Positions 1 through 64,000 of a stretch of DNA of 64,000 nt are shown one piece after another. The DNA is from a phage. How positions within the stretch are numbered: the first letter of the stretch is position 1; the number at the start of each line of letters is the position of its first letter. The position numbers and the translations under genes were made by a program. The stretch is from the NCBI GenBank assembly GCA_025611195.1, contig GCA_025611195.1_4718.2. One strand, given 5' to 3'. The notes beneath the pieces were generated by a model that was not told the DNA's origin, ran no database searches, and saw only the letters and a list, made by a program, of their open reading frames with translations.

Positions 1-542
1 GGAAAACCAGGTCGGAAAATATATACTTGAATATGTGTTAAAGCGTTATCGTTACCTCCACCAACAGCAACATTACGACGTCCGGATGATGGGAAATATT
101 CTTTTAAGAACAGGGGATCGGTTGCCAATAAAGAAGCAGGCCAAGGATTAGCGGATGCGTCAACATCGAATTCGGTCCATCGCCATTTGCGTCCGGTATC
201 GAACCAGGTTGACGTACCACCGCCACGCACCGCAAGATTGCGTGCATCACGGGCACTGTATATTGATTCGATGTTTCGCCACCCACCTTTTGCGGCGTTT
301 GCCGCATAGCAAATCGCATTACCACCATTCTTCTTTTCGTAAACGGTTCGTTTGATATGAACACGGTCGATAAACGCTTCACCGTATTTGTTGACAAGTG
401 TTTGCGCAATATCACGAAGATCGTGCATATGAAAGGCGATGTCTTCGTTGTGGAACCACGTTGTCGGGTTCCAAACGGTGCCGTTTGGTTCGGCACACAT
501 CGATCTGATATTGTTGCGCTGATTAATCGCGATAAAGCCCAT
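1..542 (-). CDS. hypothetical protein, N-terminal part only (gene runs off window start)
   Basis: Minus-strand frame from ATG at 542 (GAGGTGG upstream) is open to the window edge, about 180 codons (MGFIAINQRNN...). Absent from the ORF track because it has no in-window stop. Replaces ORF 104..496, which is in another frame. Confidence 0.5.
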   Translation of the reverse strand, partial: MGFIAINQRNNIRSMCAEPNGTVWNPTTWFHNEDIAFHMHDLRDIAQTLVNKYGEAFIDRVHIKRTVYEKKNGGNAICYAANAAKGGWRNIESIYSARDARNLAVRGGGTSTWFDTGRKWRWTEFDVDASANPWPASLLATDPLFLKEYFPSSGRRNVAVGGGNDNALTHIQVYIFRPGF

Positions 543-616
543 GGTCCACCTCGTTCCTGTTCTCGAAGGAAATTTCATACGATGACGCCATAACAGCTCC
601 CCCATCCCCCCAACCC

Positions 617-648
617 GTAAGGGAAGGGAGGATGTAAGGGAAGGAGGA
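617..648. repeat. tandem direct repeat GTAAGGGAAGG(G)AGGA x2 in intergenic spacer
   Basis: Two adjacent purine-rich copies between the lipoprotein gene stop and the next start, flanked by a C-rich run (CCCCCATCCCCCC). Confidence 0.4.
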
Positions 649-657
649 GCTATTTAA

Positions 658-1161
658 TTACTCGCTGACAACCTCAACGGAACTGGGATCGGCGATCAGC
701 GCACGGTCGGTAGAACAATTGAAGAAGACCATGCCAACACCATCGCCGTTCGAGTTCAGGGTTGAACTTACGTAAGACAATGTTGGTTTATTCATGCGGT
801 AGAAGCGTTCGTTGGTGGTGGTATTGAACCCCAGATCAACGTAGTCTTTCACCGTGGTGTACAGCTGGGTGGACTCGAAAACGGTTACCGGAGAGTCAAC
901 GGTAAACTGACTACCTTCGTCCACAATCAGAACCTTATCGTTCCAGATTTCAGTGGTTGAGAACTTCGGTTTCCAGTGTTCGAATTCCTGGGTTGCTCCC
1001 CAGCAGGAATACACAGCGAGATCGCTGTTCTTCTCAACCGGCTTCAAACCCACCAGTTGTGTCAGGCCTTTATCCAGATTCGGTAAGCCTTCCAGTGTAG
1101 CACACCCACCCAGAGAAAGTACCATCAACATACCGAGAATAATCGCGCAAAGTTTCTTCAT
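658..1161 (-). CDS. predicted lipoprotein
   Basis: N-terminus MKKLCAIILGMLMVLSLGGC has a signal peptide and lipobox (LGGC). AAGGAAA Shine-Dalgarno before ATG. Lies just downstream of the tail fibre and its chaperone. Confidence 0.7.
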   Translation of the reverse strand: MKKLCAIILGMLMVLSLGGCATLEGLPNLDKGLTQLVGLKPVEKNSDLAVYSCWGATQEFEHWKPKFSTTEIWNDKVLIVDEGSQFTVDSPVTVFESTQLYTTVKDYVDLGFNTTTNERFYRMNKPTLSYVSSTLNSNGDGVGMVFFNCSTDRALIADPSSVEVVSE

Positions 1162-1205
1162 CGTCGGATTTCCTTATGTGTTAACGGAAGTGATTTCCAT
1201 AGTAA

Positions 1206-1622
1206 TTACACAGTTTTAGGAAATTCCGGCCAGTCGATATTTGGCGCAGCATCGGTATCGATAGCCGTCACCTCGTCAATGTAATCCAAAACAGCATTAA
1301 GTTGGGCTGTTTCTTCCGGAGTCAGTTTTCGCCCAGCCCGTAATTTTAACTGAATAAGATCAATGGAAGCTAGCGCAGAATCAATCAAAGATTTTTTCAT
1401 CTGTTCTGCCTCGGCGACGAGATCTTCGTGTTGCCGCTCGGGTTCCGGGGGTGCGGTAAACTCACCATTTGAGTATAACCAACCTATTCCAGGCGACACG
1501 GCTACCGTATCGCTAATGCTGACCAACTGTTGATTGTCAGATACATCGAGCTCTGCTTCGCCATCGTAAACAATCGTGTTTACTACTACCCCATTTTCAA
1601 TAACAGCGTATGATGTACTCAT
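1206..1622 (-). CDS. tfa: tail fibre assembly chaperone (lambda Tfa-like)
   Basis: C-terminal region (AEAEQMKKSL...TDAAPNIDWPEFP) resembles the lambda Tfa C-terminus (AEETKKSL...TSTAPDIEWPAVP). Start set at the ATG that overlaps the fibre stop (TAATG); the ORF-track start at 1646 is further upstream. Confidence 0.8.
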   Translation of the reverse strand: MSTSYAVIENGVVVNTIVYDGEAELDVSDNQQLVSISDTVAVSPGIGWLYSNGEFTAPPEPERQHEDLVAEAEQMKKSLIDSALASIDLIQLKLRAGRKLTPEETAQLNAVLDYIDEVTAIDTDAAPNIDWPEFPKTV

Positions 1623-4600
1623 TACATAAACTCCTCGATGATGCAAATCCCGTCAGCGCCACGCCCACCACGCATAACGGTTCCAGTGTAACCGTTATCG
1701 TAAGCGCCGCCACCGCCCGAACCTCGTGCGAGGCCGTTTGACCCACCGCCAACAGCTGCACGACCACCGCCACCCCAATATGACGCACCCCCACCACCAC
1801 ATACAGGAAATGCGCCAGCTTGACCGTCATCACCATCACCACCTGAAATGCGTATATCCCCGGTACTAGGTACACCACCGCTGCCACCGCCAGTGTTTGT
1901 GACGGTTGTTTTTCCTGCACCTTGCCCACCGGGAGCAGTCAGCAGGGATGCAAATTTACTATCCCCGCCCCTGTTTCCAGTTGTTGCCCCGGAACCGCCA
2001 GTGCCACCAGAACCAATTACAACAGAATAACTAGTAGCTGCTACCGTTATAACCGAAATTACTGTTGCCCCGGCCCCACCGCCAGCACCAAAAAACGTTT
2101 CGCTGCCGGAAAAAGCCTGACAACCGCCGCCACCGCCACCGCCGCCGGTTATCGTTACTCTAATCCGTTTTGTTCCTTGTGTTGGGGTGTACGTCCCTGA
2201 CGATGTGAAAACACGCATGTTCAGTAAACGTCCGACATATCCACTAGAATCGGCTAAACCAAGATCTTTAGCTGCTAACGTGATATTAGCTGTGCCATCG
2301 AAAGGTTTACCGTTAATCGTGCGTGCCGTCTGCAGCTTCGTGGCCGTTGCTGCGTTTCCTGATGTATTCTGGTTTCCCGCGGCGTTAACACCTGGTAGAT
2401 TGATGTTCGCACTACCGTCGAAAGACACCCCACCAATAGTGCGGGCTGTTTTCAGTTTTGTCGCCGTGGCAGCATTACCGGTCGTGTCTTGGTTACCGGT
2501 GGTGTTTACCCCAGGTAGGTTGATATTGGCTGTTCCGTTAAATGAAACACCACCAATCGTCCTTGCCGTTTGCAACTTCGTTGCGGATGCCGCATTCCCC
2601 GTGGTGTTTTGGTTACCCGTCGCATTCACGCCTGGGATGCTATCCTTAGATGTGTAGATCTGTGCCCATTCCGACCAGTTCGAGTCGGCCGCATCACGAC
2701 GTGAACGTAGGTAAGCTGGAGCGTGTGCGCCTGAGGTACCTGACCACCCAATGAGGATTTCACCTTCACCGACCGATGAAGCCCCTTTAAGATGAATGAT
2801 GTTACCATAAGCGGTGGGATATCCGTTATTGTACGCTTCATACATCTGGATGCCCGCATTGCTGCCCTGAGCCGTGTTAGCTAAGGCCGTAACACGACCT
2901 TTGGAAGCGAGAGCGTTAATACTGAAGCTAATATCCTTAGTACCGTCAAAGGCGACCCCATTAATCTTCCGTGCTGTTTGGAGTTTCGTAGCAGTAGCCG
3001 CATTACCAGAGGTACTCTGATTACCTGCTTTGTTCACGCCCGGTAAATCAATGTTGGCTGTTCCATCAAAGGACACACCCCCGATGGTTCTCGCTGTCTG
3101 GAGTTTTGTTGCTGAACCAGCGTTTCCAGAAGTGCTTTGATTACCTGCCGCGTTGACACCCGGTAGGTCAATGCTAGCAGAACCATCAAAAGAAACTCCA
3201 CCGATCGTGATCGGTGTTTTCAATTTCGTGGCTGTCGCAGCATTACCCGTCGTATTCTGATTGCCAGCAGCATTAACACCAGGTAATGCGATATCGGTCG
3301 TACCATCGAACGCAACACCACCGACTTTACGGGCGGTCTGTAGCTTGGTCGCTGTAGCCGCGTTGCCGCTGGTATTTTGCGTGCCTGCTTTATTTACGCC
3401 AGGCAAATCAATGTTCGCAGTACCATCAAAAGAAACACCCCCGATGGTTCTCGCGGTCTCAAGTTTGGTTGCGCTTCCTGCGTTTCCGCTGGTGCTTTGA
3501 TTTCCCGCTGCATCAACACCTGGTAGACTGATGCTGGCCGAACCATCGAAACTCACACCGCCGATAGTAACAGCGGTTTTCAACTTCGTCGCCGTTGCTG
3601 CGTTACCGGTTGTATTTTGATTGCCTGTCGCATTAACGCCCGGTAATACAATATCCGCTGTTCCGTCAAAGGCAACGCCACCGATTCTACGTGCAGTTTG
3701 TAGCTTGGTTGCACTAGCAGCGTTACCGCTGGTATTCTGGGTGCCAGCTTTGTTAACACCGGGGAGATCGATATTAGCAGAACCATCGAAGCTGACGCCA
3801 CCTATCGTTCTTGCAGTAGCGAGTTTAGCTGCTGTGGCTGCATTATTACCCACTTTCAGCCAATCATCCCATGGACCATCCTGGCCGTTCCATGATGCCG
3901 TTAAACTACGTACGTAAATATTGCCGGTACGTACAGTGTAACGTTGCGTTCCACCGAATTGTCCGGCAGGGAGCACTTCAAGGTAACCTGCAGCATTTGC
4001 TTCAGGGAAATTGTGGGCGACGTCCGCGTTCGTTGATACTGGTTTAGACCAAATACCCACAGACGCTTCAACCGGACCGTAAGTATTCAGATTTGCGTCG
4101 GTGGGGAGCTGTCCTCGAAAACGTTGGAATTGTGTTGCCGATAACCCCAACGTTGTTTGCATGCTTTCAATGCTGGATTGCTGTAGTAACGTTCGTGCTG
4201 TCGACGTAATCACGGCAAGCGCAACTTTATTAACGCCGGTGAAATACGGGAGTTTGTCTGCTGATGTCGCTAAACCTGAAAAGGCGGTCAGTAATGCGTT
4301 AAGGGGCTGCTTCCCAGCTAACGCATTTGTTACCGTCGTTGCGAAATTAGGATCACTTCCTATAGCTCGAGCCAGCTTATTAAGCGTATTTAGCGTCGCT
4401 GGTGATGAGTCGATCAGCGCTGCGATCGCACGCATCACAAATTCCGTGTTGGCAATCTGTTGACTGCTATTGTTAACTGCTGCGGTGGGCGCTGCTGGCG
4501 TACCAGTGAATACAGGGCTATTAAGATCCGCTTTGAGGGCGATGAGGCGTTTAAGCGCTTCGACATCAACTTTCAGGTTTTCCCATCCGATGAGAGAACC

Positions 4601-5500
4601 ACCACCGCTGGTATGATAACGGTTGTACCAGAAGTCACCGTTAACACCCAAAAAGAATATTCCCTTCTCTTCGTTTTGTGGGCCGGAACTATTTCGTGAT
4701 GCGCTGATATATTTGATTTTAATAAGGCCGTTAAACACCACTCCTGGGATTATTTCGCTGCTTCCAGCTAACTGTGATACTTGGTAAATCCCCGGGGTCG
4801 CGGCTTTAACCCACGTTAAGAATTCTGTTACTCCAGAGTTACCACTGAAATTCTTAACGTCGGTAAGTATCGCACCATAACCGAACATACCGGGCAGAGC
4901 AACTCGCCCGTTGGTACGGTCACGAATATTTGATGCGACCACAGGTAGCTGTTTACGAACGTTATTAACCGCCTTTGGTGTGGCCGATTTTGTCTCATCG
5001 TCACTATCGATGGCATTGCTCAGGATGGTCAGTCCTCGCGTAGCAGTAGTTGCATCAGGAAGAAATGCGTTATCCAACACCTTAAGCTGTATTGCACTCG
5101 TATTACTAACAACGACATGCATCTGACAGTTAAGAACGCTAGTTGCGCCTTCGGTAGGCGTAGGCTTATATCTTTCTGGCGCACTGCAGACGGCAATCAG
5201 AACACCCTTGTCGTCGTACAGACCGATCTCACGTACCCAGAACCCACCTTGACCAGCAGGAATAATACCCTCAACGACAATCCTGGTTGTACTATCGCCA
5301 TCCGCATGGATATTAGAAACTTCCCCACGATAAACTTCGTGAACAAGCGCTGTTTGGCTGGCGGTCGGGGTTGGTGTCGAGCCGTTACCATCACCAACGG
5401 CAAAGTGTGTGATTTTTAGTTTCTCACCGTCGGGAAGTAACGCAGCGGTGATACGTTCTGCTCCTTTATCGGTAACTACCGTTTTATATGCTGTACTCAT
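1622..5500 (-). CDS. tail fibre protein (P2 gpH-like N-terminus, repeat shaft, glycine-rich C-terminal tip)
   Basis: 1292 aa. N-terminus (KTVVTDKGAERITAALLPDGEKLKITHFAVGDG...GGFWVREIGLYDDKGVLIAV) matches the P2 gpH tail-collar fibre N-terminal domain. About eleven 38-aa shaft repeats (TATKLKTARTIGGVSFDGSANIDLPGVNAAGNQ). Poly-Gly C-terminal domain. Followed by Tfa. Confidence 0.9.
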   Translation of the reverse strand: MSTAYKTVVTDKGAERITAALLPDGEKLKITHFAVGDGNGSTPTPTASQTALVHEVYRGEVSNIHADGDSTTRIVVEGIIPAGQGGFWVREIGLYDDKGVLIAVCSAPERYKPTPTEGATSVLNCQMHVVVSNTSAIQLKVLDNAFLPDATTATRGLTILSNAIDSDDETKSATPKAVNNVRKQLPVVASNIRDRTNGRVALPGMFGYGAILTDVKNFSGNSGVTEFLTWVKAATPGIYQVSQLAGSSEIIPGVVFNGLIKIKYISASRNSSGPQNEEKGIFFLGVNGDFWYNRYHTSGGGSLIGWENLKVDVEALKRLIALKADLNSPVFTGTPAAPTAAVNNSSQQIANTEFVMRAIAALIDSSPATLNTLNKLARAIGSDPNFATTVTNALAGKQPLNALLTAFSGLATSADKLPYFTGVNKVALAVITSTARTLLQQSSIESMQTTLGLSATQFQRFRGQLPTDANLNTYGPVEASVGIWSKPVSTNADVAHNFPEANAAGYLEVLPAGQFGGTQRYTVRTGNIYVRSLTASWNGQDGPWDDWLKVGNNAATAAKLATARTIGGVSFDGSANIDLPGVNKAGTQNTSGNAASATKLQTARRIGGVAFDGTADIVLPGVNATGNQNTTGNAATATKLKTAVTIGGVSFDGSASISLPGVDAAGNQSTSGNAGSATKLETARTIGGVSFDGTANIDLPGVNKAGTQNTSGNAATATKLQTARKVGGVAFDGTTDIALPGVNAAGNQNTTGNAATATKLKTPITIGGVSFDGSASIDLPGVNAAGNQSTSGNAGSATKLQTARTIGGVSFDGTANIDLPGVNKAGNQSTSGNAATATKLQTARKINGVAFDGTKDISFSINALASKGRVTALANTAQGSNAGIQMYEAYNNGYPTAYGNIIHLKGASSVGEGEILIGWSGTSGAHAPAYLRSRRDAADSNWSEWAQIYTSKDSIPGVNATGNQNTTGNAASATKLQTARTIGGVSFNGTANINLPGVNTTGNQDTTGNAATATKLKTARTIGGVSFDGSANINLPGVNAAGNQNTSGNAATATKLQTARTINGKPFDGTANITLAAKDLGLADSSGYVGRLLNMRVFTSSGTYTPTQGTKRIRVTITGGGGGGGGCQAFSGSETFFGAGGGAGATVISVITVAATSYSVVIGSGGTGGSGATTGNRGGDSKFASLLTAPGGQGAGKTTVTNTGGGSGGVPSTGDIRISGGDGDDGQAGAFPVCGGGGASYWGGGGRAAVGGGSNGLARGSGGGGAYDNGYTGTVMRGGRGADGICIIEEFM
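2290..2640 (-). repeat. intragenic tandem repeat block, about 3 x 114 bp (fibre shaft repeats)
   Basis: Imperfect 114-bp units within the fibre gene, each encoding a ...TARTIGGVSFDG..NI.LPGVN..GNQ.T.GNAA... unit. Confidence 0.8.
2925..3840 (-). repeat. intragenic tandem repeat block, about 8 x 114 bp with 342-bp higher-order periodicity
   Basis: Same 114-bp unit as 2290..2640. Three unit subtypes (K-, R- and V-type) recur in order, giving a 342-bp supra-repeat. Separated from the other block by a roughly 260-bp non-repeat insert. Confidence 0.8.
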
Positions 5501-5508
5501 GGTGTTTT

Positions 5509-6036
5509 TTATCCTGGATAAATAGTGATGATATCACCAATGACCGTTGTGGCACCGGCGTAAAGATGAGCCGGAGATACATCGTGTTGGTTTGTCACGG
5601 TAAGATCCAATCGACCACGCCAAACCATGGAGGTATTCGCGATGGGGATAGAAATCTTTTTGGATATATCGTCACGAAAATCAATAACAGTGGCAAGGGT
5701 AACTGTATCAAAGTCAACGTCGGGGTCAAAGACGAACCCGTATTGATCTGAAATCGCCCGAATAATCGCGTGTATAGTTGTTGTCTTAACAGACTCTAAA
5801 ACGATTTTTACTGGTATTCCTAGAAATGCCTTCGCAATATCGCGTCGAGCGTAAACGATAAAACTTTCACCGTTCCACCTTGTTCCTTCATTTGCCGTGA
5901 CGATCACTTTTGCCCTGTTAGCACCGGAACTTCCATCCAAGACTAATGTAAGATCGGAGCTGTTGAATACGCTACTGTTACGTCTGTTTATCAACGACGT
6001 CAGTTCGTCTTTCCATGGCGGGTAAAGTGAACACAT
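5509..6036 (-). CDS. short paralog carrying only the shared N-terminal module of the fibre-associated family
   Basis: MCSLYPPWKDELTSLINRRN...YARRDIAKAFLGIPVKIVL aligns to the N-termini of the 6194..7948, 11599..12429 and 48293..49744 products. Start moved to ATG 6036 (GGAGGAGGG upstream). Stop is 8 nt from the fibre start. Confidence 0.6.
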   Translation of the reverse strand: MCSLYPPWKDELTSLINRRNSSVFNSSDLTLVLDGSSGANRAKVIVTANEGTRWNGESFIVYARRDIAKAFLGIPVKIVLESVKTTTIHAIIRAISDQYGFVFDPDVDFDTVTLATVIDFRDDISKKISIPIANTSMVWRGRLDLTVTNQHDVSPAHLYAGATTVIGDIITIYPG

Positions 6037-6125
6037 ATGTGCACCCTCCTCCAACATAACCAGATTAAATATATATTTCTTAAACGTGGGACACGATTCG
6101 AGATAAACGTAAACGGCCTTAACGA

Positions 6126-6181
6126 CCGCATAAAATTCCGCGCATATTACCCCTCTATCCCGACAAAGCGAGATAGAGGGG
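6126..6181 (-). promoter_or_regulatory. intergenic stem-loop (CCCCTCTATC/GATAGAGGGG, 12-nt loop) followed on the minus strand by TTTTATGCGG
   Basis: Perfect 10-bp inverted repeat at 6150..6181 between the stop of 6194..7948 and the start of 5509..6036; TTTTATGCGG at 6126..6135 in minus orientation. Confidence 0.5.
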
Positions 6182-6193
6182 AGGATAATACGA

Positions 6194-7948
6194 TTATGCT
6201 GCTACATATCCAGGCCAACGTTCTCTTGGCCAGTTTGTTGCGCCCTGTCCAACGTTGTCCTTACCAGAAATTACGTTACTTACATCCCATCCACTCAGAT
6301 CCTGATTGAACGCGGTGTTTTCGCGCATCATGAGATCGATCTTACGTAGTGAACGGGTATTCCAGCCGGAAATGTCTTGGTTGAATGCTGTATTGTAGGC
6401 AAACATGTTAGACACGCTTTGTAATTTTGAGGTGTTCCAACCACTGATGTCGCTATTGAACGGCATGCTTGAGAACATGCTGCTCGCATCAACAAGGCTG
6501 TCGGTTTTCCAATTAACCAGTTTATCACCATCAAGTGCAGCGCTGCTGCTGAACATAAAACTCATGTCGTTAACTTTGGACACATCCCATTTATCCAACC
6601 CGTTACCCACGAACGCAGGACAGGACGAGAACATATAACTCATATTAGTAACCCGACTCACATTCCATTTACTGAAGTCGAGGTTAAGTTTCTGACACCC
6701 TAAGAAGGTTTTAGACATGTTGGTGATACGACTAACATCCCACTCTTGGATGTTGGGGTCGTTAAGTGTCGTTAAATAGTTGAACAACATCGCTAACGAC
6801 GTCCATTTCTCTGGAATCCGGTTTGGTACCGTACGAAGCGATGCGAGGTTGTTGGTTGACGGAGAGCAGAACATGCCGTTATCCCAATTTACGATCTCCG
6901 TAATTTTGGACCCTTTGATCGTCTGAGTGACGTTACCATCTTTCACCATACCTGTAGCGACGATGGTATATTCACCGGTGTCCGCATAATCGTGGGAGTA
7001 GGAGTTGTTGCTTGAGGTCTCCGTTACTTTATTCCCATCACCCCAATCGATATTGACCTTATCCCATCCACCTAGATAGAACTGTACTTTGCCTCCGGTG
7101 GCTTTTAGGATGTATTTACCCCCATTGTCTGTATAATAACAGACGACCATCGAACCGTACAGATTACCTATCTGCCAATCATCCTTTTGCGTTATTGCGA
7201 TTTGCGCCGCACCACGCTGTACGAAGAGTACCGTACGATTCTCGGCAGTCTGTAATGTGGTTATTGCCTGAGCCTTATCGTCCTCGCTAATTTCGCCAGA
7301 CACCACCAAAGCGCTTAACATCCTTTCGAAGTATTCGATCGGTAACTCGGTTCCAACAGACTTATCAACAGACGATACGGCAAGATCACCCAATGCTGCG
7401 GTGGTAGCCAACGCCAATGAACCCTTGGTCATATCTGTTTCTTGGATGTAATGCAGTCCTGTAAGCTGGTACGCTTGAATAATAGTAATCAGGTTCAGCG
7501 TATCGTTAACGACCTGTACCTGTAAATTCCCGGACCATACATAACTGCTTTCAGCAATCGGTAGTTCGACCGACTGAATACCCGATGTTTCAAAGGTGAT
7601 CTTCTTATTAAGATCGGTTTCCAGGAAATCAACCGCGAGGTCGAAATTCATGCCGTACTTTTCAGCGATGGAATCTACGATATTCTTGAAAGCAACATCT
7701 GTGCTTACGATAAAACGTAACGGAATTCCTGTAAACGCTTTAGCGATATCTCGACGAACATACGTAAGCGATTGTTCGAAGAAATAGGGACTGTTATCTC
7801 CAGGCTTGATGGTTACCTGACACGCTTCAGGATATTCAGCTGGGATGAACGATTCGAATTTAACATCAGATTCCTTCAACGAAAGCTTGTTATTTCGGTT
7901 CACTAACGCCAGAAGATCGGCTTTCCATCCGGGGTAAACTGTAGACAT
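6194..7948 (-). CDS. fibre-family protein: shared N-terminal module plus C-terminal DUF285/BspA-type repeats
   Basis: N-terminus MSTVYPGWKADLLALVNRNN... is paralogous to three other products. C-terminal half has repeated WDVS.V.NMS.MF..C.AFNQDISGW units typical of DUF285 (Mycoplasma/BspA-like) repeats. Start moved to ATG 7948 (GGAGTG upstream). Confidence 0.7.
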   Translation of the reverse strand: MSTVYPGWKADLLALVNRNNKLSLKESDVKFESFIPAEYPEACQVTIKPGDNSPYFFEQSLTYVRRDIAKAFTGIPLRFIVSTDVAFKNIVDSIAEKYGMNFDLAVDFLETDLNKKITFETSGIQSVELPIAESSYVWSGNLQVQVVNDTLNLITIIQAYQLTGLHYIQETDMTKGSLALATTAALGDLAVSSVDKSVGTELPIEYFERMLSALVVSGEISEDDKAQAITTLQTAENRTVLFVQRGAAQIAITQKDDWQIGNLYGSMVVCYYTDNGGKYILKATGGKVQFYLGGWDKVNIDWGDGNKVTETSSNNSYSHDYADTGEYTIVATGMVKDGNVTQTIKGSKITEIVNWDNGMFCSPSTNNLASLRTVPNRIPEKWTSLAMLFNYLTTLNDPNIQEWDVSRITNMSKTFLGCQKLNLDFSKWNVSRVTNMSYMFSSCPAFVGNGLDKWDVSKVNDMSFMFSSSAALDGDKLVNWKTDSLVDASSMFSSMPFNSDISGWNTSKLQSVSNMFAYNTAFNQDISGWNTRSLRKIDLMMRENTAFNQDLSGWDVSNVISGKDNVGQGATNWPRERWPGYVAA

Positions 7949-7966
7949 AAGCACTCCAAAGTTCAT

Positions 7967-7983
7967 GGGGCGGTAACCGCCCC
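7967..7983 (-). promoter_or_regulatory. GC-rich stem-loop GGGGCGG-TAA-CCGCCCC
   Basis: Perfect 7-bp stem between the stop of 7989..11585 and the start of 6194..7948. Confidence 0.45.
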
Positions 7984-7988
7984 GTTGG

Positions 7989-10900
7989 TTAAATTGTTGG
8001 TTTAATATCGCGTAATAGGGCGATATAATAGCCTAATCCTCGGAGGATCTCCCCGCTCCAGAAACCAAAATACATTCCGTCTCTGCCGAGATTAGCACTA
8101 TCTGGTGCAGGACTCCACCCACCATTCATTGCGTCATCAACGGTGTAACGGTTTATGTAGTTCTCAACGATCTCGTTATAAACATTAACAGCAACAGAAT
8201 AGCCTTTATCGTTGGGATGTTCGTACAACATCGCTAACGACGCTCCGGCTAACCATAATCCCGCCATATGACCAGTAAAGTCGTTCGGGATAAAGGTAGG
8301 GGGTTTATCCATCGGAAAATCCGTAGGAGACCGATAGGCGTTTTCCTGCTGATACGTAAACAAGAAATCGATCCAATGACTGATGTAAGTGGATAACTTC
8401 TCAGGGACAGCCAAACCACGATCAAGCAGTCCTGCATAAAGCCTCACCGCTGAAAAGAAAGCCCTCGGCTGATAACCAGACCATGCTGTCTGATCGCCGA
8501 AGTGGTACATCGTAAAATCATTAACTTTTGATCCGCTTGGCGCATCCCAACGATCCCACACGTACGCACTCGCACCCGGCCCTAAAACCCCGAATTTCTG
8601 ATAATACCACTGTTGTGAGTCATACCAGAAATTCACAACATTCTGGATCATAAGGTCACGTCGTTCAGCCGGTACGTCCATATCCAGGAAGACCCATGGA
8701 TGTTGGTAGCCGGGATAAGGCTGCCCGCGCCAACTGTCGAACGTCGGTGCGTTAGGGATATAGTTGTTCGAGAACGGAATAATACCCGGAGTATAAGGCA
8801 ACGGATCGAGACGCTGGTTGACAATCGTGCAATCACCAACCCGTAATGTTCCCTCCGCCTCAAAGGTTGCTTTTAACGTAAACAGCATGGTATATCCGTC
8901 ATCCGTGGTGTAAGTTGATGGCGGATTGTTGATGGTGTAAAGCTTAAATACCCCTTCAGCGATATCGCTGTCATCGGGCAAGAACAAAATTTCAGTTGAG
9001 CCATCACCCCACACAGGTGCAGAAGGTTTAGGGTCAGTATCCGTGTGGTTCGGTTGATACCCCGAGAGCGTCCATCCGGTAGCCGAAAGCGTCAACGTAT
9101 TTCTTGATGTGGTGGTCGGTAGCATCTGCCACCATCGCCAACCATTCGCATCTTCTACACGAACGTTGAAGTCAATCGACGCGAAATAACTGACCTGTCT
9201 TACGATCTGTTTTGCTGTTGGATTGAATTCAAATTGCCCGCCTGCCGCAGTAAGTTGTGCTTTTAAGAACAACCCATCCCAGGAATCTTCCGCCGCTTCG
9301 CTGAATTCTGTTGTGATTGCGACATCGTCTTTCCAGCCGACTTTATCGGCCGATATCAGCACAGAACCCGTAACAGCATCACCGGTTGGCGTTGAAGCTT
9401 CATCAACCGCATCAGCAGGAATCAACGAGCCTATTTTGAAATCCCATCCTTTCGGTTCAACGCTGGAAGGTAATACCAGCTTATACGTTTTGGCTTTCGC
9501 TTCGGTTTTGTCCAAAGAAAGCGATAACGAGATCTCAACCGGAATTGCAAGGCCTGTCGTATCTTTACCTCCGCAGGTTACACGAAGAATCGATTCGCGA
9601 TTTACGCGGAACGGAATGGCCTGCTGTTCGAGGTAAATTTGTGCTGAAGATGCTTGAATCACGATCCAGCCATCGGTATCACGCGTGATTGTGAACGGCG
9701 CTTTCGATGGGTATGTATACGTGTAAGCGATACCGTCGGTATCGTAACGATTGGTTCCTTTTACCTGACGGAAGAACTTATCGTTGGCGTCGATACGGGT
9801 ATATTCTTCAATTGTAAACAAAGATGCCTTGTACGCTTTCTGATAGCGCTCCTGCTGCGTTAAACGGTATAAGGTGTAGGCTGATTCACAAAACCACTGT
9901 TCGGCGTCTGACGCGTTTCCCATGTAGTCTCTGGTGACTGGCACCTGGATCGGTCGGTTATGCTGACATTCATTCGTTTTAATAAGGTATCCGCCATATT
10001 CAACAGGAACACGGGGTGCCCATGCAACCAAGTAAGAACCGTTGACGGATTTATCTTTGAGTACGATGGTGCCCACCTCATCGTCGGTACACGCTGCAAG
10101 ATCGTCCCCGTCGGCACTTACGTAACGTTTTGTGCGTAACGCAACTTTCTCGATAGGAAACACCGTACCCTTTGTATTCCAGTCAATTGTCCCATCATCA
10201 TTGGTTTTGAACACGTCCGCGTTCAAATTCTGCCAGCCGAGTTTACCCTCATAGACCTTAACAACAAGATCCGCGTATTCCCCGAACGTTGGTGCACCAT
10301 GTGCTATTTTTCCAATACCGTTGGTGAATGTAACCACTGTGTCATGGAAACCACCATGTGTTGGGTAATCGTCTTTTGCAAGAGGATAATGGGCCAACAC
10401 AGGCTGTTTACCATTAACAATCCAGTTAGCGATCCAGCGTGCTGGTGTATCCGGTGGTTCAAGGCCTGCATAGAACGCTTTTATATACGCATCGAACGAT
10501 GATTCTGCTAATGTAAGATAGTGCGCTTTAAGTTTGGTATCATCCGTTGTATGACTGAATATACCAGCACCCAGAATTAACAACGACTGTCCTTCTGTTG
10601 TCGCGTCACCGTCTGGTTGTGCTTCTTGTCGTGTTGCTGCGATGAAATGGCGATTGTTTACCATTACCCCGCTTTCATTTAACACGTAATGATCGGTTTC
10701 TGGGTTGGTAAACGTTCCTGTATTTCGGGTTAAGAAGCTTGCATGGCCGTAACCAACGAAATTAACCGGCGACGCTGTAATCATCCATTTACCGATAAGT
10801 TGGGCGACGTCGTTATAACGCTCCGATGCGGTGATTTGTTTCACGTACCAATCTTTACGGTTGAATGTCCAAAGCAGGAAGTAATACGTGGCATTGATTT

Positions 10901-11585
10901 CCATTACCGGAAACGTCGGTGTTAACGGCTCCAGCGTTAAGTAGTTGCTCCAATCAATCTGCCCACCAACAACCGACGGGGTAATCTCTAATAACTGACA
11001 CCATTCATAACGGTCCGACACACTACTGGACGTTGCTGGTAAAGGTAACTTGTATACGCCAGTACGATTCAGATTGAATGCTTTCCTAGCTGATCCTAAA
11101 TCAACATAAATACCGGATGATGCGTTTGCACTAGATGTCTCCAAAGCACCTAGCGTTGACCGATACATTGAGATGACCAGCGTATCTTTCCAGTAAGGGT
11201 TATCCTTGGTTGGTTCTAGTGCGATTTGTGCAAAGATGCTGTTCTGTGTCCCTAACTGGTATGTTGCACTTAAAGATTCTTCTGTGAAGTAACTTTCTGC
11301 AATCGCCAGATGGAACTGCTCGTTCAATAACGCGAGTGCCGCTCGACCAGAAACCGCTTCATTACCGGTTTCTTTTTTCATGATTGCGCCGAACGGAAAC
11401 AGTGTCGCGAATGACCGTTTTGGTTTATTAACCGTAACCGTCCCCGTGTAATTTCCAACACCATCAAGTTTTTGACTATCGCCGACAGCAGTGACTGTGA
11501 CGCCATCAACTGGGATATCTGTTTTGTTTAGTGCGTTGAGTTGGTCGACCAGATCCTGTTTATCATCAGGTAAGAATGTCGTCAT
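7989..11585 (-). CDS. large protein in the tail-fibre module (function unknown)
   Basis: 1198-aa ORF, tightly packed with neighbours and embedded among fibre-family genes. No catalytic motif recognised with confidence; a virion structural role is inferred from context only. Confidence 0.65.
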   Translation of the reverse strand: MTTFLPDDKQDLVDQLNALNKTDIPVDGVTVTAVGDSQKLDGVGNYTGTVTVNKPKRSFATLFPFGAIMKKETGNEAVSGRAALALLNEQFHLAIAESYFTEESLSATYQLGTQNSIFAQIALEPTKDNPYWKDTLVISMYRSTLGALETSSANASSGIYVDLGSARKAFNLNRTGVYKLPLPATSSSVSDRYEWCQLLEITPSVVGGQIDWSNYLTLEPLTPTFPVMEINATYYFLLWTFNRKDWYVKQITASERYNDVAQLIGKWMITASPVNFVGYGHASFLTRNTGTFTNPETDHYVLNESGVMVNNRHFIAATRQEAQPDGDATTEGQSLLILGAGIFSHTTDDTKLKAHYLTLAESSFDAYIKAFYAGLEPPDTPARWIANWIVNGKQPVLAHYPLAKDDYPTHGGFHDTVVTFTNGIGKIAHGAPTFGEYADLVVKVYEGKLGWQNLNADVFKTNDDGTIDWNTKGTVFPIEKVALRTKRYVSADGDDLAACTDDEVGTIVLKDKSVNGSYLVAWAPRVPVEYGGYLIKTNECQHNRPIQVPVTRDYMGNASDAEQWFCESAYTLYRLTQQERYQKAYKASLFTIEEYTRIDANDKFFRQVKGTNRYDTDGIAYTYTYPSKAPFTITRDTDGWIVIQASSAQIYLEQQAIPFRVNRESILRVTCGGKDTTGLAIPVEISLSLSLDKTEAKAKTYKLVLPSSVEPKGWDFKIGSLIPADAVDEASTPTGDAVTGSVLISADKVGWKDDVAITTEFSEAAEDSWDGLFLKAQLTAAGGQFEFNPTAKQIVRQVSYFASIDFNVRVEDANGWRWWQMLPTTTSRNTLTLSATGWTLSGYQPNHTDTDPKPSAPVWGDGSTEILFLPDDSDIAEGVFKLYTINNPPSTYTTDDGYTMLFTLKATFEAEGTLRVGDCTIVNQRLDPLPYTPGIIPFSNNYIPNAPTFDSWRGQPYPGYQHPWVFLDMDVPAERRDLMIQNVVNFWYDSQQWYYQKFGVLGPGASAYVWDRWDAPSGSKVNDFTMYHFGDQTAWSGYQPRAFFSAVRLYAGLLDRGLAVPEKLSTYISHWIDFLFTYQQENAYRSPTDFPMDKPPTFIPNDFTGHMAGLWLAGASLAMLYEHPNDKGYSVAVNVYNEIVENYINRYTVDDAMNGGWSPAPDSANLGRDGMYFGFWSGEILRGLGYYIALLRDIKPTI

Positions 11586-11598
11586 TATTTACTCCGCC

Positions 11599-12429
11599 TT
11601 AATCGTAACTGAAATAAAGTTTGCTGCTGACGCCGCTATCGGAATGAGGTTTTAATACCAGAACAGAGCTTCCGAACGACGGAAGTATCGGAACATTTAA
11701 ATCGTTTGCGTCGGCAACTTTTCCATTATAAACGACACTGGCTGTTGTGATAAGTTCCCAAGCTAAGGCATAACTCATTGAAATCAGTGAAGAGGCTAAA
11801 CGGAATGCGTTGTATCCTTCAGGAGAATCTCCAACCGACAATGAACGTATCGCATCTTGCGGTGGTAAATTTAGCTTGATGCCGTAGGTGCTAAACGTGT
11901 GGAAATCCCCTTGTTTACTATCTTCTGGATAATAAGAGGTTAGCGGTTCTCGCACCGTAATCAGTTCGCTAATATCGGTATTTACCGCTTTTCGCGCGAG
12001 GAATTGAAACGTACCGTACCACGATGCTGATGCATCAGAACGAATAGGAACAGTTATGGTTTTCTCGCCGCTTTCAAATTCAATCTGTGTCGCTAACATT
12101 GAAGAATCAAAGATCGTTAAATCGATCTTCAACCCATACTTCTTAAACAGCTGCGTTAAGCAGTCTGCTATAGTCGTCATATCAGCAACGACAATAAAAG
12201 GTTGGTGTTTGATAAAGAGCTTATTAATGTCTCGACGTTGAAGATAAACCTGTACCGGGTCTTCGATATAGTAAGTCGATTGTGATGTGGGGACTATAGA
12301 AAGGCGTAGCCGACCTGATGCACCATACCAGGCTGGCGTTAGCGTAATGTCTGACAGGGATAACGGATGCTGGAGATCGGTGTTTATTTTAGATAACACT
12401 TCCTCTTGCCATGATGCTTCAGGATACAT
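11599..12429 (-). CDS. fibre-family paralog (shared N-terminal module, distinct C-terminus)
   Basis: N-terminus MYPEASWQEEVLSKIN...YLQRRDINKLF aligns with the shared module. GAGG before ATG. Confidence 0.6.
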   Translation of the reverse strand: MYPEASWQEEVLSKINTDLQHPLSLSDITLTPAWYGASGRLRLSIVPTSQSTYYIEDPVQVYLQRRDINKLFIKHQPFIVVADMTTIADCLTQLFKKYGLKIDLTIFDSSMLATQIEFESGEKTITVPIRSDASASWYGTFQFLARKAVNTDISELITVREPLTSYYPEDSKQGDFHTFSTYGIKLNLPPQDAIRSLSVGDSPEGYNAFRLASSLISMSYALAWELITTASVVYNGKVADANDLNVPILPSFGSSVLVLKPHSDSGVSSKLYFSYD

Positions 12430-12488
12430 GCTGACCTCATAGATGATCGTTGATAGGAAAGAGACCTAATTCATACCATGGGAACCTC

Positions 12489-12543
12489 AAAAAAAAAAAA
12501 CAAAAATAGGAAAACGGTGCTCATCCTTTTAGGGATGAGCACC
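12489..12543 (-). terminator. rho-independent terminator (minus strand)
   Basis: Perfect 11-bp stem GGTGCTCATCC / GGATGAGCACC with 6-nt loop, followed on the minus strand by a long U-tract (plus-strand A-run at 12489..12514). Sits downstream of 12565..13143. Confidence 0.8.
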
Positions 12544-12564
12544 GCGTACCGTTATATCGAATGA

Positions 12565-13143
12565 TTAGTAAGGAATCAGATCGTTAAGCTTTTCTTCTTC
12601 GATGACAAAGAAGTTGTTCTGGTCGTCTAAATCTGTTAACAGGACTTGTCCGACAGTAAAGCACGTGCCACCCTTCTTAGGCATCCATACCGGCTCATTC
12701 GTTACCTTATCGGGATACCATTTGAAACGATTGGTATCTAAGAAGAACGCTGCTTTGTTCGCTTTATCCGTTGAATGATAACTAACCAATGCAGGCCATT
12801 CAATCCAGGTATTTGTGCACGGCACATGTAAAGGATACCATGCACGCCAGCGTTTGCCTGGCTTGTTAGGATCAACCCAATACTCGGCAGTCAATACAGC
12901 ATCTTTATAATGTTTCTGTATTAACATTTCGAGCACAAGCTCATTACCCTTTGGTGAATCTAAAGTCACTTCAGCCATATAAAGGGATTTAGGTAATCCA
13001 GACTGTTTTGCGGGTGGTATTACGACACCGGTAACCAACGGTCTGCTCGGCTTACGCTTCTGTTCTTTCCGATGTGTGTAAAGGAATAGCCCGATAGCTG
13101 CGGCAACAAGTATAATAAACAACACTACCTTAATCCAATTCAT
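12565..13143 (-). CDS. membrane-anchored protein
   Basis: N-terminal hydrophobic helix (NWIKVVLFIILVAAAIGLFLY) followed by basic residues. ATGA overlap with the upstream gene. Confidence 0.6.
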   Translation of the reverse strand: MNWIKVVLFIILVAAAIGLFLYTHRKEQKRKPSRPLVTGVVIPPAKQSGLPKSLYMAEVTLDSPKGNELVLEMLIQKHYKDAVLTAEYWVDPNKPGKRWRAWYPLHVPCTNTWIEWPALVSYHSTDKANKAAFFLDTNRFKWYPDKVTNEPVWMPKKGGTCFTVGQVLLTDLDDQNNFFVIEEEKLNDLIPY

Positions 13144-13889
13144 TCGTCAATATCTCCTTCTACAAACAGAGTCAATTTGATTTCAGGATCATAGAACATA
13201 GTAATCACACCATCTTGCTCTACTGAACGTTGCGCTGTCCATATTAACTGTTCATCCCGAATATCAAATTTATGCCGCTCATCACTCACCACGGCTTCCG
13301 CATCAACGTAATGGTAAACATCACCGAGAGGATTCTCAATCCAGCCGCGTACCATCAAACGTTCTTTTTGTTTACGTGTAAAGAAGCGATAAGGATCTTC
13401 GCACGTGCGCCATACATCCCCGTTCCCGCTGACCAGCTCATCATAAACTTTAGAGAGTTCGTCAGGTACCGGAATCAAAATGTTATCTTGATAGTTCGAC
13501 CAGAAACGACGTACATCTTGGATCAGCTCATCGTCCTGCAGTTTGATTACCGCGTCACTATGATCGATTTTAACAGTATCGATATCAAGACGGGTAAACG
13601 GAAGAGCGTCTAGGTTTACCGCAGCGACATCGATCCGATCATGATGAACATAAACCCACCCATCAAACCACCGGTAACCATCAGCTTGATATAGCGTTGT
13701 GTGGTATCTGACGACGTTGATGTCTTCAAACGATTCTAATAAGGCTTTAGCTGCTAAAAGCGGTGAAAAGTTCTTTGATTGTCCTGGTTTACGTATCTCT
13801 TCTTTGATGAACAATTTACCAAGCAGTGGGTGTTCGATAACAAAACCACAGGAAAGCATGATGCTTCCTTGATAGCGAGGTTCTTGCAT
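13140..13889 (-). CDS. hypothetical protein
   Basis: 249-aa ORF with GAGGAATAGG before ATG. Confidence 0.55.
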   Translation of the reverse strand: MQEPRYQGSIMLSCGFVIEHPLLGKLFIKEEIRKPGQSKNFSPLLAAKALLESFEDINVVRYHTTLYQADGYRWFDGWVYVHHDRIDVAAVNLDALPFTRLDIDTVKIDHSDAVIKLQDDELIQDVRRFWSNYQDNILIPVPDELSKVYDELVSGNGDVWRTCEDPYRFFTRKQKERLMVRGWIENPLGDVYHYVDAEAVVSDERHKFDIRDEQLIWTAQRSVEQDGVITMFYDPEIKLTLFVEGDIDE

Positions 13890-14064
13890 TTCCTATTCCT
13901 CAAACAAATGATTGTCTTTTACGCGACACGATTACAAGTACACAGGTTACTGAATTTCTGTAAGAGTTAATTTTCGTAAACTAAAAGAAAATGTATCCGT
14001 GTTTCCTGGTTCTTCCCCTCCACAGCCTCAGGAAGAGAAGAACCGTTTGCTAAGTTGTTATATA

Positions 14065-14313
14065 TTAAAATGCATTGATTGGGCTGTTCAATGCTTTATC
14101 ACGGATTTGAATCGCCGCCAGCATTGCTTTCTGGTACGAATCGTAAGCATCAACAGAAACAGTCGTATCAACCAATTCCTTTAATGCTGATTCAGCCGCT
14201 TTTACGCGGACGCGGAACTTGGTGATTGCGTTATCTTTGTTACGATAAACCGTGATGTGGTGCAGCGGTTGAACTTTGGTTTTAACGGATTTAGTTGCTT
14301 TGATCGTTTTCAT
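14065..14313 (-). CDS. hypothetical small protein
   Basis: 82-aa ORF with AAGGAAA Shine-Dalgarno; preceded by the stem-loop/TTATGC element. Confidence 0.5.
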   Translation of the reverse strand: MKTIKATKSVKTKVQPLHHITVYRNKDNAITKFRVRVKAAESALKELVDTTVSVDAYDSYQKAMLAAIQIRDKALNSPINAF

Positions 14314-14360
14314 GATGATTTCCTTCTTTATTAGGATGATTACATTTAGTCAGTTTAACA

Positions 14361-14392
14361 GCATAAACCCTTCCCGCGTAAGGCAGGAAGGG
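14361..14392 (-). promoter_or_regulatory. stem-loop CCCTTCC/GGAAGGG followed on the minus strand by TTTATGCTG
   Basis: Inverted repeat 14368..14374 / 14386..14392 between the stop of 14407..14904 and the start of 14065..14313; TTTATGCTGT read on the minus strand (plus 14358..14367). Confidence 0.5.
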
Positions 14393-14406
14393 CATACGGA
14401 TTTGTT

Positions 14407-14904
14407 TTACGCGTGTCGTCGTTTACCAAAGAAAATGTGATTGTCTACCACGGTGATATTGGTAGCGTGTTTTCTGAAATGTTTAGGGCGAAGATGTTTC
14501 GCGTTAAAGAATACGGCTCCTCGTGTTGGGTCGGCTTTATGGTAAGCCGCAATGTCAGTATAACGTAATGTTGCGACCTCTCGTGCTATCGCTCTTGCCC
14601 GCTCAAAAGCGGCATGATCGCGTATGACAATTCGTTGTTGTCTTGCCCAGGGGAATTGACCTCTTTGCAGTACGACGTCTCTGACGTTCGTAGGGAATCG
14701 GTAGTCCATAGATCGATTATGTATTAAAAACGCCACGGAGTATTGCCCTTTTACAGATTCGCCTCTGGCTTCCATATACACAGCGCATGCGACGATTTCT
14801 TTCCGGCAATCGATTCTAGGTCCTGCGTTCACCGATGCTTGACTTAACGGTGCGATAAGCAACATAACAAGCCCTAAAACCAACGTGTGTAAAATACCTT
14901 GCAT
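14407..14904 (-). CDS. secreted cell-wall hydrolase, SleB/Hydrolase_2 family (candidate endolysin)
   Basis: IVACAVYMEARGESVKGQYSVAFLIHNR matches the SleB-type cell-wall hydrolase signature. Start moved to ATG 14904, giving a signal-peptide-like N-terminus MQGILHTLVLGLVMLLIAPLSQASV. Confidence 0.75.
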   Translation of the reverse strand: MQGILHTLVLGLVMLLIAPLSQASVNAGPRIDCRKEIVACAVYMEARGESVKGQYSVAFLIHNRSMDYRFPTNVRDVVLQRGQFPWARQQRIVIRDHAAFERARAIAREVATLRYTDIAAYHKADPTRGAVFFNAKHLRPKHFRKHATNITVVDNHIFFGKRRHA

Positions 14905-14974
14905 CTTAATTAACCTCACGATAAGGTGCTGTCCACTGGCGTCTTGATAACGCATCCCGTCTATCGGGTTGTTC

Positions 14975-15140
14975 TATTCAGCGGGCAGCAGGTTAGCGTC
15001 AGATGTTTGCCCGACATCCACGACAGAAATAAACGGTACTGAAAATGCGGTCTCCTCTGGTTTGGCAATAAACATAACGTTGGATAACAGAACCCATTTC
15101 CCGCATCCAACGCGGTAAAGGTGTACATCGTTTGAATTCA
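14975..15140 (-). CDS. possible small ORF (55 aa)
   Basis: Open frame MNSNDVHLYRVGCGKWVLL... in the gap between the hydrolase and 15159..15461. Weak Shine-Dalgarno; below the ORF-track size cutoff. Confidence 0.25.
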
Positions 15141-15158
15141 TATAGTTTCTCAAAGATG

Positions 15159-15461
15159 TTAACCTCTACCGTCGAGCCACAAGTTGTATTTCTCACGAGC
15201 GTCGGGATCACGATAGATGCGACGATACCTTAATTCCGGTAATAATCCGGTTCGCACTAACTCATCCGTTAACTTTCTACGACGTTCTACGCCGTTATGG
15301 ATACGACGTAACTCACGAAAGTTAAGCGGTGTTTGTTTCATTAGAACCCCCATTACGATCGGGCGATGATCAATTTCATACAGCGATAATACACCACGTA
15401 TTTCATCTAATACCCGCTCGCGATCGATTAGTATTCGATCATGATATTTTAATTGTTCCAT
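15159..15461 (-). CDS. hypothetical protein
   Basis: 100-aa ORF directly downstream of the holin-like gene. Confidence 0.5.
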   Translation of the reverse strand: MEQLKYHDRILIDRERVLDEIRGVLSLYEIDHRPIVMGVLMKQTPLNFRELRRIHNGVERRRKLTDELVRTGLLPELRYRRIYRDPDAREKYNLWLDGRG

Positions 15462-15487
15462 AACAGTTGCTCTCGTTTCAGGGGGAG

Positions 15488-15691
15488 TTAAGTATTGTGT
15501 TTATTCCTACCTACATTCCTCAACAGTGTAACGATAACGAATACCGCTACCATCAAGAAGACGAACCATAACCCCACGTTAATTCGGACTGCTGGTTCAT
15601 CTACCATGAAGAACATCATCCCACAAAAACCAATTACCATCCATGCTAAAACCATCCCCGTTAATCCCCGTAGTAGCATATGTCCCATCAT
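15488..15691 (-). CDS. small two-TM membrane protein (holin-like)
   Basis: Start moved to ATG 15691 (AAGGAG upstream). 67 aa with two hydrophobic helices and a charged C-terminus (RNVGRNKHNT). Lies next to the SleB-type hydrolase. Confidence 0.5.
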   Translation of the reverse strand: MMGHMLLRGLTGMVLAWMVIGFCGMMFFMVDEPAVRINVGLWFVFLMVAVFVIVTLLRNVGRNKHNT

Positions 15692-15701
15692 GAACTCCTT
15701 C

Positions 15702-15872
15702 TTACTTCTTCTGATAGAGCGATGATTCAAATTTTAGAAACACCGCTAACGCGAGTGCGAGTAATAACGCACGTACCCACATACCTCCTTGACAACTGTT
15801 GTACAACATAAAGACCAGAGCGATGCCGCCCATATGTAGGCGGCACTTATCGAACAGTGTTGGTTTATACAT
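15702..15872 (-). CDS. possible small membrane ORF (56 aa)
   Basis: Frame MYKPTLFDK...MWVRALLLALALAVFLKFESSLYQKK is hydrophobic and ends just before the holin-like Shine-Dalgarno. No clear Shine-Dalgarno of its own. Confidence 0.25.
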   Translation of the reverse strand: MYKPTLFDKCRLHMGGIALVFMLYNSCQGGMWVRALLLALALAVFLKFESSLYQKK

Positions 15873-16074
15873 AGGAGATTAAACGTTGAATGATTTTTAC
15901 TTTGCCTTTACCCGGACCTTTCTTGCGACGATTCAACAGACGGATACGGTTTCCAATTACGGAATCGCCATCATAATCAGCCTGGAACTGTGATAAAAAA
16001 GCAGGTTGTACCCGGTCGACACCAGGATTGCTATAGAAACGATTGAAACTTAAAAGATGGTTAGTTGGAATCAT
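15865..16074 (-). CDS. small basic protein with KKGPGKGK motif
   Basis: Start moved to ATG 16074 (AAGGA upstream). C-terminus IGNRIRLLNRRKKGPGKGKVKII resembles three small proteins at 33866..34431. Confidence 0.4.
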   Translation of the reverse strand: MIPTNHLLSFNRFYSNPGVDRVQPAFLSQFQADYDGDSVIGNRIRLLNRRKKGPGKGKVKIIQRLISYV

Positions 16075-16092
16075 TGTATTGTCCTTATTCAA

Positions 16093-16443
16093 TTATTTAC
16101 CCAGATAGAGGTATTCGCCACCCTGAATAACACCGGTTGATGGGTCAACCAGTATGCGAACCCGCGCGTAGGTCTTGAAAGAGGGGTTGAAAACTTCGAA
16201 GTCAGCCACTTTCAATTTCACGCTGGGATTGATTGGATTCTTAACTCCTGGAAGTTCTTTCGGTAATCCGAAGTCGACTCCATATTCTTCAAGGTCTGCT
16301 GGTGTCATGCTCTCCATGGCCATGTAGATTGCTTTTGCTTTATCGTAAACCTCTGGGCTATCCAGCAACCCAGCCTGCGCTGAACCGACAACACTACCGA
16401 ACAGAATAGCAACAGCAACAAACAATTTAGTTAACGTTTTCAT
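16093..16443 (-). CDS. small secreted protein
   Basis: Signal peptide MKTLTKLFVAVAILFGSVVGSAQA with an AQA-G cleavage-type site. Confidence 0.6.
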   Translation of the reverse strand: MKTLTKLFVAVAILFGSVVGSAQAGLLDSPEVYDKAKAIYMAMESMTPADLEEYGVDFGLPKELPGVKNPINPSVKLKVADFEVFNPSFKTYARVRILVDPSTGVIQGGEYLYLGK

Positions 16444-16479
16444 GATATTTTCCTCGAAAGTAAAATGTTACAATACCTA

Positions 16480-16902
16480 TTAACGTACGGCTGCTACGCT
16501 GTTAGCGCATGCCTGAATATCATCGGTATTTACGATGATGGTTTCGTTAAACGCACGAATACGCGCACGACGGGCTTCTTTAAGGCTGGCGATTGCATTA
16601 GCAGCTTGATCTGTATTCGCAAGGCTAATAACCGGGATCAAACGCATATCCGGACTGCAGATATTCAATGCCTGGTATACACGTCCATTGATTCCTACGG
16701 TATCAGACATCGGATAGTGCGCGCGACATTGAAATTGACCCATGACAACAAGCGAACGATCGGAGATACCAATCTGATAACGACCGTCTTCGCTGTAGGT
16801 ATAGCAGTTATTCCCACGAGCCATCCAGTTAGCTTGCGCTTGTGCACTAACAAAAGCCAGGGTAGCGACGATAGCGAATGCGATATTTTTGAACAGTTTC
16901 AT
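16480..16902 (-). CDS. small secreted protein
   Basis: Start moved to ATG 16902 (AAGGAT upstream). Signal peptide MKLFKNIAFAIVATLAFVSAQAQA. Confidence 0.6.
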   Translation of the reverse strand: MKLFKNIAFAIVATLAFVSAQAQANWMARGNNCYTYSEDGRYQIGISDRSLVVMGQFQCRAHYPMSDTVGINGRVYQALNICSPDMRLIPVISLANTDQAANAIASLKEARRARIRAFNETIIVNTDDIQACANSVAAVR

Positions 16903-16960
16903 GATAAAGATCCTTATTGAAATAAAATCGGTATAAAGCCCCCCATTTAGGGGGACCTGA

Positions 16961-17278
16961 TTAGTTTGCACTTAAGAAATGACCCAGAACCGTTACGATT
17001 GGAAACAGTCCCGTAACCGTATTATCGCCCGAAAACATCATCTTTGAGTCGTTAACGGTGATGAAACGGATGTCGGTTGCGGATCCGTCGATAGCGACAA
17101 AACGCATCGAGTTTGGTGGAAGATCCTCAACAACTTCCACGAGGTGTTCACGATTTTCAAAGGCTTCTTTAACACGACGCATGAAACGAATCAATGTTCC
17201 TTCAGCGTCGGCTTCCAAATGACCTAAGATATCGCGATTATTGCGAATAGCGAATACAGTCATTTTAAACATACACAT
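16961..17278 (-). CDS. hypothetical protein
   Basis: 105-aa ORF with AAGAGGA before ATG; preceded by the TATATTAC-containing element. Confidence 0.5.
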   Translation of the reverse strand: MCMFKMTVFAIRNNRDILGHLEADAEGTLIRFMRRVKEAFENREHLVEVVEDLPPNSMRFVAIDGSATDIRFITVNDSKMMFSGDNTVTGLFPIVTVLGHFLSAN

Positions 17279-17319
17279 CTTGACATCCTCTTATATTGGA
17301 TTGCTTGCTAATAATTCAA

Positions 17320-17368
17320 GGTGAAGCTGATTACTGCATTGCTTCACCTAGGTAATATAGCCGTGAAA
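17320..17368 (-). promoter_or_regulatory. candidate early-type promoter: TTTCACGGCTATATTAC followed by 8-bp stem-loop
   Basis: Minus strand reads TTTCACGGCTATATTAC (plus 17352..17368), then hairpin GGTGAAGC...GCTTCACC (17320..17348), about 73 nt upstream of ATG 17278. The same 17-mer recurs at 45952..45968 and, as a variant, at 63985..64000. Confidence 0.5.
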
Positions 17369-17386
17369 ATTAATGCGTTAATTCAT

Positions 17387-18340
17387 TCACGTCCTTGCTT
17401 TATAGGGTTGGATCTCATTGATACGTTTAACCACAACCTCAGGGAAAAGTTTGAGGATTTCGTCAGGTGGTGTCGTACCTTCTGTCCAACGATAACGTTC
17501 AACCTTCTCGATGCGTGGACTCCCTCCGACGTCAGCGATACGAAAGATACAGGCGATGCCTAAATCAAAACACACGCTGTAAATATCTTCCGTGCCCCCT
17601 TTATCAGCAAGTATTTTCGCAAAATGCTCGTTATCAGGAAGAATGGCTAAATTACGTATACACCAAACGTTATTACCCATTTCTTCAAGTTTTGGGTAGG
17701 TTAAAGTGTGTCCGTATTGTGTTAACCATCGATGATTTTCTAGGTAGAAGTCCTTATCCCCTGGCCGGTAACCCAATATCACTCTGGTGTAGAAGAGATT
17801 GGGCATGTCGAGCAGTTCTTGAATCGTTGGACCGGTATACTCCCAGAGACAGATTTGTTTGCGGTCTATATCGTAATCTGTGACGTTACTCACCTCCCAA
17901 CTTATCGTAAGTTCGTCAACAACATGCCAACCGAAAGTGTGTTCGCCGCCAAGCAGATTAACAATAGCTGATATCTCATGCTTGTCAAATACCCCCAAAT
18001 TACACGGTGGCTGCATCGTACGTAATGGTTCCCACAACACACTGTAATCATAGAGCAAATGGCGACATAAACTTTTTGTTAAGGGTGTATGTTCAGTAAA
18101 CAGTGGAAGAATCACCGTATCTAACAGTGGACGTAATGGATGGTTGTCAGGTGGTAGAGGAGAAACCAGACGACCTCCTTCTTTAGGGTAATCAAGACCA
18201 AACCCGTAACGCTCCGAAATGAGTGCGATCAGCACTTTTGCTACGCGGTTACGCAACATGCGATGGATATCATCACTGTAACTGAATTTAGGTCTATTAC
18301 CGCAAACGAAGGTGATGTATCTAGGCGTTAGTTCAGCCAT
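17387..18340 (-). CDS. hypothetical protein
   Basis: 317-aa ORF; no motif recognised. Confidence 0.55.
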   Translation of the reverse strand: MAELTPRYITFVCGNRPKFSYSDDIHRMLRNRVAKVLIALISERYGFGLDYPKEGGRLVSPLPPDNHPLRPLLDTVILPLFTEHTPLTKSLCRHLLYDYSVLWEPLRTMQPPCNLGVFDKHEISAIVNLLGGEHTFGWHVVDELTISWEVSNVTDYDIDRKQICLWEYTGPTIQELLDMPNLFYTRVILGYRPGDKDFYLENHRWLTQYGHTLTYPKLEEMGNNVWCIRNLAILPDNEHFAKILADKGGTEDIYSVCFDLGIACIFRIADVGGSPRIEKVERYRWTEGTTPPDEILKLFPEVVVKRINEIQPYKART

Positions 18341-18349
18341 GGTCTTTCC

Positions 18350-18796
18350 TTAATCCAAATAGTACGTGATGGATAGGTCTTTTCCATCGAACACGATATC
18401 CGTGCAGTCATGGATTGTCGGCAACACCATTTTTGCCGCTACTGGAACATACGCCTGCAACTCCATGAGGTTGTCCATACGGAATGCACGGCGCACCATC
18501 AACGGTGTTAGCGTAAACGTTACGCTGACGTTACCGCCCTGAGTCAAGTGCATTATCGCATGCCCGTGATCGCACCAACAATGGTTTTCGATCCATCCGG
18601 TGTAAATCAGAATGTTTTTATCTTCGTCGTAATAAGCAATACCGGTCTGCTTTAAACGACTGGTAAATCGAGAAGCTTGCTCGTAGCCCGCACGCAACAT
18701 TCGAGCAACCAGTCGGGTATTGTTAGCAATTCGATTCTGTTCGTTGGTTTTTGTGGTTTTGAAAAGTTCGATACGTTCTGCTTTTGTAATTTGCAT
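18350..18796 (-). CDS. hypothetical protein
   Basis: 148-aa ORF. Confidence 0.5.
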   Translation of the reverse strand: MQITKAERIELFKTTKTNEQNRIANNTRLVARMLRAGYEQASRFTSRLKQTGIAYYDEDKNILIYTGWIENHCWCDHGHAIMHLTQGGNVSVTFTLTPLMVRRAFRMDNLMELQAYVPVAAKMVLPTIHDCTDIVFDGKDLSITYYLD

Positions 18797-18798
18797 GA

Positions 18799-19215
18799 TT
18801 ACTGTCCTAATGAATTGCGTTTAAATAATTGGATGTATGGGGTACCGAATAAAGGGTTGTATGACTGTATTTGGTTCTCCTCTGACTCGTAATACTCGAT
18901 AGGCCACGATACTGGTTTAGGTAGACGATCTAATGCTTGCAACACAGCAAGTTTAACTCTACTACTTTCAACCGGAAATGGGAGTGCCGTTGACGAACAG
19001 AATACTCGTGTTCGATGTAGGTAAATGAGACGCCGTTGCAGCTTAGATAAACGCCTACGCTTGATTAAGAAACCCGTTACATGGCAATCGGGATGATCGC
19101 AGTGATACCGTATACTATCGAAATACACCTCTTCTCTTCTAACAACGAGATACTTTATCGCTTGCATGAAAGAGTAGCGGCGTAATTCTCCATTAGCCAA
19201 CTTAACACGAATCAT
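18799..19215 (-). CDS. hypothetical protein
   Basis: 138-aa ORF with Cys/His cluster (YHCDHPDCH). Confidence 0.45.
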   Translation of the reverse strand: MIRVKLANGELRRYSFMQAIKYLVVRREEVYFDSIRYHCDHPDCHVTGFLIKRRRLSKLQRRLIYLHRTRVFCSSTALPFPVESSRVKLAVLQALDRLPKPVSWPIEYYESEENQIQSYNPLFGTPYIQLFKRNSLGQ

Positions 19216-19814
19216 TACTTAGGTTCCAGTATTGGTCCGAACAACCAGAATGTCAGACGCTGGTAAACCTGTTCGATGACGGCGGCTTCTGTTTGCTCTT
19301 CTAGTGCTTTCCCTTTCTTATGTTGTATTTCTGGCGGGATGTCTCCGCTGTAAACATACTCTGTTGAGAAGTCCCACGCCAACCGTTTACCGAAAGTGGG
19401 TAAGAACACCTCTTCGAATCGGAACGCTTTCGAATTCCAATGAAGCAGCTGATCGGATTCAACATGTAAAGCTTTATTACGTTTGCTTGGCATGTTTCCG
19501 AAGTACTGAACGATAGCTGATTTCATAACCCGATCGACGAAGTCTTTGGCTTCGGCCTCATCGAGGGGAGGCAAGCGATGCGACAGATTCAACTTACGTT
19601 GTTCGATATCGATCTTACGCATTGCTTTAATCAAATCACTAGGGACGATTTTACCTTTATGTCCTTCCTGTCGGTGTACGAAACACCCCTGGAATAGCAC
19701 GCAAAGTTCTTGAGGTGCGGTACTTTCCATTCGTCCGTAAGCAACGATCACCGAACGTCGACGGTCAATAACTTCACGGATAAACCGCGGCTCAGTAATA
19801 CTCACCACTGTCAT
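19215..19814 (-). CDS. hypothetical protein
   Basis: 199-aa ORF. Confidence 0.5.
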   Translation of the reverse strand: MTVVSITEPRFIREVIDRRRSVIVAYGRMESTAPQELCVLFQGCFVHRQEGHKGKIVPSDLIKAMRKIDIEQRKLNLSHRLPPLDEAEAKDFVDRVMKSAIVQYFGNMPSKRNKALHVESDQLLHWNSKAFRFEEVFLPTFGKRLAWDFSTEYVYSGDIPPEIQHKKGKALEEQTEAAVIEQVYQRLTFWLFGPILEPK

Positions 19815-19858
19815 TTAAAGCCCTCTTTATCTTTTTCCATTTCTCTTTACATAACCAA

Positions 19859-20545
19859 TTAAGACGTCGCCATCTTATCTTCCAGAGACTTCTTCGGTAA
19901 ACCATGGATAACTCCTTCCGGGGTTAAGAACACACAGTCTGGATTCTGCGTTCGTGAGCGGTCGTCTGGACTGTTCAACGAGAACAGCAACGCAGAAATA
20001 CCTTTCGTCCGATTTAATGCCGCTACGATCACATCAAGCTGTCGCAGCGCATCCGACACCGTTCGATGAGGAACAATACGTGACTGTTTGAAGCTGGCTA
20101 ACCGCCAAGTCTCGAACAAACAACGTAGTTTAAACACGTCGGACGGAATAGCAGTAGATCCCTGTTCGATAACCTCAACACGATCAGCTTCAGGATAACC
20201 TACAGCAACCGCACTAAAGTGTCTTACCCCATTATGAAAATCATCGATAGATGCTTCGGCGTATTTACATACCGTACCAGAAACGACCATCACTTTTGCT
20301 AAACCGCGATAATTGATCGTCAATGGAATACGAAATACGCGCAAAGCATGTTCTGGATTTAATGAGACGTCGTTAACCTTTGTTGCGGTCAACTTACCAC
20401 GCTCGTAACGTGCGGTGAACGGCAGCCCGTCATAAACGGGATTAATCACAACGCCCCCTGGGGAGGCGTTAGCGTTAAGATGGACATTAAGCCAATCGGA
20501 TACTTCCTGTCTACTAGTTACGATTAACATAAAACGGTCCTCCAT
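19859..20545 (-). CDS. hypothetical protein
   Basis: Start moved to ATG 20545 (AAAGGAAAAG upstream), which removes the overlap with the methyltransferase gene. Confidence 0.5.
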   Translation of the reverse strand: MEDRFMLIVTSRQEVSDWLNVHLNANASPGGVVINPVYDGLPFTARYERGKLTATKVNDVSLNPEHALRVFRIPLTINYRGLAKVMVVSGTVCKYAEASIDDFHNGVRHFSAVAVGYPEADRVEVIEQGSTAIPSDVFKLRCLFETWRLASFKQSRIVPHRTVSDALRQLDVIVAALNRTKGISALLFSLNSPDDRSRTQNPDCVFLTPEGVIHGLPKKSLEDKMATS

Positions 20546-20555
20546 TTCTTTTCCT

Positions 20556-21206
20556 TTATTCATGACGAGTATCTTCCAAATCATCCCTTTGTTTTGTAAA
20601 TTCTGATTGCTTGCGATAAACCGTCCATGAATCGTATATGCCGTGAAAGTTCAAATGACGTGCATTTAAGTTAACGGTGAATTCTTCCACAGAGGAGAAA
20701 TCCGAACGAAGCATCGAATGGAAGGCGTCATCTCCGGTGCAGCCCCCGTATCCCTCACCCTGATAGATCAAAAGCTGATGTGGTTGAATACGCGCGGCAA
20801 CCAACGCAGCTTGTGGTTCGTCGTAAGGTGGCCATGACAGTAAAATAACATCGTACTGTGAAAGATCGATGTTTGTGTAGTCGACCTGCTGAATGTCCTC
20901 GATAAACGGATGGGGATGTACTTTAATATCGTACGCGGTAACATCCTCTACACCGAGTTTACGCAGGACGTAAGTCAGGTAACCTGTCCCACAACCCAAG
21001 TCAGCGACGCGTCGCCCGTAACAGATGTTCGCTAACTGGAGCGCGGTATCCATAGTTAACAACGACCATCCAACGCGTTGTGTGTATTCTTCACGTACAT
21101 CCCATTGTTGATGGAACGTCATGGGTTCTATGATATTAGCAAGCTGCTGGTACGGCAACGGCATTTTGGTTTCGCCTTGCGTGAGTAAAGCAATAACATC
21201 GTTCAT
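20556..21206 (-). CDS. SAM-dependent methyltransferase (Rossmann fold), substrate unknown
   Basis: Motif I VADLGCGTGY, then about 45 aa later ILLSWPPY, resembling the (D/N/S)PPY motif IV of amino-methyltransferases. Start moved to ATG 21206 (AAGGAAAC upstream). Confidence 0.65.
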   Translation of the reverse strand: MNDVIALLTQGETKMPLPYQQLANIIEPMTFHQQWDVREEYTQRVGWSLLTMDTALQLANICYGRRVADLGCGTGYLTYVLRKLGVEDVTAYDIKVHPHPFIEDIQQVDYTNIDLSQYDVILLSWPPYDEPQAALVAARIQPHQLLIYQGEGYGGCTGDDAFHSMLRSDFSSVEEFTVNLNARHLNFHGIYDSWTVYRKQSEFTKQRDDLEDTRHE

Positions 21207-21223
21207 TTTGTTTCCTTTTATCA

Positions 21224-21249
21224 GCATAAACCCTCCCATACCGGGAGGG
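21224..21249 (-). promoter_or_regulatory. stem-loop CCCTCCC-ATACC-GGGAGGG followed on the minus strand by TTTATGCTG
   Basis: Perfect 7-bp stem at 21231..21249 just after the stop of 21255..21683; TTTATGC at 21224..21230 (minus), 15 nt before the methyltransferase Shine-Dalgarno. Confidence 0.55.
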
Positions 21250-21254
21250 CACGA

Positions 21255-21683
21255 TTATTCATTTTCAATAACTTTAAGATTCGGTGTACCGAGCGTTTTC
21301 TTCACCAACGCCTCAGCAATGCGTTTCTCGATGAAATCGGTCGCATTGCTTCCGTCTATCGTACGCATATCACCACGGAAATTGTTGAAGACCATAAACA
21401 AGTCACACCCGTCGATAGGTATCGCAAGATCGTAACTGACTTGTGATGCGGTGAAATGGACGCCAACGACAACGGCGGGAACGAATTCAACCGCCATGTT
21501 ATCTCCTTCTTCTCCGGTTCCGAATGGAAGTTCAACACGATCGCCGATAGAGAATTGAGTGACATCATTAATTGCGTTCGTTAATGCAATTCGTTGCATG
21601 TTAGCGATATTTTCATTATTCGCACCACAAGGTAGATCCAGGACTTCTTCCAATGTGAAGAATTTACGATCGAACCAGCTCAT
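21255..21683 (-). CDS. hypothetical protein
   Basis: 142-aa ORF. Confidence 0.5.
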   Translation of the reverse strand: MSWFDRKFFTLEEVLDLPCGANNENIANMQRIALTNAINDVTQFSIGDRVELPFGTGEEGDNMAVEFVPAVVVGVHFTASQVSYDLAIPIDGCDLFMVFNNFRGDMRTIDGSNATDFIEKRIAEALVKKTLGTPNLKVIENE

Positions 21684-21684
21684 G

Positions 21685-22218
21685 TTAATCTCCTTTGTGT
21701 TTTACGGACGATGTTAACCACGATGATCTTACAGTGAAACCCTCAGACTCGTAGAACGCCTGGGCTTCATCGTTATCGGCACGAACATCCAGGCCGATAG
21801 AATGCCCACCACATCGGTAAGCGATGTTACGTGCTTCATTCATCAAGGCGTGGCCGATCCCGCGTCCACGGTATTCCGGTTTTACAACAATCGATGTAAC
21901 ATCGTGAATGCCCATTTGGCTCTCTGTATTCACTTCCAAGAGGCCTACTGGTATCGAAGCGATGGCGTCGATCATAACGACCAACTTTGCGGTGTCCGGT
22001 AAACGCTTCTCTAATTCTAAGGCATCGTACTCGCGTTTTAAATCGGGGATATTCTCAAACATAAACGTGGTAGCCCATGCCTCTGATTCTACATCGTCGA
22101 GAATACGGTACAGCTCACGAATCTGTCGTTTATGCGGGTAAAGGTGTGGATCGGCAGCCGTTGAGGCGATAACGCAATAGAACGGCCGTTCATTAATAAC
22201 TACTGTTTTGATGCTCAC
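21685..22218 (-). CDS. GNAT-family N-acetyltransferase
   Basis: Acetyl-CoA binding motif VVKPEYRGRGIGHALMNEA and C-terminal AQAFYESEGF. Confidence 0.75.
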   Translation of the reverse strand: MSIKTVVINERPFYCVIASTAADPHLYPHKRQIRELYRILDDVESEAWATTFMFENIPDLKREYDALELEKRLPDTAKLVVMIDAIASIPVGLLEVNTESQMGIHDVTSIVVKPEYRGRGIGHALMNEARNIAYRCGGHSIGLDVRADNDEAQAFYESEGFTVRSSWLTSSVKHKGD

Positions 22219-22721
22219 GCTAAAATTCCCTCATTACCTAACAGTCGATTACGGTGACGTCGGTACATTTGACAAAGTGTTGTGATTTGATAAAGTTTGT
22301 TATAACGTAATTCGATACGTTTTTGCACCTCTTTCCATGAAAGTTTATCGTATTGCCGATAACGATGAATTTCATTCAACATACGAAGACGAGTAGGATC
22401 GGTATTCTTTATTGTTGTGAGCTTCACGCGTTGGTATCCACGCTGTAGTCCCGATTCAGAATACGTGACGCCAAACTCATCTTGAATGGTAGTAATTATC
22501 TCCCGCCATCGGCGCTTCTCGCCGTCACGTAAATGGACAACCCGCGATAAGATATCGTTCCGATTACGATGACTCAGTTTAATGTTAAGCATTGAAGCAA
22601 TCGCGCTGATTGCTCTCTGACTCCGCCCTAACGCTTCACCGATCTCTTTCGATGTCATGACGCCAGCGTTTCGGCGTATGAATGCGATTTCGGTTGTTGT
22701 GTATTCTTTACCTGCTGCCAT
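22215..22721 (-). CDS. Myb/GcrA-like HTH protein, tandem paralog 1
   Basis: Repeat YTTTEIAFIRRNAGVMTSKEIGEALGRSQRAISAIASML plus C-terminal W..I....EF......Y motif. ATGA overlap with the next gene. Confidence 0.6.
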   Translation of the reverse strand: MAAGKEYTTTEIAFIRRNAGVMTSKEIGEALGRSQRAISAIASMLNIKLSHRNRNDILSRVVHLRDGEKRRWREIITTIQDEFGVTYSESGLQRGYQRVKLTTIKNTDPTRLRMLNEIHRYRQYDKLSWKEVQKRIELRYNKLYQITTLCQMYRRHRNRLLGNEGILA

Positions 22722-23185
22722 TTTTTACCACGCGTGTTATAATAGTAACGCTGACAAAGATGTGTGTGATGGTACTCCCGTTTGAACTCGACATTGATAA
22801 TGCGAGTAACTTCTCTCCATCTGACCCCTTCATGTCGCAGTGCTGTGATACGGTCTGAAATTTTGCACCATTCATCTGGGTCGTATCGTCGCAGTTTATG
22901 GCGTCGTATTACGGAGGCGACACTCGCTCTCGATCGGCCAAGATGGTTTGACAGTTGTTTAACCGAGTATCTGTGGATATTGTCGCGAATATAGGAAATC
23001 TCGTTGTCCGTATATGCCTCATTGGTTCTTGACGAAGGGAACAACATATACAACTTATTCTTAATCGCGCTTTCTGTGCGTTGAAACACGGTAACCAGAT
23101 CACTAATCGGTGGTCTGGGTATCTGATCCGCGTAATTCTCGAGGCGTGAGAGTTCCTCATCTGTCCAGCGGCGGTACTTGCGCAT
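22655..23185 (-). CDS. Myb/GcrA-like HTH protein, tandem paralog 2
   Basis: Start moved to ATG 23185 (AAGGAG upstream). Repeats RRWTDEELSRL... and YTDNEISYIRDN...LSNHLGRSRASVASVIRRHKL. Confidence 0.7.
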   Translation of the reverse strand: MRKYRRWTDEELSRLENYADQIPRPPISDLVTVFQRTESAIKNKLYMLFPSSRTNEAYTDNEISYIRDNIHRYSVKQLSNHLGRSRASVASVIRRHKLRRYDPDEWCKISDRITALRHEGVRWREVTRIINVEFKREYHHTHLCQRYYYNTRGKKWQQVKNTQQPKSHSYAETLAS

Positions 23186-23660
23186 GGGCAACTCCTTTGT
23201 TTTTCGTGTAATAGCACCAACGTTGATACAACGCATGTTTATTCGTTGTAATCCCAAATTTAACAACAACGTCGTATGTGATAATATTCCAATTTTGGGT
23301 GACGTTAAGTCGTTCCGCGATAAACGCGATAATCGCTTCCCGTTCTTGCTTGGTTAACGCACGACGAATTCCATTAAGTCGTATAAACTGACGAACCGAG
23401 TCATACGAACGGTTTAAATCATACGCAATCTCCCGCAACGATTTTTGTCTGATTACAGACTTGATGTACGCACGTTCTTCTTCCGTATACGGTCGATGCT
23501 TCTGGCGTTGACGTATTCCCAAACGCCCCAGACACGCGTCGATGCTGGCGCGTGTTCGTCCTGCCTGTTGCGCGATTTCATCAATCGTCAGCGACGTGTT
23601 CAAGTACAGATGTGTAACATCTTTTAACTCATCGTTACGCCACGGCCGAGGTCGTCCCAT
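23157..23660 (-). CDS. Myb/GcrA-like HTH protein, tandem paralog 3
   Basis: RPWRNDELKDV...IDEIAQQAGRTRASIDACLGRL and YTEEERAYIKSV...IAYDLNRSYDSVRQFIRL. AAGAGGGA before ATG. Confidence 0.7.
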   Translation of the reverse strand: MGRPRPWRNDELKDVTHLYLNTSLTIDEIAQQAGRTRASIDACLGRLGIRQRQKHRPYTEEERAYIKSVIRQKSLREIAYDLNRSYDSVRQFIRLNGIRRALTKQEREAIIAFIAERLNVTQNWNIITYDVVVKFGITTNKHALYQRWCYYTKNKGVAHAQVPPLDR

Positions 23661-24138
23661 CTTGTATCCCTCTTTTCTTTCTATGATGCCACCAACGCTG
23701 ATAAACAGCTTGCTTCGTACGTGTTATGCCAAAATGCGCATTAACCCGTTCAGCAATGTGGTACCAATCCTGCGTTTCTTCTAACAATGCATCAACGAAG
23801 GCTATGAAGATCTTAGTATCATCCTCGCTTAACCGCTTGAAGCCATGGCGGTGTGCTATTGTTCGAATACTGTTTGGATCTCTGTTTAAATCGCGCGCAA
23901 GCTGTTTGTAACTTTTGTGCTTACAGTGTAGTCTGATATGTTCCAATTCATCGTCGCTGAAACGTTTATGCGGTTTACGGCGTTCGACGTTTAAGTACCT
24001 CAACCTTGATTCGATTGCTCCATACGTCGTTTCCATGATTTCCGCGATTTCACGGATTTTCAATTTCGGACGACGGTCGTACAATTTCAGCAACTGTTCG
24101 TCGTACTGACGATTCCATCGTCGTATAGGTGGTCTCAC
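23635..24138 (-). CDS. Myb/GcrA-like HTH protein, tandem paralog 4
   Basis: GTG start at 24138 with AGGAGAA upstream. RRWNRQYDEQLLKLY...IAEIMETTYGAIESRLRYL and FSDDELEHIRLH...LARDLNRDPNSIRTIAHRH. Confidence 0.65.
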   Translation of the reverse strand: MRPPIRRWNRQYDEQLLKLYDRRPKLKIREIAEIMETTYGAIESRLRYLNVERRKPHKRFSDDELEHIRLHCKHKSYKQLARDLNRDPNSIRTIAHRHGFKRLSEDDTKIFIAFVDALLEETQDWYHIAERVNAHFGITRTKQAVYQRWWHHRKKRGIQDGTTSAVA

Positions 24139-24151
24139 AACTAAGATTCTC

Positions 24152-24619
24152 CTATTCTACGCGTCTTAATGCCTGAGTGTAGTAAAGAGTATGAACTCCG
24201 CTTAACGTGTAATGGGTGTTAAATTCTTTATTGATGATATTCCGTATTCTCTCCCAGGTTTTCTTCTCTTTTCTAAGAGTATGTATTCGGTGATAAATCA
24301 TCTCTCGACGTTGCGCCTTGCATGCGACGATGCCGTAGCGGTAGCAGAGTTTAGCGATCGCGTCCACGCTACGATTGAACATTACCGCGGCTTCTTTCAC
24401 GCTGTGCGTCTTGAGATAATCGGCTAACATTACCCGCTCTTCGAAACAACAATAGCGATGACGCGACATGAGTTTCCAACGCTTGCGATTGCGGTTAATT
24501 CGACCTTGAACCGAACCTTCCGTTCGGCCAAGCCGTACCGCAATCTCTTGCATCGGGATACCGTTTCGATAGAGGGTAATCAACAACGCATCTTCTTCGG
24601 GTGTCCAGTCCTTGACCAT
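24152..24619 (-). CDS. Myb/GcrA-like HTH protein, tandem paralog 5
   Basis: KDWTPEEDALLITLYRNGIPMQEIAVRLGRTEGSVQGRINRN resembles the GcrA N-terminal HTH (WTDE...L...G.S...IA..LG..RNAVIGK..RL). GGGGTGG before ATG. Confidence 0.7.
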   Translation of the reverse strand: MVKDWTPEEDALLITLYRNGIPMQEIAVRLGRTEGSVQGRINRNRKRWKLMSRHRYCCFEERVMLADYLKTHSVKEAAVMFNRSVDAIAKLCYRYGIVACKAQRREMIYHRIHTLRKEKKTWERIRNIINKEFNTHYTLSGVHTLYYTQALRRVE

Positions 24620-24631
24620 AATGCCACCCCA

Positions 24632-27292
<2,661 letters not shown>

Positions 27293-27339
27293 GTTGTCGT
27301 TTCCTCCATACGAAACCAAAAAATTGTCAAAATGTACAT

Positions 27340-27379
27340 CGGCATAACACCCGTGTCCGCCCGCGATGGGAGGGACACG
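27340..27379 (-). promoter_or_regulatory. stem-loop CGTGTCC/GGACACG followed on the minus strand by GTTATGCCG
   Basis: Inverted repeat 27352..27379 after the stop of 27400..28008; TTATGCCG at 27340..27348 (minus) upstream of the 27008..27292 start. Confidence 0.45.
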
Positions 27380-27399
27380 AGCAATACGCTTTTATTTCT

Positions 27400-28008
27400 T
27401 CAAGACTTCACAACACATTCGACTTCGTCGTTCATATAGGCTTCGTATAAAGACAGCACTTCCTTCATTTTAATTTCAGGTAGCGCGACGGAACGAATCG
27501 CTTTCAGGATATTCCGTGTTTGATGATGTTTAACCTTCGCTTCACGTAGTTTACAGAATTGACGGATGCAGGTATTAACTTTACCACCTTCCGCACGTTC
27601 GAGGGCGACGTGCAGTTTCAGATCCAGTAATACTTCCGTGAGTTCCTGGGTGGCGGGATCGTTACGAATAAGTCGCACCGTCCGTTCATCCGGATTCAGC
27701 ATCGTAAGGTACTGAAGCTTGATCTGCTCAGGTACGGGTTTCGTGTTCATCATGATGGTGTCAAACTGTTCCTTAACATCCAACTCATTGAACACATAAC
27801 GTTCGATGTGTACGACGTGCGCTTTTCCTGACTCGCCATAAACCGCCATCGCACGATAGTCATCGAACAACACGACATACATCAGATCTTGTTCCGGTCC
27901 GGTGGTACCATCGATGAGCTTCGGTGCATACTTCTTAAAGAAGCCGCAACGAACCGCCTCATCCGGCATGAGCGTCCACGCATTAACGGGTTGCTTTACG
28001 AGTTCCAT
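27400..28008 (-). CDS. hypothetical protein
   Basis: Start moved to ATG 28008 (GAGGTG upstream). Confidence 0.5.
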   Translation of the reverse strand: MELVKQPVNAWTLMPDEAVRCGFFKKYAPKLIDGTTGPEQDLMYVVLFDDYRAMAVYGESGKAHVVHIERYVFNELDVKEQFDTIMMNTKPVPEQIKLQYLTMLNPDERTVRLIRNDPATQELTEVLLDLKLHVALERAEGGKVNTCIRQFCKLREAKVKHHQTRNILKAIRSVALPEIKMKEVLSLYEAYMNDEVECVVKS

Positions 28009-28276
28009 GTAACACCTCATCAAGATTATCACTTACACCTGGCGGTACCACGATGCCGGTACGAATCACAGCAGCAACTTCCTGCATGCCTTTACCCTTC
28101 AACGCATAGGTTTCATGTACCACATTACGTCGAGTCGTTAATCCAACAAATTTACATACAACCATGTTGTTTTCTGAAAGATAAGCGGTGTCGAGTTCAC
28201 CGTGCAACAATTCTTTTTCTTTGGTATCGATGCCTAATAACGCAATTTGATAAGCGGAAAGTTTCCAATAACGCAT
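27983..28276 (-). CDS. hypothetical protein
   Basis: Start moved to ATG 28276 (GGGTGA upstream). Confidence 0.5.
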   Translation of the reverse strand: MRYWKLSAYQIALLGIDTKEKELLHGELDTAYLSENNMVVCKFVGLTTRRNVVHETYALKGKGMQEVAAVIRTGIVVPPGVSDNLDEVLHGTRKATR

Positions 28277-28292
28277 GTTATCACCCAAACTG

Positions 28293-28709
28293 TTAAGAAG
28301 CGTCCTGTTTAATGTTGATGACTATTTCCGTTCGAACCGGATTGGTCAGTACGGTCTGCATGCGTTCAAGCATCATTGGGTTATCCGTAACCACCACATC
28401 GGCGTAACACAACGGATGACTTTCGAACGCTTCGGTGTCACTTACTAACAGAACGCCCATCACATTTACGTATTGCGGTATGCGACCACGAATGCGTTGC
28501 CACATGTCTTGAGTAAGGTCTTCGCTTTCTAATGCAACCACGACAACAGGACTGATATTTACCGGGAAACGCGGATGCACCGTGCGGCGAAACGTTATCC
28601 AGCTTTCGACGTGGGATAATGCAAGCTCGAGAGAACAGCATTTTGGAGAAATCTGTATGTTTATTTGCTGAATCAATGAAAGGGGGTTTTGTACAGTCGC
28701 TTCAGCCAT
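28293..28709 (-). CDS. hypothetical protein
   Basis: 138-aa ORF abutting the upstream gene. Confidence 0.5.
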   Translation of the reverse strand: MAEATVQNPLSLIQQINIQISPKCCSLELALSHVESWITFRRTVHPRFPVNISPVVVVALESEDLTQDMWQRIRGRIPQYVNVMGVLLVSDTEAFESHPLCYADVVVTDNPMMLERMQTVLTNPVRTEIVINIKQDAS

Positions 28710-29687
28710 TTACTTTTTCCTGAAAATCAATGTCGGTAAGCCGTTTCTTACAGCATAATACAACACTAAGAGGTTAATCTTGCCTGCGGATACCGTAAGC
28801 ATTTTACGACGACGCGGTAAACTAACCGGTACCGTCGACGCCATCGTCGCACTGTTCTTGAACGTTTGGGAATAACGTCGCAGCGACGCTTCACCTAACA
28901 ACGGAAGGAACAGATCTTCGGTAAGAATATCATCGCAGATATACGTAATCGCAAGTAACGGCGGATTCCACTCGTTCAGGAACTCGAAAATCTCGTTTGC
29001 GATACCCAATACATTATTAGGAAGCGGAACCTCACGAACGTATTTCTGATTGCCTTTATCCAGCAGGATTCTCGACATACAGTAGTCGTGGATTATACCC
29101 GCAACGTCATCGGCTGTTTCTGCCGTCTGCATCAACGCTTGTGCTTCTTCCCAAGCCAGCTGACGTTTTGTTTCGTAATAGGTTGGTTTCAAAACCGCGT
29201 AAAAATCATGGATTAAACGACCAACGTCGCCACGGGTTTTCTCAGCCAGCGCGATTGCGTACGCTTTCTTCTCCGCATCCGTTAAGATCTGATTACGCCA
29301 CAGTTCATATTCGTCTAACAGCTCGGTGTATTTGGCGGTCCAGTCAGAGGAAAGATAATAACCGATGCTATCAATCAACGCCTTCGTTAAAACACCCAGA
29401 CGTTCGCGTCTCGGATCGACCGACGGCTCATAGACGAAAGGCAGCTTCGGTTTTTCAAAACCACTGGCTACGACGGTATCTGAAAAAGCGTTCGCGAAAA
29501 CACCCATCGGTTTCCATGACGTAAGGAGATCCTGATATAGCATCGGATGAACGTTATTGATCGCTGTGAATTTATCGTCGAAAAGACTCACGCTTGGATG
29601 TTCGGCATTCGCAAGTTCAAAATAAATTATTTCGAGCAACGCCTTTACCGCATCGCGTGTCTTATCGATAGGGCCAACAGAAGCCAT
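28710..29687 (-). CDS. hypothetical protein
   Basis: 325-aa ORF with GAGGA before ATG. Confidence 0.55.
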   Translation of the reverse strand: MASVGPIDKTRDAVKALLEIIYFELANAEHPSVSLFDDKFTAINNVHPMLYQDLLTSWKPMGVFANAFSDTVVASGFEKPKLPFVYEPSVDPRRERLGVLTKALIDSIGYYLSSDWTAKYTELLDEYELWRNQILTDAEKKAYAIALAEKTRGDVGRLIHDFYAVLKPTYYETKRQLAWEEAQALMQTAETADDVAGIIHDYCMSRILLDKGNQKYVREVPLPNNVLGIANEIFEFLNEWNPPLLAITYICDDILTEDLFLPLLGEASLRRYSQTFKNSATMASTVPVSLPRRRKMLTVSAGKINLLVLYYAVRNGLPTLIFRKK

Positions 29688-29701
29688 TTAAATTATCCTC
29701 G

Positions 29702-29968
29702 TTAAAAAGTACCCATGATCGATAGGGCAATATGGTCTTTATTCGCACGCGCTTGTAACGACATATCGAGACCGCTTTTCTTAATATGCCAACGTGCCAC
29801 CAGTTCCGGTTGGTCAACGGAATACAACCCTTCTCGATGTTGATTCAACCATTTAGCAATCGGATGCAATTTATCGGGATTGACCACACCCAATTCCAAG
29901 CCGCCAGGTGTTAATGGTTTAGAATAAAAGTCAAGTGCGTTCCGTAAAAAGTCATCCTCGATGTTCAT
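29702..29968 (-). CDS. hypothetical protein
   Basis: 88-aa ORF; its ATG overlaps the stop of the small upstream ORF (ATGA). Confidence 0.5.
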   Translation of the reverse strand: MNIEDDFLRNALDFYSKPLTPGGLELGVVNPDKLHPIAKWLNQHREGLYSVDQPELVARWHIKKSGLDMSLQARANKDHIALSIMGTF

Positions 29969-30081
29969 CGTAACATACCTACCATGCCAATTACAGCAAA
30001 CAGTACGCCGACGGCGCTATACGCAAGCAGCGCTTTAGCAACCCAAGATTTTATTTCCGTAAGCTCGTCATTATTTACCAT
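29965..30081 (-). CDS. possible small membrane ORF (38 aa)
   Basis: MVNNDELTEIKSWVAKALLAYSAVGVLFAVIGMVGMLR with a hydrophobic C-terminus. Its stop overlaps the next ATG. Below the ORF-track cutoff. Confidence 0.35.
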   Translation of the reverse strand: MVNNDELTEIKSWVAKALLAYSAVGVLFAVIGMVGMLR

Positions 30082-30157
30082 ATCTCACCCCGTTATGTTA
30101 TTGTCTGATCTCATACCTTTACCTAAGCGTATCCCCGCCATTAAGACGGGGTACTTA

Positions 30158-30532
30158 TCACCAGAGACGATTACCTTCCTCGTCCCACCAAGCAATCGCT
30201 TGTGTCGACCCAAATGCGTTAGGGCGTAATGCCATGCCCTTACGGTCAACGATTAACCGCAACTCAGTACCGAACCATTCAATCGAGATAAACAAACCCT
30301 TCCGAATGATTGCTTGATAACCTGATAGCCGTTCAAAGAGTCGTTGAAAAATCTCATCATGTTCACACGACACTAATGCTTCTGAATAGCGCCGCATCGA
30401 TCTTGCGTCAGCGGGTAAACGTGTTTTACAGTCCCACCATAACACAGCGTACATCAATGCGGCATTACGCAATCGTAGTGATTGAACCGGTGTTAATTGT
30501 CGTCCTTCAACATCGTCGATAATAACGTACAT
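30158..30532 (-). CDS. hypothetical protein
   Basis: 124-aa ORF. Confidence 0.5.
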   Translation of the reverse strand: MYVIIDDVEGRQLTPVQSLRLRNAALMYAVLWWDCKTRLPADARSMRRYSEALVSCEHDEIFQRLFERLSGYQAIIRKGLFISIEWFGTELRLIVDRKGMALRPNAFGSTQAIAWWDEEGNRLW

Positions 30533-30538
30533 TGCGTC

Positions 30539-30793
30539 TTATTCCGCACTTGTTTCCTTAACATGAACACATTCCGCATCGATAGTCACGCCGGTAGAAC
30601 GATGGGTCTCGTTGGGAGAATCAAATCCGCCATTGAACAGCATCGCGAACGTGTTATTATCCATACGAGCAAAGGTCTCCGCAATACGATCGGGATGAAA
30701 ATCGGTACGGTTGATGGTCGATTTCACAAAAACTCCTATAAACAATTTAATTATTGGTATTAAGATTAAAGCAGGATCTGCGGACAGCAACAT
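30539..30793 (-). CDS. hypothetical small membrane protein
   Basis: GAAGGTGG before ATG; hydrophobic N-terminus LLSADPALILIPIIKLFIGVFV. Confidence 0.4.
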   Translation of the reverse strand: MLLSADPALILIPIIKLFIGVFVKSTINRTDFHPDRIAETFARMDNNTFAMLFNGGFDSPNETHRSTGVTIDAECVHVKETSAE

Positions 30794-31251
30794 GATTCGT
30801 AACCACCTTCATGCGGTAACGTATTGCTGGTGTCAGGCCAGACAAGCTGAATGCCTGCAACTTTTTTACCATATCGAGCGACAGCAGCTATCGCATACAC
30901 TTCATTGAAGGATTCAATATCCTCAATTTCGCGTACGTCGAGACGCAACGTTTCGCCTGTACCCTTCAAAGTCAGATTGCCATCGAACGCGCCTAACGGG
31001 ATGGTCTTTGCCTTCACCATGAAGTTACCCAGCTTGTTGATTGCCGAACCAAGGGCAGGGCAGTAACCGGACACGAAGATTTCCGGCATTCCGTGTTCGG
31101 TTAGACCAACGGTATACATAAAGCCAGGCTCGTCGCTTCCCTCATCAGGAGCGACACCGACAATAGCCCACTGCTTTTTCTCGATATATTCTTCGACAAA
31201 ATCGTCCAGTTTTGAAAAATTGTTTTCATTAAGTTTAACCGTGTTACTCAT
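30766..31251 (-). CDS. hypothetical protein
   Basis: 161-aa ORF. Confidence 0.5.
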   Translation of the reverse strand: MSNTVKLNENNFSKLDDFVEEYIEKKQWAIVGVAPDEGSDEPGFMYTVGLTEHGMPEIFVSGYCPALGSAINKLGNFMVKAKTIPLGAFDGNLTLKGTGETLRLDVREIEDIESFNEVYAIAAVARYGKKVAGIQLVWPDTSNTLPHEGGYESCCCPQILL

Positions 31252-31525
31252 GTTCTTTATCCTTTAATGCGTTTTCTAACCAACGGACATAACTTTCGCG
31301 ATAAACATGAATATGTCTTTTACCGTCGCGAAAGTTGGGATCAATAAGATGAATCGCAGCGTGGGTTGAGGCAGCCGCATGCTGCAAATGTTTTCGTGTT
31401 AATCGTCCACGTTTTACCCAGCGTTGAATATACCGTGCGTCTGCTGCAAGACAGGTACGTTCATCGATGAAAGGTACCAATACCTGAACGATACTACCGT
31501 AATACACCATCGAACTGTTGAACAT
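31244..31525 (-). CDS. hypothetical protein
   Basis: 93-aa ORF. Confidence 0.45.
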   Translation of the reverse strand: MFNSSMVYYGSIVQVLVPFIDERTCLAADARYIQRWVKRGRLTRKHLQHAAASTHAAIHLIDPNFRDGKRHIHVYRESYVRWLENALKDKEHE

Positions 31526-31555
31526 CTGCGTCTCCGTGCAAATGGATGGGGCGGA

Positions 31556-31864
31556 TTAGTGAAGAATTACTGTTTGCGATCCGTTCTCGTATTCAGCGAG
31601 TAACTCGTCGTACCGACGATCAACTGTCTTGATCGCATTATCAATCTCCGACATGTCTGATACAACAGATCGTTTCGCTTCCAATCGATATACTAACGCA
31701 TCACGCATACCTTCGGCTGCAGCGAGTTCACAGGTTGCTTGATGTTTATTATCCGAAAAGACGAAGAACGGTTTGTTCTCTTCATCAGCCAAGAAGTAGT
31801 CACGAATCGCAGCCAATCTTTCTTCTGGAACCAGTTCACAATTGTTTTCGTTCATTTTCATCAT
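31556..31864 (-). CDS. hypothetical protein
   Basis: 102-aa ORF. Confidence 0.45.
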   Translation of the reverse strand: MMKMNENNCELVPEERLAAIRDYFLADEENKPFFVFSDNKHQATCELAAAEGMRDALVYRLEAKRSVVSDMSEIDNAIKTVDRRYDELLAEYENGSQTVILH

Positions 31865-31869
31865 CTCAC

Positions 31870-32202
31870 TTAAAGTTTTAACGTATTGACGCCGCTTATA
31901 AAGGCGTTGATTTCATTGTCGATGTTACCGGTTTGCTCGATAATCTTCTCCACCATCAATCTTGGTTTGTTGTAAGCGATGCTTACAGCATCGGGTCCAT
32001 TTCCATACACGCTCGCCACGTAAATTCGAAGTTCTTTTAAACGATCAAGTAACAACTGTGCGATTTCCAGAGCTTCTTCTGTGGCGGTCTGTGTGTTGCA
32101 ACCACGTAACTTGTGCTCTAACAGCGAAGTCGCGGCATCGAGCATGGATGTGTATTTACGATAGTTATAAATATCAATTATAGCTGTCTGATTCATATAC
32201 AC
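31870..32202 (-). CDS. hypothetical protein
   Basis: 110-aa ORF. Confidence 0.45.
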   Translation of the reverse strand: MYMNQTAIIDIYNYRKYTSMLDAATSLLEHKLRGCNTQTATEEALEIAQLLLDRLKELRIYVASVYGNGPDAVSIAYNKPRLMVEKIIEQTGNIDNEINAFISGVNTLKL

Positions 32203-32207
32203 GTTGT

Positions 32208-32900
32208 TTATTTGTTAGGGTCAGGTAATACTAGGTATTGCCGGTAAAGAGAGTCGATCGCTTTCCTAATATGGCTTGCTTGAAGACGACGCCCGAGAAA
32301 AGTCTTATAAAAGGGGTTACGGTCCATGTACAGATCATAATTCCATCTCATCACGACTATGACGTTTTTTATAAACAAACGACATTGCATAATGACTGGA
32401 TCGTTATCTTGAGTGTACTTACTCGCGCTACCGATACCACACCTCTTATTAACTTCCCTTAACCGTATTATCACTTTCACGAATTTAATCAGTTCAACCA
32501 ATTGGCGTAAATTACGTCGAAACCAATATTGTCGCCAACCTCTCAATGTTTTATGAAAAGGGCCGAAGAGAGTTCTATACCCACACGCATAAAAACTTAA
32601 TGTAGATTTCGTATAGCTTGTATATACCCTCAGGCTCTTTTTGGCGCTCTCTTTGTCGTAGTAAACAACACGACCAGGTTTATAATTACGGTTATATAAC
32701 TGATCAACACATTCGCCGATTAGACCCACGGTCGACAAACAATCGGTCATGGCTTTAACGGTTTCCGTGTCGTTATACAGTTCTCCTAGCCAGCGAAGCT
32801 GTTCTGCTTTTTCCCGTAAACGACGAATACGTTGCTGCCACCAAAACCATCGAATATCCCGAATAGGTTTCTCTGTCCCTGTATTAGAGTTTGTCGTCAT
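32208..32900 (-). CDS. hypothetical basic, Trp/Arg-rich protein
   Basis: 230-aa ORF. Confidence 0.5.
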   Translation of the reverse strand: MTTNSNTGTEKPIRDIRWFWWQQRIRRLREKAEQLRWLGELYNDTETVKAMTDCLSTVGLIGECVDQLYNRNYKPGRVVYYDKESAKKSLRVYTSYTKSTLSFYACGYRTLFGPFHKTLRGWRQYWFRRNLRQLVELIKFVKVIIRLREVNKRCGIGSASKYTQDNDPVIMQCRLFIKNVIVVMRWNYDLYMDRNPFYKTFLGRRLQASHIRKAIDSLYRQYLVLPDPNK

Positions 32901-33531
32901 TAATACCCTCTATTAGTTGTACGGCAACTTCTCTTTCGGTGTTATAAAAGAACTTACGGTGAAACTGAACAAGAAGTTTTTCGAATTTATGTTGAACGAT
33001 CTTTTTGCGTTCAATATGACCCAGGGAGAGCAAAGCGCCCATGCAACGTACCGCTTGTTCGAGAACTTGTTTCGCGGTATCGTGATCGTCCGGCAACGGT
33101 AAATCTTCCTCGTCATCTTTCGCGATAAGGCGTCTGATGATGTTATCAATACGTATCTCATCACCGTTAATGAAAGCGCCTTTCTCCCATTCATCAAATC
33201 GTTGATGGATTCGACGTTGTAAGTTGGCCCTGTCTTCCATTAACTCTTTCAACTGTTTTTCTAAGTGGGATACGGTACGGCGGTCGGTATCAGTGAAGTT
33301 TTCCGATTCTTTATACCACCAATCATTACGCGCTTGTAGGTCATTGATGCGAGATATTATCCGACGACACTCGTTAACAAACGCATCACCGTTCGATAGC
33401 TCCGTACCGAAATAGCATTTGTATTTATAACGCATAACACGGATTAAACGTTTCGCTAGAAAACCTTGTTTCTCCAGTTTCTTCTTCAGTTGTGCGTATT
33501 TCTCTTCTTTTGTTTCCGCGATATCTTTCAT
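32884..33531 (-). CDS. hypothetical protein
   Basis: 215-aa ORF; ATGA overlap with the next gene. Confidence 0.5.
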   Translation of the reverse strand: MKDIAETKEEKYAQLKKKLEKQGFLAKRLIRVMRYKYKCYFGTELSNGDAFVNECRRIISRINDLQARNDWWYKESENFTDTDRRTVSHLEKQLKELMEDRANLQRRIHQRFDEWEKGAFINGDEIRIDNIIRRLIAKDDEEDLPLPDDHDTAKQVLEQAVRCMGALLSLGHIERKKIVQHKFEKLLVQFHRKFFYNTEREVAVQLIEGINDDKL

Positions 33532-33845
33532 GTCATATTCTCCGCTATATGCTTTAAACTGTTGCGTATACTTTTCAATCGATGGTTAAATCCGGAACGA
33601 TAACATTTCCGTACAACCCTTGGCGCTCGCGCTTTATTCGCCTGATGAAGCTGTTCATTCACCTGCGACGCTATACGTAAACGTTCTAATAAAGACCTCA
33701 ACCGAACGACAACCAACGGTTGTTCTTTCACCTTCTCTAGTTTGAGTAAAGAGTCAATACGAAACTTTATATCGATAATCTGATTCCTGTTTTTGCGGTA
33801 CTGATGAATATACCAGCATCGACGAAAATAGGTGATGCTAAGCAT
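33528..33845 (-). CDS. hypothetical protein
   Basis: Start moved to ATG 33845 (AAGAGGA upstream); the ORF-track start is TTG. Confidence 0.45.
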   Translation of the reverse strand: MLSITYFRRCWYIHQYRKNRNQIIDIKFRIDSLLKLEKVKEQPLVVVRLRSLLERLRIASQVNEQLHQANKARAPRVVRKCYRSGFNHRLKSIRNSLKHIAENMT

Positions 33846-33865
33846 AGGGTAGATCCTCTTCAACG

Positions 33866-34063
33866 CTATCTCCAACAATACATCGGATTAGGTGCTTTAT
33901 GGCATTTATAAATACCTACTTTCTTCTGTCTACCTTTACCTGGGCCTCGTTTAACGCGTTTGTTATAAACACGACCAAAATATCGTGTGGCGATAAATCG
34001 GGATGTATACATCGGGTCGATATATTCTAGCGTACCTGCTTCTGTCACTTCGAGACATTGCAT
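33866..34063 (-). CDS. small basic protein with K-R-G-P-G-K-G motif
   Basis: GRVYNKRVKRGPGKGRQKKVGIYKC; start moved to ATG 34063 (GAGAGGT upstream). Confidence 0.45.
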   Translation of the reverse strand: MQCLEVTEAGTLEYIDPMYTSRFIATRYFGRVYNKRVKRGPGKGRQKKVGIYKCHKAPNPMYCWR

Positions 34064-34088
34064 GCGTAACCTCTCTTTCATCTAAAAG

Positions 34089-34295
34089 TCAGTCCAACAT
34101 AAGCCATGGCATCGCTTTCGCGATAGAATCCACCGCAGCATTTGCGATCCTTCGTTCAGTCGTTGGTACCACGTGCGCCACGAACCGTTTCCCTTTATTG
34201 CAACCTTTCTTGTGTTTTCCTTTGACTAAACGAACACCAATCATGTCGTTGATAACATGATTTAGTATGTGGCGCTGTAGAGAATTAATCATCAC
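34089..34295 (-). CDS. small basic protein with related Lys/Gly motif
   Basis: IGVRLVKGKHKKGCNKGKRFVAHVV; start overlaps the stop of the upstream small ORF. Confidence 0.45.
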   Translation of the reverse strand: MMINSLQRHILNHVINDMIGVRLVKGKHKKGCNKGKRFVAHVVPTTERRIANAAVDSIAKAMPWLMLD

Positions 34296-34431
34296 TTTTA
34301 CTCCAGGCAGAGAAGATTCTCGGTTTTAGTTCTATCTGTCCGCAAATCCAGGTGTATCGCCATTTACCTTTACGAGGACCTTTCTTATTTTTAACGCCTA
34401 TCAGAATACGATAGGGGTATGACCAAGCCAT
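34285..34431 (-). CDS. small basic protein with KNKKGPRKGK motif (48 aa)
   Basis: Not in the ORF track (under 60 aa). ATG at 34431 with AGGAG 7 nt upstream; ILIGVKNKKGPRKGKWRYTWIC; stop overlaps the next start. Confidence 0.45.
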   Translation of the reverse strand: MAWSYPYRILIGVKNKKGPRKGKWRYTWICGQIELKPRIFSAWSKSDD

Positions 34432-34461
34432 TCTAAACTCCTAAAATAAATCTCGATATTC

Positions 34462-34755
34462 TTAATGCAATTGCTTCTTAAAACCTAATTTAAGAAGCGT
34501 CATTCTCTTGTCGATGGTATCCAAGGCTTCCAGCAAGGATTTACGCTGCTCCTTTGTAAGCATATCGACGCGTAGACGTTCGTTAATTTCTGCTTTAAGC
34601 TGTATAGGAAGGGTTTGTGTAAGTATGCTATCAGCCTCCATCTCGTAACTATTTTTCGGTATGGGTAATGCTTCAGTAACACCAGTGAGATAAAAACCGA
34701 TAGTGGTTACTCGCTCATCCATTGCTTCTAACAGTTCAGAACTTACTTCATCCAC
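34462..34755 (-). CDS. hypothetical protein
   Basis: GTG start at 34755 with GGAG 7 nt upstream; alternative ATG at 34722. Confidence 0.4.
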   Translation of the reverse strand: MDEVSSELLEAMDERVTTIGFYLTGVTEALPIPKNSYEMEADSILTQTLPIQLKAEINERLRVDMLTKEQRKSLLEALDTIDKRMTLLKLGFKKQLH

Positions 34756-34772
34756 GATAGTTCTCCGTATTA

Positions 34773-34790
34773 GGGTGGGCGTACCCACCC
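34773..34790 (-). promoter_or_regulatory. stem-loop GGGTGGG-CGTA-CCCACCC
   Basis: Perfect 7-bp stem between the thymidylate synthase stop and the next gene. Confidence 0.45.
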
Positions 34791-34802
34791 CCAGTTGTTA
34801 AT

Positions 34803-35822
34803 TTACACCGCCACCTTAGCCTTGATAGCCGGATGTGATTGATATCCGACGAACACAAAGTCTTCGTAACGGTAATCCGTAATACTTTCCGGTTTACGTA
34901 CGATTGTTAGCTTCGGTAATGGATACGGCTCACGGCTGAGCTGCTCTTTAACCTGTTCGAAGTGGTTGTGATAGATGTGGCAATCTCCACCCGTCCACAC
35001 GAACTCACCAACGTCCATATTCAGCTGTTGGGCAAGCATATGCGTCAGCAACGAATATGATGCGATGTTGAACGGTTTCCCGAGCACTGCGTCGCACGAA
35101 CGCTGGTAAAGCTGACAGGATAAGGCACGTGTTGGTACGTTATGCGCATTCAACCAAAGTTCTGTTTCACTGTGTCGTACATCATCCGTAACCCACTGGG
35201 TTCTTAATACGTCATTGCGTTGAACATAACCAACGCGTTCATCGATGGTGAGCTCGTGGGTATAGAACTGATAAAATGAATGGCACGGAGCGAGATGCAT
35301 ATCGTCTAAATCACCTACGTTCCACGCGCTAACGATGATCCGTCGAGAATCGGGGTCTTCTTTAAGCTGGCGCATCACGTTTGCAATCTGATCGTGATGT
35401 CTAACATACACGAGGTGTTTTAGCATACCGTCATTAAGAATGCCGCAATACTCATAGCCGCGTTGCATCAACTCACGAGTACGTTCTGTATCGTGCGGAA
35501 CAACCACTTTGTAGTCGATCCATTCCCGCCATTGTTTGCCGTAAATCGGTCCTAGATTCCCTTCTTCGTCAGCCCACTCATTCCAAATACGAACACCGTT
35601 ATCTTGAAGATAAGCAACGTTTGTGTCGCCGTTAAGAAACCAGAGCAGTTCGTGGATAACGCTCTTAAGGTGAATCTTCTTGGTGGTTACCAGCGGGAAC
35701 CCTTTCTTCAAGTCAAAACGCATCTGACGTCCGAATACAGAACGGGTCCCGGTGCCTGTACGATCGGCTTTATCACGGCCGTTATCCATGATGTCTTGCA
35801 AAAGGTCCAAATACTGTTTCAT
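34803..35822 (-). CDS. thyA: thymidylate synthase with two insertions
   Basis: Near-colinear with E. coli ThyA (MKQYL.L.Q..., DRTGTGT, LLWFL.GDTN, SAWNV, catalytic [21 protein letters not shown]). Two inserts of about 35 and 40 aa, after WREW and after FYQFY; 339 aa against 264. Confidence 0.9.
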
Positions 35823-36022
35823 TTTAATCCTCTAAGTGTTTCAAGTAGTTCCTGAAATTTGTAACGATATTTAGAATCACTTAACGTGTAACAGCAACCA
35901 CGTAACACGTTATGCGCGTAATCAGCTTGTAAACCACGAACCTTCGGATCCAGTGATAGATTCAATGACGCGTCATCAAAAATCCACGCTTCAATGTTCT
36001 TCTTAGATTCCTTCGTTAACAT
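35819..36022 (-). CDS. hypothetical small protein
   Basis: Start moved to ATG 36022 (GAGGTGA upstream); the ORF-track start lies inside the stem-loop. ATGA overlap with thyA. Confidence 0.45.
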
Positions 36023-36146
36023 CGTTTTCACCTCGTAGTAAAAGTAAATAGAGTTTTGTCGAGACGCCCTAATTACATACAACGTAGGTTCTCCTGGCTT
36101 CAGAGAATTCTTAAAATCCGTTAGTTTTGATGGACAGGATAAGACA

Positions 36147-36175
36147 GCATAAAAGCCTCCCATTACGGGAGGCTT
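36147..36175 (-). promoter_or_regulatory. stem-loop AAGCCTCCC-ATTAC-GGGAGGCTT followed on the minus strand by TTTTATGCTG
   Basis: 9-bp stem 36153..36175 after the stop of 36187..36735; TTTTATGC at 36147..36154 (minus). Confidence 0.55.
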
Positions 36176-36186
36176 CATTAATCAGC

Positions 36187-36735
36187 TTATTTCACAAGAA
36201 CAGCGAATTCGAGAACGTAAATAGCTTCATCGTCCATCGGATTTGTTGTGGTATAGCCAACGAAGCAATAACCCATATCCACGATAAACTCGCTAAGTTT
36301 ATCGATGACTGATGCCTCGATGCGATCATCAACAGACAGACGACATTTACGGGTTATGTTTTGCCCGCGAGGAACACCAGCCAACACGGATAGAAAATGT
36401 ACGATCCGATTATTGGTTGTGAACTGCACGTAATCATCGTAGTGCTTAAGGTCTTTCATCGCAGACTCTACCGTCATCCGGCGACCAGGTGATACATACT
36501 CAGAATAAGAATAAGCTGCAATCGTGCGGCGGTCTTCAGTGAGGTAAGTATTCCCTTCGGGATGATAGCTCTCGATTGTTCCGTCTTCATAGGCGACGGT
36601 TACAACAGGTGCGCCGTACTCGTCGCGACCGAAATCAATCTTACATTTATTCGAAAGCGGTAGAACTGTACAAGGCTTTGCATTGTTCTCATCGGGGAGA
36701 TCGTAACCACTCATCATTTTCAAGAACATAGACAT
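36187..36735 (-). CDS. hypothetical protein, tandem paralog A
   Basis: MSMFLKMMSGYDLPDENNAKPCTV... resembles the 36822..37355 product. Confidence 0.55.
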   Translation of the reverse strand: MSMFLKMMSGYDLPDENNAKPCTVLPLSNKCKIDFGRDEYGAPVVTVAYEDGTIESYHPEGNTYLTEDRRTIAAYSYSEYVSPGRRMTVESAMKDLKHYDDYVQFTTNNRIVHFLSVLAGVPRGQNITRKCRLSVDDRIEASVIDKLSEFIVDMGYCFVGYTTTNPMDDEAIYVLEFAVLVK

Positions 36736-36821
36736 AATAGAACCTCATGATAATAGATAATAGAAATGATAGATAGTACAACAAATTGAGGGGGTATTAT
36801 CCCACCCCCTCGCAGGGATTA

Positions 36822-37355
36822 CTACTTAACGATCGCGATGATTTTGCCGCTCGCACCGGCGTAATATGCTGTTAATTCACCAGTAAACAACTCTTGTAAA
36901 AGACGATTTACGTGACTAACAAAGTTAGGATTGTCTGATTTTACAAACTCGATATTGCGCGTTTGTTTTATATCACGATCGATTAAACGGATTTCCAACA
37001 ACGCACAAATAAGGCGATCGTCGAGTTCACCACTCGCATCCAGCACTTCCCCATACTTCGTAGCACGGACGTCCGCATACATACGGTCAACATCATCCTT
37101 CCCAAAACCACAGGAATAGGCATACGTTGCGATGGTGTTACCATTGTCCATCACATAAACGTTACCACCTGGGTAATCGATAAATCGTTGATCCTTATCA
37201 CCATGAGCGACGAACTCCAGTGTCGGTCTACCCATCGAATCACGGTTGAATTCAATTGTGGTCAAGCGATCTGGTACCACATGCAACGTAAATGGTTTCG
37301 CATTGTTACGATCGCTAGTATCGCAGTTGCCCATTACTTTTACAATAACACTCAT
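36822..37355 (-). CDS. hypothetical protein, tandem paralog B
   Basis: MSVIVKVMGNCDTSDRNNAKPFTL... resembles the 36187..36735 product; AAGGA before ATG. Confidence 0.55.
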   Translation of the reverse strand: MSVIVKVMGNCDTSDRNNAKPFTLHVVPDRLTTIEFNRDSMGRPTLEFVAHGDKDQRFIDYPGGNVYVMDNGNTIATYAYSCGFGKDDVDRMYADVRATKYGEVLDASGELDDRLICALLEIRLIDRDIKQTRNIEFVKSDNPNFVSHVNRLLQELFTGELTAYYAGASGKIIAIVK

Positions 37356-37429
37356 GTTTTATTCCTTAGTAGTCCTAGTAGTAGTATTGAGGAATAGCAC
37401 CTCATTAGATAGTCTATTTTGGTAATGAT

Positions 37430-37729
37430 TTACTGAAACAGGACATTAAACTCGACGAGATACCCATCGGATCTATCACCACGATATCTGTTGCAGAAAA
37501 CACCGAATTTCATCAAGAACTCACATAACTCTTCGGCTTTGTATAACGGAATACGATTTTCGTCGAGCAGAGGACACATATGGCTAACCAGCTCCGACGA
37601 ATCAACGCAACACAAATAAAGAAGGAACCGAACAATAGCTCGGTTCTTAGTGAAGCTCTCGAATTCACCTGCGGTTCTGAACTCATCGAGGAGCTTTGTC
37701 GTTTTCTTCAATCGTTCACGATCAAGCAT
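37430..37729 (-). CDS. hypothetical protein
   Basis: 99-aa ORF with GAGGT before ATG. Confidence 0.5.
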   Translation of the reverse strand: MLDRERLKKTTKLLDEFRTAGEFESFTKNRAIVRFLLYLCCVDSSELVSHMCPLLDENRIPLYKAEELCEFLMKFGVFCNRYRGDRSDGYLVEFNVLFQ

Positions 37730-37742
37730 GTTAACCTCAATA

Positions 37743-37783
37743 CGAACATAACCCTCCTCCGACCCATCAGGGAAGGAGGAGGG
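37743..37783 (-). promoter_or_regulatory. stem-loop CCCTCCTCC/GGAGGAGGG (14-nt loop) followed on the minus strand by TTATGTTCG
   Basis: 9-bp stem 37752..37783 after the stop of 37793..38107; the plus strand carries AATATGCTG on the other side. Confidence 0.5.
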
Positions 37784-37792
37784 AATATGCTG

Positions 37793-38107
37793 TTATTTTG
37801 TTTTAGGTGTTGAACCGTTCTTCTTGAAGTCGGATTCGTATTTCACGTTAGAATCGAGAACCTCACGAACGGTTTTATCCGTACAGCCACGAGCGATGTA
37901 TGCATTAAGATCATCACGTAATTTACGCATTGTTGTTTTATCCGCATCAGAAATATCTGACTTGGTAAGACGGAATGCAATTGCGTCACGGATTTTATTC
38001 AGCGTCGCTGGGTTAATACGCTGTTCTGCAAATACCGCTTTGATGAACTTATCGCTATCTTTCGAAGCGACGGCAGCATCAAGAATCTCAATATGCTTTT
38101 CAGACAT
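37793..38107 (-). CDS. hypothetical protein
   Basis: 104-aa ORF. Confidence 0.5.
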   Translation of the reverse strand: MSEKHIEILDAAVASKDSDKFIKAVFAEQRINPATLNKIRDAIAFRLTKSDISDADKTTMRKLRDDLNAYIARGCTDKTVREVLDSNVKYESDFKKNGSTPKTK

Positions 38108-38163
38108 CTTCTTTCCTTTAATAAACGATCATCGTCATATTCATTGCGCAGGGTACTATCACT

Positions 38164-39387
38164 TCAGTAGCTTAGACATCCCGTGCTACGCGCCAACGCA
38201 ACGTCATATGCATCCATGATCGCATCACCGATAGCGGTATGACGAATCAACGGAATACCCATGTCTGGATACTCTTTGGTACCTAAGATGGATACCGGTT
38301 TGTCTTGATACGCGGCAATCATCGAACGGATATCCTGAACCTGGTTATAACGACAAACTGGCTTAAAGCCTGCTTTACGGAACCAATGTTCTAATTGAGG
38401 CCAATCTGTTTCACCGCGAGCAAGATAATAGAAGGTATCCTTACCGTAGTATTCGGTCATCTCATCACGGATATTGTTAACAAATGCATTTACTGTAGCA
38501 ATGGCTTCTTTATAGTCCATCACTCCGACATGCTGAAAACAATAGTCGCGCGCTTCCTTCGGTGCTTTGGTTTGCCACCATTCTACCGTGGACTTACTAA
38601 TATCACCGCCATCAGCGATTTGACCGTAAACGTCAGGGAAGATATCTATACGTGGACCGTTAATAACAGATTCTGGATTAGCTAGATCAAAGAACAAGAT
38701 GCCGATTTCCAGCAGTACCCCGTTCTTTTCCAGACTGAGATTCTCCACATCCAGGCAAAACGCAGGTTTCTCTACCGCTGAAAAATCAAAATATTCTTCG
38801 AGGCGCGGCGTTGGTTCGGCGGCGAAAAACGTCTCATGAATGAACTGGGCGAATGTCTTATTCTCTGCTACTAAGTCAATACCCAATTTACTTAGCAGAG
38901 GTATAATTGCACGGTCGTTGTACTCCATTACCACCAACTCTTGGCTTTTGATAGAACGACCAATTGAGTAAAAAAGATGAACGATATCTAACGGTTTGTA
39001 CGGAGCCTCAAAAGTTGTTCCCTGGAACGACTCAGCCAGCGCCTTATGCGTTTCTTCACGATGATTCATCAGTTGGAAAATAGCACAGCGCAGATAATGC
39101 CGTAATGTTATCTCGTGAAGGTGTGATGTATCTTCCTGAAATAACGTCATGAAACCGTGATATGTATAATACTCGCCTCTTTGAATTTCTTCGAGGAGTT
39201 CTTTGTCCCCATTTATTTCCTCTGGTGTTATCGGTTCGATTTGATCATGGATAATATTGAGCAGGTCACTGCCGTGTACCTTAAACAGTTTTTCAACGCT
39301 AAAATCGGGTAATGTCGCAATTGCTGCGTACATTAATGTTTCTGCGGGATTAAGTTCTTTATTGTCAATTGTGATGGTTAAAGCCAT
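38164..39387 (-). CDS. protein with C-terminal DEDDh (DnaQ-like) 3'-5' exonuclease domain
   Basis: Exo I-like FCLDVENLSL (DxE) and Exo III-like HTAIGDAIMDAYD (H-x4-D). Start moved to ATG 39387 (GAGGT upstream). Confidence 0.55.
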   Translation of the reverse strand: MALTITIDNKELNPAETLMYAAIATLPDFSVEKLFKVHGSDLLNIIHDQIEPITPEEINGDKELLEEIQRGEYYTYHGFMTLFQEDTSHLHEITLRHYLRCAIFQLMNHREETHKALAESFQGTTFEAPYKPLDIVHLFYSIGRSIKSQELVVMEYNDRAIIPLLSKLGIDLVAENKTFAQFIHETFFAAEPTPRLEEYFDFSAVEKPAFCLDVENLSLEKNGVLLEIGILFFDLANPESVINGPRIDIFPDVYGQIADGGDISKSTVEWWQTKAPKEARDYCFQHVGVMDYKEAIATVNAFVNNIRDEMTEYYGKDTFYYLARGETDWPQLEHWFRKAGFKPVCRYNQVQDIRSMIAAYQDKPVSILGTKEYPDMGIPLIRHTAIGDAIMDAYDVALARSTGCLSY

Positions 39388-39412
39388 TTTATTATACCTC
39401 ATCGAAATCAAA

Positions 39413-39754
39413 TTAGTTAAATTCAGGTTTATCAGCAGCCAGACCAAGTCCAGCCAGTATTACGTAATCATACCAAGCTTTTACTTTTGCTTTCGCTTCA
39501 TCTAAACTATCTGCGTTGATGTGCGGAAACTCATCGTTGACTGGGAAAGGTAAATCGCAGTCGTAGCTTGTATAGTCTTTCCAACCTTTCCATTCGATAG
39601 TTAGAGAACCAAAAACGGTCTCAGCAACAACGTGGTTATAGCGACATTCTTCACATGGCGTACGCTCTTCCGACCAAACAAGCTCGTGCTGTGCTAAAAG
39701 TTGTTGTACGACCGATAATGGTTGCTCTTCATTAAGTTCGATACTGTCTATCAC
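39413..39754 (-). CDS. hypothetical protein
   Basis: 113-aa ORF; ATGA overlap. Confidence 0.5.
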   Translation of the reverse strand: MIDSIELNEEQPLSVVQQLLAQHELVWSEERTPCEECRYNHVVAETVFGSLTIEWKGWKDYTSYDCDLPFPVNDEFPHINADSLDEAKAKVKAWYDYVILAGLGLAADKPEFN

Positions 39755-40347
39755 TGTATACCCTCCTTTTCCTTATCGTAATTACTACACATATTGACAA
39801 ACGCAGTATTATCAGACAGCATGCTAACCATCTGACGGATTGCGTCCAACGGTTCAAGTTTAGGATTGATTGATTCACCGGTCAACGCGCTTATTGCTCG
39901 TGTGATCTCAGCCAAATCAACGTTCGGGTCTTTATCATCAATGATGAGCAGACTCTTCGCCGGTTTCTGACGACGTTTGATGATTAACAAATACGTGACA
40001 AGGTTCTCACGCCAAGCGTCAGAATCCAGATTGCGTATCAGGGTTAACGCACGACGTTCTTCCGCCCATGATGGTTTCTCACGGATAACGGGCATGTAAG
40101 ATAATTGCTCAGCAAGCCCTTTCAAACTGACACGGTTGGTGCCACCAGGATGCTCACTAATCCGCAACATCTCGGTTAACAGACGGACATATGCGGTTGT
40201 TGTAGAAACACCCCGCAGCGGCAGGAACAAATTATGTCCCGGAACCCCATCATGACTCAGCGGTGCGATATACGCCATGAATTGACGGATATCGTCATCG
40301 GTCTGTTCTCCAGCAACGAACTTAAACGCTTCACGTAGAACGCTCAC
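39751..40347 (-). CDS. hypothetical protein
   Basis: 198-aa ORF. Confidence 0.5.
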   Translation of the reverse strand: MSVLREAFKFVAGEQTDDDIRQFMAYIAPLSHDGVPGHNLFLPLRGVSTTTAYVRLLTEMLRISEHPGGTNRVSLKGLAEQLSYMPVIREKPSWAEERRALTLIRNLDSDAWRENLVTYLLIIKRRQKPAKSLLIIDDKDPNVDLAEITRAISALTGESINPKLEPLDAIRQMVSMLSDNTAFVNMCSNYDKEKEGIQ

Positions 40348-40633
40348 TACGAAGTCTCCTTAATGTTTCTTTTATATGCAATCTCTTCGGCAAGTACAGA
40401 CGTTTGTACAGATCAACTAACAGATAACGCATAACGGAAGCAACCACCAGGTATTCGCCTTCAGCTTCCGAATAGCGTATCATGTTAATCGGGTAATTCA
40501 AATAAGAATAAGAAAAGAGATCATCATTGGTGAGGCGATGATCTTCAAGATACTGACGAAACAATTCTGCTAAGGCATCGTACTCCATTCCGTAGTAACA
40601 CAACGATACCTGTCTTACCGACAGTCGTTTCAT
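40331..40633 (-). CDS. hypothetical protein
   Basis: 100-aa ORF. Confidence 0.45.
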   Translation of the reverse strand: MKRLSVRQVSLCYYGMEYDALAELFRQYLEDHRLTNDDLFSYSYLNYPINMIRYSEAEGEYLVVASVMRYLLVDLYKRLYLPKRLHIKETLRRLRSERST

Positions 40634-41472
40634 GCTGAGTTACCTTTTAGTTTTCCGCGTATCATGTCAACAACGCGTGAGGGATCAGAAATAACATTAG
40701 CGATAAGATGATCGATAGGTAGGTCGAGAACGATTTTCTTCAGCTGGAAAGTCGTATCTTTACGACGCACGCCGTAGAACACACCATCTTTAAACACAAC
40801 CTCGTACGAAATTGGTAGCTGACTGATAATCGTGTTAGCGTAATCACCCAACCACATCGACCCCGCCATCAAATGCGCACAAACCGCATGACTAATACGC
40901 ACATCTTTGTTCTTCTGGCTAACGTCTTTGATTTTCGACATGGTGACCAGAAGTTCACCGATCTTACTGAGCATATCGTCGTATACCCCAAAGAACTTAA
41001 TCAGTTGTCGGGCACCTAACGATATATATGTTTCTCGCGGTAAGACACAACACACCTGCGGTAACGTCCCAACCCCATAGACACAACTGTGGGGTGACAA
41101 TGGGAGCAAATCAGCAACCGCGTTCTTGATGTTGTTATACTCAACGATATCGTTGAACGGCGAAAGCCCTTTCGTAATCGGTTTATCAATCGCCACATCA
41201 AACTCCGCGAACGTCCATGCTGCTTTACGGGGTTCCCCTTTCTTGTACGGTGGGGCCAGTATCGCAACAACACGAAGTCGATACTCATGTGTATCGCGTA
41301 GCTTAAGTTGGATACCATCATCATCGCCTTCACGCACAAGTGAGTAGCGGCTCGCGCAACCATCACAGACCACCGTTGGTTCGTGTTGACCGTATGCTGC
41401 AAGCATCGGTTTACTAAGATCTTTATCACAGTGTTTACAATGATGATCCTGTTCCTGATAACTGATTTTCAC
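40630..41472 (-). CDS. hypothetical protein with N-terminal zinc ribbon
   Basis: HHCKHCDK...VVCDGCASRY (CxxC...CxxC). Confidence 0.5.
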   Translation of the reverse strand: MKISYQEQDHHCKHCDKDLSKPMLAAYGQHEPTVVCDGCASRYSLVREGDDDGIQLKLRDTHEYRLRVVAILAPPYKKGEPRKAAWTFAEFDVAIDKPITKGLSPFNDIVEYNNIKNAVADLLPLSPHSCVYGVGTLPQVCCVLPRETYISLGARQLIKFFGVYDDMLSKIGELLVTMSKIKDVSQKNKDVRISHAVCAHLMAGSMWLGDYANTIISQLPISYEVVFKDGVFYGVRRKDTTFQLKKIVLDLPIDHLIANVISDPSRVVDMIRGKLKGNSA

Positions 41473-41487
41473 ATCAGGGCTCCTTTG

Positions 41488-42444
41488 TTAATGTAATACG
41501 CGATCTACTGGAATTGTCGACGCGTTGCTGGCGGACAGATTCGTTGCTTTACGATCAGGACTGAATCGACGAGCGTTCTCTTCATGGTAGTTAACCGGGT
41601 TATCCTGTTTCAGCAATTCTATTGCTTCATCAAACGCTAATTCCCTATAACCCTTTGGATATAGGAACAGGGGTTCGTCAATATCCAACCCTTTAACAAA
41701 CTCATGCGACAACCAAACGCTACCATCAGCACTGTAAAGAACAGGCTCAACATCATAATCCAAAACGTATTGATACCAGTAATTAAACAGTTGGGCGATC
41801 CATCGATTACGTAATAAATAATCGATTACAACCGCACTACGCACGCTATGGCACCAGCCGATCTTACCGTCAACTCTCTGCAACAACGTACCGTCATTTG
41901 CTTGGTGGATGACAGCATTAAATAACCAGGCAAGATCGGTTGCGAAAAGTGCCGCTTCTTGAATATCGCTAATGTAGCGCACAGGTATCGTCAGATGAGT
42001 GCGGTAATGCGCCATCGCTTCTTCGTAGTTGTCTCCTTCGATACAGAGAATACCATTTGACGACAGATGCCCCTGATTCAATGACTGACTGATATAAAGA
42101 TCAGCGATCGCGTTAATATGTTCGACGGTACCCAAGGTTAATTCAGACATAAAACGATCAACGTCAACGGACATCGATGTACCGGAAATGAACGGATTGG
42201 CTGGGCGAGCCGTATTAGAGAAAATAATCGACCAGATCGCTTCGTGTTTTTCATCCGATGGGACAAACGAAATATGGCGTTCTGCACTATTAGCATCAAC
42301 AGATACTTCTACTGTTTTCAAGCAGCTAGTACAAACATAACACGTGTTCGGCAACGGCATATCCGAAAACATATCGTAACGAATTGTCGCAATTGAAATA
42401 TCATGTCCGCAGTGAGGGCATGTGGTATCAATAAGTGTTCTCAT
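41488..42444 (-). CDS. hypothetical protein with N-terminal zinc ribbon
   Basis: TTCPHCGHD...CYVCTSCLK. Confidence 0.5.
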   Translation of the reverse strand: MRTLIDTTCPHCGHDISIATIRYDMFSDMPLPNTCYVCTSCLKTVEVSVDANSAERHISFVPSDEKHEAIWSIIFSNTARPANPFISGTSMSVDVDRFMSELTLGTVEHINAIADLYISQSLNQGHLSSNGILCIEGDNYEEAMAHYRTHLTIPVRYISDIQEAALFATDLAWLFNAVIHQANDGTLLQRVDGKIGWCHSVRSAVVIDYLLRNRWIAQLFNYWYQYVLDYDVEPVLYSADGSVWLSHEFVKGLDIDEPLFLYPKGYRELAFDEAIELLKQDNPVNYHEENARRFSPDRKATNLSASNASTIPVDRVLH

Positions 42445-42674
42445 TGTTGAATTCCTTTTGATAAGAATAACTGTATATCGGTAAACTGTTCTTTAGGAAC
42501 ATCGTCGGCAGCCGTTAGAACCTCAGGACCGTGTTCGTTGAGGTAAGCTTCTCGTTGAAGATGATAAAGTCGATTGGCTTCTTGGAACTCAGTGTCCGTC
42601 ATGTAAACCAACTTAAACTTCGAACGTTTATTCGGATTATATCTCTTATTACGTTTCTTTGGTTTCTTCGCCAT
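42441..42674 (-). CDS. small basic protein
   Basis: Start moved to ATG 42674 (GAGG upstream); MAKKPKKRNKRYNPNKRSK. Confidence 0.45.
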   Translation of the reverse strand: MAKKPKKRNKRYNPNKRSKFKLVYMTDTEFQEANRLYHLQREAYLNEHGPEVLTAADDVPKEQFTDIQLFLSKGIQQ

Positions 42675-42686
42675 AATAGCCTCGTG

Positions 42687-42713
42687 AAGGTGGATGGTAC
42701 ACCCATCCACCTT
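42687..42713 (-). promoter_or_regulatory. stem-loop AAGGTGGATGG-TACAC-CCATCCACCTT
   Basis: Perfect 11-bp stem between the stop of 42722..43243 and the start of 42441..42674. Confidence 0.5.
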
Positions 42714-42721
42714 CCTCCATG

Positions 42722-43243
42722 TTAAAGTGCGTTCATTTCTTCAGGTGTGCGTACAGTGCGCGTGTTGGGATCGACCATTGCTGGTACGCCCGCAGGACAT
42801 TTACGGACATCAATCCGCATCTCAGGCTCGATCGGACGAACGCGATACGTTTTACCGTCGTCGGTTAACACCGAAATGGTCAACGCTTGGTTCAATTCAT
42901 TAACGAAGTTCACCAAACGCTGCTGCCCGCCTGCCGACCAGAAGTTGAGATCGGTTTCTCCGCTGAAATAACTGATTCCTTCGGCGGTCCCAATCGTGAT
43001 TTTAACGATGCCCGGATAGTCACGAAGAAGGGGTGCCTGATAACCTTCATCTTCCGTATCCAATTTTACCCACGCGCCTCCCGTAGACAAGCAGTTAACT
43101 TCCAAGGCGGTTGGCGCACTGACTTCTGCCGATGACCAGGTATACATCGTGCCTAGTTTAGCGTGTCCGGTTTCCAGCTCGCTGTAATCCCAAGCGTGTG
43201 CTGATGCCGTAATAAAGAGGGCTGCAAGAAACAACTTTTTCAT
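42722..43243 (-). CDS. secreted protein
   Basis: Signal peptide MKKLFLAALFITASAHA. Confidence 0.6.
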   Translation of the reverse strand: MKKLFLAALFITASAHAWDYSELETGHAKLGTMYTWSSAEVSAPTALEVNCLSTGGAWVKLDTEDEGYQAPLLRDYPGIVKITIGTAEGISYFSGETDLNFWSAGGQQRLVNFVNELNQALTISVLTDDGKTYRVRPIEPEMRIDVRKCPAGVPAMVDPNTRTVRTPEEMNAL

Positions 43244-43298
43244 TCTTTTCGATTCCTATTAAAAGTGACCGATTTCTGTGGTCAGGATTGCTAATACA

Positions 43299-43733
43299 TT
43301 AAATCTGGTTTTGTTTCCGTATTGCACGGTTACGTTTACGTTCTTGGTCTTTGACAGTACCAAGAAACTTCCTTAATTCTGACGGTTCGAGCGTACCCTC
43401 ACGTACCACGCCGTTTTGTTCGATATGGTACGACCAATAACCAACTTCAGCTGTTAAAGATAACGTTGTTGGTTGCGCATCAGGCAACGATCGGGGTGAG
43501 AAAATAAAGAGTAATTCAAAAGGCGTTTCTCGGCTGATGGTGGGACGGATACTAACGTCAAGCCCCTCCCATCGCTGCGGCTTAAATATTCCTCCGGCGG
43601 CGACGATTGTCTCCGAGCGTTGGTCTACAAGCTCAGCTAATTCACGATCGTCATTGAAATAAATATCGTGAAGGATATCTGTGTCGATAAAAAACCCGCG
43701 CTCCAAATCGTGACGAACAATTGAATTCTTCAT
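43299..43733 (-). CDS. hypothetical protein
   Basis: Start moved to ATG 43733; the ORF-track ATG at 43760 is the alternative. Confidence 0.45.
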   Translation of the reverse strand: MKNSIVRHDLERGFFIDTDILHDIYFNDDRELAELVDQRSETIVAAGGIFKPQRWEGLDVSIRPTISRETPFELLFIFSPRSLPDAQPTTLSLTAEVGYWSYHIEQNGVVREGTLEPSELRKFLGTVKDQERKRNRAIRKQNQI

Positions 43734-43807
43734 TCTAACGCCTTTGTTGTTTGTTTTCATGTCCTATACGAACACGAAAAACCGTTAATTTTTACCTTGA
43801 TTGCGTG

Positions 43808-44095
43808 TTAAAATTCCACACCGCGACCGGTCATCGACGAAGGAACCGTGCGATAATAGAAGTAGATGTAATGGTCACGATGGCTAAAATAGTTTTTGCA
43901 AGCATAGAACTCTCCAGATCCAATGAATGATTTAATACGTGTAACTTGAGGGTGTCGTTCGATTAGCGCTCGTAGGACGATTTCCATTTGGTGTGCGCTC
44001 AAGCCTGGTCGAGCTGCGACATGATAATGAAGCTCCTTAAGAAATCGTTTCCAGGGTTCGGGTTGTGTCGACGATCGAGACATCGTTATCTCCAT
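43808..44095 (-). CDS. hypothetical protein
   Basis: 95-aa ORF downstream of a stem-loop/TTATGC element. Confidence 0.45.
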   Translation of the reverse strand: MEITMSRSSTQPEPWKRFLKELHYHVAARPGLSAHQMEIVLRALIERHPQVTRIKSFIGSGEFYACKNYFSHRDHYIYFYYRTVPSSMTGRGVEF

Positions 44096-44114
44096 AGCAG
44101 GTACCGGTAACGCG

Positions 44115-44139
44115 GCATAAACCCTCCCCGAAGGGAGGG
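44115..44139 (-). promoter_or_regulatory. stem-loop CCCTCCC-CGAA-GGGAGGG followed on the minus strand by TTTATGCCG
   Basis: 7-bp stem 44122..44139 after the stop of 44150..44707; TTTATGC at 44115..44121 (minus). Confidence 0.55.
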
Positions 44140-44149
44140 CGGTTAATGA

Positions 44150-44707
44150 TTACTCCATCCATACTTCTTCGTCGTAATGATTTTCTATCGCATTACGCCA
44201 AAAACGTACGGTGTCCAAACTAATCGGTGCGTAAAAATGTTGGTCAACGCCTACATTAAGTCCGTTGGCCTTCGCTAACATACAGCGATGAATATGCCCG
44301 AATAGATTGAAGTAGCCCGGGTTTCTTTCGCTGGGTTTATGGCATAGCCAGTAGGATTCGTCATTGCTAATCGGCAATACCAACGGATGTTCATAAACAG
44401 CAGCAAACCCCATACCGAGCAGTTTATCACGCCACGCGTCGAAGCTTAATCCTGTCGCTTTGTATGCGTCTTCGTCCCAATTCCCCATTACCAATTGAAC
44501 CTGGATATCAGAACGAATGGCTTCCACGAACTCGAACTTACCCCAATCACCTAAATGCCACAACACACTGTTCTTTGGAAGATTGTTGATGGCTTTCAGC
44601 ATATGTTGGTTCATATCGGCGACGCTTGCGAACGGACGGCGTGAATACGTCCATGTACGCTCGCTATCGAAATGGGTATCCGATGTAAAGAAGATGGGTG
44701 GGGTCAT
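44150..44707 (-). CDS. calcineurin-like metallophosphoesterase
   Basis: Motifs SDTHF (D-x-H), LGDWG (GD), GNWDED (GNHD/E-like) and GHIHR (GH-x-H) in canonical order. Confidence 0.75.
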   Translation of the reverse strand: MTPPIFFTSDTHFDSERTWTYSRRPFASVADMNQHMLKAINNLPKNSVLWHLGDWGKFEFVEAIRSDIQVQLVMGNWDEDAYKATGLSFDAWRDKLLGMGFAAVYEHPLVLPISNDESYWLCHKPSERNPGYFNLFGHIHRCMLAKANGLNVGVDQHFYAPISLDTVRFWRNAIENHYDEEVWME

Positions 44708-45186
44708 TGATCTAATTGCTCCAGAAATGCGCGACCCGATTTACTTGCTTTTAAATGCTGTTCTGCGGAAGTAAGCAGAAGATCGGTTGGTGTGAATGCA
44801 GCGCTACCTTTCCACGCCGTTTTCAGTTTACCCTTTTCGATACTGAACTGAATCAGTTGTTGGGTACCGAAGTTAAGCGTGTTCGTCGCGGCGCTAAATA
44901 CACCACCCATCATGCTGTAACCAAAGACTTTCACATTTTCCGTGTAGAAGTCATTGTCGATCAATTTGTTCTGGAGCTCGAGTTGATCGGACGGCAGCAA
45001 TCCCCCATCAAAGACACTTAAAATACCAGCCAGGCGATACATACTCACCTTCCCTGCAACGCCCACCACGTAATTGCCATACACGGTTTCTTCCAGTTTA
45101 GCAACAACGGTGCGATCGTCGGAGGTTTTCATCGAAACCTCAATACCATCACCAACTTCTGTCAACGTTAAATCAACGATACTCAT
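44704..45186 (-). CDS. hypothetical protein
   Basis: 160-aa ORF; ATGA overlap with the phosphoesterase gene. Confidence 0.5.
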   Translation of the reverse strand: MSIVDLTLTEVGDGIEVSMKTSDDRTVVAKLEETVYGNYVVGVAGKVSMYRLAGILSVFDGGLLPSDQLELQNKLIDNDFYTENVKVFGYSMMGGVFSAATNTLNFGTQQLIQFSIEKGKLKTAWKGSAAFTPTDLLLTSAEQHLKASKSGRAFLEQLDQ

Positions 45187-45208
45187 TCATCATTCTCCGC
45201 TTTCATGT

Positions 45209-45895
45209 TTAACACATGATTTCACCATGTTTCTTTTCAACATACGTATAAACATCATCCAAATAAGCAATGAGTTTATCCCGATTTGCACAAAGCGATT
45301 TAATCACCGCAATCTCTTTCATATAAAGCTGCTGACCTAACGCCGGATAAGTAATCCAAGCATAGCCGTCAGGCGCAAATTTAGAAATAAGATAATCGGC
45401 GGTTTCCTGTAGTGCGAACTCTTTACTCATCTGACCGTAACGATGTTCGATTGCACGGATACCAAAACGTTCGCTATCCAGACGACCCATATCCGCCAAA
45501 CGAAGCACCTGAGAAGCAACCGAGCTACGTGGACCGGAGTATGAGGCGCGGTGTTCAGCAATAAGTACACGTATCTCCTCGATGTCTTCTGGTGTGAAAA
45601 TATGTTGCTCGTTACGAAGCAGGATAACCGATGCACGAATACCTCCGATAAGGTGGTGGTACGTTCTGTTTTCGTGGCATGCAATATCATGCATAAAAGC
45701 GGCAGTTAATAGACGACGACGTTCCGTGGGTCTGATGATGCCAACCACATCGGCAAGTTCATTTGCCAATTCGACAACAGCAAGCACGTGTTCTTCTTGA
45801 TGAGCAAGATCATTTTTACGAATATTATCAATTACTTCAGTGCGTGTTTCCTGAGATAAGAAATTTAGACAATCCAACGAATATAAAGATTTCAT
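45209..45895 (-). CDS. HD-domain phosphohydrolase
   Basis: H...HD...D pattern (HVLAV ... AAFMHDIA ... D). AAAGAGG before ATG. Preceded by the TATATTAC element. Confidence 0.6.
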   Translation of the reverse strand: MKSLYSLDCLNFLSQETRTEVIDNIRKNDLAHQEEHVLAVVELANELADVVGIIRPTERRRLLTAAFMHDIACHENRTYHHLIGGIRASVILLRNEQHIFTPEDIEEIRVLIAEHRASYSGPRSSVASQVLRLADMGRLDSERFGIRAIEHRYGQMSKEFALQETADYLISKFAPDGYAWITYPALGQQLYMKEIAVIKSLCANRDKLIAYLDDVYTYVEKKHGEIMC

Positions 45896-45944
45896 CGCAC
45901 GTACCTCTTTGAATCGGTAGATAGATTAATAGATATTGATTACT

Positions 45945-45968
45945 CACGTAAGTAATATAGCCGTGAAA
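45945..45968 (-). promoter_or_regulatory. candidate early-type promoter: TTTCACGGCTATATTAC (second copy)
   Basis: Exact 17-mer shared with 17352..17368, minus orientation, about 56 nt upstream of ATG 45895, followed by the imperfect palindrome TTACGTGAGTAA. Lies in the divergent intergenic region 45896..46111. Confidence 0.5.
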
Positions 45969-46048
45969 GGATTTGTGTTGGTCCGTTTCGATGCCCATCG
46001 TATTTTATGGATTGTCGAATGACGTCATTTTTAAGGGACATCCCCGAC

Positions 46049-46088
46049 CTCCTCCCCACACCTTTCCTGGGGAGGAGTTTTATCATAC
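46049..46088 (+). promoter_or_regulatory. stem-loop CTCCTCCCC/GGGGAGGAG followed by TTTTATCATAC, upstream of plus-strand helicase gene
   Basis: 9-bp stem at 46049..46077, then TTTTATCATAC at 46078..46088, 24 nt before ATG 46112. The same TTTTATCATAC occurs at 54712..54722. Confidence 0.45.
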
Positions 46089-46111
46089 TTTCTATTAATT
46101 CGAGCGCGATT

Positions 46112-48193
46112 ATGTTGGATAGAATCAATCGTTTAATGAACCGAATGACGGTTAAAAATCAGAGTAACAATACCGTGCATATCGGGGGTATCGATGCGTG
46201 GCGTCTTTCAGATGACATTCAGCGTATATGGGGTACCTCCCGATTTATGAAACACATGTTTCGTAATTTCTCTTCTAGTGGACTCAGTCTCCACAACTTT
46301 TACCTTCCCGATTTCGTTTATATTCTCGAAACGATCATCGAAGCAAAGAATACCCGTAGTAACAAACGCATGCTGAAACACCTTATCGAGATACTACTGC
46401 AGGAAACATGGTTGCAAAATACCACCATCGAGCAGCCTGCAATCCTCGATAAAGCACGCATGAACAAAATGCTAACGCTCTCTTTGTTCGATTATCAAGA
46501 TGAGTTCATCGACATCTATAACCGTAATGTACCTAAGTATCGACTGAAAGGATACGTGTGTGCGATGGGTGCTGGTGCTGGTAAAACGATCACAGCATTG
46601 GCATTAAGCGCCGCAATGAACGTCGATGTATTTGTGGTCTGCTGCCCTAAGAACACCATGCGTTCAGCATGGCAATCCGATGTAAACAAAGCCATCGTTG
46701 ATCCTGCAACAGAAACCGCGTTCTGGTCGGATACAATGCCACCATCACAGCTGCAGAAAAGCGATAAATACTATTTTTTACATTACGAATCGATGGGCTT
46801 ATTAAACGATGTGATGATCAAGCATAAACGCACAGCGAAGCGCGTTCTTATTGTTGTTGACGAAAGCCATAACTTCAACGACAAGAACAGCCAACGTTCC
46901 CAGCGACTGGTTGATCTTGTACAGACAATGCGTCAAACCATGAATGCGGATGTGCACGTCTTGTTTATGTCGGGTACGCCTGTTAAACAGATGGGTTCTG
47001 AGATGATCCCATGTTTAGGTTGTATCGATCCGATGTTCCAAGGACAGGTGGTCGATAGCTTCAAAGCAATTTACGGTTTAACCAGCAGCCGTGCTAACGA
47101 TATCCTCAGACATCGTCTTGGGTTCATGATGCATGTCGTACCTAAAGAGGCTTACCGTAAAACCCGTCCGGAAGTTCAGGACGTTTACGTGAAGCTCCCT
47201 AACGGTAGCGATTATACCATCTCGAGCATTCGTGACGACATGGCGATATTTGTACGCGATCGGGCGAAGTATTACAAGGATAACTGGGGACATTACCGAA
47301 AGATTTTTGATGATGCCTTGGACTACTATCGTAAGACTATTCGTACCGACGGAGAACGTAAAGAGCTATCTCGATACGAATCGATTGTTGCGCGTTTCCA
47401 GAAAGGTTACGATCCCGTCAGAGACAAAGAAGATGCGATGTTCTGCAACGCGTTTGAAAAACGTTCCATCATGCCAGTTCTTCCTTCTGATTTAAGGGTT
47501 GCTTTCAAAGACGCCAAGAGCGTCATCAAGTACGTTGGGTTGAAAATTCAGGGTGAAGCGTTGGCGCGTGTTCTGGGCGCAGCGCGCATTCGGTGTCATG
47601 TCGACATGGTGGAATACATCGACTTCGAAGAGTACATCAATAACGCCGAAGCCAAAGTGTTGATCTTCACATCGTACGTTCAGGTGGTTGAACGCGTCGA
47701 TAACATGCTTCGTGATGCGGGCTTCTTACCGGAACCCATTTACGGGAAGACCAACAAAAACATCAACCAAATACTTGCCCGTCTACGCGACGATCCTGAC
47801 AGCGGTCCCGCTATCGCAACATTTGATAGCTTAGCTGAAGGGGTTCCGATGCTGATGTGTAATGTGGGTCTTTTCCTGAACAACCCGTGGCGCTCATCCG
47901 ATGAAATCCAAGCCATCAGCCGTCTCGATCGTGTAGGGCAAACGCAACCTGTTCGGATTTATCGTTTCATGTTAGATACAGGAAGCGAAGGTAACGTTTC
48001 TACACGTAGCCACGAAATCATGGAGTTAAGTCGGCAGCTTGTTGAAGAAATCACGGGCGTCAAATACGTGGTGAACAAGCAAGATGATGTTAACTTGCAG
48101 GAAACGTTAGCGATGGAAGGATACGATCAATACGTTACCGTAAACACCTCGGAATACGATATTAAACCACGACCTGCGTTCTTGGAATGGTAA
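46112..48193 (+). CDS. SNF2-family helicase/ATPase
   Basis: Motif I MGAGAGKT, motif II VVDESHNF, motif III FMSGTPV, motif VI QAISRLDRVGQ. Start moved to ATG 46112. Confidence 0.8.
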   Translation: MLDRINRLMNRMTVKNQSNNTVHIGGIDAWRLSDDIQRIWGTSRFMKHMFRNFSSSGLSLHNFYLPDFVYILETIIEAKNTRSNKRMLKHLIEILLQETWLQNTTIEQPAILDKARMNKMLTLSLFDYQDEFIDIYNRNVPKYRLKGYVCAMGAGAGKTITALALSAAMNVDVFVVCCPKNTMRSAWQSDVNKAIVDPATETAFWSDTMPPSQLQKSDKYYFLHYESMGLLNDVMIKHKRTAKRVLIVVDESHNFNDKNSQRSQRLVDLVQTMRQTMNADVHVLFMSGTPVKQMGSEMIPCLGCIDPMFQGQVVDSFKAIYGLTSSRANDILRHRLGFMMHVVPKEAYRKTRPEVQDVYVKLPNGSDYTISSIRDDMAIFVRDRAKYYKDNWGHYRKIFDDALDYYRKTIRTDGERKELSRYESIVARFQKGYDPVRDKEDAMFCNAFEKRSIMPVLPSDLRVAFKDAKSVIKYVGLKIQGEALARVLGAARIRCHVDMVEYIDFEEYINNAEAKVLIFTSYVQVVERVDNMLRDAGFLPEPIYGKTNKNINQILARLRDDPDSGPAIATFDSLAEGVPMLMCNVGLFLNNPWRSSDEIQAISRLDRVGQTQPVRIYRFMLDTGSEGNVSTRSHEIMELSRQLVEEITGVKYVVNKQDDVNLQETLAMEGYDQYVTVNTSEYDIKPRPAFLEW

Positions 48194-48196
48194 TTA

Positions 48197-48233
48197 AGAA
48201 GCTCTGCCTGATGTCAGGCAGAGCTTTATGCTG
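48197..48233 (+). terminator. rho-independent terminator after the helicase gene, followed by TTTATGCTG
   Basis: At least 10-bp stem GCTCTGCCTG / CAGGCAGAGC with a 4-nt loop, directly after stop TAA (48191..48193), followed by TTTATGCTGCG. Confidence 0.75.
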
Positions 48234-48292
48234 CGTTCGCTGCAAAATCGTATGACGTATATGCGTTGTACTTATTAAATAGGACTGAATAC

Positions 48293-49744
48293 ATGAAACT
48301 CAAACAAAGCTGGAAAGACGAACTTCTTGCGTTAGTAAATAGCAAAAACAGTTTACAGCTGACATTAGACGACGTAAAATTTGAACTAACTGAACCGGTA
48401 AGCGAAGTGCCCGGAACGGTTACTGTCACGATCAAACCGAACGATGATAGCCGTTACTTTAACGAGCAGTCTCTGACCTACGTTCGTCGAGACATCGCTA
48501 AAAACTTCACCGGGATCCCGTTACGGGTTATCGTTAAAAATGATACCGCCGTAAAGGATATCATCAACACGATCGCTGAACGTTACGGATTGGTATTTGA
48601 CACAACCGTCGACTTCCTCGAATCCGAGCTGAATAAACAAATTACGTTCGCAGACACCGGTATTAAAGACATCACGGTTCCGGTTGCAAACACGTCTTAT
48701 GTTTGGGCTGGTAATCTTCAGTTCAACATTGCTAACGATACGTTAAGCTTGATTACGATCATCAAGAAAACCGATCTTACGAATCTGGTTTATCTGGATG
48801 GTGTTGAAGCTGATACAACGGGATCGTTACTATTAGCAACGACCTCGGTTATCGACGAAAACGGAAATACCGAAACAACTGAAGGTGTCCTTGACGCCGC
48901 GCACTTCCAGAATGTCCTGAACGTCATGGTTCGTTATGGTGATATTACCAACGAACAAATGCAACAAGCAATGCAGACAATTAACCAAAGCGAAGACGTT
49001 CGTAGAGTAGAGGTGAGATCATACGGTGACGCCGAATTACTGGTAACCACCAAGAAAGATTGGGCTATCGGTAGCCTTAAGGGTGCTATGGCTGTTGGAC
49101 GCGCTTCACCTAAACCGATCCAATACGTTCTTAAAACAAAAGGCGGCAGCATTATATTATCATTAAATGGTTGGACAAATGTTTCCATCGATTGGGGTGA
49201 TGGGAATAAGACGACGGAGGACTCAGTCGATAATGAATATCGGCACAATTATACGGACACTACAGAACGTACGATCGTCGCTACGGGTACCCCTACCAAC
49301 GTTGAAGATACAGAGGTACAGCAAAGCTTCACCGGTGGTAACATTACAGAAATCGTTGACTGGAACAACGGATTACCTAAGGCCCCATCATTACTTGCGG
49401 CGAACAGTTTAACTAAGGTTCCTAATTATATCCCGGCATACTGGACATCGTTAGAAGGTATGTTTACGAGATGTAGCGTTATTAACGACGTGAACATCAC
49501 CAAATGGAACACCCGCAACATTACTTCAATGAAGGACCTCTTCTACGGTTGCGCTGCGTTCAACCAACCGATCGGTTCGTGGGATGTTTCGTCTGTTAAG
49601 AATATCGACAATATGTTGTCTGGATGCTTCGCGTTCAATCAGGATCTGAGTGGTTGGACATTCCCGGCAGGCACTTCACACATTAACTACGACGCCATGA
49701 CCGCCGTGTGGAGTACTGAACACAAACCACACTTCACCGAGTAA
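48293..49744 (+). CDS. fibre-family paralog on the plus strand: shared N-terminal module plus DUF285/BspA-type repeats
   Basis: MKLKQSWKDELLALVNSKN...YVRRDIAKNFTGIPLRVIV aligns with the 6194..7948 product. C-terminus has the same TSMKDLFYGCAAFNQPIGSWDVSSV units. Start moved to ATG 48293 (AGGA upstream). Confidence 0.7.
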   Translation: MKLKQSWKDELLALVNSKNSLQLTLDDVKFELTEPVSEVPGTVTVTIKPNDDSRYFNEQSLTYVRRDIAKNFTGIPLRVIVKNDTAVKDIINTIAERYGLVFDTTVDFLESELNKQITFADTGIKDITVPVANTSYVWAGNLQFNIANDTLSLITIIKKTDLTNLVYLDGVEADTTGSLLLATTSVIDENGNTETTEGVLDAAHFQNVLNVMVRYGDITNEQMQQAMQTINQSEDVRRVEVRSYGDAELLVTTKKDWAIGSLKGAMAVGRASPKPIQYVLKTKGGSIILSLNGWTNVSIDWGDGNKTTEDSVDNEYRHNYTDTTERTIVATGTPTNVEDTEVQQSFTGGNITEIVDWNNGLPKAPSLLAANSLTKVPNYIPAYWTSLEGMFTRCSVINDVNITKWNTRNITSMKDLFYGCAAFNQPIGSWDVSSVKNIDNMLSGCFAFNQDLSGWTFPAGTSHINYDAMTAVWSTEHKPHFTE

Positions 49745-49762
49745 AAAAAATAGTTAGCATAT

Positions 49763-49795
49763 CTTCCTCCCTACCCATAACGGGCGGGGAGGAAG
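49763..49795. terminator. bidirectional stem-loop at convergent gene junction
   Basis: CTTCCTCCC / GGGAGGAAG 9-bp stem with 15-nt loop between the plus gene (stop 49744, then an A-run) and the minus gene (stop 49813). Flanked by AGCATAT and TTTATG. Confidence 0.6.
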
Positions 49796-49812
49796 GTTTA
49801 TGTGGCTATGAC

Positions 49813-50151
49813 TTAGAACCAGAGTTCTTTCATGAGGTAGGCTTCCATATCGTAGATAAGCCACTCGTCAGGAATTTCTAAAGGATCGTCTTCGGTTAAG
49901 GTCAGCATGTGCAGGGCGAACGCACGCTTAATATCGTTCAGCAGTTTCTCGTCGTCGTAACCTTCAGGTAACTTACGGTCTACCAGTTGGGTTTGTTTAT
50001 AGACAGCACAGAACGCTTCTGGGCTGTGTTTGTCCATCGGAAATTGTTCAGCAGCCTGAACCATCGTCAACGTCCAGCTTACAACATTGTAGCGCTCACC
50101 GTTAATTTCACTGAACTGATCATCGATTAAACAGATTTGTTGTACGTTCAT
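49813..50151 (-). CDS. hypothetical acidic protein
   Basis: 112-aa ORF; ATGA overlap. Confidence 0.5.
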   Translation of the reverse strand: MNVQQICLIDDQFSEINGERYNVVSWTLTMVQAAEQFPMDKHSPEAFCAVYKQTQLVDRKLPEGYDDEKLLNDIKRAFALHMLTLTEDDPLEIPDEWLIYDMEAYLMKELWF

Positions 50152-51041
50152 TCATTTTCTCCATTCTTATCTTGGTCGCAATCACACTCTTCGACGTCTT
50201 TCTTACTTAAACGCAAGACACCAAGTGCGGCATGCTTGAGTTCTTGCAACGCGCTTTTCAGCTGACCTTCTTCATCGAAATCAAAATACTTCTCGTTGTA
50301 GCTTAATGCTGGAATCATATTTACGAGAGGCTCGATGGCAGGCATCAACATTTCAATAACAACCTTAGGATCAACAAAGCGTTCAAACCCTTCAGGAAGT
50401 TTGCTCGCCACAACCTTATCGTTCTTGATGAAGAATTTGTTCTTGAATAAATCGTCAAGAATAGCGTTCTCTTCATCCGTACGTTTTGCGTGAGGACGAT
50501 CGATCATCTGCACAAACACATCACTCAACGCTTCAGGCAGGGTCGGATTTTCACGAAGAGAAGTTCCAGCCGGAATTTCAATATCGATCTTTGCCCACTC
50601 AACAACCTGGTGATCTCGTGTGTAGATAACATCGACTTCCCACGCCAGGCCGTCCGGACTTTCCACAGTGTAACGTGTTTTCGCTTGACCTTCCGGAGCC
50701 ATACGCTCAATGGCATCAAACATCTCGACTGGGATTTCGACTTCGCTTTCCGTTGCATCGCCTGGACCACGATACACCTTCGTGGTCATGATGTATTTCG
50801 GTTCTTCGTTATCGATCTGTATCGCACGTGCGCGTACCTGACCTTTCACACCACCAACGGCCGTGTTATCAAACAACCATTGATGTTGCACCATATGTTC
50901 GATTTTTGATGCGACTTGACGAAGACGTTCAACACCGTCCTCAGCCAGTTTACCAAAGAAGACCAGCTCACGTTCCTGCTGTGTCTCACCACTTAACATC
51001 ATTAAATTGGCGATTTGTTTCACGCCTCTTACTTTTGACAT
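50148..51041 (-). CDS. hypothetical protein
   Basis: 297-aa ORF. Confidence 0.55.
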   Translation of the reverse strand: MSKVRGVKQIANLMMLSGETQQERELVFFGKLAEDGVERLRQVASKIEHMVQHQWLFDNTAVGGVKGQVRARAIQIDNEEPKYIMTTKVYRGPGDATESEVEIPVEMFDAIERMAPEGQAKTRYTVESPDGLAWEVDVIYTRDHQVVEWAKIDIEIPAGTSLRENPTLPEALSDVFVQMIDRPHAKRTDEENAILDDLFKNKFFIKNDKVVASKLPEGFERFVDPKVVIEMLMPAIEPLVNMIPALSYNEKYFDFDEEGQLKSALQELKHAALGVLRLSKKDVEECDCDQDKNGENE

Positions 51042-51056
51042 ACATGCTCCGGTTAT

Positions 51057-51094
51057 AAGGGCCTGCTTCGAGGCCCTTCATTGATTTTTTGATT
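51057..51094 (+). promoter_or_regulatory. stem-loop AAGGGCC/GGCCCTT followed on the plus strand by a T-tract
   Basis: Hairpin 51057..51078 then CATTGATTTTTTGATT. Has plus-strand terminator polarity although the flanking genes are on the minus strand. Confidence 0.4.
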
Positions 51095-51110
51095 CCACCA
51101 AACGCTATCG

Positions 51111-52685
51111 TTACAATTCAAAATCTTCATCGATAACGCGCTGGGTAAGCACTTTGTCGCTGAAGAACTCCACCTTGCGCTGATGGTATTTACGATGCGC
51201 TTCGATAGAAGTACATACCAGATACCAGAAGGTTGGCGTCATTCCTTCAAACTTCCCTTTCAGCTGACGCAGTCGCCCCAACACCTGAATGTTACCGGTT
51301 CGTGACCCCATCGCTAACGTCATGAACGCCATCACCAAGTCAGGAAGGTCGATACCCGTACCTGCCGATTTCACCGTCGTAACGCTAATATCGTTATCCA
51401 ACAAGACCATGAAATCTTCTTCAGCCGTATAAGGACCGATCTCTAACTCAGGAATACGTTCACTAAGGTAATGCGACAACGACTTACACATATCGACGGT
51501 TGCACAATACACCAGCATCTTCATACCTTCCTGATACTGGTTCATGAAACCTTTGATGATAACCGTATAGATGAAGTTAAAATACGCGAGTTTGAGTTGC
51601 TTGTTCTTCATGATAGACTGTTCGAATATCGTGTGAGAATAAGAACCCCCAAACCCTTTATATCTGACTTTATCTGTACTGCGTAGTCGATACGTCACGG
51701 CATTTACCGCAATGTATTTCTTGTATTCGCCTTTCGCATAACGGGCTTCTTTCGGATACATCAAATACAACATCCGCTCGATGAACGGATCATCGGACAC
51801 CGCCGTTGCTGACAGATAGATGATTTCCGGAATACTAGCGTAACACTTGACCTTAAACAAGAAATGCAATGCTTCATGGCACTCGTCATGAATCAGAAGG
51901 CCTATGCCGGTCTTTTCCCAAAACTCAGCGGGATGGAAGGCATATGGCGCAACGCAGTTATTCTTCTCGTAGTCCGCAATATAACGTTGGAACATGTTCA
52001 AGGAGAACAATGCGATTTTGAAGTCGAGTTCGCCTTGTTCAACCAAGGTTTGAAACTCCAACATACTGTAACGAGGAATGTCAGGATGCGGTGGATCCTC
52101 CTTAGCGTTCCCGCGTATCTCGATAACATCCCCTGGTTCCATCCCGAAGAAGTTCAGTAGTGAGCTTCGCCAACCTGGCATGTATCTCGGCGACAGAATG
52201 ATACCCGTCCGCACACCGCGTCGGAAGGTAATCTCCTGCGACATGGCCGTTTTTCCCGACCCCGTTTGAGCGGTGTTTAGGCTCATTCTGAAGGGGGTAT
52301 CCTTACCCCCGTCCATGTACTCCAACCATTCTTGCTGATCTTCACGCCATGGGAACTTCCATTTCTTTACGAACTCCACTTCTTTACCTGGTGCCGGATC
52401 GTGGTAAACGATTTCCAACCACTCTTTTCGTATCCCTCGGGAAAAGATAAAATCCAAAAACGATTTCAACTGTTCGCGGAGTAAGTATACCTCACTATAA
52501 TCGCTTCTTGCCGCGGCATACGTGTTTATGGTATCGGTAACCATTCTCCGTGTACGAGGGTCGCGCCGTTTCCTCAGATGCAAACAACGGTCTCGAAGGT
52601 AATGGCCGATAAGATGGGCAAATCGAAGTCCGTATCCGCTCAGCCTCATGCCGTGCGAGAAGACATCGATACGAGCTAACTTCAT
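51111..52685 (-). CDS. SF2 DExH-box helicase
   Basis: Motif I QTGSGKT, motif II LLIHDECH, motif III YLSATAV, motif VI-like QVLGRLRQ. ATGA overlap with the upstream gene. Confidence 0.75.
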   Translation of the reverse strand: MKLARIDVFSHGMRLSGYGLRFAHLIGHYLRDRCLHLRKRRDPRTRRMVTDTINTYAAARSDYSEVYLLREQLKSFLDFIFSRGIRKEWLEIVYHDPAPGKEVEFVKKWKFPWREDQQEWLEYMDGGKDTPFRMSLNTAQTGSGKTAMSQEITFRRGVRTGIILSPRYMPGWRSSLLNFFGMEPGDVIEIRGNAKEDPPHPDIPRYSMLEFQTLVEQGELDFKIALFSLNMFQRYIADYEKNNCVAPYAFHPAEFWEKTGIGLLIHDECHEALHFLFKVKCYASIPEIIYLSATAVSDDPFIERMLYLMYPKEARYAKGEYKKYIAVNAVTYRLRSTDKVRYKGFGGSYSHTIFEQSIMKNKQLKLAYFNFIYTVIIKGFMNQYQEGMKMLVYCATVDMCKSLSHYLSERIPELEIGPYTAEEDFMVLLDNDISVTTVKSAGTGIDLPDLVMAFMTLAMGSRTGNIQVLGRLRQLKGKFEGMTPTFWYLVCTSIEAHRKYHQRKVEFFSDKVLTQRVIDEDFEL

Positions 52686-54688
52686 AACGTGAATACATCC
52701 TCCGGTTTAGGTTCTTTGCGCGGTAAAAGCATGTAGTCGATCGGATGATCCGGCTTCATGGTTGGGATATAACTGTTCGGGTTTTGGAACGCATCCAGTT
52801 GCTCTTGGTGAGCGAACTTCATACTCAAGGAGCGCATGTTCATGTTCTTCTTGAAGGTGCTGAAGTATCGTGTTGTTCCCTGTTTCGGCATGCGATAATC
52901 TTTCGTGTGTGGCGAACGAATCATGCTGGCGTAGAGAATAACATCGAGATGCGAAAGGTTCATTCGCAGACGCTGTGCGCACAAGCGATGCCAATAGTAC
53001 AGCACGTTTGCAACTTCTTCCGGTGTTGCTTCGTCTTCCGAGAGGAACCCGGCACTGAAAGAACCTTTCCCGAATTTGAACTCACGTTCGATTTCTTTTG
53101 CGTATTCCATCATGTTTTTGTGGATTAACGGCATCTGGAATAACGTACGTGAATTGTCCCAATGTTTCAAGTCGAAAATCACAATCCCGTCAGACGTCAC
53201 TTCCCAGCTATGGCGTTTAAGATAACGGATAAACGCTTTACTCGGTACAACAGGACGTCCGCAGAAATCGAAATTGACTTTGAGCTTACGATAGCTTTCA
53301 TCTTTCCTGTCGTAAATCTCCATATCGCAAAGCGTCATGTTAAACAGACGCTGTGGTATCAGCGAACTGATTTCTTCCGCTTCGGCTACATCGTACAACA
53401 TGTTCGCAAGACCTAACTTCATCTTAATCAGCACGTGTTTACCTTTCAGCTCACGTGCGAGTTTGATGTCGTTCATGTTCTGGCTGTAACGAAGGATATG
53501 TTGATATTCCGGTGGGATTGGTGCTGTAGAGACCGTTGACGAACCGTCGTGGTGTTTGGTAGAAAGAATGTTCTGCGTTACCTGTTGCGAGCAGGTACGC
53601 GCTGCGCCATCGCCGACATTATCGGTTAATGCGAAGTTATGACTTAATTCACCATAACACGTTGTGCATACCCCAGCAGGATCGGGATGATGACAATAGT
53701 TAACGGAGCGCATACGCACTGTGGTGCCGATCAATTCTTTCATATGTGGTTGTATCGCTACCAACGAACCGTCATCACGAATAATGAATCGGCCGTGGAA
53801 GCCACGCAGGTCGGTCTCATCACGGATTGGCATCGGGATGGTCTCTCTACTACCACAATCACCAGGATGTAGTCGTTGCACAACCGCTGTCGCTATCTGA
53901 AGTTCACGACCGAAATATTCAGACTTTTTAATCTGCTCTTTGTTGAACAGCAACGATTTCGCCGCAGAACGACTTTCTTTCAAGCTGTCGGGAAGAGAGA
54001 TCAAACCTGACGCGTACGACCGCATTACTGGATCACGGAATATCTCGGAGTTAATATCGGTCAAGAATCCACGCATCCCAATACACTGCAGCACCTGCCC
54101 AATCGAAACGTGTTCGGTTCTTACCGCACGTGCAATAGGGTTTGCATGTAATGTTTTATCGGTGCTCAGTACCTTTGTCAGTTTCTTGTATGCGCTTTCG
54201 ATACCTTCGCGGGTGGGTTCCGCTTCAGCGATGATTTTCTTAACTTCGGGGTGTACGGTAATCTGATAAAAATCATCCGCACAAATAGTTGTTACGTATT
54301 CCTCCAACGCATACGTAAAGAAGTTATACACGTTGTTAAACATATCGAACAGTGCTTTCCAGAGAACCTCACGATTCTCTTGTGGGTAAGCATACATGCA
54401 TTGACGATACGCTGCGCTTTGCAACGCTACCGATGAACCCGCTGTAAACTTACGTTTATCAACCAGGTTCTCTTTTGTCAATGGTGTCTCAGGATACATG
54501 CGATGTACAGACCAGTGCATGTAACTAAAGAAAATGCGTCGCGCACGTAATTCATGAACGCCATCGTCCATCTCGATATATACACGGTCATTAGGCTGTG
54601 CCCACTCGAATACCTCATCAACCGGCCAGTGCATAAGCTCGCGTGCCCTCACACGACGTTTCGTGGTGGTCGTCTGTGTTGTAGTCAT
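52682..54688 (-). CDS. RNA polymerase beta'-like subunit, C-terminal fragment (multisubunit phage RNAP)
   Basis: Colinear similarity to bacterial beta' region F through the trigger loop: CIGMRGFLTDINSEIF (beta' AGMRGLMAKPDGSIIE), bridge-helix-like SRSAAKSLL, VRMRSVNYCHHPDPAGVCTTCYGEL (beta' [22 protein letters not shown]). No NADFDGD motif, so the N-terminal part is encoded elsewhere. Confidence 0.7.
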   Translation of the reverse strand: MTTTQTTTTKRRVRARELMHWPVDEVFEWAQPNDRVYIEMDDGVHELRARRIFFSYMHWSVHRMYPETPLTKENLVDKRKFTAGSSVALQSAAYRQCMYAYPQENREVLWKALFDMFNNVYNFFTYALEEYVTTICADDFYQITVHPEVKKIIAEAEPTREGIESAYKKLTKVLSTDKTLHANPIARAVRTEHVSIGQVLQCIGMRGFLTDINSEIFRDPVMRSYASGLISLPDSLKESRSAAKSLLFNKEQIKKSEYFGRELQIATAVVQRLHPGDCGSRETIPMPIRDETDLRGFHGRFIIRDDGSLVAIQPHMKELIGTTVRMRSVNYCHHPDPAGVCTTCYGELSHNFALTDNVGDGAARTCSQQVTQNILSTKHHDGSSTVSTAPIPPEYQHILRYSQNMNDIKLARELKGKHVLIKMKLGLANMLYDVAEAEEISSLIPQRLFNMTLCDMEIYDRKDESYRKLKVNFDFCGRPVVPSKAFIRYLKRHSWEVTSDGIVIFDLKHWDNSRTLFQMPLIHKNMMEYAKEIEREFKFGKGSFSAGFLSEDEATPEEVANVLYYWHRLCAQRLRMNLSHLDVILYASMIRSPHTKDYRMPKQGTTRYFSTFKKNMNMRSLSMKFAHQEQLDAFQNPNSYIPTMKPDHPIDYMLLPRKEPKPEDVFTL

Positions 54689-54809
54689 TATTGCTTTCCG
54701 ATTTAAATGGTTTTATCATACGGTTTACCAAATCCGTTGGACTTTACTATCGTTGTGATAGCATCGGGAATCCCTTCCCTTAGGTTATGTAGGTGTTAAT
54801 ATATCTCCA

Positions 54810-54831
54810 CTGCTGTCGTAAAGGTCAGCAG
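54810..54831 (-). promoter_or_regulatory. stem-loop CTGCTG/CAGCAG just after the stop of 54834..55319
   Basis: 6-bp stem with 10-nt loop. On the minus strand it is followed by GGAGATATATTAACACC, a TATATTA-containing variant. Confidence 0.35.
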
Positions 54832-54833
54832 CA

Positions 54834-55319
54834 TTATCCAGCTTCCTGTTGTATAGCGTATGGATCCATAGCGTCTGACATATTCGCAAAAACGGTGAGA
54901 ATAAACCCCTTTATCTGTCTCACCTCGGTTACACGAAGCCCTTTATCATTACGGTATACGTTTTCTTCACCAACCAACTTCGGCCTGATAGCATAAACCC
55001 CATCAACAAACGGGAATGTCGGATACGGATAAATACCGATACGAATGATGTTTGGATGATCGCCTAGAAGGTCACGCCCAAATGTATCTACTCTACCGTA
55101 AACCGTTCCATCCACACCCTCCACTTCAATGAGATCATTTCGAATATCCTGAAATAGCTGCTCTAATGTGTCGGCGGGGTACGTATATGCGACACCTAAC
55201 GCTGGGTCCTCAATGGTTTTGACACTGAATCCGTTAAGCCAAACAATCTGTTCATCCGCCCATGTTTCTTCATATACCGTTAATCCATCGCCGTATATGT
55301 TGGCGCGTGCTATCTCCAT
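54834..55319 (-). CDS. hypothetical protein
   Basis: 161-aa ORF with AAGAGGAAA before ATG. Confidence 0.5.
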   Translation of the reverse strand: MEIARANIYGDGLTVYEETWADEQIVWLNGFSVKTIEDPALGVAYTYPADTLEQLFQDIRNDLIEVEGVDGTVYGRVDTFGRDLLGDHPNIIRIGIYPYPTFPFVDGVYAIRPKLVGEENVYRNDKGLRVTEVRQIKGFILTVFANMSDAMDPYAIQQEAG

Positions 55320-55433
55320 AATCTCATTTCCTCTTATACGTTCGGATAGATGACATGTTGGATATACGTTGCCTTTGCATATATTGCTTTATTTCCGTCA
55401 GAAATAACGGAAAATAAAAACAACGACATAGTT

Positions 55434-55463
55434 CCCTCCCACCTCCACATGGGAGAGGGAGGG
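55434..55463 (-). promoter_or_regulatory. stem-loop CCCTCCC/GGGAGGG (16-nt loop) after the stop of 55477..55842
   Basis: 7-bp stem; a second hairpin TTTCCGT...ACGGAAA lies at 55391..55412. Confidence 0.5.
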
Positions 55464-55476
55464 CTATTCGTGTTTA

Positions 55477-55842
55477 TTACTCTATGCTGTCTTCTTCAAC
55501 ACAATCCTCTTCGGAACCGTCGAACGTTTTCTGCACCGCAGTGGTATCCCAGTTGGCAGCGTAATCAGCCATCGCTTCGCGCAACGCTTCTTCACCAGCA
55601 TCGCCAGCCAGATCAAGCACAACCAAACCTTGCGCGACGTTTTGAGCGACAGTATCAATAACGGTTGCATCTTCTTCAAAACTACGTACCGGTTCAATGG
55701 TGCCTACATCAACAGCATAGTTCGTGGTCGCTGTAAGCACGGCGACTTGTAGTGCATCGCTATTATCATCATCATGCAGTGCTGCTTCAATACCGATTGG
55801 ACGGGCCAGTTCTTGCAGTGTTAATTTGCGAATTAAGTTCAT
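55477..55842 (-). CDS. small acidic protein (acidic trio A)
   Basis: Shares LTLQELAR with the 55866..56216 product and VLDL.G with the 56335..56748 product. Confidence 0.5.
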   Translation of the reverse strand: MNLIRKLTLQELARPIGIEAALHDDDNSDALQVAVLTATTNYAVDVGTIEPVRSFEEDATVIDTVAQNVAQGLVVLDLAGDAGEEALREAMADYAANWDTTAVQKTFDGSEEDCVEEDSIE

Positions 55843-55865
55843 TATGTTTTTTCCTCAGGTGAATG

Positions 55866-56216
55866 TTAGCAATCGTTTAAAACTTTTTCGATACGATGGT
55901 TGACGAGTTCATTGAACGACTCTTCAACTTGTTCGATAATTTCATCAACGTCGATATCTAATTGTTGGGGTTGGATAACATGCTCTTTCATGGTTTCTAA
56001 CCAGTATTCGGCTTTAACCATAACGTTAGCTACTTGTTCGACCTGGCTGCGTATGTCGACGATCTGGCAGTCAGGATTTTTAATATCGATGATGTGTCCG
56101 TGCTGATTGATAAAGCCTAGTTTATTCGACGCCTTTACCGCATCGCGGGCAAGTTCTTGCAAGATTAAATTATTTACGTAGTTCACTGCTACGGAACGAT
56201 TTTCTTTATCACTCAT
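55866..56216 (-). CDS. small acidic protein (acidic trio B)
   Basis: Start moved to ATG 56216 (AAGAGGA upstream); the ORF-track N-terminal extension runs through the stem-loop. Confidence 0.5.
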   Translation of the reverse strand: MSDKENRSVAVNYVNNLILQELARDAVKASNKLGFINQHGHIIDIKNPDCQIVDIRSQVEQVANVMVKAEYWLETMKEHVIQPQQLDIDVDEIIEQVEESFNELVNHRIEKVLNDC

Positions 56217-56284
56217 ACCAGGGATCCTCTTTAAGTCTTCACATTCTAGTGTTAAGCAGTTAAAATAAACCGTCCCTTTAATCA

Positions 56285-56323
56285 GCATAAACATCCTCCT
56301 CCTACCATGCGGGCAGGAGGAGG
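56285..56323 (-). promoter_or_regulatory. stem-loop CCTCCTCCT/AGGAGGAGG followed on the minus strand by TTTATGCTG
   Basis: 9-bp stem 56295..56323 after the stop of 56335..56748; TTTATGC at 56285..56291 (minus), about 70 nt upstream of ATG 56216. Confidence 0.55.
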
Positions 56324-56334
56324 CGTAATATGCA

Positions 56335-56748
56335 TCAGAAAGGTGTGCGATTCTTATATTCGAATAATGTCTGAAGGACACATCGTGTTAACGAGTTTTG
56401 TAATTCGATACGTCCTTGTTCTCCGAACAGATCCAACACCATCATCCCTTTTGCTGTTTTCTCTGCCACTTCTTCACAAATCTGTAAATTGTACATGTCG
56501 TCATTGCCGAGTTCCTTTCGACCGATCGAACTGACACGCATCAACTCACCTTTACTATCGCGAACATCGGAGAATGCATCATAGACCGCATCGATGTTCG
56601 CAGAACGCGTCAAACCCTCCGCTTCGCGCCACTCTCGATATGTACCATCAAGCGTTTGTTCCTCGCCCGAGGTTGTTGATTCGCTGTTGGTGGTTGGGCG
56701 AATTAAATGGGGTGTTATCATCGCGATCACGCTGTCGTAATGGTCCAT
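56335..56748 (-). CDS. small acidic protein (acidic trio C)
   Basis: 137-aa ORF immediately downstream of the beta-like gene. Confidence 0.5.
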   Translation of the reverse strand: MDHYDSVIAMITPHLIRPTTNSESTTSGEEQTLDGTYREWREAEGLTRSANIDAVYDAFSDVRDSKGELMRVSSIGRKELGNDDMYNLQICEEVAEKTAKGMMVLDLFGEQGRIELQNSLTRCVLQTLFEYKNRTPF

Positions 56749-56759
56749 CGTTTACCTCG

Positions 56760-58928
56760 TTAGCTTTCGCAGTCATCTGCGTCGATGATTTGTCCGCCAG
56801 CAACGTTCAGTTGATGATACAGAATCCTCAACGCACGGTTGCCACCAATGGGATACTTCTCGAAGTTGGTCGCAATAGGAATCGCTGACGGCTTATCGGT
56901 CGCATAGATGCTTTCAGTGATGCTATCCACCTGTTTTGGATTGTTCGCATAGTCCATAAAGACGCTCGCAAACCATCCGCCAGCGAAGGCGGTAACTTCG
57001 CGATGTTCAGATTCGCCACAGTAACGAGTCGGTTGCTCTTTACCGGGAGAACTGTATTTATCGCTATTACTGAGTTTCGACGGTAATCCATGCGCTTGCA
57101 ATTTAGGGATACCCACAGCCGACCAATCGTTCGCCGTCTTCTCCAACATCATGATGTACGTGTCACCGATCGCAATATCGTTCTTGGTTGTCCGCCACTG
57201 TCCAGAACGCCCGCGGTACCGTACAGGACCTTTCTTCAACGGGAACTCACGAATCAGATTCTCCATACGTTCTGAACCTGCTGCGATACTGTCCGTCGGG
57301 ATATAAACTTCCGTACCGTGGCGCTGTACGTACCGTAAATGATCCCATTTATCCTCATTCGTGATACAGTATTTTTCAACAACCTGTTCCACGAACTCAG
57401 GACTGACGATATAGTAATAGCGCATCAGTGTGTTCCAGGCGGTCTCCAGATCGCCTGCATCCATCACTGGTTTCAGTTCACGCATGATCTGATCACCAAC
57501 GCCGTTGATGTATGGCGCATTAACACGACTTAAACTCATCCTTTTAATTACCGTGCTATCGTCAAACATAAAGTCCGCAACGTTACCCCATTGGTCAACC
57601 GGCATTTCATCGTCTTCCATGATGTCGGTTACGACGAATTTATCGCCTGCCATACCGGTGAATTTAAACCCGATGCCTGGAACAACGTCATACGTGTATG
57701 TGATGGTCACACGCCAATCATCAAGATTCTCTTTACGGTAATCGCGGGTCGGTAACACATGGCGTAGCTGTCCGTTAGGATTGCGGATATCAATACCGTG
57801 TTCAGCGTCAGCCAGGTTCAACCACCACATCACCGTTTGATGATGACGTATCGGCGTACCAACGCGTTCACGTTCGTACTTACGAACAGCATCCTGAATT
57901 CGGGTGTAAAGCAAACCGATTGCGTTCTCGTATTTCAGGAATTGACGATACGGAGGACGCATCTTCTCTTCCATCATAATCGCGCGCTCGCGGGCTTGAC
58001 GTCCAGAACGACGATGTCGATCGCTGACAACATCGATATCCGTTACACGCGCATTCGGTTCAGCGTAAGTGAGATCATCGTAAACATAATCCACACGCTG
58101 AAGATTACACGTCATCATGTCAACAACGCTGAGGATAGGATCTATTTCGCGTGTTGCTGCAAGTAACCCATCCTTACGAATACGCTCACCGTTCTCGGGT
58201 ATCGCTTGATATACCTCATCATCGCCGTAGAGATTAATTGGATATCGTGATTTACCTGATGTGATCGTTCGCTTCTCAATGCCGGTACTGGTGAAATGCT
58301 TCAATACACCACGACGGGCAACGCCACCATCTTCAATACACTGGTAGAAGCTACCGAAACACACCTTGCAATCGCGACCGTAACCCCACTCACGTGTTTC
58401 TTGATTGATCGCTGGGCTTTCCATCAAACGAGAATATCGCGGTACGATCTGGCCTCGACGAAGGGAATGGAACAAGTTGGTTGGTCGAAAACGGAAACCG
58501 TACTGCTGATGCATGATGTGATGCTCAGGCACTTCAAGCAAGCGTAGCTCGTGACGGTTACCATCCTCTTGGTTTTCGTACAGCACGTAATGCATCGTGT
58601 TTGTTTTGATGCTGTTTGCTGTATGTCCTGGTTGAAACCGTGGAATGATATCTATGATGCGAGATTCAACTGGAAACTCTACTGACCAAGTGTTCTGTCC
58701 GTACTGGTATTCAATCCCCGTCGTTAGTCGGGACGGCTTCGCATCTTTGATAACCAACGCTTGGCTAAGATGTCCACCAAACATCGCAGCGCGCTGTGCT
58801 GAGTTATAATGCAATAGCCCGTTAAGTCCAGTCCCTACGCCAGTATACTCCTGTTTAATGGGAATGATTTTACCTTCAGCGATTGCCTGCTTCACAGATT
58901 CATAAAGAGGTTTTTCTTTATAATGCAT
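56760..58928 (-). CDS. RNA polymerase beta-like subunit, C-terminal fragment (multisubunit phage RNAP)
   Basis: Colinear matches to the beta catalytic region: GMAGDKFVV (beta GDKMAGRHGNKG), EDDEMPVDQWGNVAD...KRMSLSR (beta EDMPYDENGTPVD...SRMNIGQ), IGDTYIMMLEKTANDW (beta GYMYMLKLNHLVDDKMHA), GESEHREVTAFAGG (beta GEMEVWALEAYGAA). Start moved to ATG 58928 (AGGAAG upstream). Confidence 0.65.
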   Translation of the reverse strand: MHYKEKPLYESVKQAIAEGKIIPIKQEYTGVGTGLNGLLHYNSAQRAAMFGGHLSQALVIKDAKPSRLTTGIEYQYGQNTWSVEFPVESRIIDIIPRFQPGHTANSIKTNTMHYVLYENQEDGNRHELRLLEVPEHHIMHQQYGFRFRPTNLFHSLRRGQIVPRYSRLMESPAINQETREWGYGRDCKVCFGSFYQCIEDGGVARRGVLKHFTSTGIEKRTITSGKSRYPINLYGDDEVYQAIPENGERIRKDGLLAATREIDPILSVVDMMTCNLQRVDYVYDDLTYAEPNARVTDIDVVSDRHRRSGRQARERAIMMEEKMRPPYRQFLKYENAIGLLYTRIQDAVRKYERERVGTPIRHHQTVMWWLNLADAEHGIDIRNPNGQLRHVLPTRDYRKENLDDWRVTITYTYDVVPGIGFKFTGMAGDKFVVTDIMEDDEMPVDQWGNVADFMFDDSTVIKRMSLSRVNAPYINGVGDQIMRELKPVMDAGDLETAWNTLMRYYYIVSPEFVEQVVEKYCITNEDKWDHLRYVQRHGTEVYIPTDSIAAGSERMENLIREFPLKKGPVRYRGRSGQWRTTKNDIAIGDTYIMMLEKTANDWSAVGIPKLQAHGLPSKLSNSDKYSSPGKEQPTRYCGESEHREVTAFAGGWFASVFMDYANNPKQVDSITESIYATDKPSAIPIATNFEKYPIGGNRALRILYHQLNVAGGQIIDADDCES

Positions 58929-58959
58929 AGGACTTCCTATTATCGAATTGAGGTACGTC

Positions 58960-59313
58960 ATGTCTAACACGCCCCTGAACGACTTTCTTAAGACAAACCC
59001 CGATGACCTCATCCACGATCTTGATTTCAGGAACGTTGTTGAGATGCATCTGGAATATTTCAAAAATGCCGGACTGGTCTCTACGATAGACATACCACCC
59101 GAACGCGCCTACGAATTCGATGGTAACTTTTATGGATTGTGTCGTGTTCTGCTCGGCGAGGGCAGTGAATCAATGCACTGGATCACCATGAGACTCAATG
59201 GTTATCGCGACCCTACGGAATACACGGCCGATGTTCTAACCATGAAGATTGTCGATACAAGCGCAATCAACACATTAAAACAGCAGTACCGCACAATCCA
59301 CTACAGCGCTTAA
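58960..59313 (+). CDS. hypothetical protein (lone plus-strand gene)
   Basis: MSNTPLNDFLKTNPDDLIHDL...; GAGGT 6 nt before ATG 58960. Divergent from the beta-like gene with a 31-bp spacer. Confidence 0.5.
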   Translation: MSNTPLNDFLKTNPDDLIHDLDFRNVVEMHLEYFKNAGLVSTIDIPPERAYEFDGNFYGLCRVLLGEGSESMHWITMRLNGYRDPTEYTADVLTMKIVDTSAINTLKQQYRTIHYSA

Positions 59314-59318
59314 GATAA

Positions 59319-59358
59319 CCCTCCCACAGCGTAAAGCGTAGGGAGGGCATTTATGCCG
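59319..59358. terminator. stem-loop CCCTCCC/GGGAGGG at convergent junction, followed on the plus strand by ATTTATGCCG
   Basis: 7-bp stem 59319..59347 with 15-nt loop between the plus gene stop (59313) and the minus gene stop (59379). Confidence 0.5.
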
Positions 59359-59378
59359 TCGTTCGTTGGCTTAGCACA

Positions 59379-60659
59379 TCAGAAACGATTTACAGTACGT
59401 CCTGTCCACGCACTCAGGATGTTGTTACGTTCCATCTCAGCCCGACGACGTAAACCGTTTGGCGACTGCGGTGCTGGCGGCATCCCCCACCCAGCAGGCT
59501 GCATACCCATACCAGGCCAAGCGGTATTATTGAACATCGTGCCGTTACGTTCCGCGACACGATTCATCAACGCATCAAACGTGCTATTACCTGCCGGTTG
59601 GTTACCACCACTTTCCCACTGATTAGGTTGAACAGGTGCGGTTTTACCTAACAGGTTATCAATCACGTTACTTGTTGCAGCAGGACGCGGTTGCATACCT
59701 TCATGTGCAGCTGCTGATGGATTTGGCTTAACCGTCGGCTGCGGACGACTGTTCAGCGTTACACCCATGTTGTATTTCGCTGGTGGAATCTGACCACGAT
59801 GTTGGGTAATCGGCTCAAAATCCTCGACCCAGGTAACATCGCAATAACCGTTCTCTTTACCGTCGTACTTATCACCAAACAGTTTGATGAGATTGTTCAG
59901 CGGTTCCATCAGCTTCGCGAAGCTGTGGATAAGACAATCGAAATAGGGAGCATGAGGATCGCTTGACCCAGCATTATACGTTTCACTTACTTCACCGGAG
60001 TGAGGGATAACGTACTCAACCAGGTTTCTCAGCATGTTAAGATCTTTCTTGGAAATCTCAACACCACACCAGTACGTTTTCTTATCTTTCGTGCTGATGT
60101 GTTCCTCTTCCATGAACGGGAAAGTAACTACCGCAACACGGGTCATCTTCTTACCCATGTAGGTTGCGCCGGTACGACGAAGATAAATTTTAGACAGCGT
60201 ATACGGTGTGTCGCGTTTCAACCAAACGGTAACCAGTTTGCCCAGGGTCGTTAATGTTTTATCGCTGGCGTCCGCAAGGATGTTGAAGAACTCTTTTTGC
60301 TTCGGTCCGAAACGTTTTGCTTCTTTAGGGTTGATTGCGGTTTCAACCATCCAAATCAGCATAGAACACAGCGTGGCGTTAAAACGAACAACCATCGCGC
60401 GACGCAGGAACTGAAGTACTTCCGATTCGCCGTTCATCACGTCTTCACTTAACGGATGGAACAACACGCGTTCAGCTAACTGGTTTCCGGTACGAACTTC
60501 GGGAACCGGCATCAGCAACGGCATGCTTTCCACGGTAGCGGCAACTGCAACAACTTTACCATCCCCATCCGTAAAACGATATTCTAATTCGTGGGCATCA
60601 TTCTCAAAATAGTTAACGCTTTGCAGCGCTTTGCGATAAGCTTCAATAAGCTTCGACAT
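59379..60659 (-). CDS. hypothetical protein with Gln/Pro/Gly-rich C-terminal tail
   Basis: 426-aa ORF with AAGGAAA before ATG. Confidence 0.55.
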   Translation of the reverse strand: MSKLIEAYRKALQSVNYFENDAHELEYRFTDGDGKVVAVAATVESMPLLMPVPEVRTGNQLAERVLFHPLSEDVMNGESEVLQFLRRAMVVRFNATLCSMLIWMVETAINPKEAKRFGPKQKEFFNILADASDKTLTTLGKLVTVWLKRDTPYTLSKIYLRRTGATYMGKKMTRVAVVTFPFMEEEHISTKDKKTYWCGVEISKKDLNMLRNLVEYVIPHSGEVSETYNAGSSDPHAPYFDCLIHSFAKLMEPLNNLIKLFGDKYDGKENGYCDVTWVEDFEPITQHRGQIPPAKYNMGVTLNSRPQPTVKPNPSAAAHEGMQPRPAATSNVIDNLLGKTAPVQPNQWESGGNQPAGNSTFDALMNRVAERNGTMFNNTAWPGMGMQPAGWGMPPAPQSPNGLRRRAEMERNNILSAWTGRTVNRF

Positions 60660-60687
60660 ATTACGTTTCCTTTTCTTTTACGTCAAC

Positions 60688-60708
60688 GGTCCCCCACAAC
60701 AGGGGACC
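60688..60708 (-). promoter_or_regulatory. stem-loop GGTCCCC-CACAACA-GGGGACC
   Basis: 7-bp stem after the stop of 60715..62301. Confidence 0.45.
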
Positions 60709-60714
60709 TATGGA

Positions 60715-62301
60715 TTAGAAGTTGCCTTTGGTAGTTACCGCATCCACCAGGTTAAACAAATCAACACTCAGCTTGTAAACCTCCTGCTGGCTACGGTTGA
60801 GCAGTGGGCTGTACGCGGACGGGTTGATGTTCGGCATGGTGTACGGAATCGGTGAAGAGCCGTCAACGCTGATCTTGAACTGGCTGTCCAGGAACAGGTT
60901 GATTGCGCCACTCACCATAACCGCGTTCGGGTTGTTACCCAACATGGAGGGCAGGATATTGGTAATCATGTCAGAGCGCATCTGTTCAGCAGCGCGGTTA
61001 CAATCATACCCTTTAATGAACGGTACAGCGTCAGTAACCGCAACCGCCCATTGCCCAGGCATGATACCTAGTTCTGGATGGCCGTGGTTATCAGCAATGA
61101 AACGGAACGATTCCAACATGCGATACGTCATCGCAGCAGGCATCATCGCAGCAAGCGACGAACAGTACAATGTTGGGTAATCGATAACGTCCCAGCTCTG
61201 GCTATCGGTCGGCATCCAGCCAAACTCAGTGGTTGCTGATGTACCGCGACGAGCTTCCACATACGGGAATAACGTTAATACGTCACGGATATGTTCGCCG
61301 AACATCCGTTTCATGTCTACCCAACTCATGCTACCGCTGAAGGCGAATCCCTCATCACGCATGATCGCACCGAATACCGGATGTGCAACCAACGGTTCTT
61401 CACGAACAGCTTGAGCTGCTTCTACGTAAATATCCTCATTCTCTGCGCTACCTGGATGAGACCCGCTTTCGTACGTCTGACGAATAGCCCCGACGTTATC
61501 GAAGGCTTTTCTTAGATAGATGGTTGGGATGTTCGTATCAGCACTCGCTGGTTTGATTTTCTCCGTTGCGAAACACATTGCTGCTTCCACACCACGAAAA
61601 ACCGGTTCCGGTTGCGATTGATAGGAAGAGCGATGGACCACATCAGCGTAGGCTGGATCGAACTGCTGCATCACGTTCTGCATGGCTGGGTCCATGAACT
61701 GGTTATCAAAACCACCATTGCCTACCCAACGTGCTGTCGACGCATAAGTCAGCGTATCCTGAACACGAGTACTGAACTGAACATCACGATTAACAGGGTC
61801 GTATGCGCCAGTCAAAAGGTTCGTTGCGTCCATCGGGGTCGCGCGAACGATTTGCTTACCGAACATATCCGTTGTGGTTGTTTCGGTTACCTGGATTACA
61901 TTCGTGAAGAAGAACACCAGTTCGTTCGGTAGATCGATAGAACGCGTTGTAAACGCATCGAGGCTTACCGAATGGTCGGTGTATCCAGAAATGTAATGGA
62001 CGCGCTTGGTTCCTGGTGCAAGGGCCAAGGATTCTTCCACAGCCATCATGAAATGGAAACGACGTGTGCCCCAACCATTCGCAATCTCCGAAACCCCCTC
62101 AGGTTCTGCAGACTGCTGTAACAAACCGGTTGCAAGCTTATTGATTGCTGATGGGGTTGTTGCCGTACCGAACTTCGTCGTGTTAATAAAGTCTTCGATG
62201 CTACGCATGCTATCTGCATGGAATCGTAGTGGACGACGTTGTACGTTGTTGTACGGTGCGGTTTCAACCATCAGTATTTCACGAACATTCATCGGGATCA
62301 T
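60715..62301 (-). CDS. hypothetical protein (528 aa)
   Basis: Long ORF with AAGAGGAAA before ATG; one of two adjacent 528-aa genes. Confidence 0.6.
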   Translation of the reverse strand: MIPMNVREILMVETAPYNNVQRRPLRFHADSMRSIEDFINTTKFGTATTPSAINKLATGLLQQSAEPEGVSEIANGWGTRRFHFMMAVEESLALAPGTKRVHYISGYTDHSVSLDAFTTRSIDLPNELVFFFTNVIQVTETTTTDMFGKQIVRATPMDATNLLTGAYDPVNRDVQFSTRVQDTLTYASTARWVGNGGFDNQFMDPAMQNVMQQFDPAYADVVHRSSYQSQPEPVFRGVEAAMCFATEKIKPASADTNIPTIYLRKAFDNVGAIRQTYESGSHPGSAENEDIYVEAAQAVREEPLVAHPVFGAIMRDEGFAFSGSMSWVDMKRMFGEHIRDVLTLFPYVEARRGTSATTEFGWMPTDSQSWDVIDYPTLYCSSLAAMMPAAMTYRMLESFRFIADNHGHPELGIMPGQWAVAVTDAVPFIKGYDCNRAAEQMRSDMITNILPSMLGNNPNAVMVSGAINLFLDSQFKISVDGSSPIPYTMPNINPSAYSPLLNRSQQEVYKLSVDLFNLVDAVTTKGNF

Positions 62302-62302
62302 T

Positions 62303-63889
62303 TTATTTTTTTCCTCTTAAATTTACTACATGTTCATTTAATCGAACAACTAATTGCACAAGCTGCTGACGGATATCTGCTGGACAAAGCATCAATCCTT
62401 TACGATCAGCTGGGACTTTCTCAAGGATTTCCGGACCTGCTGCGGAAACATCCCAATCCCATTCACAAAACGCATCAGCCACCATGTTAATACCGACAAC
62501 CGGTAAAGTTGTACGTTCATCTTCATACATGGCATGCGGATACAATTTATTGACGGTAATGACCTCCTGTGGTTTTAACTGATGGATAATCTGGTAAACG
62601 TCGTCGCGTTTAACCTGGATACCTACGGTCAGCGCAGCCAGTTGAGGAAAACCCCAATGGTCTAATAAACACGCTGCGATCGCTAACGCTTTTGCCTGAT
62701 GTACGGCTTCAATCGGTGATAGACTTCTCGCTGGAAGATGGCTATCAAGCAACCATTGTGCCAATGCTCGGCATCCACGGTTGATTGGTTTTAACTCAAC
62801 GCTGTCATCATGTTTAGCGTAGGTGTATCCGTCGTAACGTTTTGCGATACGCGCATACATGTCTTCAACTTTACCGTAAGGTGCCGTTTCATCGATGTCG
62901 TGCAGCACCCGTTCCATCTGGGTAAGATACGCGATGTCGAGAATGAGTACGCGCGGTGAACGTTTATCTTTCACCATCAACGCATCGATCACGCCTTGGC
63001 TATCTTCGTCTTGCGCGTTCCCTCGCGGGGTTTTCTCGCGAATCGGTCCGCTGAAACGTCGTTCCGTACAAAGGTTATTCACATAGCTAAAGATCAACGT
63101 TACCAGGTGCGTACAACTTACCAACACCCCATCTTTAACGACAGGCTGTACGGCTTGGTCCAAATCGCGTACTGCGAGACGGCGAACGATGGCTTGTGAA
63201 CGCAACCAACCGGGTACTTTCTCCGTCGACATGTAATCCACTGTCATCGACAGCGTGATCTTTTTATCACCTGTCTGCGCACGGATATAATCTTCCAGTC
63301 GGTCGTAAGCAGCGATATCATGAATGCGTGTTTTATACATTAACGACATAGCTACTTCTTCTTTACGTACCGTCCCGTACGTTTTCCCTGCGTCAATCAG
63401 AAACTCCGCCCAAATCGGCACCATCAGACGGACGTAGATCGCTAACGCCGTTAACTCAACGTAATCATTTCGTAAATAGGTTTTCTCGGGTATATCATCC
63501 TCACCTAATGTTGTTTTCATGTCCGGCGGTAATTTTACCCAACCTGGGGTATTACACAACGCCAGAATCTCTTCATACACAACCGGTTTGTAAATTTCAC
63601 CAACAGCGCGGCTCAACTCCTCCATTTGTTGTTGTGGAGCAATGTAGTTATCCATCGCTTCACGTGCTTTAACGAACCCTTCGAAGATGTCGTCGATTCG
63701 ACGTGGGTTCTTTTGTTCTATCCAGGCGAGATACTTGTTAATCTCCCGCATCTGATTGCTAGCCATATCCCCATCAATCTTGATGTAACCCTGGCCTGAA
63801 AATTCCACGGTACGTCCGTCACGATGTTTGATGAGATAGTGATCCAGCTTTTCTTTGCCTTGCGTCGTAATGACGGGCACTATGTGCAT
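62303..63889 (-). CDS. hypothetical protein (528 aa)
   Basis: Long ORF with AAGAGG before ATG; preceded by the TATATTAC-like element. Confidence 0.6.
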   Translation of the reverse strand: MHIVPVITTQGKEKLDHYLIKHRDGRTVEFSGQGYIKIDGDMASNQMREINKYLAWIEQKNPRRIDDIFEGFVKAREAMDNYIAPQQQMEELSRAVGEIYKPVVYEEILALCNTPGWVKLPPDMKTTLGEDDIPEKTYLRNDYVELTALAIYVRLMVPIWAEFLIDAGKTYGTVRKEEVAMSLMYKTRIHDIAAYDRLEDYIRAQTGDKKITLSMTVDYMSTEKVPGWLRSQAIVRRLAVRDLDQAVQPVVKDGVLVSCTHLVTLIFSYVNNLCTERRFSGPIREKTPRGNAQDEDSQGVIDALMVKDKRSPRVLILDIAYLTQMERVLHDIDETAPYGKVEDMYARIAKRYDGYTYAKHDDSVELKPINRGCRALAQWLLDSHLPARSLSPIEAVHQAKALAIAACLLDHWGFPQLAALTVGIQVKRDDVYQIIHQLKPQEVITVNKLYPHAMYEDERTTLPVVGINMVADAFCEWDWDVSAAGPEILEKVPADRKGLMLCPADIRQQLVQLVVRLNEHVVNLRGKK

Positions 63890-63962
63890 AACAACCTCTT
63901 TTCGCGGTTCCCTGTTAAAACGTCTTCGGCGACGTCTACCACAAAGGTAACATTTATGTCGC

Positions 63963-64000
63963 CTCTATGACTTTGTTCATAGAGGTAATATAAGCGTGAA
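63963..64000 (-). promoter_or_regulatory. candidate early-type promoter variant: TTCACGCTTATATTAC next to 8-bp stem-loop (truncated by window end)
   Basis: Minus strand reads ...TTCACGCTTATATTAC (plus 63985..64000) then hairpin CTCTATGA...TCATAGAG (63963..63984), about 96 nt upstream of ATG 63889. Same layout as 17320..17368. Confidence 0.4.

Follow-up and report, generated by a model that had tools for sequence, protein, structure and literature searches.

Two predicted phosphohydrolases behind an early-type promoter-like element in a Goslar-like jumbo phage

Genes and features of the locus

The window, meaning the whole stretch of 64,000 nucleotides of phage DNA that was analysed, shares 94% nucleotide identity over 4 kb with the E. 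coli jumbo phage Goslar (Chimalliviridae). Judging from this identity, the DNA comes from a nucleus-forming E. coli jumbo phage that resembles Goslar and belongs to the Chimalliviridae. The locus is formed by three consecutive genes on the minus strand. The first gene of the unit (45209..45895, 228 aa) encodes a predicted HD-domain metal-dependent phosphohydrolase and is the homolog of Goslar gp159 (98.7% amino acid identity). It is followed by an ORFan (44704..45186, 160 aa), the homolog of Goslar gp158, and by the gene of a calcineurin-like metallophosphoesterase (MPE) of PHROG 547 (44150..44707, 185 aa), the homolog of Goslar gp157 (98.4% amino acid identity). These open reading frames lie on the minus strand exactly where a preliminary description of this DNA had placed them, and its remark that the two hydrolase genes are two genes apart is correct if it means that a single gene intervenes. 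Gene order, strand, and the upstream promoter block are the same in the window and in Goslar (GenBank MK327938), where gp159 is already annotated as “putative HD superfamily hydrolase” and gp157 as “putative phosphoesterase or phosphohydrolase”. A literature search returned no paper naming Goslar gp157, gp159, or their accessions, and no experimental work on either protein. Knockdown with dCas13d (CRISPRi-ART) is effective in Goslar (PMC11077065).

The spacing of the three genes is tight. The gap from the HD stop to the ORFan start is 22 nt, while the gap between the ORFan and the MPE gene is −4 nt, the two overlapping in ATGA. In a terminator scan, no strong hairpin was found from the promoter down to position 37646, and none separates the HD gene from the MPE gene. 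Strong terminator-like hairpins at 37625-37646 and 36788-36811 (both on the minus strand) probably close the early unit, and the annotated terminators of Goslar coincide with the matching window positions. We infer that the HD, ORFan, and MPE genes are co-transcribed at the head of an ~8-kb early operon. The remainder of this probable unit, whose extent would be 36788..44095 on the minus strand, holds ~13 small genes, nearly all without an assigned function. Among its products is an Rv2179c-like 3'-5' exoribonuclease-domain protein (38164-39447, minus strand; Pfam PF16473, E 5.7e-14). An Rfam search of the whole window gave no family match, no structure was found in the HD 5'UTR, and the PADLOC defence models gave no match.

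The intervening ORFan is evidently lineage-specific. It has no match in Pfam, PHROG, NCBIfam, or PADLOC. With tblastn, Goslar is the sole source of a match, and a set of 1.84 billion representative proteins contains just three relatives, of which two share 37–39% identity. Its AF2 model, built from 4 sequences, has a pLDDT of 39 and is unusable. In other chimalliviruses, the gene next after HD encodes a protein of ~155 aa. A correspondence of the ORFan to these proteins was considered and rejected, as no similarity emerges from alignment, BLASTP, or tblastn and the ~155-aa proteins carry an N-terminal hydrophobic segment that is absent from gp158.

The upstream promoter-like element

An early-type (virion RNA polymerase class) promoter-like element occupies 45945..45990 on the minus strand, with the core TTTCACGGCTATATTACTTACGTGA. 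Within it, TTTCACGGCTATATTAC is located at 45952-45968 (minus strand), 56 nt ahead of the HD start codon, and TATATTAC at 45952-45959. The window contains a second exact copy of the 17-mer at 17352-17368 and a looser third copy at 63985, both on the minus strand. The window and Goslar do not differ in the promoter block, whereas the adjacent 5'UTR shows 4 substitutions and an 8-nt indel. The bare 8-mer TATATTAC shows no enrichment by itself in the window (3 seen vs 2.4 expected), the promoter did not stand out in a k-mer over-representation scan of the window, and a search with 3 mismatches allowed gave counts at chance level.

The signal lies in the extended motif, of ~45 nt, of which TTTCACGGCTATATTAC is a part and which is present in 12 copies in Goslar. 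A PWM was built from 8 Goslar sites and scanned over the 237-kb Goslar genome and 20 shuffled genomes. It identifies 12 Goslar sites, all on the minus strand, compared with 0–2 per shuffled genome (mean 0.2, 20 shuffles), a recurrence well beyond chance. All 12 sites are in the sense of the genes, ahead of gene blocks, and 39–166 nt before gene starts.

One of the Goslar copies precedes the chimallin gene gp189, which is homologous to the phiKZ chimallin gp054 (E 8e-18). For phiKZ gp054, the transcription start of an early promoter has been mapped (PMC8244752). By comparison with the phiKZ sequence itself, the motif ahead of gp189 closely matches the sequence upstream of gp054. The architecture before the orthologous chimallin genes is near-identical (GAAAAAAATTTGAGATTTATATTACTAAATTGAAT in phiKZ and GAAAAAAATTTCAGGGTTATATTACCTAGGTGAAT in Goslar), and in both phages the TATATTAC core comes after an A/T-rich tract. 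On the other hand, Goslar has only 12 clear copies while phiKZ has 28–32 early promoters of this type (PMC8244752, PMC10914365), and in the Goslar version a conserved TTTCACGGC block is added upstream and a GTGA block downstream. AT-rich −10 motifs have been described before early operons in all these phages (PMC7598289), and the Goslar element, as a recurring AT-rich −10-like element on the coding strand before operons, resembles the phiKZ-type early (vRNAP) promoters.

In ~9 of 11 other chimalliviruses, a motif of this class precedes the HD homolog. It lies 45–185 nt before the gene in RisingSun, Proteus phage 10, pEa_SNUABM_54, ACP1, SA002, PDCC-1, Yubaba, and the loci L018 and L020, usually right after a hairpin. 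Based on this distribution and on the match between the chimallin upstream regions of Goslar and phiKZ, early expression of the HD and MPE genes is well supported by inference. The proposal in the preliminary description that the genes stand behind an early-type promoter motif appears sound, since the motif recurs only before minus-strand gene blocks of Goslar, chimallin included, and matches the region upstream of phiKZ gp054.

The HD-domain protein

The first protein of the unit matches Pfam HD (PF01966) with 33.5 bits against a curated cut-off of 22 (E 5.7e-8), which places it in the superfamily, and phrog_3921 with an E-value of 1.6e-30. The HD motif is H69-D70 and belongs to a full H...HD...H...H...D metal site. 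All residues of this site are invariant in 34 relatives, including H36, H69-D70, and D135. The AF2 model is all-helical with a pLDDT of 94.9. The HD-domain fold assigned in the preliminary description is confirmed by Pfam, phrog_3921, and this model. The protein is not an HD-GYP protein, a class defined by HD together with a GYP motif and by a match to the HD-GYP models.

Searches with the single sequence are uninformative for this protein: phmmer yielded no significant match among PDB sequences, and a homolog search returned only its own cluster, so alignments are needed. In a profile hmmsearch, 2pq7 (E 8.9e-7) and YedJ (E 2.5e-5) are matched over residues 24-142, and this similarity relates the HD protein to the YpgQ/YedJ nucleotide hydrolases. 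Given that the single-sequence phmmer search has no significant match, the relationship is a distant one. The closest characterised relatives are found in the clade of YpgQ (B. subtilis) and YedJ (E. coli), which includes PenF and the Arabidopsis AtCN-PDE1. Activities vary within this clade and comprise pyrophosphohydrolase, 5'-nucleotidase, and cGMP PDE (PMC6692503, PMC11592144): Mn-dependent (d)NTP pyrophosphohydrolase activity is known from YpgQ and YedJ, cGMP PDE activity from AtCN-PDE1 (PMC6692503), and nucleoside 5'-monophosphatase activity from PenF (PMC11592144). Identity between the clade and the phage protein is just 15–21%, with Foldseek E-values >1e-3. Unlike the YpgQ/YedJ clade, the phage family has invariant residues of its own (N28, C73, K172, Y178, and W180), and its longer C-terminal helical portion is better aligned to class I PDEs. 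The predicted fold is also near that of the class I cyclic-nucleotide phosphodiesterases. Given the full metal site and the YpgQ/YedJ clade as closest relatives, the HD protein most likely hydrolyses a free nucleotide, with (d)NTP or (d)NMP as the leading candidate.

The HD family occurs in many nucleus-forming phages, usually behind its own early-type promoter. The HD gene adjoins thymidylate synthase in two Gorgonvirinae genera, and its position beside DHFR and thymidylate synthase in Gorgonvirinae points to DNA-precursor metabolism. This context also bears on an anti-defence role, in which one or both enzymes, produced early, would cleave the immune second messengers of the host in its cytoplasm. 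Candidate targets are cyclic mono-, di-, and oligonucleotides (CBASS, Pycsar, type III CRISPR) or the ADP-ribose-derived signals of Thoeris, and the phage nucleus offers no protection from these signalling systems. We nevertheless regard such a role as unlikely, as it is opposed not only by the Gorgonvirinae neighbours but also by the missing HD-GYP signature of the HD protein and by its sequence relatives, which are (d)NTP or NMP hydrolases. Moreover, neither the HD protein nor the MPE has a sequence match to known anti-defence nuclease families or a PADLOC match. Acb1 has a 2H fold, Apyc1 an MBL fold, and AcrIII-1 belongs to DUF1874.

The metallophosphoesterase

The MPE matches Pfam Metallophos_2 (PF12850) with 31.7 bits against a curated cut-off of 27 (E 1.8e-7) and phrog_547 “phosphoesterase” over residues 3-181 (E 6.4e-31). 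The five motifs of the calcineurin-like superfamily (PF12850/PF00149) are all present, as D10-x-H12, G53-D54, G75-N76-W77-D78, H123, and G137-H138-x-H140. Pfam, phrog_547, and these motif positions establish the calcineurin-like phosphoesterase fold and the motifs named in the preliminary description, and the profile searches that it had suggested as a check of the folds place both proteins above the Pfam curated cut-offs. The nearest solved structure is that of Aquifex aq_1665 (1xm7, E 1e-9), while phmmer with the single sequence against PDB sequences gave nothing significant. Some relatives of the MPE carry a fused nucleoside 2-deoxyribosyltransferase-like domain or have NUDIX genes as neighbours.

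Membership in PHROG 547 follows from the full-length profile match and from a match to a characterised member. In hhalign, the MPE aligns to mycobacteriophage D29 gp66 over 167 columns with 97.6% probability (E 3.1e-12), and D29 gp66 itself matches phrog_547 with an E-value of 4.1e-52. The comparison was made directly with D29 gp66; A10ZJ24 gp48 and Bxb1 gp47 are linked to the MPE through their published relatedness to D29 gp66 (PMC12287305). These cluster A proteins share PHROG 547 and the same five motifs with the MPE, and D29 gp66 is similar in size (199 aa vs 185 aa). They differ in host, phage lifestyle, and genome context, and their functions differ even among themselves. D29 gp66 acts on 2',3'-cyclic nucleotides. 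A10ZJ24 gp48 acts on host DNA, is expressed early, and degrades host DNA early in infection, while Bxb1 gp47 is a recombination directionality factor that works without phosphoesterase activity (PMC12287305). Since the roles within PHROG 547 extend from recombination directionality factor to 2',3'-cNMP PDE and DNase, homology predicts the chemistry of the MPE and not its biology. By homology to its studied relatives, it is most likely a Mn2+-dependent phosphodiesterase acting on nucleic-acid or nucleotide diesters.

Identity to D29 gp66 is ~26%, and motif III is unusual. The canonical GNHD of D29 gp66 is GNWD here, with W in place of the canonical His, and GNYE in 119 of 121 relatives, the closest relatives of the MPE among them. 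This difference suggests that catalysis in the MPE subfamily may differ from that of D29 gp66. The replaced histidine, together with Bxb1 gp47, which belongs to the same mycobacteriophage MPE group and functions without phosphoesterase activity (PMC12287305), would also fit a structural or regulatory MPE that is catalytically unimportant, and the HD protein could by the same reasoning be a regulator and not an enzyme. We consider this highly improbable. Across 121 aligned relatives, none of the seven metal ligands of the MPE varies, and the HD-site residues are likewise constant in 34, which argues for selection on catalysis. In addition, Goslar is lytic, with no integrase in the annotations retrieved.

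Linkage of the two hydrolase genes

The preliminary description regarded the two enzymes as paired phosphohydrolases, and this part of it is not supported. All three proteins were searched by tblastn over the loci L008-L026, and PDCC-1 and Yubaba were covered through their annotation tables. Outside Goslar, none of 11 HD loci has an MPE homolog (±3–6 kb), and none of 6 MPE loci has an HD homolog. The taxon distributions of the two genes differ, and the gene between them is the lineage-specific ORFan. A conserved two-gene MPE-HD module is rejected for lack of co-occurrence at these 11 HD and 6 MPE loci. The best explanation of the adjacency, which appears confined to the Goslar lineage, is an accident of gene order and not a two-component system. 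Within the Goslar lineage, the tight spacing and the translational coupling of gp158 to the MPE could reflect a functional link. A “putative phosphohydrolase” encoded two genes past the HD gene of SA002 was also considered as an MPE, but it has no Pfam MPE match and no similarity.

Proposed roles

Nucleus-forming jumbo phages shield their DNA, yet in the first minutes of infection they have to cope with the host cytoplasm, that is, with its nucleotide pools, its nucleic acids, and defences based on signalling. Conserved enzymes that such a phage makes early, and that have no assigned substrate, are natural candidates for cytoplasmic tasks. Both enzymes described here belong to already recognised phage families, and no new kind of system is added. 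We think it probable that these phosphohydrolases are accessory enzymes of a Goslar-like chimallivirus that are unrelated to each other, co-transcribed early, and active independently on nucleotides or diesters. In this scheme, the injected virion RNA polymerase would most likely transcribe the ~8-kb operon from the phiKZ-type early promoter. The HD protein would hydrolyse a free nucleotide in the host cytoplasm and in this way adjust the nucleotide pool from which phage DNA is made. The MPE, acting as a cytoplasmic DNase or phosphodiesterase, would spare the phage DNA enclosed in the phage nucleus. The shielding of the phage's own DNA inside this nucleus has been described (PMC13282480).

The same shielding would also fit a single pathway, in which the MPE and the Rv2179c-like exonuclease degrade host DNA or RNA and the HD enzyme processes the released nucleotides. 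Three phosphoester hydrolases in one probable early transcription unit are consistent with such salvage, as is the early degradation of host DNA by the MPE relative A10ZJ24 gp48 (PMC12287305). Goslar also encodes ThyA and Tmk, and no trimeric dUTPase or dCMP deaminase was detected in it, although this is a weak negative from tblastn with approximate queries. However, these genes show no conserved co-occurrence in other phages, and a nucleotidase or pyrophosphohydrolase would waste and not salvage precursors unless highly specific. A common salvage pathway is, in our estimate, improbable, and we prefer independent action of the two enzymes.

A more specific proposal is that the HD family (phrog_3921) is a dedicated early cytoplasmic phosphodiesterase that destroys the cyclic (oligo)nucleotide signals of type III CRISPR, CBASS, and Pycsar, with the PHROG 547 enzyme and gp158 as a second signal-degrading arm in the Goslar lineage. 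We put this forward as a long shot. It leans on the conservation of the HD family, with an early promoter of its own, across many chimalliviruses and on a predicted fold closest to the class I PDEs. Type III CRISPR, CBASS, and Pycsar are defences that the phage nucleus cannot block. Leaving this proposal aside, the HD hydrolase gene recurs across chimalliviruses as an early-type gene with a separate promoter, and the MPE family (PHROG 547) has one member already tied to immune evasion. Both the HD protein and the MPE are cheap to express and assay.

Gene layout and relationship to Goslar

The ~4 kb around the HD and metallophosphoesterase (MPE) genes shares 94% identity with Escherichia phage vB_EcoM_Goslar (MK327938, 139849–143841), a nucleus-forming jumbo phage of the Chimalliviridae, and no match other than Goslar was found for this stretch in the phage collection searched. 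Both ORFs are located on the minus strand at the positions given in the preliminary description, the HD protein at 45209–45895 (228 aa) and the MPE at 44150–44707 (185 aa). The GenBank record of Goslar labels the corresponding gp159 as 'putative HD superfamily hydrolase' and gp157 as 'putative phosphoesterase or phosphohydrolase', with the hypothetical gp158 between them and the divergent SNF2/DEAD helicase gp160 upstream. The feature exists as described, fold-level annotation of both enzymes is already present in Goslar, and each protein adds a new member to a known phage family. What is gained is evidence for an early-type promoter that is also conserved in front of the HD gene in other chimalliviruses, a tie between the MPE and the family of mycobacteriophage D29 gp66, and grounds to reject a paired reading of the two enzymes.

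The gp158 homolog, an unknown protein of 160 aa (44704–45186, minus strand), starts 22 nt after the HD stop codon. Its own stop codon and the start codon of the MPE gene overlap (ATGA), which suggests translational coupling of gp158 and MPE. No family match was obtained for gp158 with Pfam, PHROG and other family models, nor any phage homolog beyond Goslar. Among 1.84 billion representative proteins it has only two distant relatives (37–39% identity); they share an invariant SVFDGG-x2-PSD motif. The predicted structure of gp158 (pLDDT 39) is unusable.

Proposed early-type promoter

In the window, TTTCACGGCTATATTAC has two exact copies, at 45952–45968 and 17352–17368, each on the minus strand, and a looser third copy of the element is found at 63985–64000 (minus strand). 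Because the 8-mer core by itself shows no enrichment in the window, a genome-wide scan was undertaken on the full Goslar genome, pieced together from seven segments. TATATTAC, which we take to be the core of the phiKZ early-promoter consensus, occurs 10 times in the whole genome, always on the minus strand, and eight of these copies have an extended motif of ~45 nt in common. A PWM made from the eight extended sites recovers 12 sites in Goslar, all on the minus strand (2567, 15067, 43266, 49732, 86705, 113797, 142800, 160791, 166069, 172978, 201944, and 226695), compared with 0–2 per genome in shuffled controls. All but one are located 39–166 nt upstream of the first gene in a minus-strand block (11/12); the weakest, at 49732, is within the small annotated gp47. 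The extended motif has two sub-classes in Goslar, TTTCACGGCTATATTAC and GAAAAAAAT..CAGG.(T/C)TATATTAC. Four weaker Goslar sites contain TACATTAC, the form used by RisingSun-like phages.

One motif copy is upstream of Goslar gp189, a homolog of gp054, the nuclear shell protein of phiKZ (E 8e-18). When compared directly on the phiKZ sequence, the upstream regions of phiKZ gp054 (GAAAAAAATTTGAGATTTATATTACTAAATTGAAT) and Goslar gp189 (GAAAAAAATTTCAGGGTTATATTACCTAGGTGAAT) are almost superimposable. A primary start mapped at an early-promoter motif is reported for PHIKZ054, and in phiKZ the injected virion RNA polymerase transcribes from 28–32 such AT-rich promoters (PMC8244752, PMC10914365, PMC7598289).

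Between the window and Goslar the element is unchanged, while four substitutions and an 8-nt indel separate the two 5'UTRs immediately downstream. In RisingSun, Proteus phage 10, pEa_SNUABM_54, ACP1, SA002, PDCC-1, Yubaba, and two metagenomic chimalliviruses, the HD homolog is likewise preceded by this motif class, mostly just past a terminator-like hairpin, and each of those loci holds just one or two instances of the pattern. This conservation and recurrence argue that the element is functional. We infer, with good support, that the HD and MPE genes lie behind an early-type promoter, as had been proposed. No Goslar transcriptome was found in the literature. The virion RNA polymerase would initiate directly downstream of TATATTAC shortly after injection, and the early mRNA would be translated in the host cytoplasm.

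On the other side of this region, the mechanical ORF for the divergent helicase (728 aa) begins at 46007 on the plus strand, ~35 codons before the start annotated in Goslar. The extra N-terminal stretch (46007–46112) is probably not translated because it shares sequence with the divergent promoter region and with a hairpin (46061–46075).

Probable transcription unit

The HD gene heads a long leftward array, Goslar gp159 to ~gp93. A hairpin scan of the promoter-to-MPE interval revealed no terminator-like hairpin; the first strong ones, at 37625–37646 and 36788–36811, agree with terminators annotated in Goslar. The probable unit spans ~8 kb, with ~16 genes. Besides HD and MPE, only one of its genes has a recognisable domain, a Rv2179c-like 3'-5' exoribonuclease (38164–39447, minus strand, 427 aa, Pfam 5.7e-14), which would be the third phosphoester hydrolase of the probable early operon. 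Three hydrolases sharing one operon could form a cooperative pathway for the salvage of host nucleic acids, but such a pathway is without comparative support and we consider it improbable.

The two enzymes had also been described as paired phosphohydrolases. Annotation tables and tblastn identified an MPE homolog in none of 11 HD loci of other phages (±3–6 kb) and an HD homolog in none of six MPE loci, so that a functional pair is not supported. That the two are neighbours in the Goslar lineage looks like the usual mosaic order of genes, here at the head of an early operon. Six other chimalliviruses instead have, directly after the HD gene, a gene for a 150–165 aa protein with an N-terminal hydrophobic segment (L008 5678–6163, L013 4654–5118, L014 4658–5152, L018 6761–7246, L020 6708–7166, and L029 3630–4088, where L numbers denote the compared loci). 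These probably membrane-anchored proteins form one weak family by BLASTP, and none was found in Goslar. The conserved pair may be the HD gene and this small protein.

HD protein

The fold assignments of both enzymes are confirmed by Pfam curated thresholds and strong PHROG matches. For the HD protein, the Pfam HD match is 33.5 bits (threshold 22) and the phrog_3921 match is 1.6e-30; as a single sequence it has no significant match among PDB sequences. An alignment was first made from phage homologs and then used to gather 35 relatives. The invariant residues (D29, A31, H32, H36, H69, D70, R77, H80, H81, H115, R116, S118, D135, and K172) make up the H...HD...H...H...D signature that is usual in metal-dependent HD hydrolases.

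Mn-dependent (d)NTP pyrophosphohydrolase activity is known for YpgQ and YedJ. An ortholog from Arabidopsis acts as a cGMP phosphodiesterase (PMC6692503), and PenF works as a nucleoside 5'-monophosphatase (PMC11592144). In the YpgQ/YedJ clade, the substrates are free nucleotides and the cleaved bond is variable. The HD gene is flanked by dihydrofolate reductase and thymidylate synthase in Vibrio phage pTD1 (L012 3393–5657), and is immediately upstream of thymidylate synthase in Photobacterium phage PDCC-1 (L028 2902–4605), which may point to a function in the metabolism of thymidylate or dNTPs. The most likely substrate of the HD enzyme would be a free nucleotide, the leading candidate being a (d)NTP or (d)NMP. 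The preliminary description suggested that the enzymes could act on nucleotides or on host nucleotide second messengers. The PDE-like fold and the cyclic-nucleotide activities known for some relatives fit the second-messenger idea, but nothing specific favours it and the thymidylate gene context points away from it; we consider it unlikely.

HD homologs are present in many chimalliviruses, including RisingSun, RAY, Noxifer, Miami, SA002, and Aeromonas and Vibrio phages. There is no HD homolog from phiKZ-proper records among the matches listed, and the protein is absent from published core-genome tables under the terms used.

Metallophosphoesterase

The MPE matches Pfam Metallophos_2 with 31.7 bits (threshold 27) and phrog_547 with 6.4e-31, and all of the motifs previously listed are found. 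In an alignment with 120 relatives, the metal ligands D10, H12, D54, N76, H123, H138, and H140 are invariant, while motif III is GNYE in 119 of 121 sequences and GNWD solely in the Goslar-like pair. Since the active sites are invariant, a non-catalytic role of the enzymes is very unlikely.

The family is very large (at least 7,894 relatives scored) and has members in phages that are not related to one another, among them Yoloswag-like Erwinia phages, Enterococcus Schiekvirus, and Streptomyces and Bacillus phages. The closest solved structure is that of Aquifex aq_1665 (1xm7, 1e-9), an uncharacterised protein. Mycobacteriophage D29 gp66 is also assigned to PHROG 547 (4.1e-52), and its alignment to the Goslar-type profile has a probability of 97.6%. 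The direct comparison was made with D29 gp66 only; the relatedness of Bxb1 gp47 and A10ZJ24 gp48 is taken from PMC12287305. Bxb1 gp47 is a recombination directionality factor for which catalysis is not required, whereas A10ZJ24 gp48 is strongly induced early, breaks down host DNA, and is required for overcoming M. tuberculosis defences (PMC12287305 and work cited there). Fusions to a nucleoside 2-deoxyribosyltransferase-like domain occur in some other MPE relatives, and others adjoin NUDIX genes or a protein kinase. From homology, a Mn-dependent diesterase can be predicted for the MPE but its target cannot. It would cut phosphodiesters in 2',3'-cyclic ends or nucleotides, or in host DNA, and the enclosure of the phage genome would make cytoplasmic activities like those of the two enzymes affordable.

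A close MPE relative in a metagenomic phage contig (L024 3005–5534) is the last of three overlapping genes, NUDIX, Ser/Thr protein kinase, and MPE. A relative in a bacterial contig (L022 5001–6541) is fused to a nucleoside 2-deoxyribosyltransferase-like domain and adjoins NUDIX and CinA genes. Enterococcus phage EFDG1 has a tandem pair of PHROG 547 phosphoesterases (L017 3998–6172) and, one small gene further, an annotated Ser/Thr protein phosphatase, giving three metallophosphoesterase-type genes in the run.

Follow-up and report, generated by a model that had tools for sequence, protein, structure and literature searches.

The window analysed here, a stretch of 64,000 nt, shares 93.8% nucleotide identity with Escherichia phage Goslar of the Chimalliviridae (Goslar gp159-163 region). 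Nearly all of its large ORFs lie on the minus strand, outside one island with two plus-strand ORFs, 46112-48193 (693 aa) and 48293-49744 (483 aa), which have the same starts as Goslar gp160 and gp161. The original prediction of two plus-strand genes forming an island in a minus-strand segment was thus exact in its coordinates. On the left, the island is separated by a divergent gap of 216 bp (45896-46111) from a minus-strand HD-hydrolase cluster, whose nearest gene starts at 45895. That this gap holds an early-type motif on the minus strand (15-mer at 45966-45952) and a hairpin on the plus strand (46049-46077) is also confirmed. On the right lies a minus-strand nvRNAP beta' / SF2-helicase operon, with an ortholog of the RAY 'nvRNAP beta' subunit 2'. 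Genes, order, strands and intergenic elements are all alike in the Goslar gp160-gp161 locus (NC_048170 142891-146585), whose record already lists two of the hairpins described below, T1 and T2, as terminators. Judged by these comparisons, the locus is the ordinary, previously annotated Goslar-type gp160 plus gp161 of a nucleus-forming jumbo phage.

The first gene (46112..48193, plus strand) encodes a predicted SNF2-like SF2 ATPase/helicase, the ortholog of Goslar gp160 (98.6% amino acid identity), phiKZ gp203 and RAY gp131. Its earlier assignment to the SNF2 family agrees with Pfam matches above cut-off (ResIII, SNF2-rel_dom, Helicase_C and DEAD), and the matches in a PDB sequence search are all Snf2-family remodellers; the Goslar record for gp160 cites COG0553 HepA. 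With tblastn the protein is found in 205 jumbo-phage records, near full length in 202 of them, and motifs I, II, III and VI are unchanged across 10 genera. The RAY ortholog is labelled 'virion-associated SWI/SNF family helicase' in its record, and RAY gp131 colocalises with the capsid according to the literature. In phiKZ, gp203 is packaged in the head, proteolytically processed and co-pellets with DNA, and it tolerates transposon insertions and is dispensable in the laboratory. Both proteins resemble the island helicase over its full length (32-34% identity) with identical catalytic motifs, and their genes, as here, are inverted among oppositely oriented ones, while the genes downstream of them (phiKZ gp202 and gp201, RAY gp130) are not homologous to the second gene of the island. 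By homology, the island helicase is an ortholog of the capsid-packaged Chimalliviridae helicase and would presumably reside in the virion of the present phage too; packaging and processing are described in the literature for the relatives.

Poxvirus NPH-I (D11) and bacterial RapA/HepA are SNF2-family ATPases that work with multisubunit RNA polymerase. A parallel may be drawn, as the ATPase is of the same type and the relatives of the island helicase share the virion with a multisubunit virion RNA polymerase. However, the PDB sequence matches are to chromatin remodellers generally and not to RapA specifically, phiKZ tolerates the loss of gp203 in the laboratory, and we know of no interaction between the helicase and the vRNAP.

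The second gene (48293..49744, plus strand), the counterpart of Goslar gp161 (91.7% amino acid identity), encodes a protein with a DUF7941 N-domain, a beta-rich middle and DUF285/BspA-like repeats. Pfam supports both DUF7941 (1.6e-24) and the originally proposed DUF285 repeats (5.3e-22), the matching PHROGs 1037 and 2935 are both 'virion structural protein', and the BFVD fold matches are an 870-aa Goslar tail protein and chimallivirus virion structural proteins. For the N-domain, no solved structure matches, and the AlphaFold model has low confidence there. The view of this gene as a fibre-family paralog proved correct, given the relatives in the tail-fibre cluster of the window, all on the minus strand. 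The full-length one (6194..7966, 590 aa, DUF7941 plus DUF285 by Pfam) is 47.6% identical to the island protein over 445 aa; it is common among other Goslar-like contigs but has no counterpart in Goslar itself, so that in this pair of phages it is an extra gene of the present one. A DUF7941-only paralog of 182 aa (5509..6057) adjoins a P1 S-like tail fibre gene, and another DUF7941 paralog of 276 aa (11599..12429) adjoins the gene of a 1198-aa tail protein. Across 10 Goslar-like genomes, residues 1-180 are 95-99% conserved versus 71-87% for residues 181-483. Domains, paralogs and the pattern of conserved N-terminus and variable C-terminus all fit a fast-evolving, tail-type virion protein.

Is the island an insertion, as the original prediction suggested might be seen from synteny and GC skew? 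A horizontally acquired, moron-like cassette in a minus-strand gene block would indeed explain the opposite orientation, the island's own terminators and its own promoter-like motifs; the second gene is limited at this position to Goslar-like phages, and in phiKZ some units made of one gene on the opposite strand have been interpreted as separate acquisitions. Yet in 9 of 10 sampled chimalliviruses, each of a different genus and ranging from Pseudomonas to Vibrio phages, the helicase lies in an opposite-strand island of 1-3 genes (Goslar, RAY, Proteus phage 10, Eowyn, phiKZ, SA002, Vibrio TSL-2019, Noxifer and FBKp24); only FLC9 has no such short island. The inversion is therefore most simply regarded as ancestral. 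The GC content of the island (0.43-0.48) is typical of the window, its GC skew merely mirrors the coding strand, and its hairpins are of the phage's own type, found window-wide. As for the second gene, its nearest relatives are paralogs within the same genome, which argues for duplication and not for import. In our opinion, acquisition of the whole island from outside is very improbable, and for the helicase the comparative evidence largely refutes it.

The same survey bears on the claim that the pairing of the two genes is unexpected, with which we disagree. The helicase belongs to a family-wide, capsid-packaged type and its partner to a virion structural (tail) family; in other genera, too, the inverted helicase gene has co-oriented genes for virion structural proteins behind it, namely in phiKZ (gp201, gp202) and Noxifer, and in Eowyn, whose passenger is a DUF7941 protein. 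Across other genera the slot after the helicase is empty or holds non-homologous genes, and the single-gene islands of Proteus phage 10, SA002, TSL-2019 and FBKp24 are closed by a hairpin of the same kind as that ending the present island. It had further been proposed that finding the two genes at unrelated loci in related phages would speak against the island. This was seen in part, for the second gene in a more distant relative, where a DUF7941+DUF285 gene has no helicase beside it and sits with another DUF7941 tail-type protein; there, DUF7941 is also found fused to a TIM-barrel tail-type protein. Helicase and second gene occur together in all 10 full-length Goslar-like loci examined, an eleventh locus ending inside the helicase gene.

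Co-occurrence of this kind could point to a functional two-component module, for example an injected anti-restriction or anti-defence pair like the Dar system of P1. Some helicase orthologs are labelled 'DarB-like antirestriction', P1 DarB (a methyltransferase-helicase) likewise has a helicase core and is packaged in the capsid, and phiKZ gp203 is packaged, DNA-bound and dispensable under laboratory conditions, as an accessory counter-defence factor would be. However, by Pfam the island helicase lacks a DarB-type methyltransferase domain, and at 693 aa its match to the 1881-position PHROG 62 profile spans only the helicase part. The partner, moreover, is not conserved beside the helicase in other genera, its family is that of the tail cluster and its divergence resembles that of receptor-binding proteins, and the two genes are separated by a strong terminator and by a conserved candidate promoter block of the second gene's own. 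We consider such a module unlikely, if slightly less so than a wholesale insertion.

Three putative terminator hairpins accompany the island. T1 (46049..46088, plus strand), upstream of the helicase gene, consists of CTCCTCCCCA, 9 nt and TGGGGAGGAG followed by TTTTATCATAC; its perfect 10-bp hairpin (46049-46077) folds at -19.1 kcal/mol (z = -4.2), and in the Goslar-like genome L018 its closing pair is G-C in place of A-T, with both sides changed. T2 (48199..48230, plus strand) follows the helicase gene with a 12-bp hairpin (48199-48226) and TATGC; a fold of -24 kcal/mol (z = -4.9) bears out the strong terminator predicted between the two genes, and compensatory changes in L024 and in L022/L023 preserve its stem, as does a G-U pair in L021. 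T3 (49763..49795), where the island and the minus-strand nvRNAP/SF2-helicase unit converge, is stable on both strands (z = -5.5 plus, -5.9 minus), as expected of the proposed bidirectional hairpin; read on the plus strand its tail is GTTTATG, and on the minus strand ATATGC...T8. Compared with the nine other Goslar-like genomes covering T1, its loop is reverse-complemented, and this holds against Goslar too. Likewise, the T2 loop is ATGT here and ACAT in Goslar, again exact reverse complements, and the Goslar T2 tail is TTCATGC versus TTTATGC in the present phage.

The terminator motif of phiKZ, BCCYCCCC..GGGRRGG-TTAT, has been mapped experimentally, and T1 fits it. T1 and T3 share with the terminators of phiKZ and 201phi2-1 a C/T-rich stem, a G-rich return arm and the TTAT tail, while T2 shares the tail but differs in its stem sequence AGCTCTGCCTG. 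A scan of the window for perfect stems of at least 7 with TTAT within 3 nt found 11 sites, compared with a mean of 0.5 and a maximum of 2 in 30 dinucleotide shuffles. The motif is oriented with the coding strand at most sites in the window and at every plus-strand island site; of the two exceptions, 59319-59347, a palindrome, scores in either direction, and 15824-15845 is a plus-strand site within a minus-strand region. The island hairpins are thus putative phiKZ-type intrinsic terminators (CCYCCC…GGGRGG + TTAT).

As for promoters, the early-type motif TCACGGCTATATTAC (45952..45966, minus strand) precedes the start of the HD-hydrolase gene by 57 nt, and we take it to resemble the phiKZ early promoter core. 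It is invariant in 10 Goslar-like genomes; the exact 15-mer recurs at 17366-17352 (-) and a 2-mismatch copy at 63999-63985 (-), all three copies being intergenic and upstream of minus-strand genes. Only this extended 15-mer is remarkable; the 8-mer TATATTAC by itself is not enriched (3 found versus 2.4 expected).

On the plus strand, TATG is the late-promoter core of the phiKZ nvRNAP, with G as +1 (PMC4666361). A candidate helicase promoter and leader start is the non-coding block 45997..46046, with TATG at 46006-46009 and the palindrome TGACGTCA; save for one 1-nt difference in a T/A run, all 10 Goslar-like genomes share it unchanged, in contrast to the variable 16 nt on its left. An in-frame ATG at 46007 is not conserved as a start, 1-nt indels breaking its frame in L021 and L022. 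As a point against this candidate, in other genera TATGA is found 30-50 nt before the helicase start, where Goslar-like phages have TATCA. The candidate for the second gene, ATCGTATGACG (48247..48257, plus strand; TATG at 48251-48254), lies 39 nt upstream of it and likewise shows no change in any of the 10 Goslar-like genomes, amid varying sequence. Intergenic enrichment is modest (6 of 30 GTATGA copies fall in intergenic DNA, which is 4% of the sequence), and TATG is short. We infer that each island gene has its own TATG-type nvRNAP promoter.

Since T1 follows the putative start site of the helicase transcript and precedes the gene itself, it may serve as a leader terminator. Both phiKZ and 201phi2-1 are documented to have such terminators, with short RNAs, and in its position upstream of a gene T1 resembles the 42 5'-UTR terminators reported for six Pseudomonas phages, phiKZ among them. 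Alternatively, T1 might be an insulator that keeps stray plus-strand (antisense) transcription out of the helicase gene, or it might be a stem-loop at the 5' end of a minus-strand transcript directed toward the HD-hydrolase gene, with its start at the TATG within GTATGATAAAAC (46088-46077). The minus-strand GTATG beside T1 is indeed kept in 9 of 10 Goslar-like genomes, an identical copy of the 12-mer GTATGATAAAAC precedes the start of the nvRNAP beta' gene by 21 nt, and the flipped loop implies that the loop sequence is not strand-specific. On the other hand, the minus-strand TATG is lost in L021, the 12-mer shows no enrichment when 2 mismatches are tolerated (8 found versus 7.9 expected), the T-run/TTAT tail of the family's terminators is on the plus strand only (the minus-strand tail is GTCGGGGA), and the invariant plus-strand TATG block is just upstream. 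Taken together, these two alternatives seem to us the weaker option, though one of appreciable weight.

Our best explanation, which we hold to be likely as a whole, is that an arrangement conserved throughout the Chimalliviridae appears here in its Goslar-lineage form. An SNF2-like ATPase, presumably packed into the capsid, is encoded opposite to the surrounding early and replication genes, and the Goslar lineage would have added beside it a duplicate from the DUF7941 family of the tail cluster. The N-terminus of this second protein would be a conserved virion-attachment module, and its rapidly diverging BspA-like repeat domain probably the surface or receptor-contact part. The two proteins would not act together; their genes would be neighbours for the reason that each encodes a part of the virion produced once the early phase is over. 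Transcription would start from nvRNAP-type promoters at 46006-46009 and 48251-48254 and end at T2 for the helicase and at T3 for the second gene, with T1 limiting or gating helicase expression like the 5'-UTR terminators of phiKZ and 201phi2-1. The strand switch, T1 and T3 would separate the island from the early-promoter-driven HD-hydrolase cluster and from the nvRNAP beta' / SF2-helicase operon; in phiKZ, nvRNAP subunits are early gene products. With 175 of 249 genes detected already at 5 min in RNA-seq of Goslar, early expression is conceivable. Nevertheless, protein function and the promoter-like motifs make two non-early units of virion proteins, insulated from the flanking early operons, the most likely reading. 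Given T2 and the separately conserved TATG block between the genes, there are probably two transcription units and not one.

Over its full length, the stretch 45000-50500 is 93.8% identical in nucleotides to Escherichia phage vB_EcoM_Goslar, a nucleus-forming jumbo phage of the Chimalliviridae. Its two plus-strand open reading frames at 46112-48193 and 48293-49744 are the counterparts of Goslar gp160 and gp161, with agreeing start codons, and the Goslar record names their products 'DEAD/DEAH box helicase' (with a HepA/COG0553 note) and 'BspA family leucine-rich repeat surface protein'. Putative terminators are already entered in that record at the positions of the hairpins that we call T1 and T2. 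Almost all other sizeable reading frames of the 64-kb window lie on the minus strand. Everything listed in the original prediction is indeed there (the two plus-strand frames, the 216-bp divergent gap 45896-46111, the minus-strand motif and three hairpins); the observation is real and its annotation-level claims are correct. We disagree with the view that the pairing of an SNF2 ATPase with a DUF285-repeat protein is unexpected; the locus is an ordinary one in this phage family. The Goslar annotation already contains the genes, their order and two of the three hairpins, virion association of the helicase family is on record, and hairpins of this type have been mapped as terminators of the phiKZ family. 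As a discovery, the island carries low weight.

The helicase gene (46112-48193) scores above the Pfam cut-offs for ResIII, SNF2-rel_dom (31.9 bits against 24.9), Helicase_C (30.6 against 23.5) and DEAD, with ResIII outscoring SNF2-rel_dom in the N lobe. All 44 of its 44 PDB sequence matches are Snf2-family proteins, e.g. SWR1, ISW1, SMARCA5 and SsoRad54-like. When the protein is aligned with orthologs from nine other genera (32-38% identity), G155, G157, K158 and T159 of motif I (GxGKT, Walker A) and D250, E251 and H253 of motif II (DExH) are invariant across the ten genera, as are S287 and T289 of motif III (SGTP; G288 nearly so) and Q600, R604 and R607 of motif VI (QxxxRxxRxGQ; G609 and Q610 nearly so). 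This conservation points to purifying selection on the predicted enzyme and, together with the Pfam and PDB matches, bears out the original call of an SNF2-type ATPase; the product is a predicted SF2 ATPase of the SNF2 (Swi2/Snf2) family.

A tblastn search finds the helicase in 205 jumbo-phage records, 202 of which cover at least 80% of the query, and the ortholog in Erwinia phage RAY is labelled 'virion-associated SWI/SNF family helicase'. By full-length orthology and conserved genomic position, the gene is the predicted ortholog of the capsid-packaged phiKZ gp203 and RAY gp131. It has been reported that phiKZ gp203 undergoes proteolytic processing, is packaged in the head and co-pellets with genomic DNA, and that transposon insertions in it are tolerated. 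RAY gp131-GFP co-localises with capsids, and its authors liken it to phiKZ gp203 and propose a role in DNA organisation or early transcription. Processing and presence in the virion head are features of these relatives, taken from the literature, and would be predictions for the protein of the window. Such a packaged SNF2 ATPase is conserved in all genera with its active site intact; phiKZ can nevertheless do without it under laboratory conditions.

An anti-restriction protein like P1 DarB was also considered as an identity for the helicase. There is a match to PHROG 62, limited to profile positions 473-1135 of 1881. In DarB, however, an N-terminal DNA methyltransferase is joined to the helicase, whereas a Pfam scan of the window helicase returns no methyltransferase family. 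Given the lack of this domain and the partial PHROG 62 coverage, we rejected the DarB-like identity.

Two peculiarities of the orthologs may be mentioned here. The last residue is aromatic in seven of the ten (...EW, ...SW, ...GW, ...RF; alignment A5), the exceptions being FLC9, FBKp24 and the Vibrio phage. In Vibrio phage 2 TSL-2019 (L010, 4962-7724) an insertion of about 230 amino acids lies exactly within the Walker A motif of the helicase, GSGK|...THN|T, and tblastn matches in two pieces also occur in Vibrio, Photobacterium and PA1C-like Pseudomonas phages. The P-loop insertion resembles an intein; since a Pfam search of it shows no intein family, this stays a guess from its position.

How the helicase is placed in other phages bears directly on the question whether the island is an insertion, for which flanking synteny and GC skew had been proposed as checks. 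We surveyed the annotated neighbourhood of the helicase ortholog in ten genera. In nine of them (Goslar, RAY, Proteus phage 10, Eowyn, phiKZ, SA002, Vibrio phage 2 TSL-2019, Noxifer and FBKp24) the helicase runs against the direction of its immediate neighbours on either side, in an island of one to three genes; the sole exception, Burkholderia phage FLC9, has it in a longer co-oriented run. The genes that ride with the helicase vary, and four phages have none. In phiKZ these passengers are gp202 and gp201, both 'virion structural protein'; in Noxifer a 121-aa protein and a 'virion structural protein'; in RAY gp130; and in Eowyn a 145-aa protein and a 172-aa DUF7941 protein. Only the last of these shows detectable homology to the second gene of the Goslar type: hhalign found none between DUF7941 and phiKZ gp201, phiKZ gp202, the 145-aa protein of Eowyn or RAY gp130.

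The GC content of the island (0.43-0.48) is ordinary within the window (0.41-0.52), and the GC skew merely switches sign with the coding strand. A horizontally acquired island or moron was therefore rejected, its composition being typical and the helicase island family-wide; the sequence gives no sign of foreign origin. The lineage-specific part is the second gene only, and the nearest relatives of that gene are paralogs in the same genome. As the helicase is inverted in nine of the ten genera, the inverted unit is ancestral, and the passenger alone lineage-specific. The backwards-facing helicase unit can thus be seen as an ancestral landmark of nucleus-forming jumbo phages, beside which a variable slot tends to gather genes of virion proteins.

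The second gene (48293-49744) encodes a DUF7941 N-domain at residues 4-213 (87.3 bits against a Pfam cut-off of 27) and DUF285/BspA-like repeats at residues 385-456 (78.2 bits against 25), so that the DUF285-repeat call is upheld. The N-domain belongs to PHROG 1037 and 2935, of the category 'virion structural protein'. The gene's assignment as a paralog of a fibre family is also right: a full-length paralog with both domains (590 aa, 47.6% identity) is encoded on the minus strand at 6194-7966, N-domain paralogs lie at 5509-6057 and 11599-12429, and the three are interleaved with a P1 S-like tail fibre gene and the gene of a 1198-aa tail protein. DUF7941 is modular, the same N-domain being joined to different C-terminal domains in proteins coded among tail genes. 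A more distant relative (35% identity) has its DUF7941+DUF285 gene away from any helicase gene, three genes downstream of an 870-aa DUF7941 protein with an NCTSP TIM-barrel.

The AlphaFold model of the second protein is confident for residues 180-483 only, the N-domain being poorly predicted. A Foldseek search of the PDB with it returned no solved structure at E <= 0.001, and BFVD alone was informative: the Goslar 870-aa 'tail protein' ranks first there, with virion structural proteins of RAY, Eowyn, Phabio and EL behind it. Across Goslar-like genomes the helicase is 92-99% identical and the second protein 61-92%; per-column conservation in the latter is 95-99% over the first 180 residues and 71-87% over the remainder. 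On domain content and paralogy we place it, as a prediction, in the DUF7941 family of virion structural proteins of the tail cluster. A conserved attachment module with a diverging distal part would be the pattern of a tail fibre or receptor-binding protein, and the passenger of the Goslar lineage resembles an additional tail protein that evolves fast and could have a bearing on host range.

Gene content differs elsewhere as well. The frame at 6194-7966 (6206-7952) has no counterpart in Goslar, where there is only a 205-bp gap, although other Goslar-like contigs commonly carry it, at about 584 aa. Conversely, the window lacks Goslar gp120 (708 bp) near 24955. Contigs of the Goslar-like type, 235-247 kb long (P0002, P0005, P0019, P0023, P0027, P0052, P0056), turn up in public assemblies labelled Salmonella enterica, Shigella flexneri, Shigella sonnei, Enterobacter hormaechei and E. 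coli. This suggests either that lytic Goslar-like jumbo phages are often carried in cultures of bacterial isolates or that their enterobacterial host range is wide.

To the right of the island, the gene at 52682-54688 is an ortholog of the RAY 'putative nvRNAP beta' subunit 2' (nvRNAP, non-virion RNA polymerase) and of a phiKZ RNA polymerase subunit. An SF2 helicase gene (51111-52685) adjoins it, just as a non-virion SF2 helicase stands beside an nvRNAP subunit gene in RAY. Because nvRNAP subunits are early products in phiKZ, the island seems to lie between an early-type operon on the right and a cluster driven by an early promoter on the left. In an RNA-seq time course of Goslar, 175 of 249 genes were detected at 5 min, and structural genes appeared later, in a ChmA-dependent manner (bioRxiv 10.1101/2023.09.20.558163). 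The position of the island fits a strand switch and terminators that separate temporal classes. In our opinion, the neighbourhood of helicase and second gene probably reflects common timing and a common destination, the virion, rather than a helicase-repeat-protein system. In the same SF2 helicase/nvRNAP region, an IMG/VR genome of 237,533 bp (L015, 12112-12833) is about 700 bp longer than the window at about 52.2 kb, which may be a mobile element or an intron-like insertion.

The three hairpins are T1 (46049-46077, plus strand), a perfect 10-bp hairpin followed by TTTTATCATAC; T2 (48199-48226, plus strand), a 12-bp hairpin after the helicase stop codon; and T3 (49763-49795, bidirectional), where the convergent units meet. 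Each folds far more stably than its shuffled controls (z -4.2 to -5.9). Hairpins whose 5' arm is rich in C/T and whose 3' arm is rich in G, with a TTAT(G) tail, occur downstream of genes throughout the window. Under strict conditions (perfect stem of at least 7 bp, TTAT within 3 nt) a scan finds 11 sites, T1, T2 and T3 among them, whereas dinucleotide shuffles give 0.5 on average and never more than 2; three of the five plus-strand sites are in the island, and a fourth is 3' of a small plus-strand gene, the counterpart of Goslar gp172. ONT-cappable-seq has defined a conserved intrinsic terminator of phiKZ, 5'-BCCYCCCCHWWDGGGRRGGBYTTATKYYGT-3', which was recovered in 201phi2-1. T1 and T3 fit this consensus, whereas the stem sequence of T2 differs.

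For comparison we used ten to eleven Goslar-like genomes from IMG/VR and metagenomes. A scan of IMG/VR with the exact T1 pattern gave no match, because in the relatives the tail is longer by one T and the loop is turned the other way; they were then retrieved through the helicase protein. In L018 the closing A-T of T1 is G-C, with pairing kept; in T2 a C-G is replaced by T-A in L024, a T-A by C-G in L022 and L023, and L021 has a G-U pair. Such two-sided changes in T1 and T2 suggest that selection maintains the hairpin structure. T3-like hairpins also end the single-gene helicase islands of Proteus phage 10, SA002, Vibrio phage 2 TSL-2019 and FBKp24. Motif match, enrichment and compensatory changes together make these structured elements ordinary predicted terminators of the phage, T3 being bidirectional. 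A search of Rfam over 45500-50200 returned no credible match, and a tRNA search found none in the window.

T2 and T3 each follow a gene on its coding strand. T1 precedes the first gene of the plus strand and has none ahead of it on that strand, a position known for the 5'-UTR terminators of phiKZ. About 50 nt directly 5' of T1 (45997-46046, plus strand) are invariant while adjacent bases vary, and they include a TATG at 46006-46009. The late phiKZ promoters used by nvRNAP require a TATG core, and transcription starts at its G. GTATGA is about five-fold enriched in the intergenic DNA of the window; in several other genera (T/G)TATGA stands 30-50 nt ahead of the helicase gene, a position at which Goslar-like phages have TATCA. 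Should the helicase transcript start at 46009, T1 would be within its leader, and 5'-UTR terminators that yield short RNAs and minority read-through are documented in phiKZ and 201phi2-1. Alternatively, T1 may be an insulator against antisense transcription, or the 5' stem-loop of a minus-strand transcript from a TATG. We rejected a 35-codon in-frame extension of the helicase from the ATG at 46007 as coding sequence, since L021 and L022 have indels that disrupt its frame. The sequence ATCGTATGACG (48247-48257), which lies between T2 and the second gene, is unchanged in 10 of 10 genomes, whereas its surroundings vary. The exact 12-mer GTATGATAAAAC, which includes the TATG core, occurs twice on the minus strand, at 46077-46088 where it abuts T1 and at 54710-54721, 21 nt upstream of the start of the nvRNAP beta' gene at 54688; it is not enriched when mismatches are allowed.

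On the minus strand of the divergent gap, the 15-mer TCACGGCTATATTAC (45966-45952) has an exact copy at 17366-17352 and a copy with two mismatches at 63999-63985. A minus-strand start codon follows each of the three at a distance of 57-96 nt. The 15-mer is invariant in all Goslar-like genomes. It seems to resemble the core of the phiKZ early promoter, and is a plausible candidate for an early promoter of the virion RNA polymerase (vRNAP) in front of the HD-hydrolase cluster. The 8-mer TATATTAC was dropped as an enriched early motif (3 found, 2.4 expected), only the 15-mer being notable, and a full-text literature search for the 8-mer returned nothing relevant. Scans for sigma-70 promoters and generic terminators gave counts at or below chance, as expected for a phage that does not use the host RNA polymerase.

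The loops of some of these hairpins are flipped between genomes. The T1 loop is CACCTTTCC in the window and its exact reverse complement GGAAAGGTG in Goslar, eight other Goslar-like genomes being as Goslar; the flip is unique to the window among ten genomes covering T1. The T2 loop is ATGT, and ACAT in Goslar only, among seven genomes with the standard T2 stem. A hairpin at 12515-12544 has TTTTAG where Goslar has CTAAAAA, that is, flipped with a 1-nt change in the run. The stems of all three are unchanged. Among 13 perfect-stem hairpins set against Goslar, 3 have flipped loops, 5 are identical, 4 differ in other ways and 1 lacks a Goslar counterpart. As the T1 and T2 flips fall in different lineages, they seem to be independent inversions of whole hairpins.

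One may speculate further, although we consider what follows unlikely. The SNF2 ATPase would be an injected cofactor of vRNAP, a phage counterpart of poxvirus NPH-I or bacterial RapA, and would remodel or clear the densely packed genome inside the early infection vesicle. T1, as a leader terminator, would gate synthesis of the helicase and also release a small RNA of about 70 nt. Separately, whole-hairpin inversion would proceed at a high rate in the lineage, with 3 of about 12 terminator palindromes flipped between 93%-identical genomes; if true, the inversions would point to rearrangement driven by cruciforms or template switching in Goslar-like genomes. In phiKZ, the gap between gp203 and gp204 (7769-8118 of L007) is a 353-nt divergent region upstream of the helicase gene, with several long hairpins and a very stable raw fold of -97 kcal/mol.

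Follow-up and report, generated by a model that had tools for sequence, protein, structure and literature searches.

The window, that is, the whole stretch of 64,000 nucleotides (64 kb) of phage DNA analysed here, was colinear with Escherichia phage Goslar at 92-94% nucleotide identity, and Goslar is placed in the Chimalliviridae by taxonomy. Judged from the sequence, the window comes from a member of the genus Goslarvirus, a jumbo phage of the E. coli type within the Chimalliviridae, the nucleus-forming phiKZ-like phages. The phiKZ-like jumbo phage proposed in a first-pass annotation of this DNA agrees with a phiKZ-like genome of about 237 kb whose nearest relative is Goslar. The right part of the window carries two split RNA polymerase (RNAP) subunit genes, four small acidic genes between them and a conserved set of neighbours. 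The assignments to the non-virion RNAP (nvRNAP) are listed here as nearly certain.

51111..52685, minus strand: SF2 helicase, 524 aa; phiKZ gp75, Goslar gp164; BLASTP against gp75 E 2e-54; phrog_16
52682..54688, minus strand: nvRNAP beta'-C subunit, 668 aa; orthologue of Goslar gp165 and phiKZ gp74
54834..55319, minus strand: s1, 161 aa, pI 4.31; Goslar gp166; clade-restricted ORFan
55434..55464, minus strand: hairpin shortly after the s2 stop, with a T-rich tract behind it; dG -26.5 kcal/mol, z -4.15
55477..55842, minus strand: s2, 121 aa, pI 4.05; 97.5% aa identity to Goslar gp168
55866..56216, minus strand: s3, 116 aa, pI 4.68; Goslar gp169, following the Goslar annotation; short start preferred on the pattern of substitutions
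56295..56323, minus strand: terminator-like hairpin shortly after the s4 stop, with a 12 bp stem; dG -30.1 kcal/mol, z -7.4
56335..56748, minus strand: s4, 137 aa, pI 4.68; Goslar gp170; ORFan restricted to the Goslar clade
56760..58928, minus strand: nvRNAP beta-C subunit, 722 aa, uninterrupted; orthologue of Goslar gp171 and phiKZ gp71-73
58960..59313, plus strand: acidic ORF, 117 aa; Goslar gp172, following the Goslar annotation
59379..60659, minus strand: phiKZ gp70 homologue, 426 aa; Goslar gp173; BLASTP against gp70 E 2e-24; phrog_3520 E 2.7e-63
60715..62301, minus strand: PicA/Imp1 homologue, 528 aa; phiKZ gp69, Goslar gp174; BLASTP against gp69 E 9e-17, end to end
62303..63889, minus strand: fifth nvRNAP subunit, 528 aa; homologue of phiKZ gp68 and Goslar gp175

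The two large ORFs had been proposed to encode diverged C-terminal fragments of beta' and beta. Both were found at exactly the coordinates given then, and profile and sequence searches identified their products as beta'-C and beta-C of a phiKZ-type nvRNAP. For beta-C the start at 58928 was the better one: an AGGAAG Shine-Dalgarno sequence lies upstream of it, and it is also the start of Goslar gp171. The first ATG, at 59093, was rejected, because the extension would overlap the divergent plus-strand gene (58960-59313) and both the Shine-Dalgarno sequence and the Goslar start favour 58928.

The beta'-C protein showed full-length homology to phiKZ gp74 (PDB 7OGP_D, E 6.5e-87, aa 11-654) and matched the PHROG family phrog_3015 (E 9e-170), and the beta-C protein matched phiKZ gp71-73 (7OGP_C, E 6.9e-86) and phrog_3295 (E 3.5e-180). 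These PDB and PHROG values are far beyond chance. Weaker matches of beta'-C were obtained to AR9 7s00_D (E 9.3e-14), to a second PHROG RNAP family (phrog_2962, E 9e-10) and to bacterial beta' in the PDB (down to 4e-5); beta-C matched chain C of the AR9 nvRNAP (E 2.2e-17). The beta-C family profile retrieved from the PDB 7ogp_C (2.5e-253), AR9 (5.8e-89) and E. coli beta 658-1241 (2e-32). With phmmer, beta'-C aligned colinearly to E. coli beta' 733-947 and beta-C to E. coli beta 1063-1241.

Scores against the curated bacterial models were far lower. For beta-C they reached 16.3 bits with Pfam RNA_pol_Rpb2_6 (cut-off 23.4) and 15-19 bits with the NCBIfam rpoB models (cut-offs 800-900). The beta'-C protein had no match in Pfam and scored 37 bits (E 8e-10) with NCBIfam rpoC_TIGR, against a cut-off of 963.5. 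Both proteins are thus homologues and not members of the bacterial RpoB/RpoC families, and the assignment rests on the phage-specific family instead of RpoB/RpoC membership. Phage-specific libraries and the PDB were needed for the identification, as Pfam gave nothing above its cut-offs.

The motifs on which the first-pass annotation had relied were all located, and they aligned with the E. coli residues at which they would be expected. In beta'-C these are the region-F motif GMRG (aa 204-207), a bridge-helix-like segment (aa 241-271), the VRxxSV..C....GVC..CYG-type stretch, present as VRMRSVNYCHHPDPAGVCTTCYG (aa 324-346), and the trigger loop (aa 359-382), which ends in STKHH and whose H379 aligned with E. 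coli H936. Four Zn-site cysteines (C278, C332, C341 and C344) also aligned to E. coli beta'. In beta-C, GDK stands at aa 428-430 and the EDMP...D..G...D...RMN-like stretch appears as EDDEMPVDQWGNVADFMFDDSTVIKRMSLSR (aa 438-468), while the segments compared with Y-M-Y-M-L-K-L and GEMEVWALEA read IGDTYIMMLEK (aa 587-597) and GESEHREV (aa 638-645). This protein carries the second double-psi beta-barrel (DPBB) with K422 and K430, which correspond to phiKZ K386 and K394, plus E199-D200; K422, K430 and D200 were invariant across 101 diverse homologues. The AF2 model of beta-C (pLDDT 89.6) superposed on chain C of the phiKZ and AR9 nvRNAPs and on bacterial beta, as expected from the earlier proposal, with Foldseek giving E 7.9e-59 and TM 0.81/0.84 for 8que_C (phiKZ) and E 9e-32 for E. 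coli beta.

Both ORFs were intact in nine related genomes. Compared with the relative L003, 63 of 69 substitutions in the beta'-C gene and 62 of 64 in the beta-C gene fell on third codon positions, with one and no amino acid change, respectively. The proteins were 99.4% (beta'-C) and 99.9% (beta-C) identical to Goslar gp165 and gp171. Over both genes and both relatives (L003 and Goslar) about 90-97% of the substitutions were third-position, with 0-4 amino acid changes.

The product of 62303..63889 matched PHIKZ068 in the PDB (7ogp_B / 9rjs_B, E 2e-28, residues 23-518) and phrog_3209 (E 4e-68). In phiKZ, gp68 is a sigma-like, promoter-binding integral subunit of the nvRNAP (PMC8287921). The beta'-N part had been expected elsewhere in the genome; accordingly, no DFDGD-bearing ORF was found in the 64-kb window, where beta-N was likewise absent, and Goslar has its gp55 homologue at 169651-170910 (E 4e-57), about 8 kb past the point matching the right end of the window.

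The phiKZ block order gp68-gp69-gp70-gp71/73-gp74-gp75 is reproduced in the window, each gene being confirmed pairwise. The PicA/Imp1 homologue within it is a phage-nucleus protein import factor and not an RNAP subunit; its Goslar counterpart gp174 has been named PicA (bioRxiv 10.1101/2024.03.21.585822). The start of the helicase gene overlaps the beta'-C stop by 4 nt. In L003 the helicase gene contains a 685-bp in-frame insertion, an intein; a group I intron was rejected for this insertion, given its reading frame and the lack of an Rfam match. Rfam and tRNA scans of the entire 64-kb window gave no matches.

Taken together, it is hard to doubt that the two genes encode the C-terminal halves of beta- and beta'-like nvRNAP subunits and that 62303-63889 encodes the fifth, sigma-like subunit. 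The support computed here consists of homology, conservation of functional residues, the predicted beta-C fold, strong purifying selection and gene order. The activity of the enzyme, the assembly of its subunits, its timing and its place in the nucleus are inferred from the phiKZ and Goslar literature, the biochemistry and structure of the phiKZ enzyme being published (PMC4666361, PMC8287921). By this analogy, beta-C would contribute one of the two active-centre double-psi beta-barrels (K422, K430, E199-D200) together with parts of the flap and clamp, and beta'-C would bring the trigger loop and the bridge helix as well as region F and the Zn site with its four cysteines. Genes elsewhere in the genome would provide beta-N and, as beta'-N, the catalytic DFDGD barrel, and the five polypeptides would form a complex that lacks alpha, omega and any dissociable sigma. 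Inside the phage nucleus, the enzyme would transcribe the phage genes that are not expressed by the injected virion RNAP. A sigma-70 promoter scan found 19 sites against 20.9 expected in shuffled sequence, and this lack of excess is as expected for a phage that relies on its own polymerases.

Chimalliviruses encode two paralogous split RNAPs, and both ORFs could in principle belong to the virion-packaged one (vRNAP, phiKZ gp80/gp149 type), which transcribes early genes; the weaker match of beta'-C to phrog_2962 points the same way. We consider this very improbable and essentially refuted, as the best full-length matches were the nvRNAP chains gp74 and gp71-73, synteny ties the genes to the nvRNAP-specific gp68, and the orthologues in phage RAY are annotated as nvRNAP. 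Goslar gp165 and gp171 are also labelled nvRNAP, at about 0.25 and 0 copies per virion (Table S4, bioRxiv 10.64898/2026.04.21.720040). Hardly any weight can be given either to an AR9/PBS2-type nvRNAP of a non-nucleus-forming jumbo phage: the significant sequence, profile and structural matches to AR9 chains C and D, with TM values of 0.73-0.81, are outweighed by much stronger phiKZ matches, the DNA is 94% identical to that of Goslar, a member of the Chimalliviridae, and the gene block also holds PicA/Imp1 and the gp68 homologue.

Both ORFs fall short of full-length bacterial beta and beta', and the scores stay under the curated bacterial cut-offs, as could be said of decaying, non-functional RNAP remnants or of a chance resemblance. 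However, split subunits are the normal state for this enzyme family, and the catalytic and structural residues are invariant. The predominance of third-position substitutions in ORFs that are intact in all nine related genomes refutes decay, and we regard the whole explanation as vanishingly improbable. The phiKZ-type nvRNAP is the reading that we retain.

Between the two subunit genes, the four small genes described in the first-pass annotation are present in the window, whereas Goslar annotates five there; the extra Goslar ORF encodes 31 aa and is possibly no real gene. Three of the four had been called acidic paralogs. All four proteins are indeed acidic (pI 4.05-4.68), but paralogy of three did not hold, as only s2 and s4 share a motif, of 31-36 aa (BLASTP E 2e-5 over 31 aa; hhalign E 4.6e-4, probability 33%). 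Between s3 and s2 only LxLQELAR is common, s1 resembles no other small protein, and the other pairs had no significant similarity by BLASTP or by hhalign on three-genome and database alignments. In tblastn against Goslar, each small protein found solely its own orthologue.

The least constrained small gene is s1, with 8 and 13 amino acid differences from L003 and Goslar, respectively; tblastn matched it to Goslar only, and it had no family match in Pfam, PHROG or NCBIfam. The Goslar orthologue of s2, gp168, is associated with virions in high copy number (about 220; text and Table S4, bioRxiv 10.64898/2026.04.21.720040), and gp169, the orthologue of s3, was detected in virions at about 90 copies (Table S4 of the same preprint). 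A longer s3 with a start at 56381 was rejected, the extension having substitutions at all codon positions and indels. The central pair s3-s2 is bracketed by the two strong hairpins.

The s4 protein was only 54% identical to Goslar gp170, while the flanking genes were at 99%, and 41 of the 74 codons for identical amino acids differed. Its database homologues fell into two groups, with 88-94% or 55% identity, and s4 exists as two deeply diverged alleles. An identical s4 protein is encoded on contigs of about 235-241 kb, e.g. GCA_011494745.1 AAQECE010000007.1 and ERZ27275950 k141_81227. AlphaFold run on the s4 sequence alone gave no usable model (pLDDT 44). As a whole, the four small acidic genes are a Goslar-clade-specific insertion of about 2.1 kb, with no such insertion in phiKZ or RAY, and most likely their products are not RNAP components.

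A zone of about 400 nt around the beta-C start, at 58680-59100, was invariant even at synonymous sites. The divergent plus-strand ORF begins across a spacer of only 31 nt; its substitutions relative to L003 and Goslar are almost solely third-position, and its product had no match in Pfam or NCBIfam. A structured RNA in the invariant zone was unsupported (folding z -1.5 and -0.8), and the conserved upstream regions compared had no k-mer of at least 7 nt in common. A joint reading of these features, which we regard as unlikely, would make s4 a pair of ancient alleles exchanged by recombination in an arms-race gene (e.g. an anti-defence or host-takeover factor), s2 and s3 injected nucleic-acid mimics or early effectors, and the invariant zone a dense regulatory element, acting in both directions, for the expression of the nvRNAP.

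Of the five nvRNAP subunit genes, three are now placed within the window of this Goslarvirus relative, as is the gene of the import factor PicA/Imp1. The identification is correct but ordinary, as the nvRNAP family is already described in the literature, including the way its subunits are split and its structure, and the Goslar orthologues already carry annotations; for the same reason nothing new on RNA polymerases follows from it. The added value is modest and lies in the acidic-gene insertion, the recombining and hypervariable s4, the unusually invariant, possibly regulatory zone at the beta-C start and the intein in the helicase of a relative.

Compared with bacterial RpoB and RpoC, the core elements are colinear (beta' 733-947 with region F, bridge helix, Zn site and trigger loop; beta 658-1241), but the phage subunits are each split in two, identity is about 14% and there are no alpha/omega partners. 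The nvRNAP of the Bacillus phage AR9 (PDB 7S00, 7S01) has split beta and beta' subunits and the same fold (TM 0.70-0.81), although AR9 is much more distant from the window phage and lies outside the Chimalliviridae. AR9 also employs a different promoter-specificity subunit (PMC9209446).

The phiKZ nvRNAP (gp55, gp68, gp71-73, gp74, gp123; PDB 7OGP, 7OGR, 8QUE, 9RJS) has the same split-subunit architecture. The beta-C, beta'-C and fifth subunits are colinear full-length homologues encoded in a shared gene block. Amino acid identity is only about 27-30%; the lysines of the DPBB, the cysteines of the Zn site, the bridge helix and the His of the trigger loop are all retained. In phiKZ the gp72 ORF splits the beta-C gene, which is continuous in the window phage. 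The beta-C and beta'-C genes are direct neighbours in both phiKZ and RAY but are separated here by about 2.1 kb with four or five small acidic ORFs. Goslar differs from the window by about 6% nucleotide divergence, by the s4 allele in comparison to gp170 and by accessory genes elsewhere in the window. Its gp165 and gp171 (NC_048170.1; RefSeq 'RNA polymerase beta subunit') have the same lengths, 668 and 722 aa. The genes follow each other as they do in the window, and the small ORFs between the subunit genes, the hairpins and divergently oriented gp172 are part of this shared arrangement.

ORF calling placed both RNA polymerase (RNAP) subunit genes in a series of minus-strand genes. The first-pass annotation had reported four small genes between the subunits, and four ORFs (s1-s4) were found there, together with a 31-aa ORF annotated in Goslar:

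52682-54688, minus strand, beta'-C, 668 aa
54834-55319, minus strand, s1 (Goslar gp166), 161 aa, pI 4.31
55477-55842, minus strand, s2 (Goslar gp168), 121 aa, pI 4.05
55866-56216, minus strand, s3 (Goslar gp169), 116 aa, pI 4.68
56335-56748, minus strand, s4 (Goslar gp170), 137 aa, pI 4.68
56760-58928, minus strand, beta-C, 722 aa

The beta'-C ORF was exactly as first called. For beta-C the original start at 58928 was preferred, with an AGGAAG Shine-Dalgarno upstream and the same start as the annotated Goslar orthologue. A longer start at 59093, to which the frame is open, was rejected because it would overlap a divergent plus-strand gene (58960-59313).

All the RNAP motifs noticed earlier were found in the two proteins. 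In phmmer alignments beta'-C was colinear with E. coli RpoC 733-947, including GMRG, the bridge helix, the Zn site (C278/C332/C341/C344, corresponding to C814/C888/C895/C898) and the trigger loop, where H379 aligned to H936. Beta-C was colinear with RpoB 1063-1241, with K422 and K430 matching K1065 and K1073 and with the EDMP...RMN and YMYMLKL stretches inside the alignment.

Profile searches, as the first-pass annotation had proposed, matched both proteins to RNAP families. Full-length matches to phage RNAP families were obtained in PHROGs (E 9e-170 for beta'-C and 3.5e-180 for beta-C). In the PDB, beta'-C was closest to phiKZ gp74 (7OGP_D, E 6.5e-87), followed by AR9 non-virion RNAP (nvRNAP) chain D (9.3e-14) and bacterial beta' (down to 4e-5), and beta-C matched phiKZ gp71-73 (7OGP_C, 6.9e-86) and AR9 chain C (2.2e-17). 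Exhaustive HMMER searching gave 1335 beta-C-related clusters, of which almost all are around 700 aa, the closest outside the Goslar clade being only 35-37% identical. A profile built from 101 of them matched E. coli beta 658-1241 (E 2e-32), and second-largest subunits of archaea, eukaryotes and poxviruses were hit as well. K422, K430 and D200 were invariant throughout this alignment, the two lysines being the counterparts of the phiKZ double-psi beta-barrel lysines K386 and K394 (PMC8287921). Structure prediction and superposition, also proposed earlier, were run for beta-C: the AlphaFold2 model on the same alignment was confident (pLDDT 89.6, pTM 0.87), with phiKZ nvRNAP chain C as its top structural match (E 7.9e-59, TM 0.81/0.84), then AR9 chain C and bacterial beta. 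Curated bacterial RNAP models (Pfam, NCBIfam) matched significantly but far under their family cut-offs, which by sequence indicates divergent homologues of RpoB and RpoC rather than members of those families.

Both proteins can securely be assigned to the non-virion enzyme and not to the virion RNAP, based on their best matches to nvRNAP chains, the surrounding genes and the scarcity of their Goslar orthologues in virions. Upstream of beta-C, 62303-63889 encodes a homologue (E 2e-28) of phiKZ gp68, the nvRNAP-specific sigma-like subunit (PMC8287921), and 60715-62301 a gp69 homologue (PicA/Imp1, Goslar gp174); the whole phiKZ block gp68-gp69-gp70-gp71/73-gp74-gp75 is reproduced in order. The Goslar orthologues gp165 (beta'-C) and gp171 (beta-C) are labelled 'nvRNAP', each virion containing about 0.25 and 0 copies, respectively (bioRxiv 10.64898/2026.04.21.720040, Table S4). 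As to the missing halves, no window ORF carried DFDGD; there was a single D.DGD match in a 75-aa ORF, and all window ORFs of at least 400 aa have another assignment. In Goslar a homologue of phiKZ gp55 (beta'-N) was found at 169651-170910 (E 4e-57), about 8 kb past the position matching the right end of the window.

In pairwise comparisons with two relatives, L003 (IMG/VR record IMGVR_UViG_3300011560_000001) and Goslar, beta-C had 64 and 71 substitutions; of these, 62 and 70 fell on the third base of a codon, and the protein differed at 0 and 1 residues. For beta'-C, 69 and 70 substitutions altered 1 and 4 amino acids. Such counts indicate functional, strongly constrained genes.

The beta-C and beta'-C genes lie side by side in phiKZ and RAY, whereas here s1-s4 separate them; the block is thus specific to the Goslar clade. 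No Pfam, PHROG or NCBIfam assignment was obtained for s1-s4, and no homologues were found in phage genomes beyond the clade. Three of the genes had been described as acidic paralogs. All four are indeed acidic, but support for paralogy was limited to a 31-36 aa motif that s2 and s4 have in common, the other pairs having no significant mutual similarity. Strong hairpins lie 3' of s4 (dG -30, z -7.4) and 3' of s2 (dG -26.5, z -4.2), thus bracketing the s3-s2 pair (55434-56323). In Goslar virions the s3 and s2 orthologues, gp169 and gp168, reach about 92 and 219 copies, and gp170 and gp166 are at trace level (bioRxiv 10.64898/2026.04.21.720040, Table S4). The bracketed segment therefore resembles a virion-protein cassette inside the nvRNAP gene block. 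Taken with the clade restriction, this makes s1-s4 look like a separate cassette amid early/middle polymerase genes, probably late-expressed, rather than a polymerase accessory set.

Across nine Goslar-like genomes, variation at the locus peaked in s4. Its product is 54% identical to gp170, and 41 of 74 identical-aa codons differ, as compared to 99.9% identity and about 10% of codons for the adjacent beta-C; this points to an anciently diverged allele that arrived by recombination rather than by evolution at this site. Two s4 allele groups occur in public data (88-94% and 55% identity).

In the same nine genomes 58680-59100 (~400 nt) was near-invariant, synonymous sites included, each 60 nt holding 0-2 variable columns, compared with 4-10 elsewhere. 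Within it are the beginning of beta-C (~80 codons), the 31-nt spacer to the divergent plus-strand gene and the 5' end of that gene; folding gave no significant RNA structure (z -1.5 and -0.8), and overlapping promoters would be our guess. All positions were also nearly invariant in the stretch separating the s1 start from the s2 hairpin (55260-55440), which contains the 31-aa ORF (Goslar gp167), a pattern more in keeping with a regulatory element than with a protein-coding gene. Between the convergent gp70 homologue and the same plus-strand gene (117 aa), a hairpin at 59319-59347 (CCCTCCC...GGGAGGG stem, similar to that after s2) is probably a bidirectional terminator.

Elsewhere, L003 has a gp75-type helicase with a 229-aa in-frame insertion (12436-13122; window equivalent ~52252) that splits the Walker A motif (GSGK|AIPLNT...VTHN|TAMS) and has DnaB and gp41-1 mini-inteins of solved structure as its matches (6BS8_A, E 3.9e-11). 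It is an Ala-start intein, missing from the window and from Goslar. The tail-fibre gene (1622-5500, 1292 aa), with 65-87% nucleotide identity to Goslar gp090 and many internal repeat matches, is far more diverged from Goslar than the rest of the genome, which suggests a different receptor specificity. A 590-aa ORF at 6194-7966 (DUF7941 and DUF285/LRR-like domains, the same type as the gp161 homologue at 48266-49744), which Goslar lacks at that position, is probably an extra host-recognition protein. Conversely, the window lacks Goslar gp096, gp120 and ~340 nt near gp099/gp100 (at ~13972-14003, ~15346-15510 and 24955); these differences are ordinary accessory-gene flux.

Megablast of the region and the remaining 50 kb found only Escherichia phage vB_EcoM_Goslar (92-94% identity), colinear except for a few gene gains and losses; the phage collection searched holds two records, of one phage, from this clade. 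L003 is a third relative (96.6% identity), and public assemblies contain many 234-241 kb contigs with this locus. Contigs of the Goslar type, 234-250 kb long, are present in NCBI assemblies under the labels Shigella flexneri, Shigella sonnei, Salmonella enterica and E. coli O157, as well as in ENA and Logan metagenomes, so raw public data sample the clade far more richly than that collection.

The observation of the first-pass annotation is confirmed and its interpretation as split RNAP subunits supported. The by-products, such as s4, the s3-s2 cassette, the invariant zones and the intein, are minor, and are the sole parts absent from the literature covered. The enzyme itself is already known, characterised and annotated, and was correctly recognised here: identity to the Goslar orthologues is 99.4% for beta'-C (gp165) and 99.9% for beta-C (gp171), and RefSeq calls both of these orthologues 'RNA polymerase beta subunit'. 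Its genome is a new close relative of this published phage, whose genus, Goslarvirus, is placed in Chimalliviridae, the family of phiKZ-like jumbo phages that form a nucleus.
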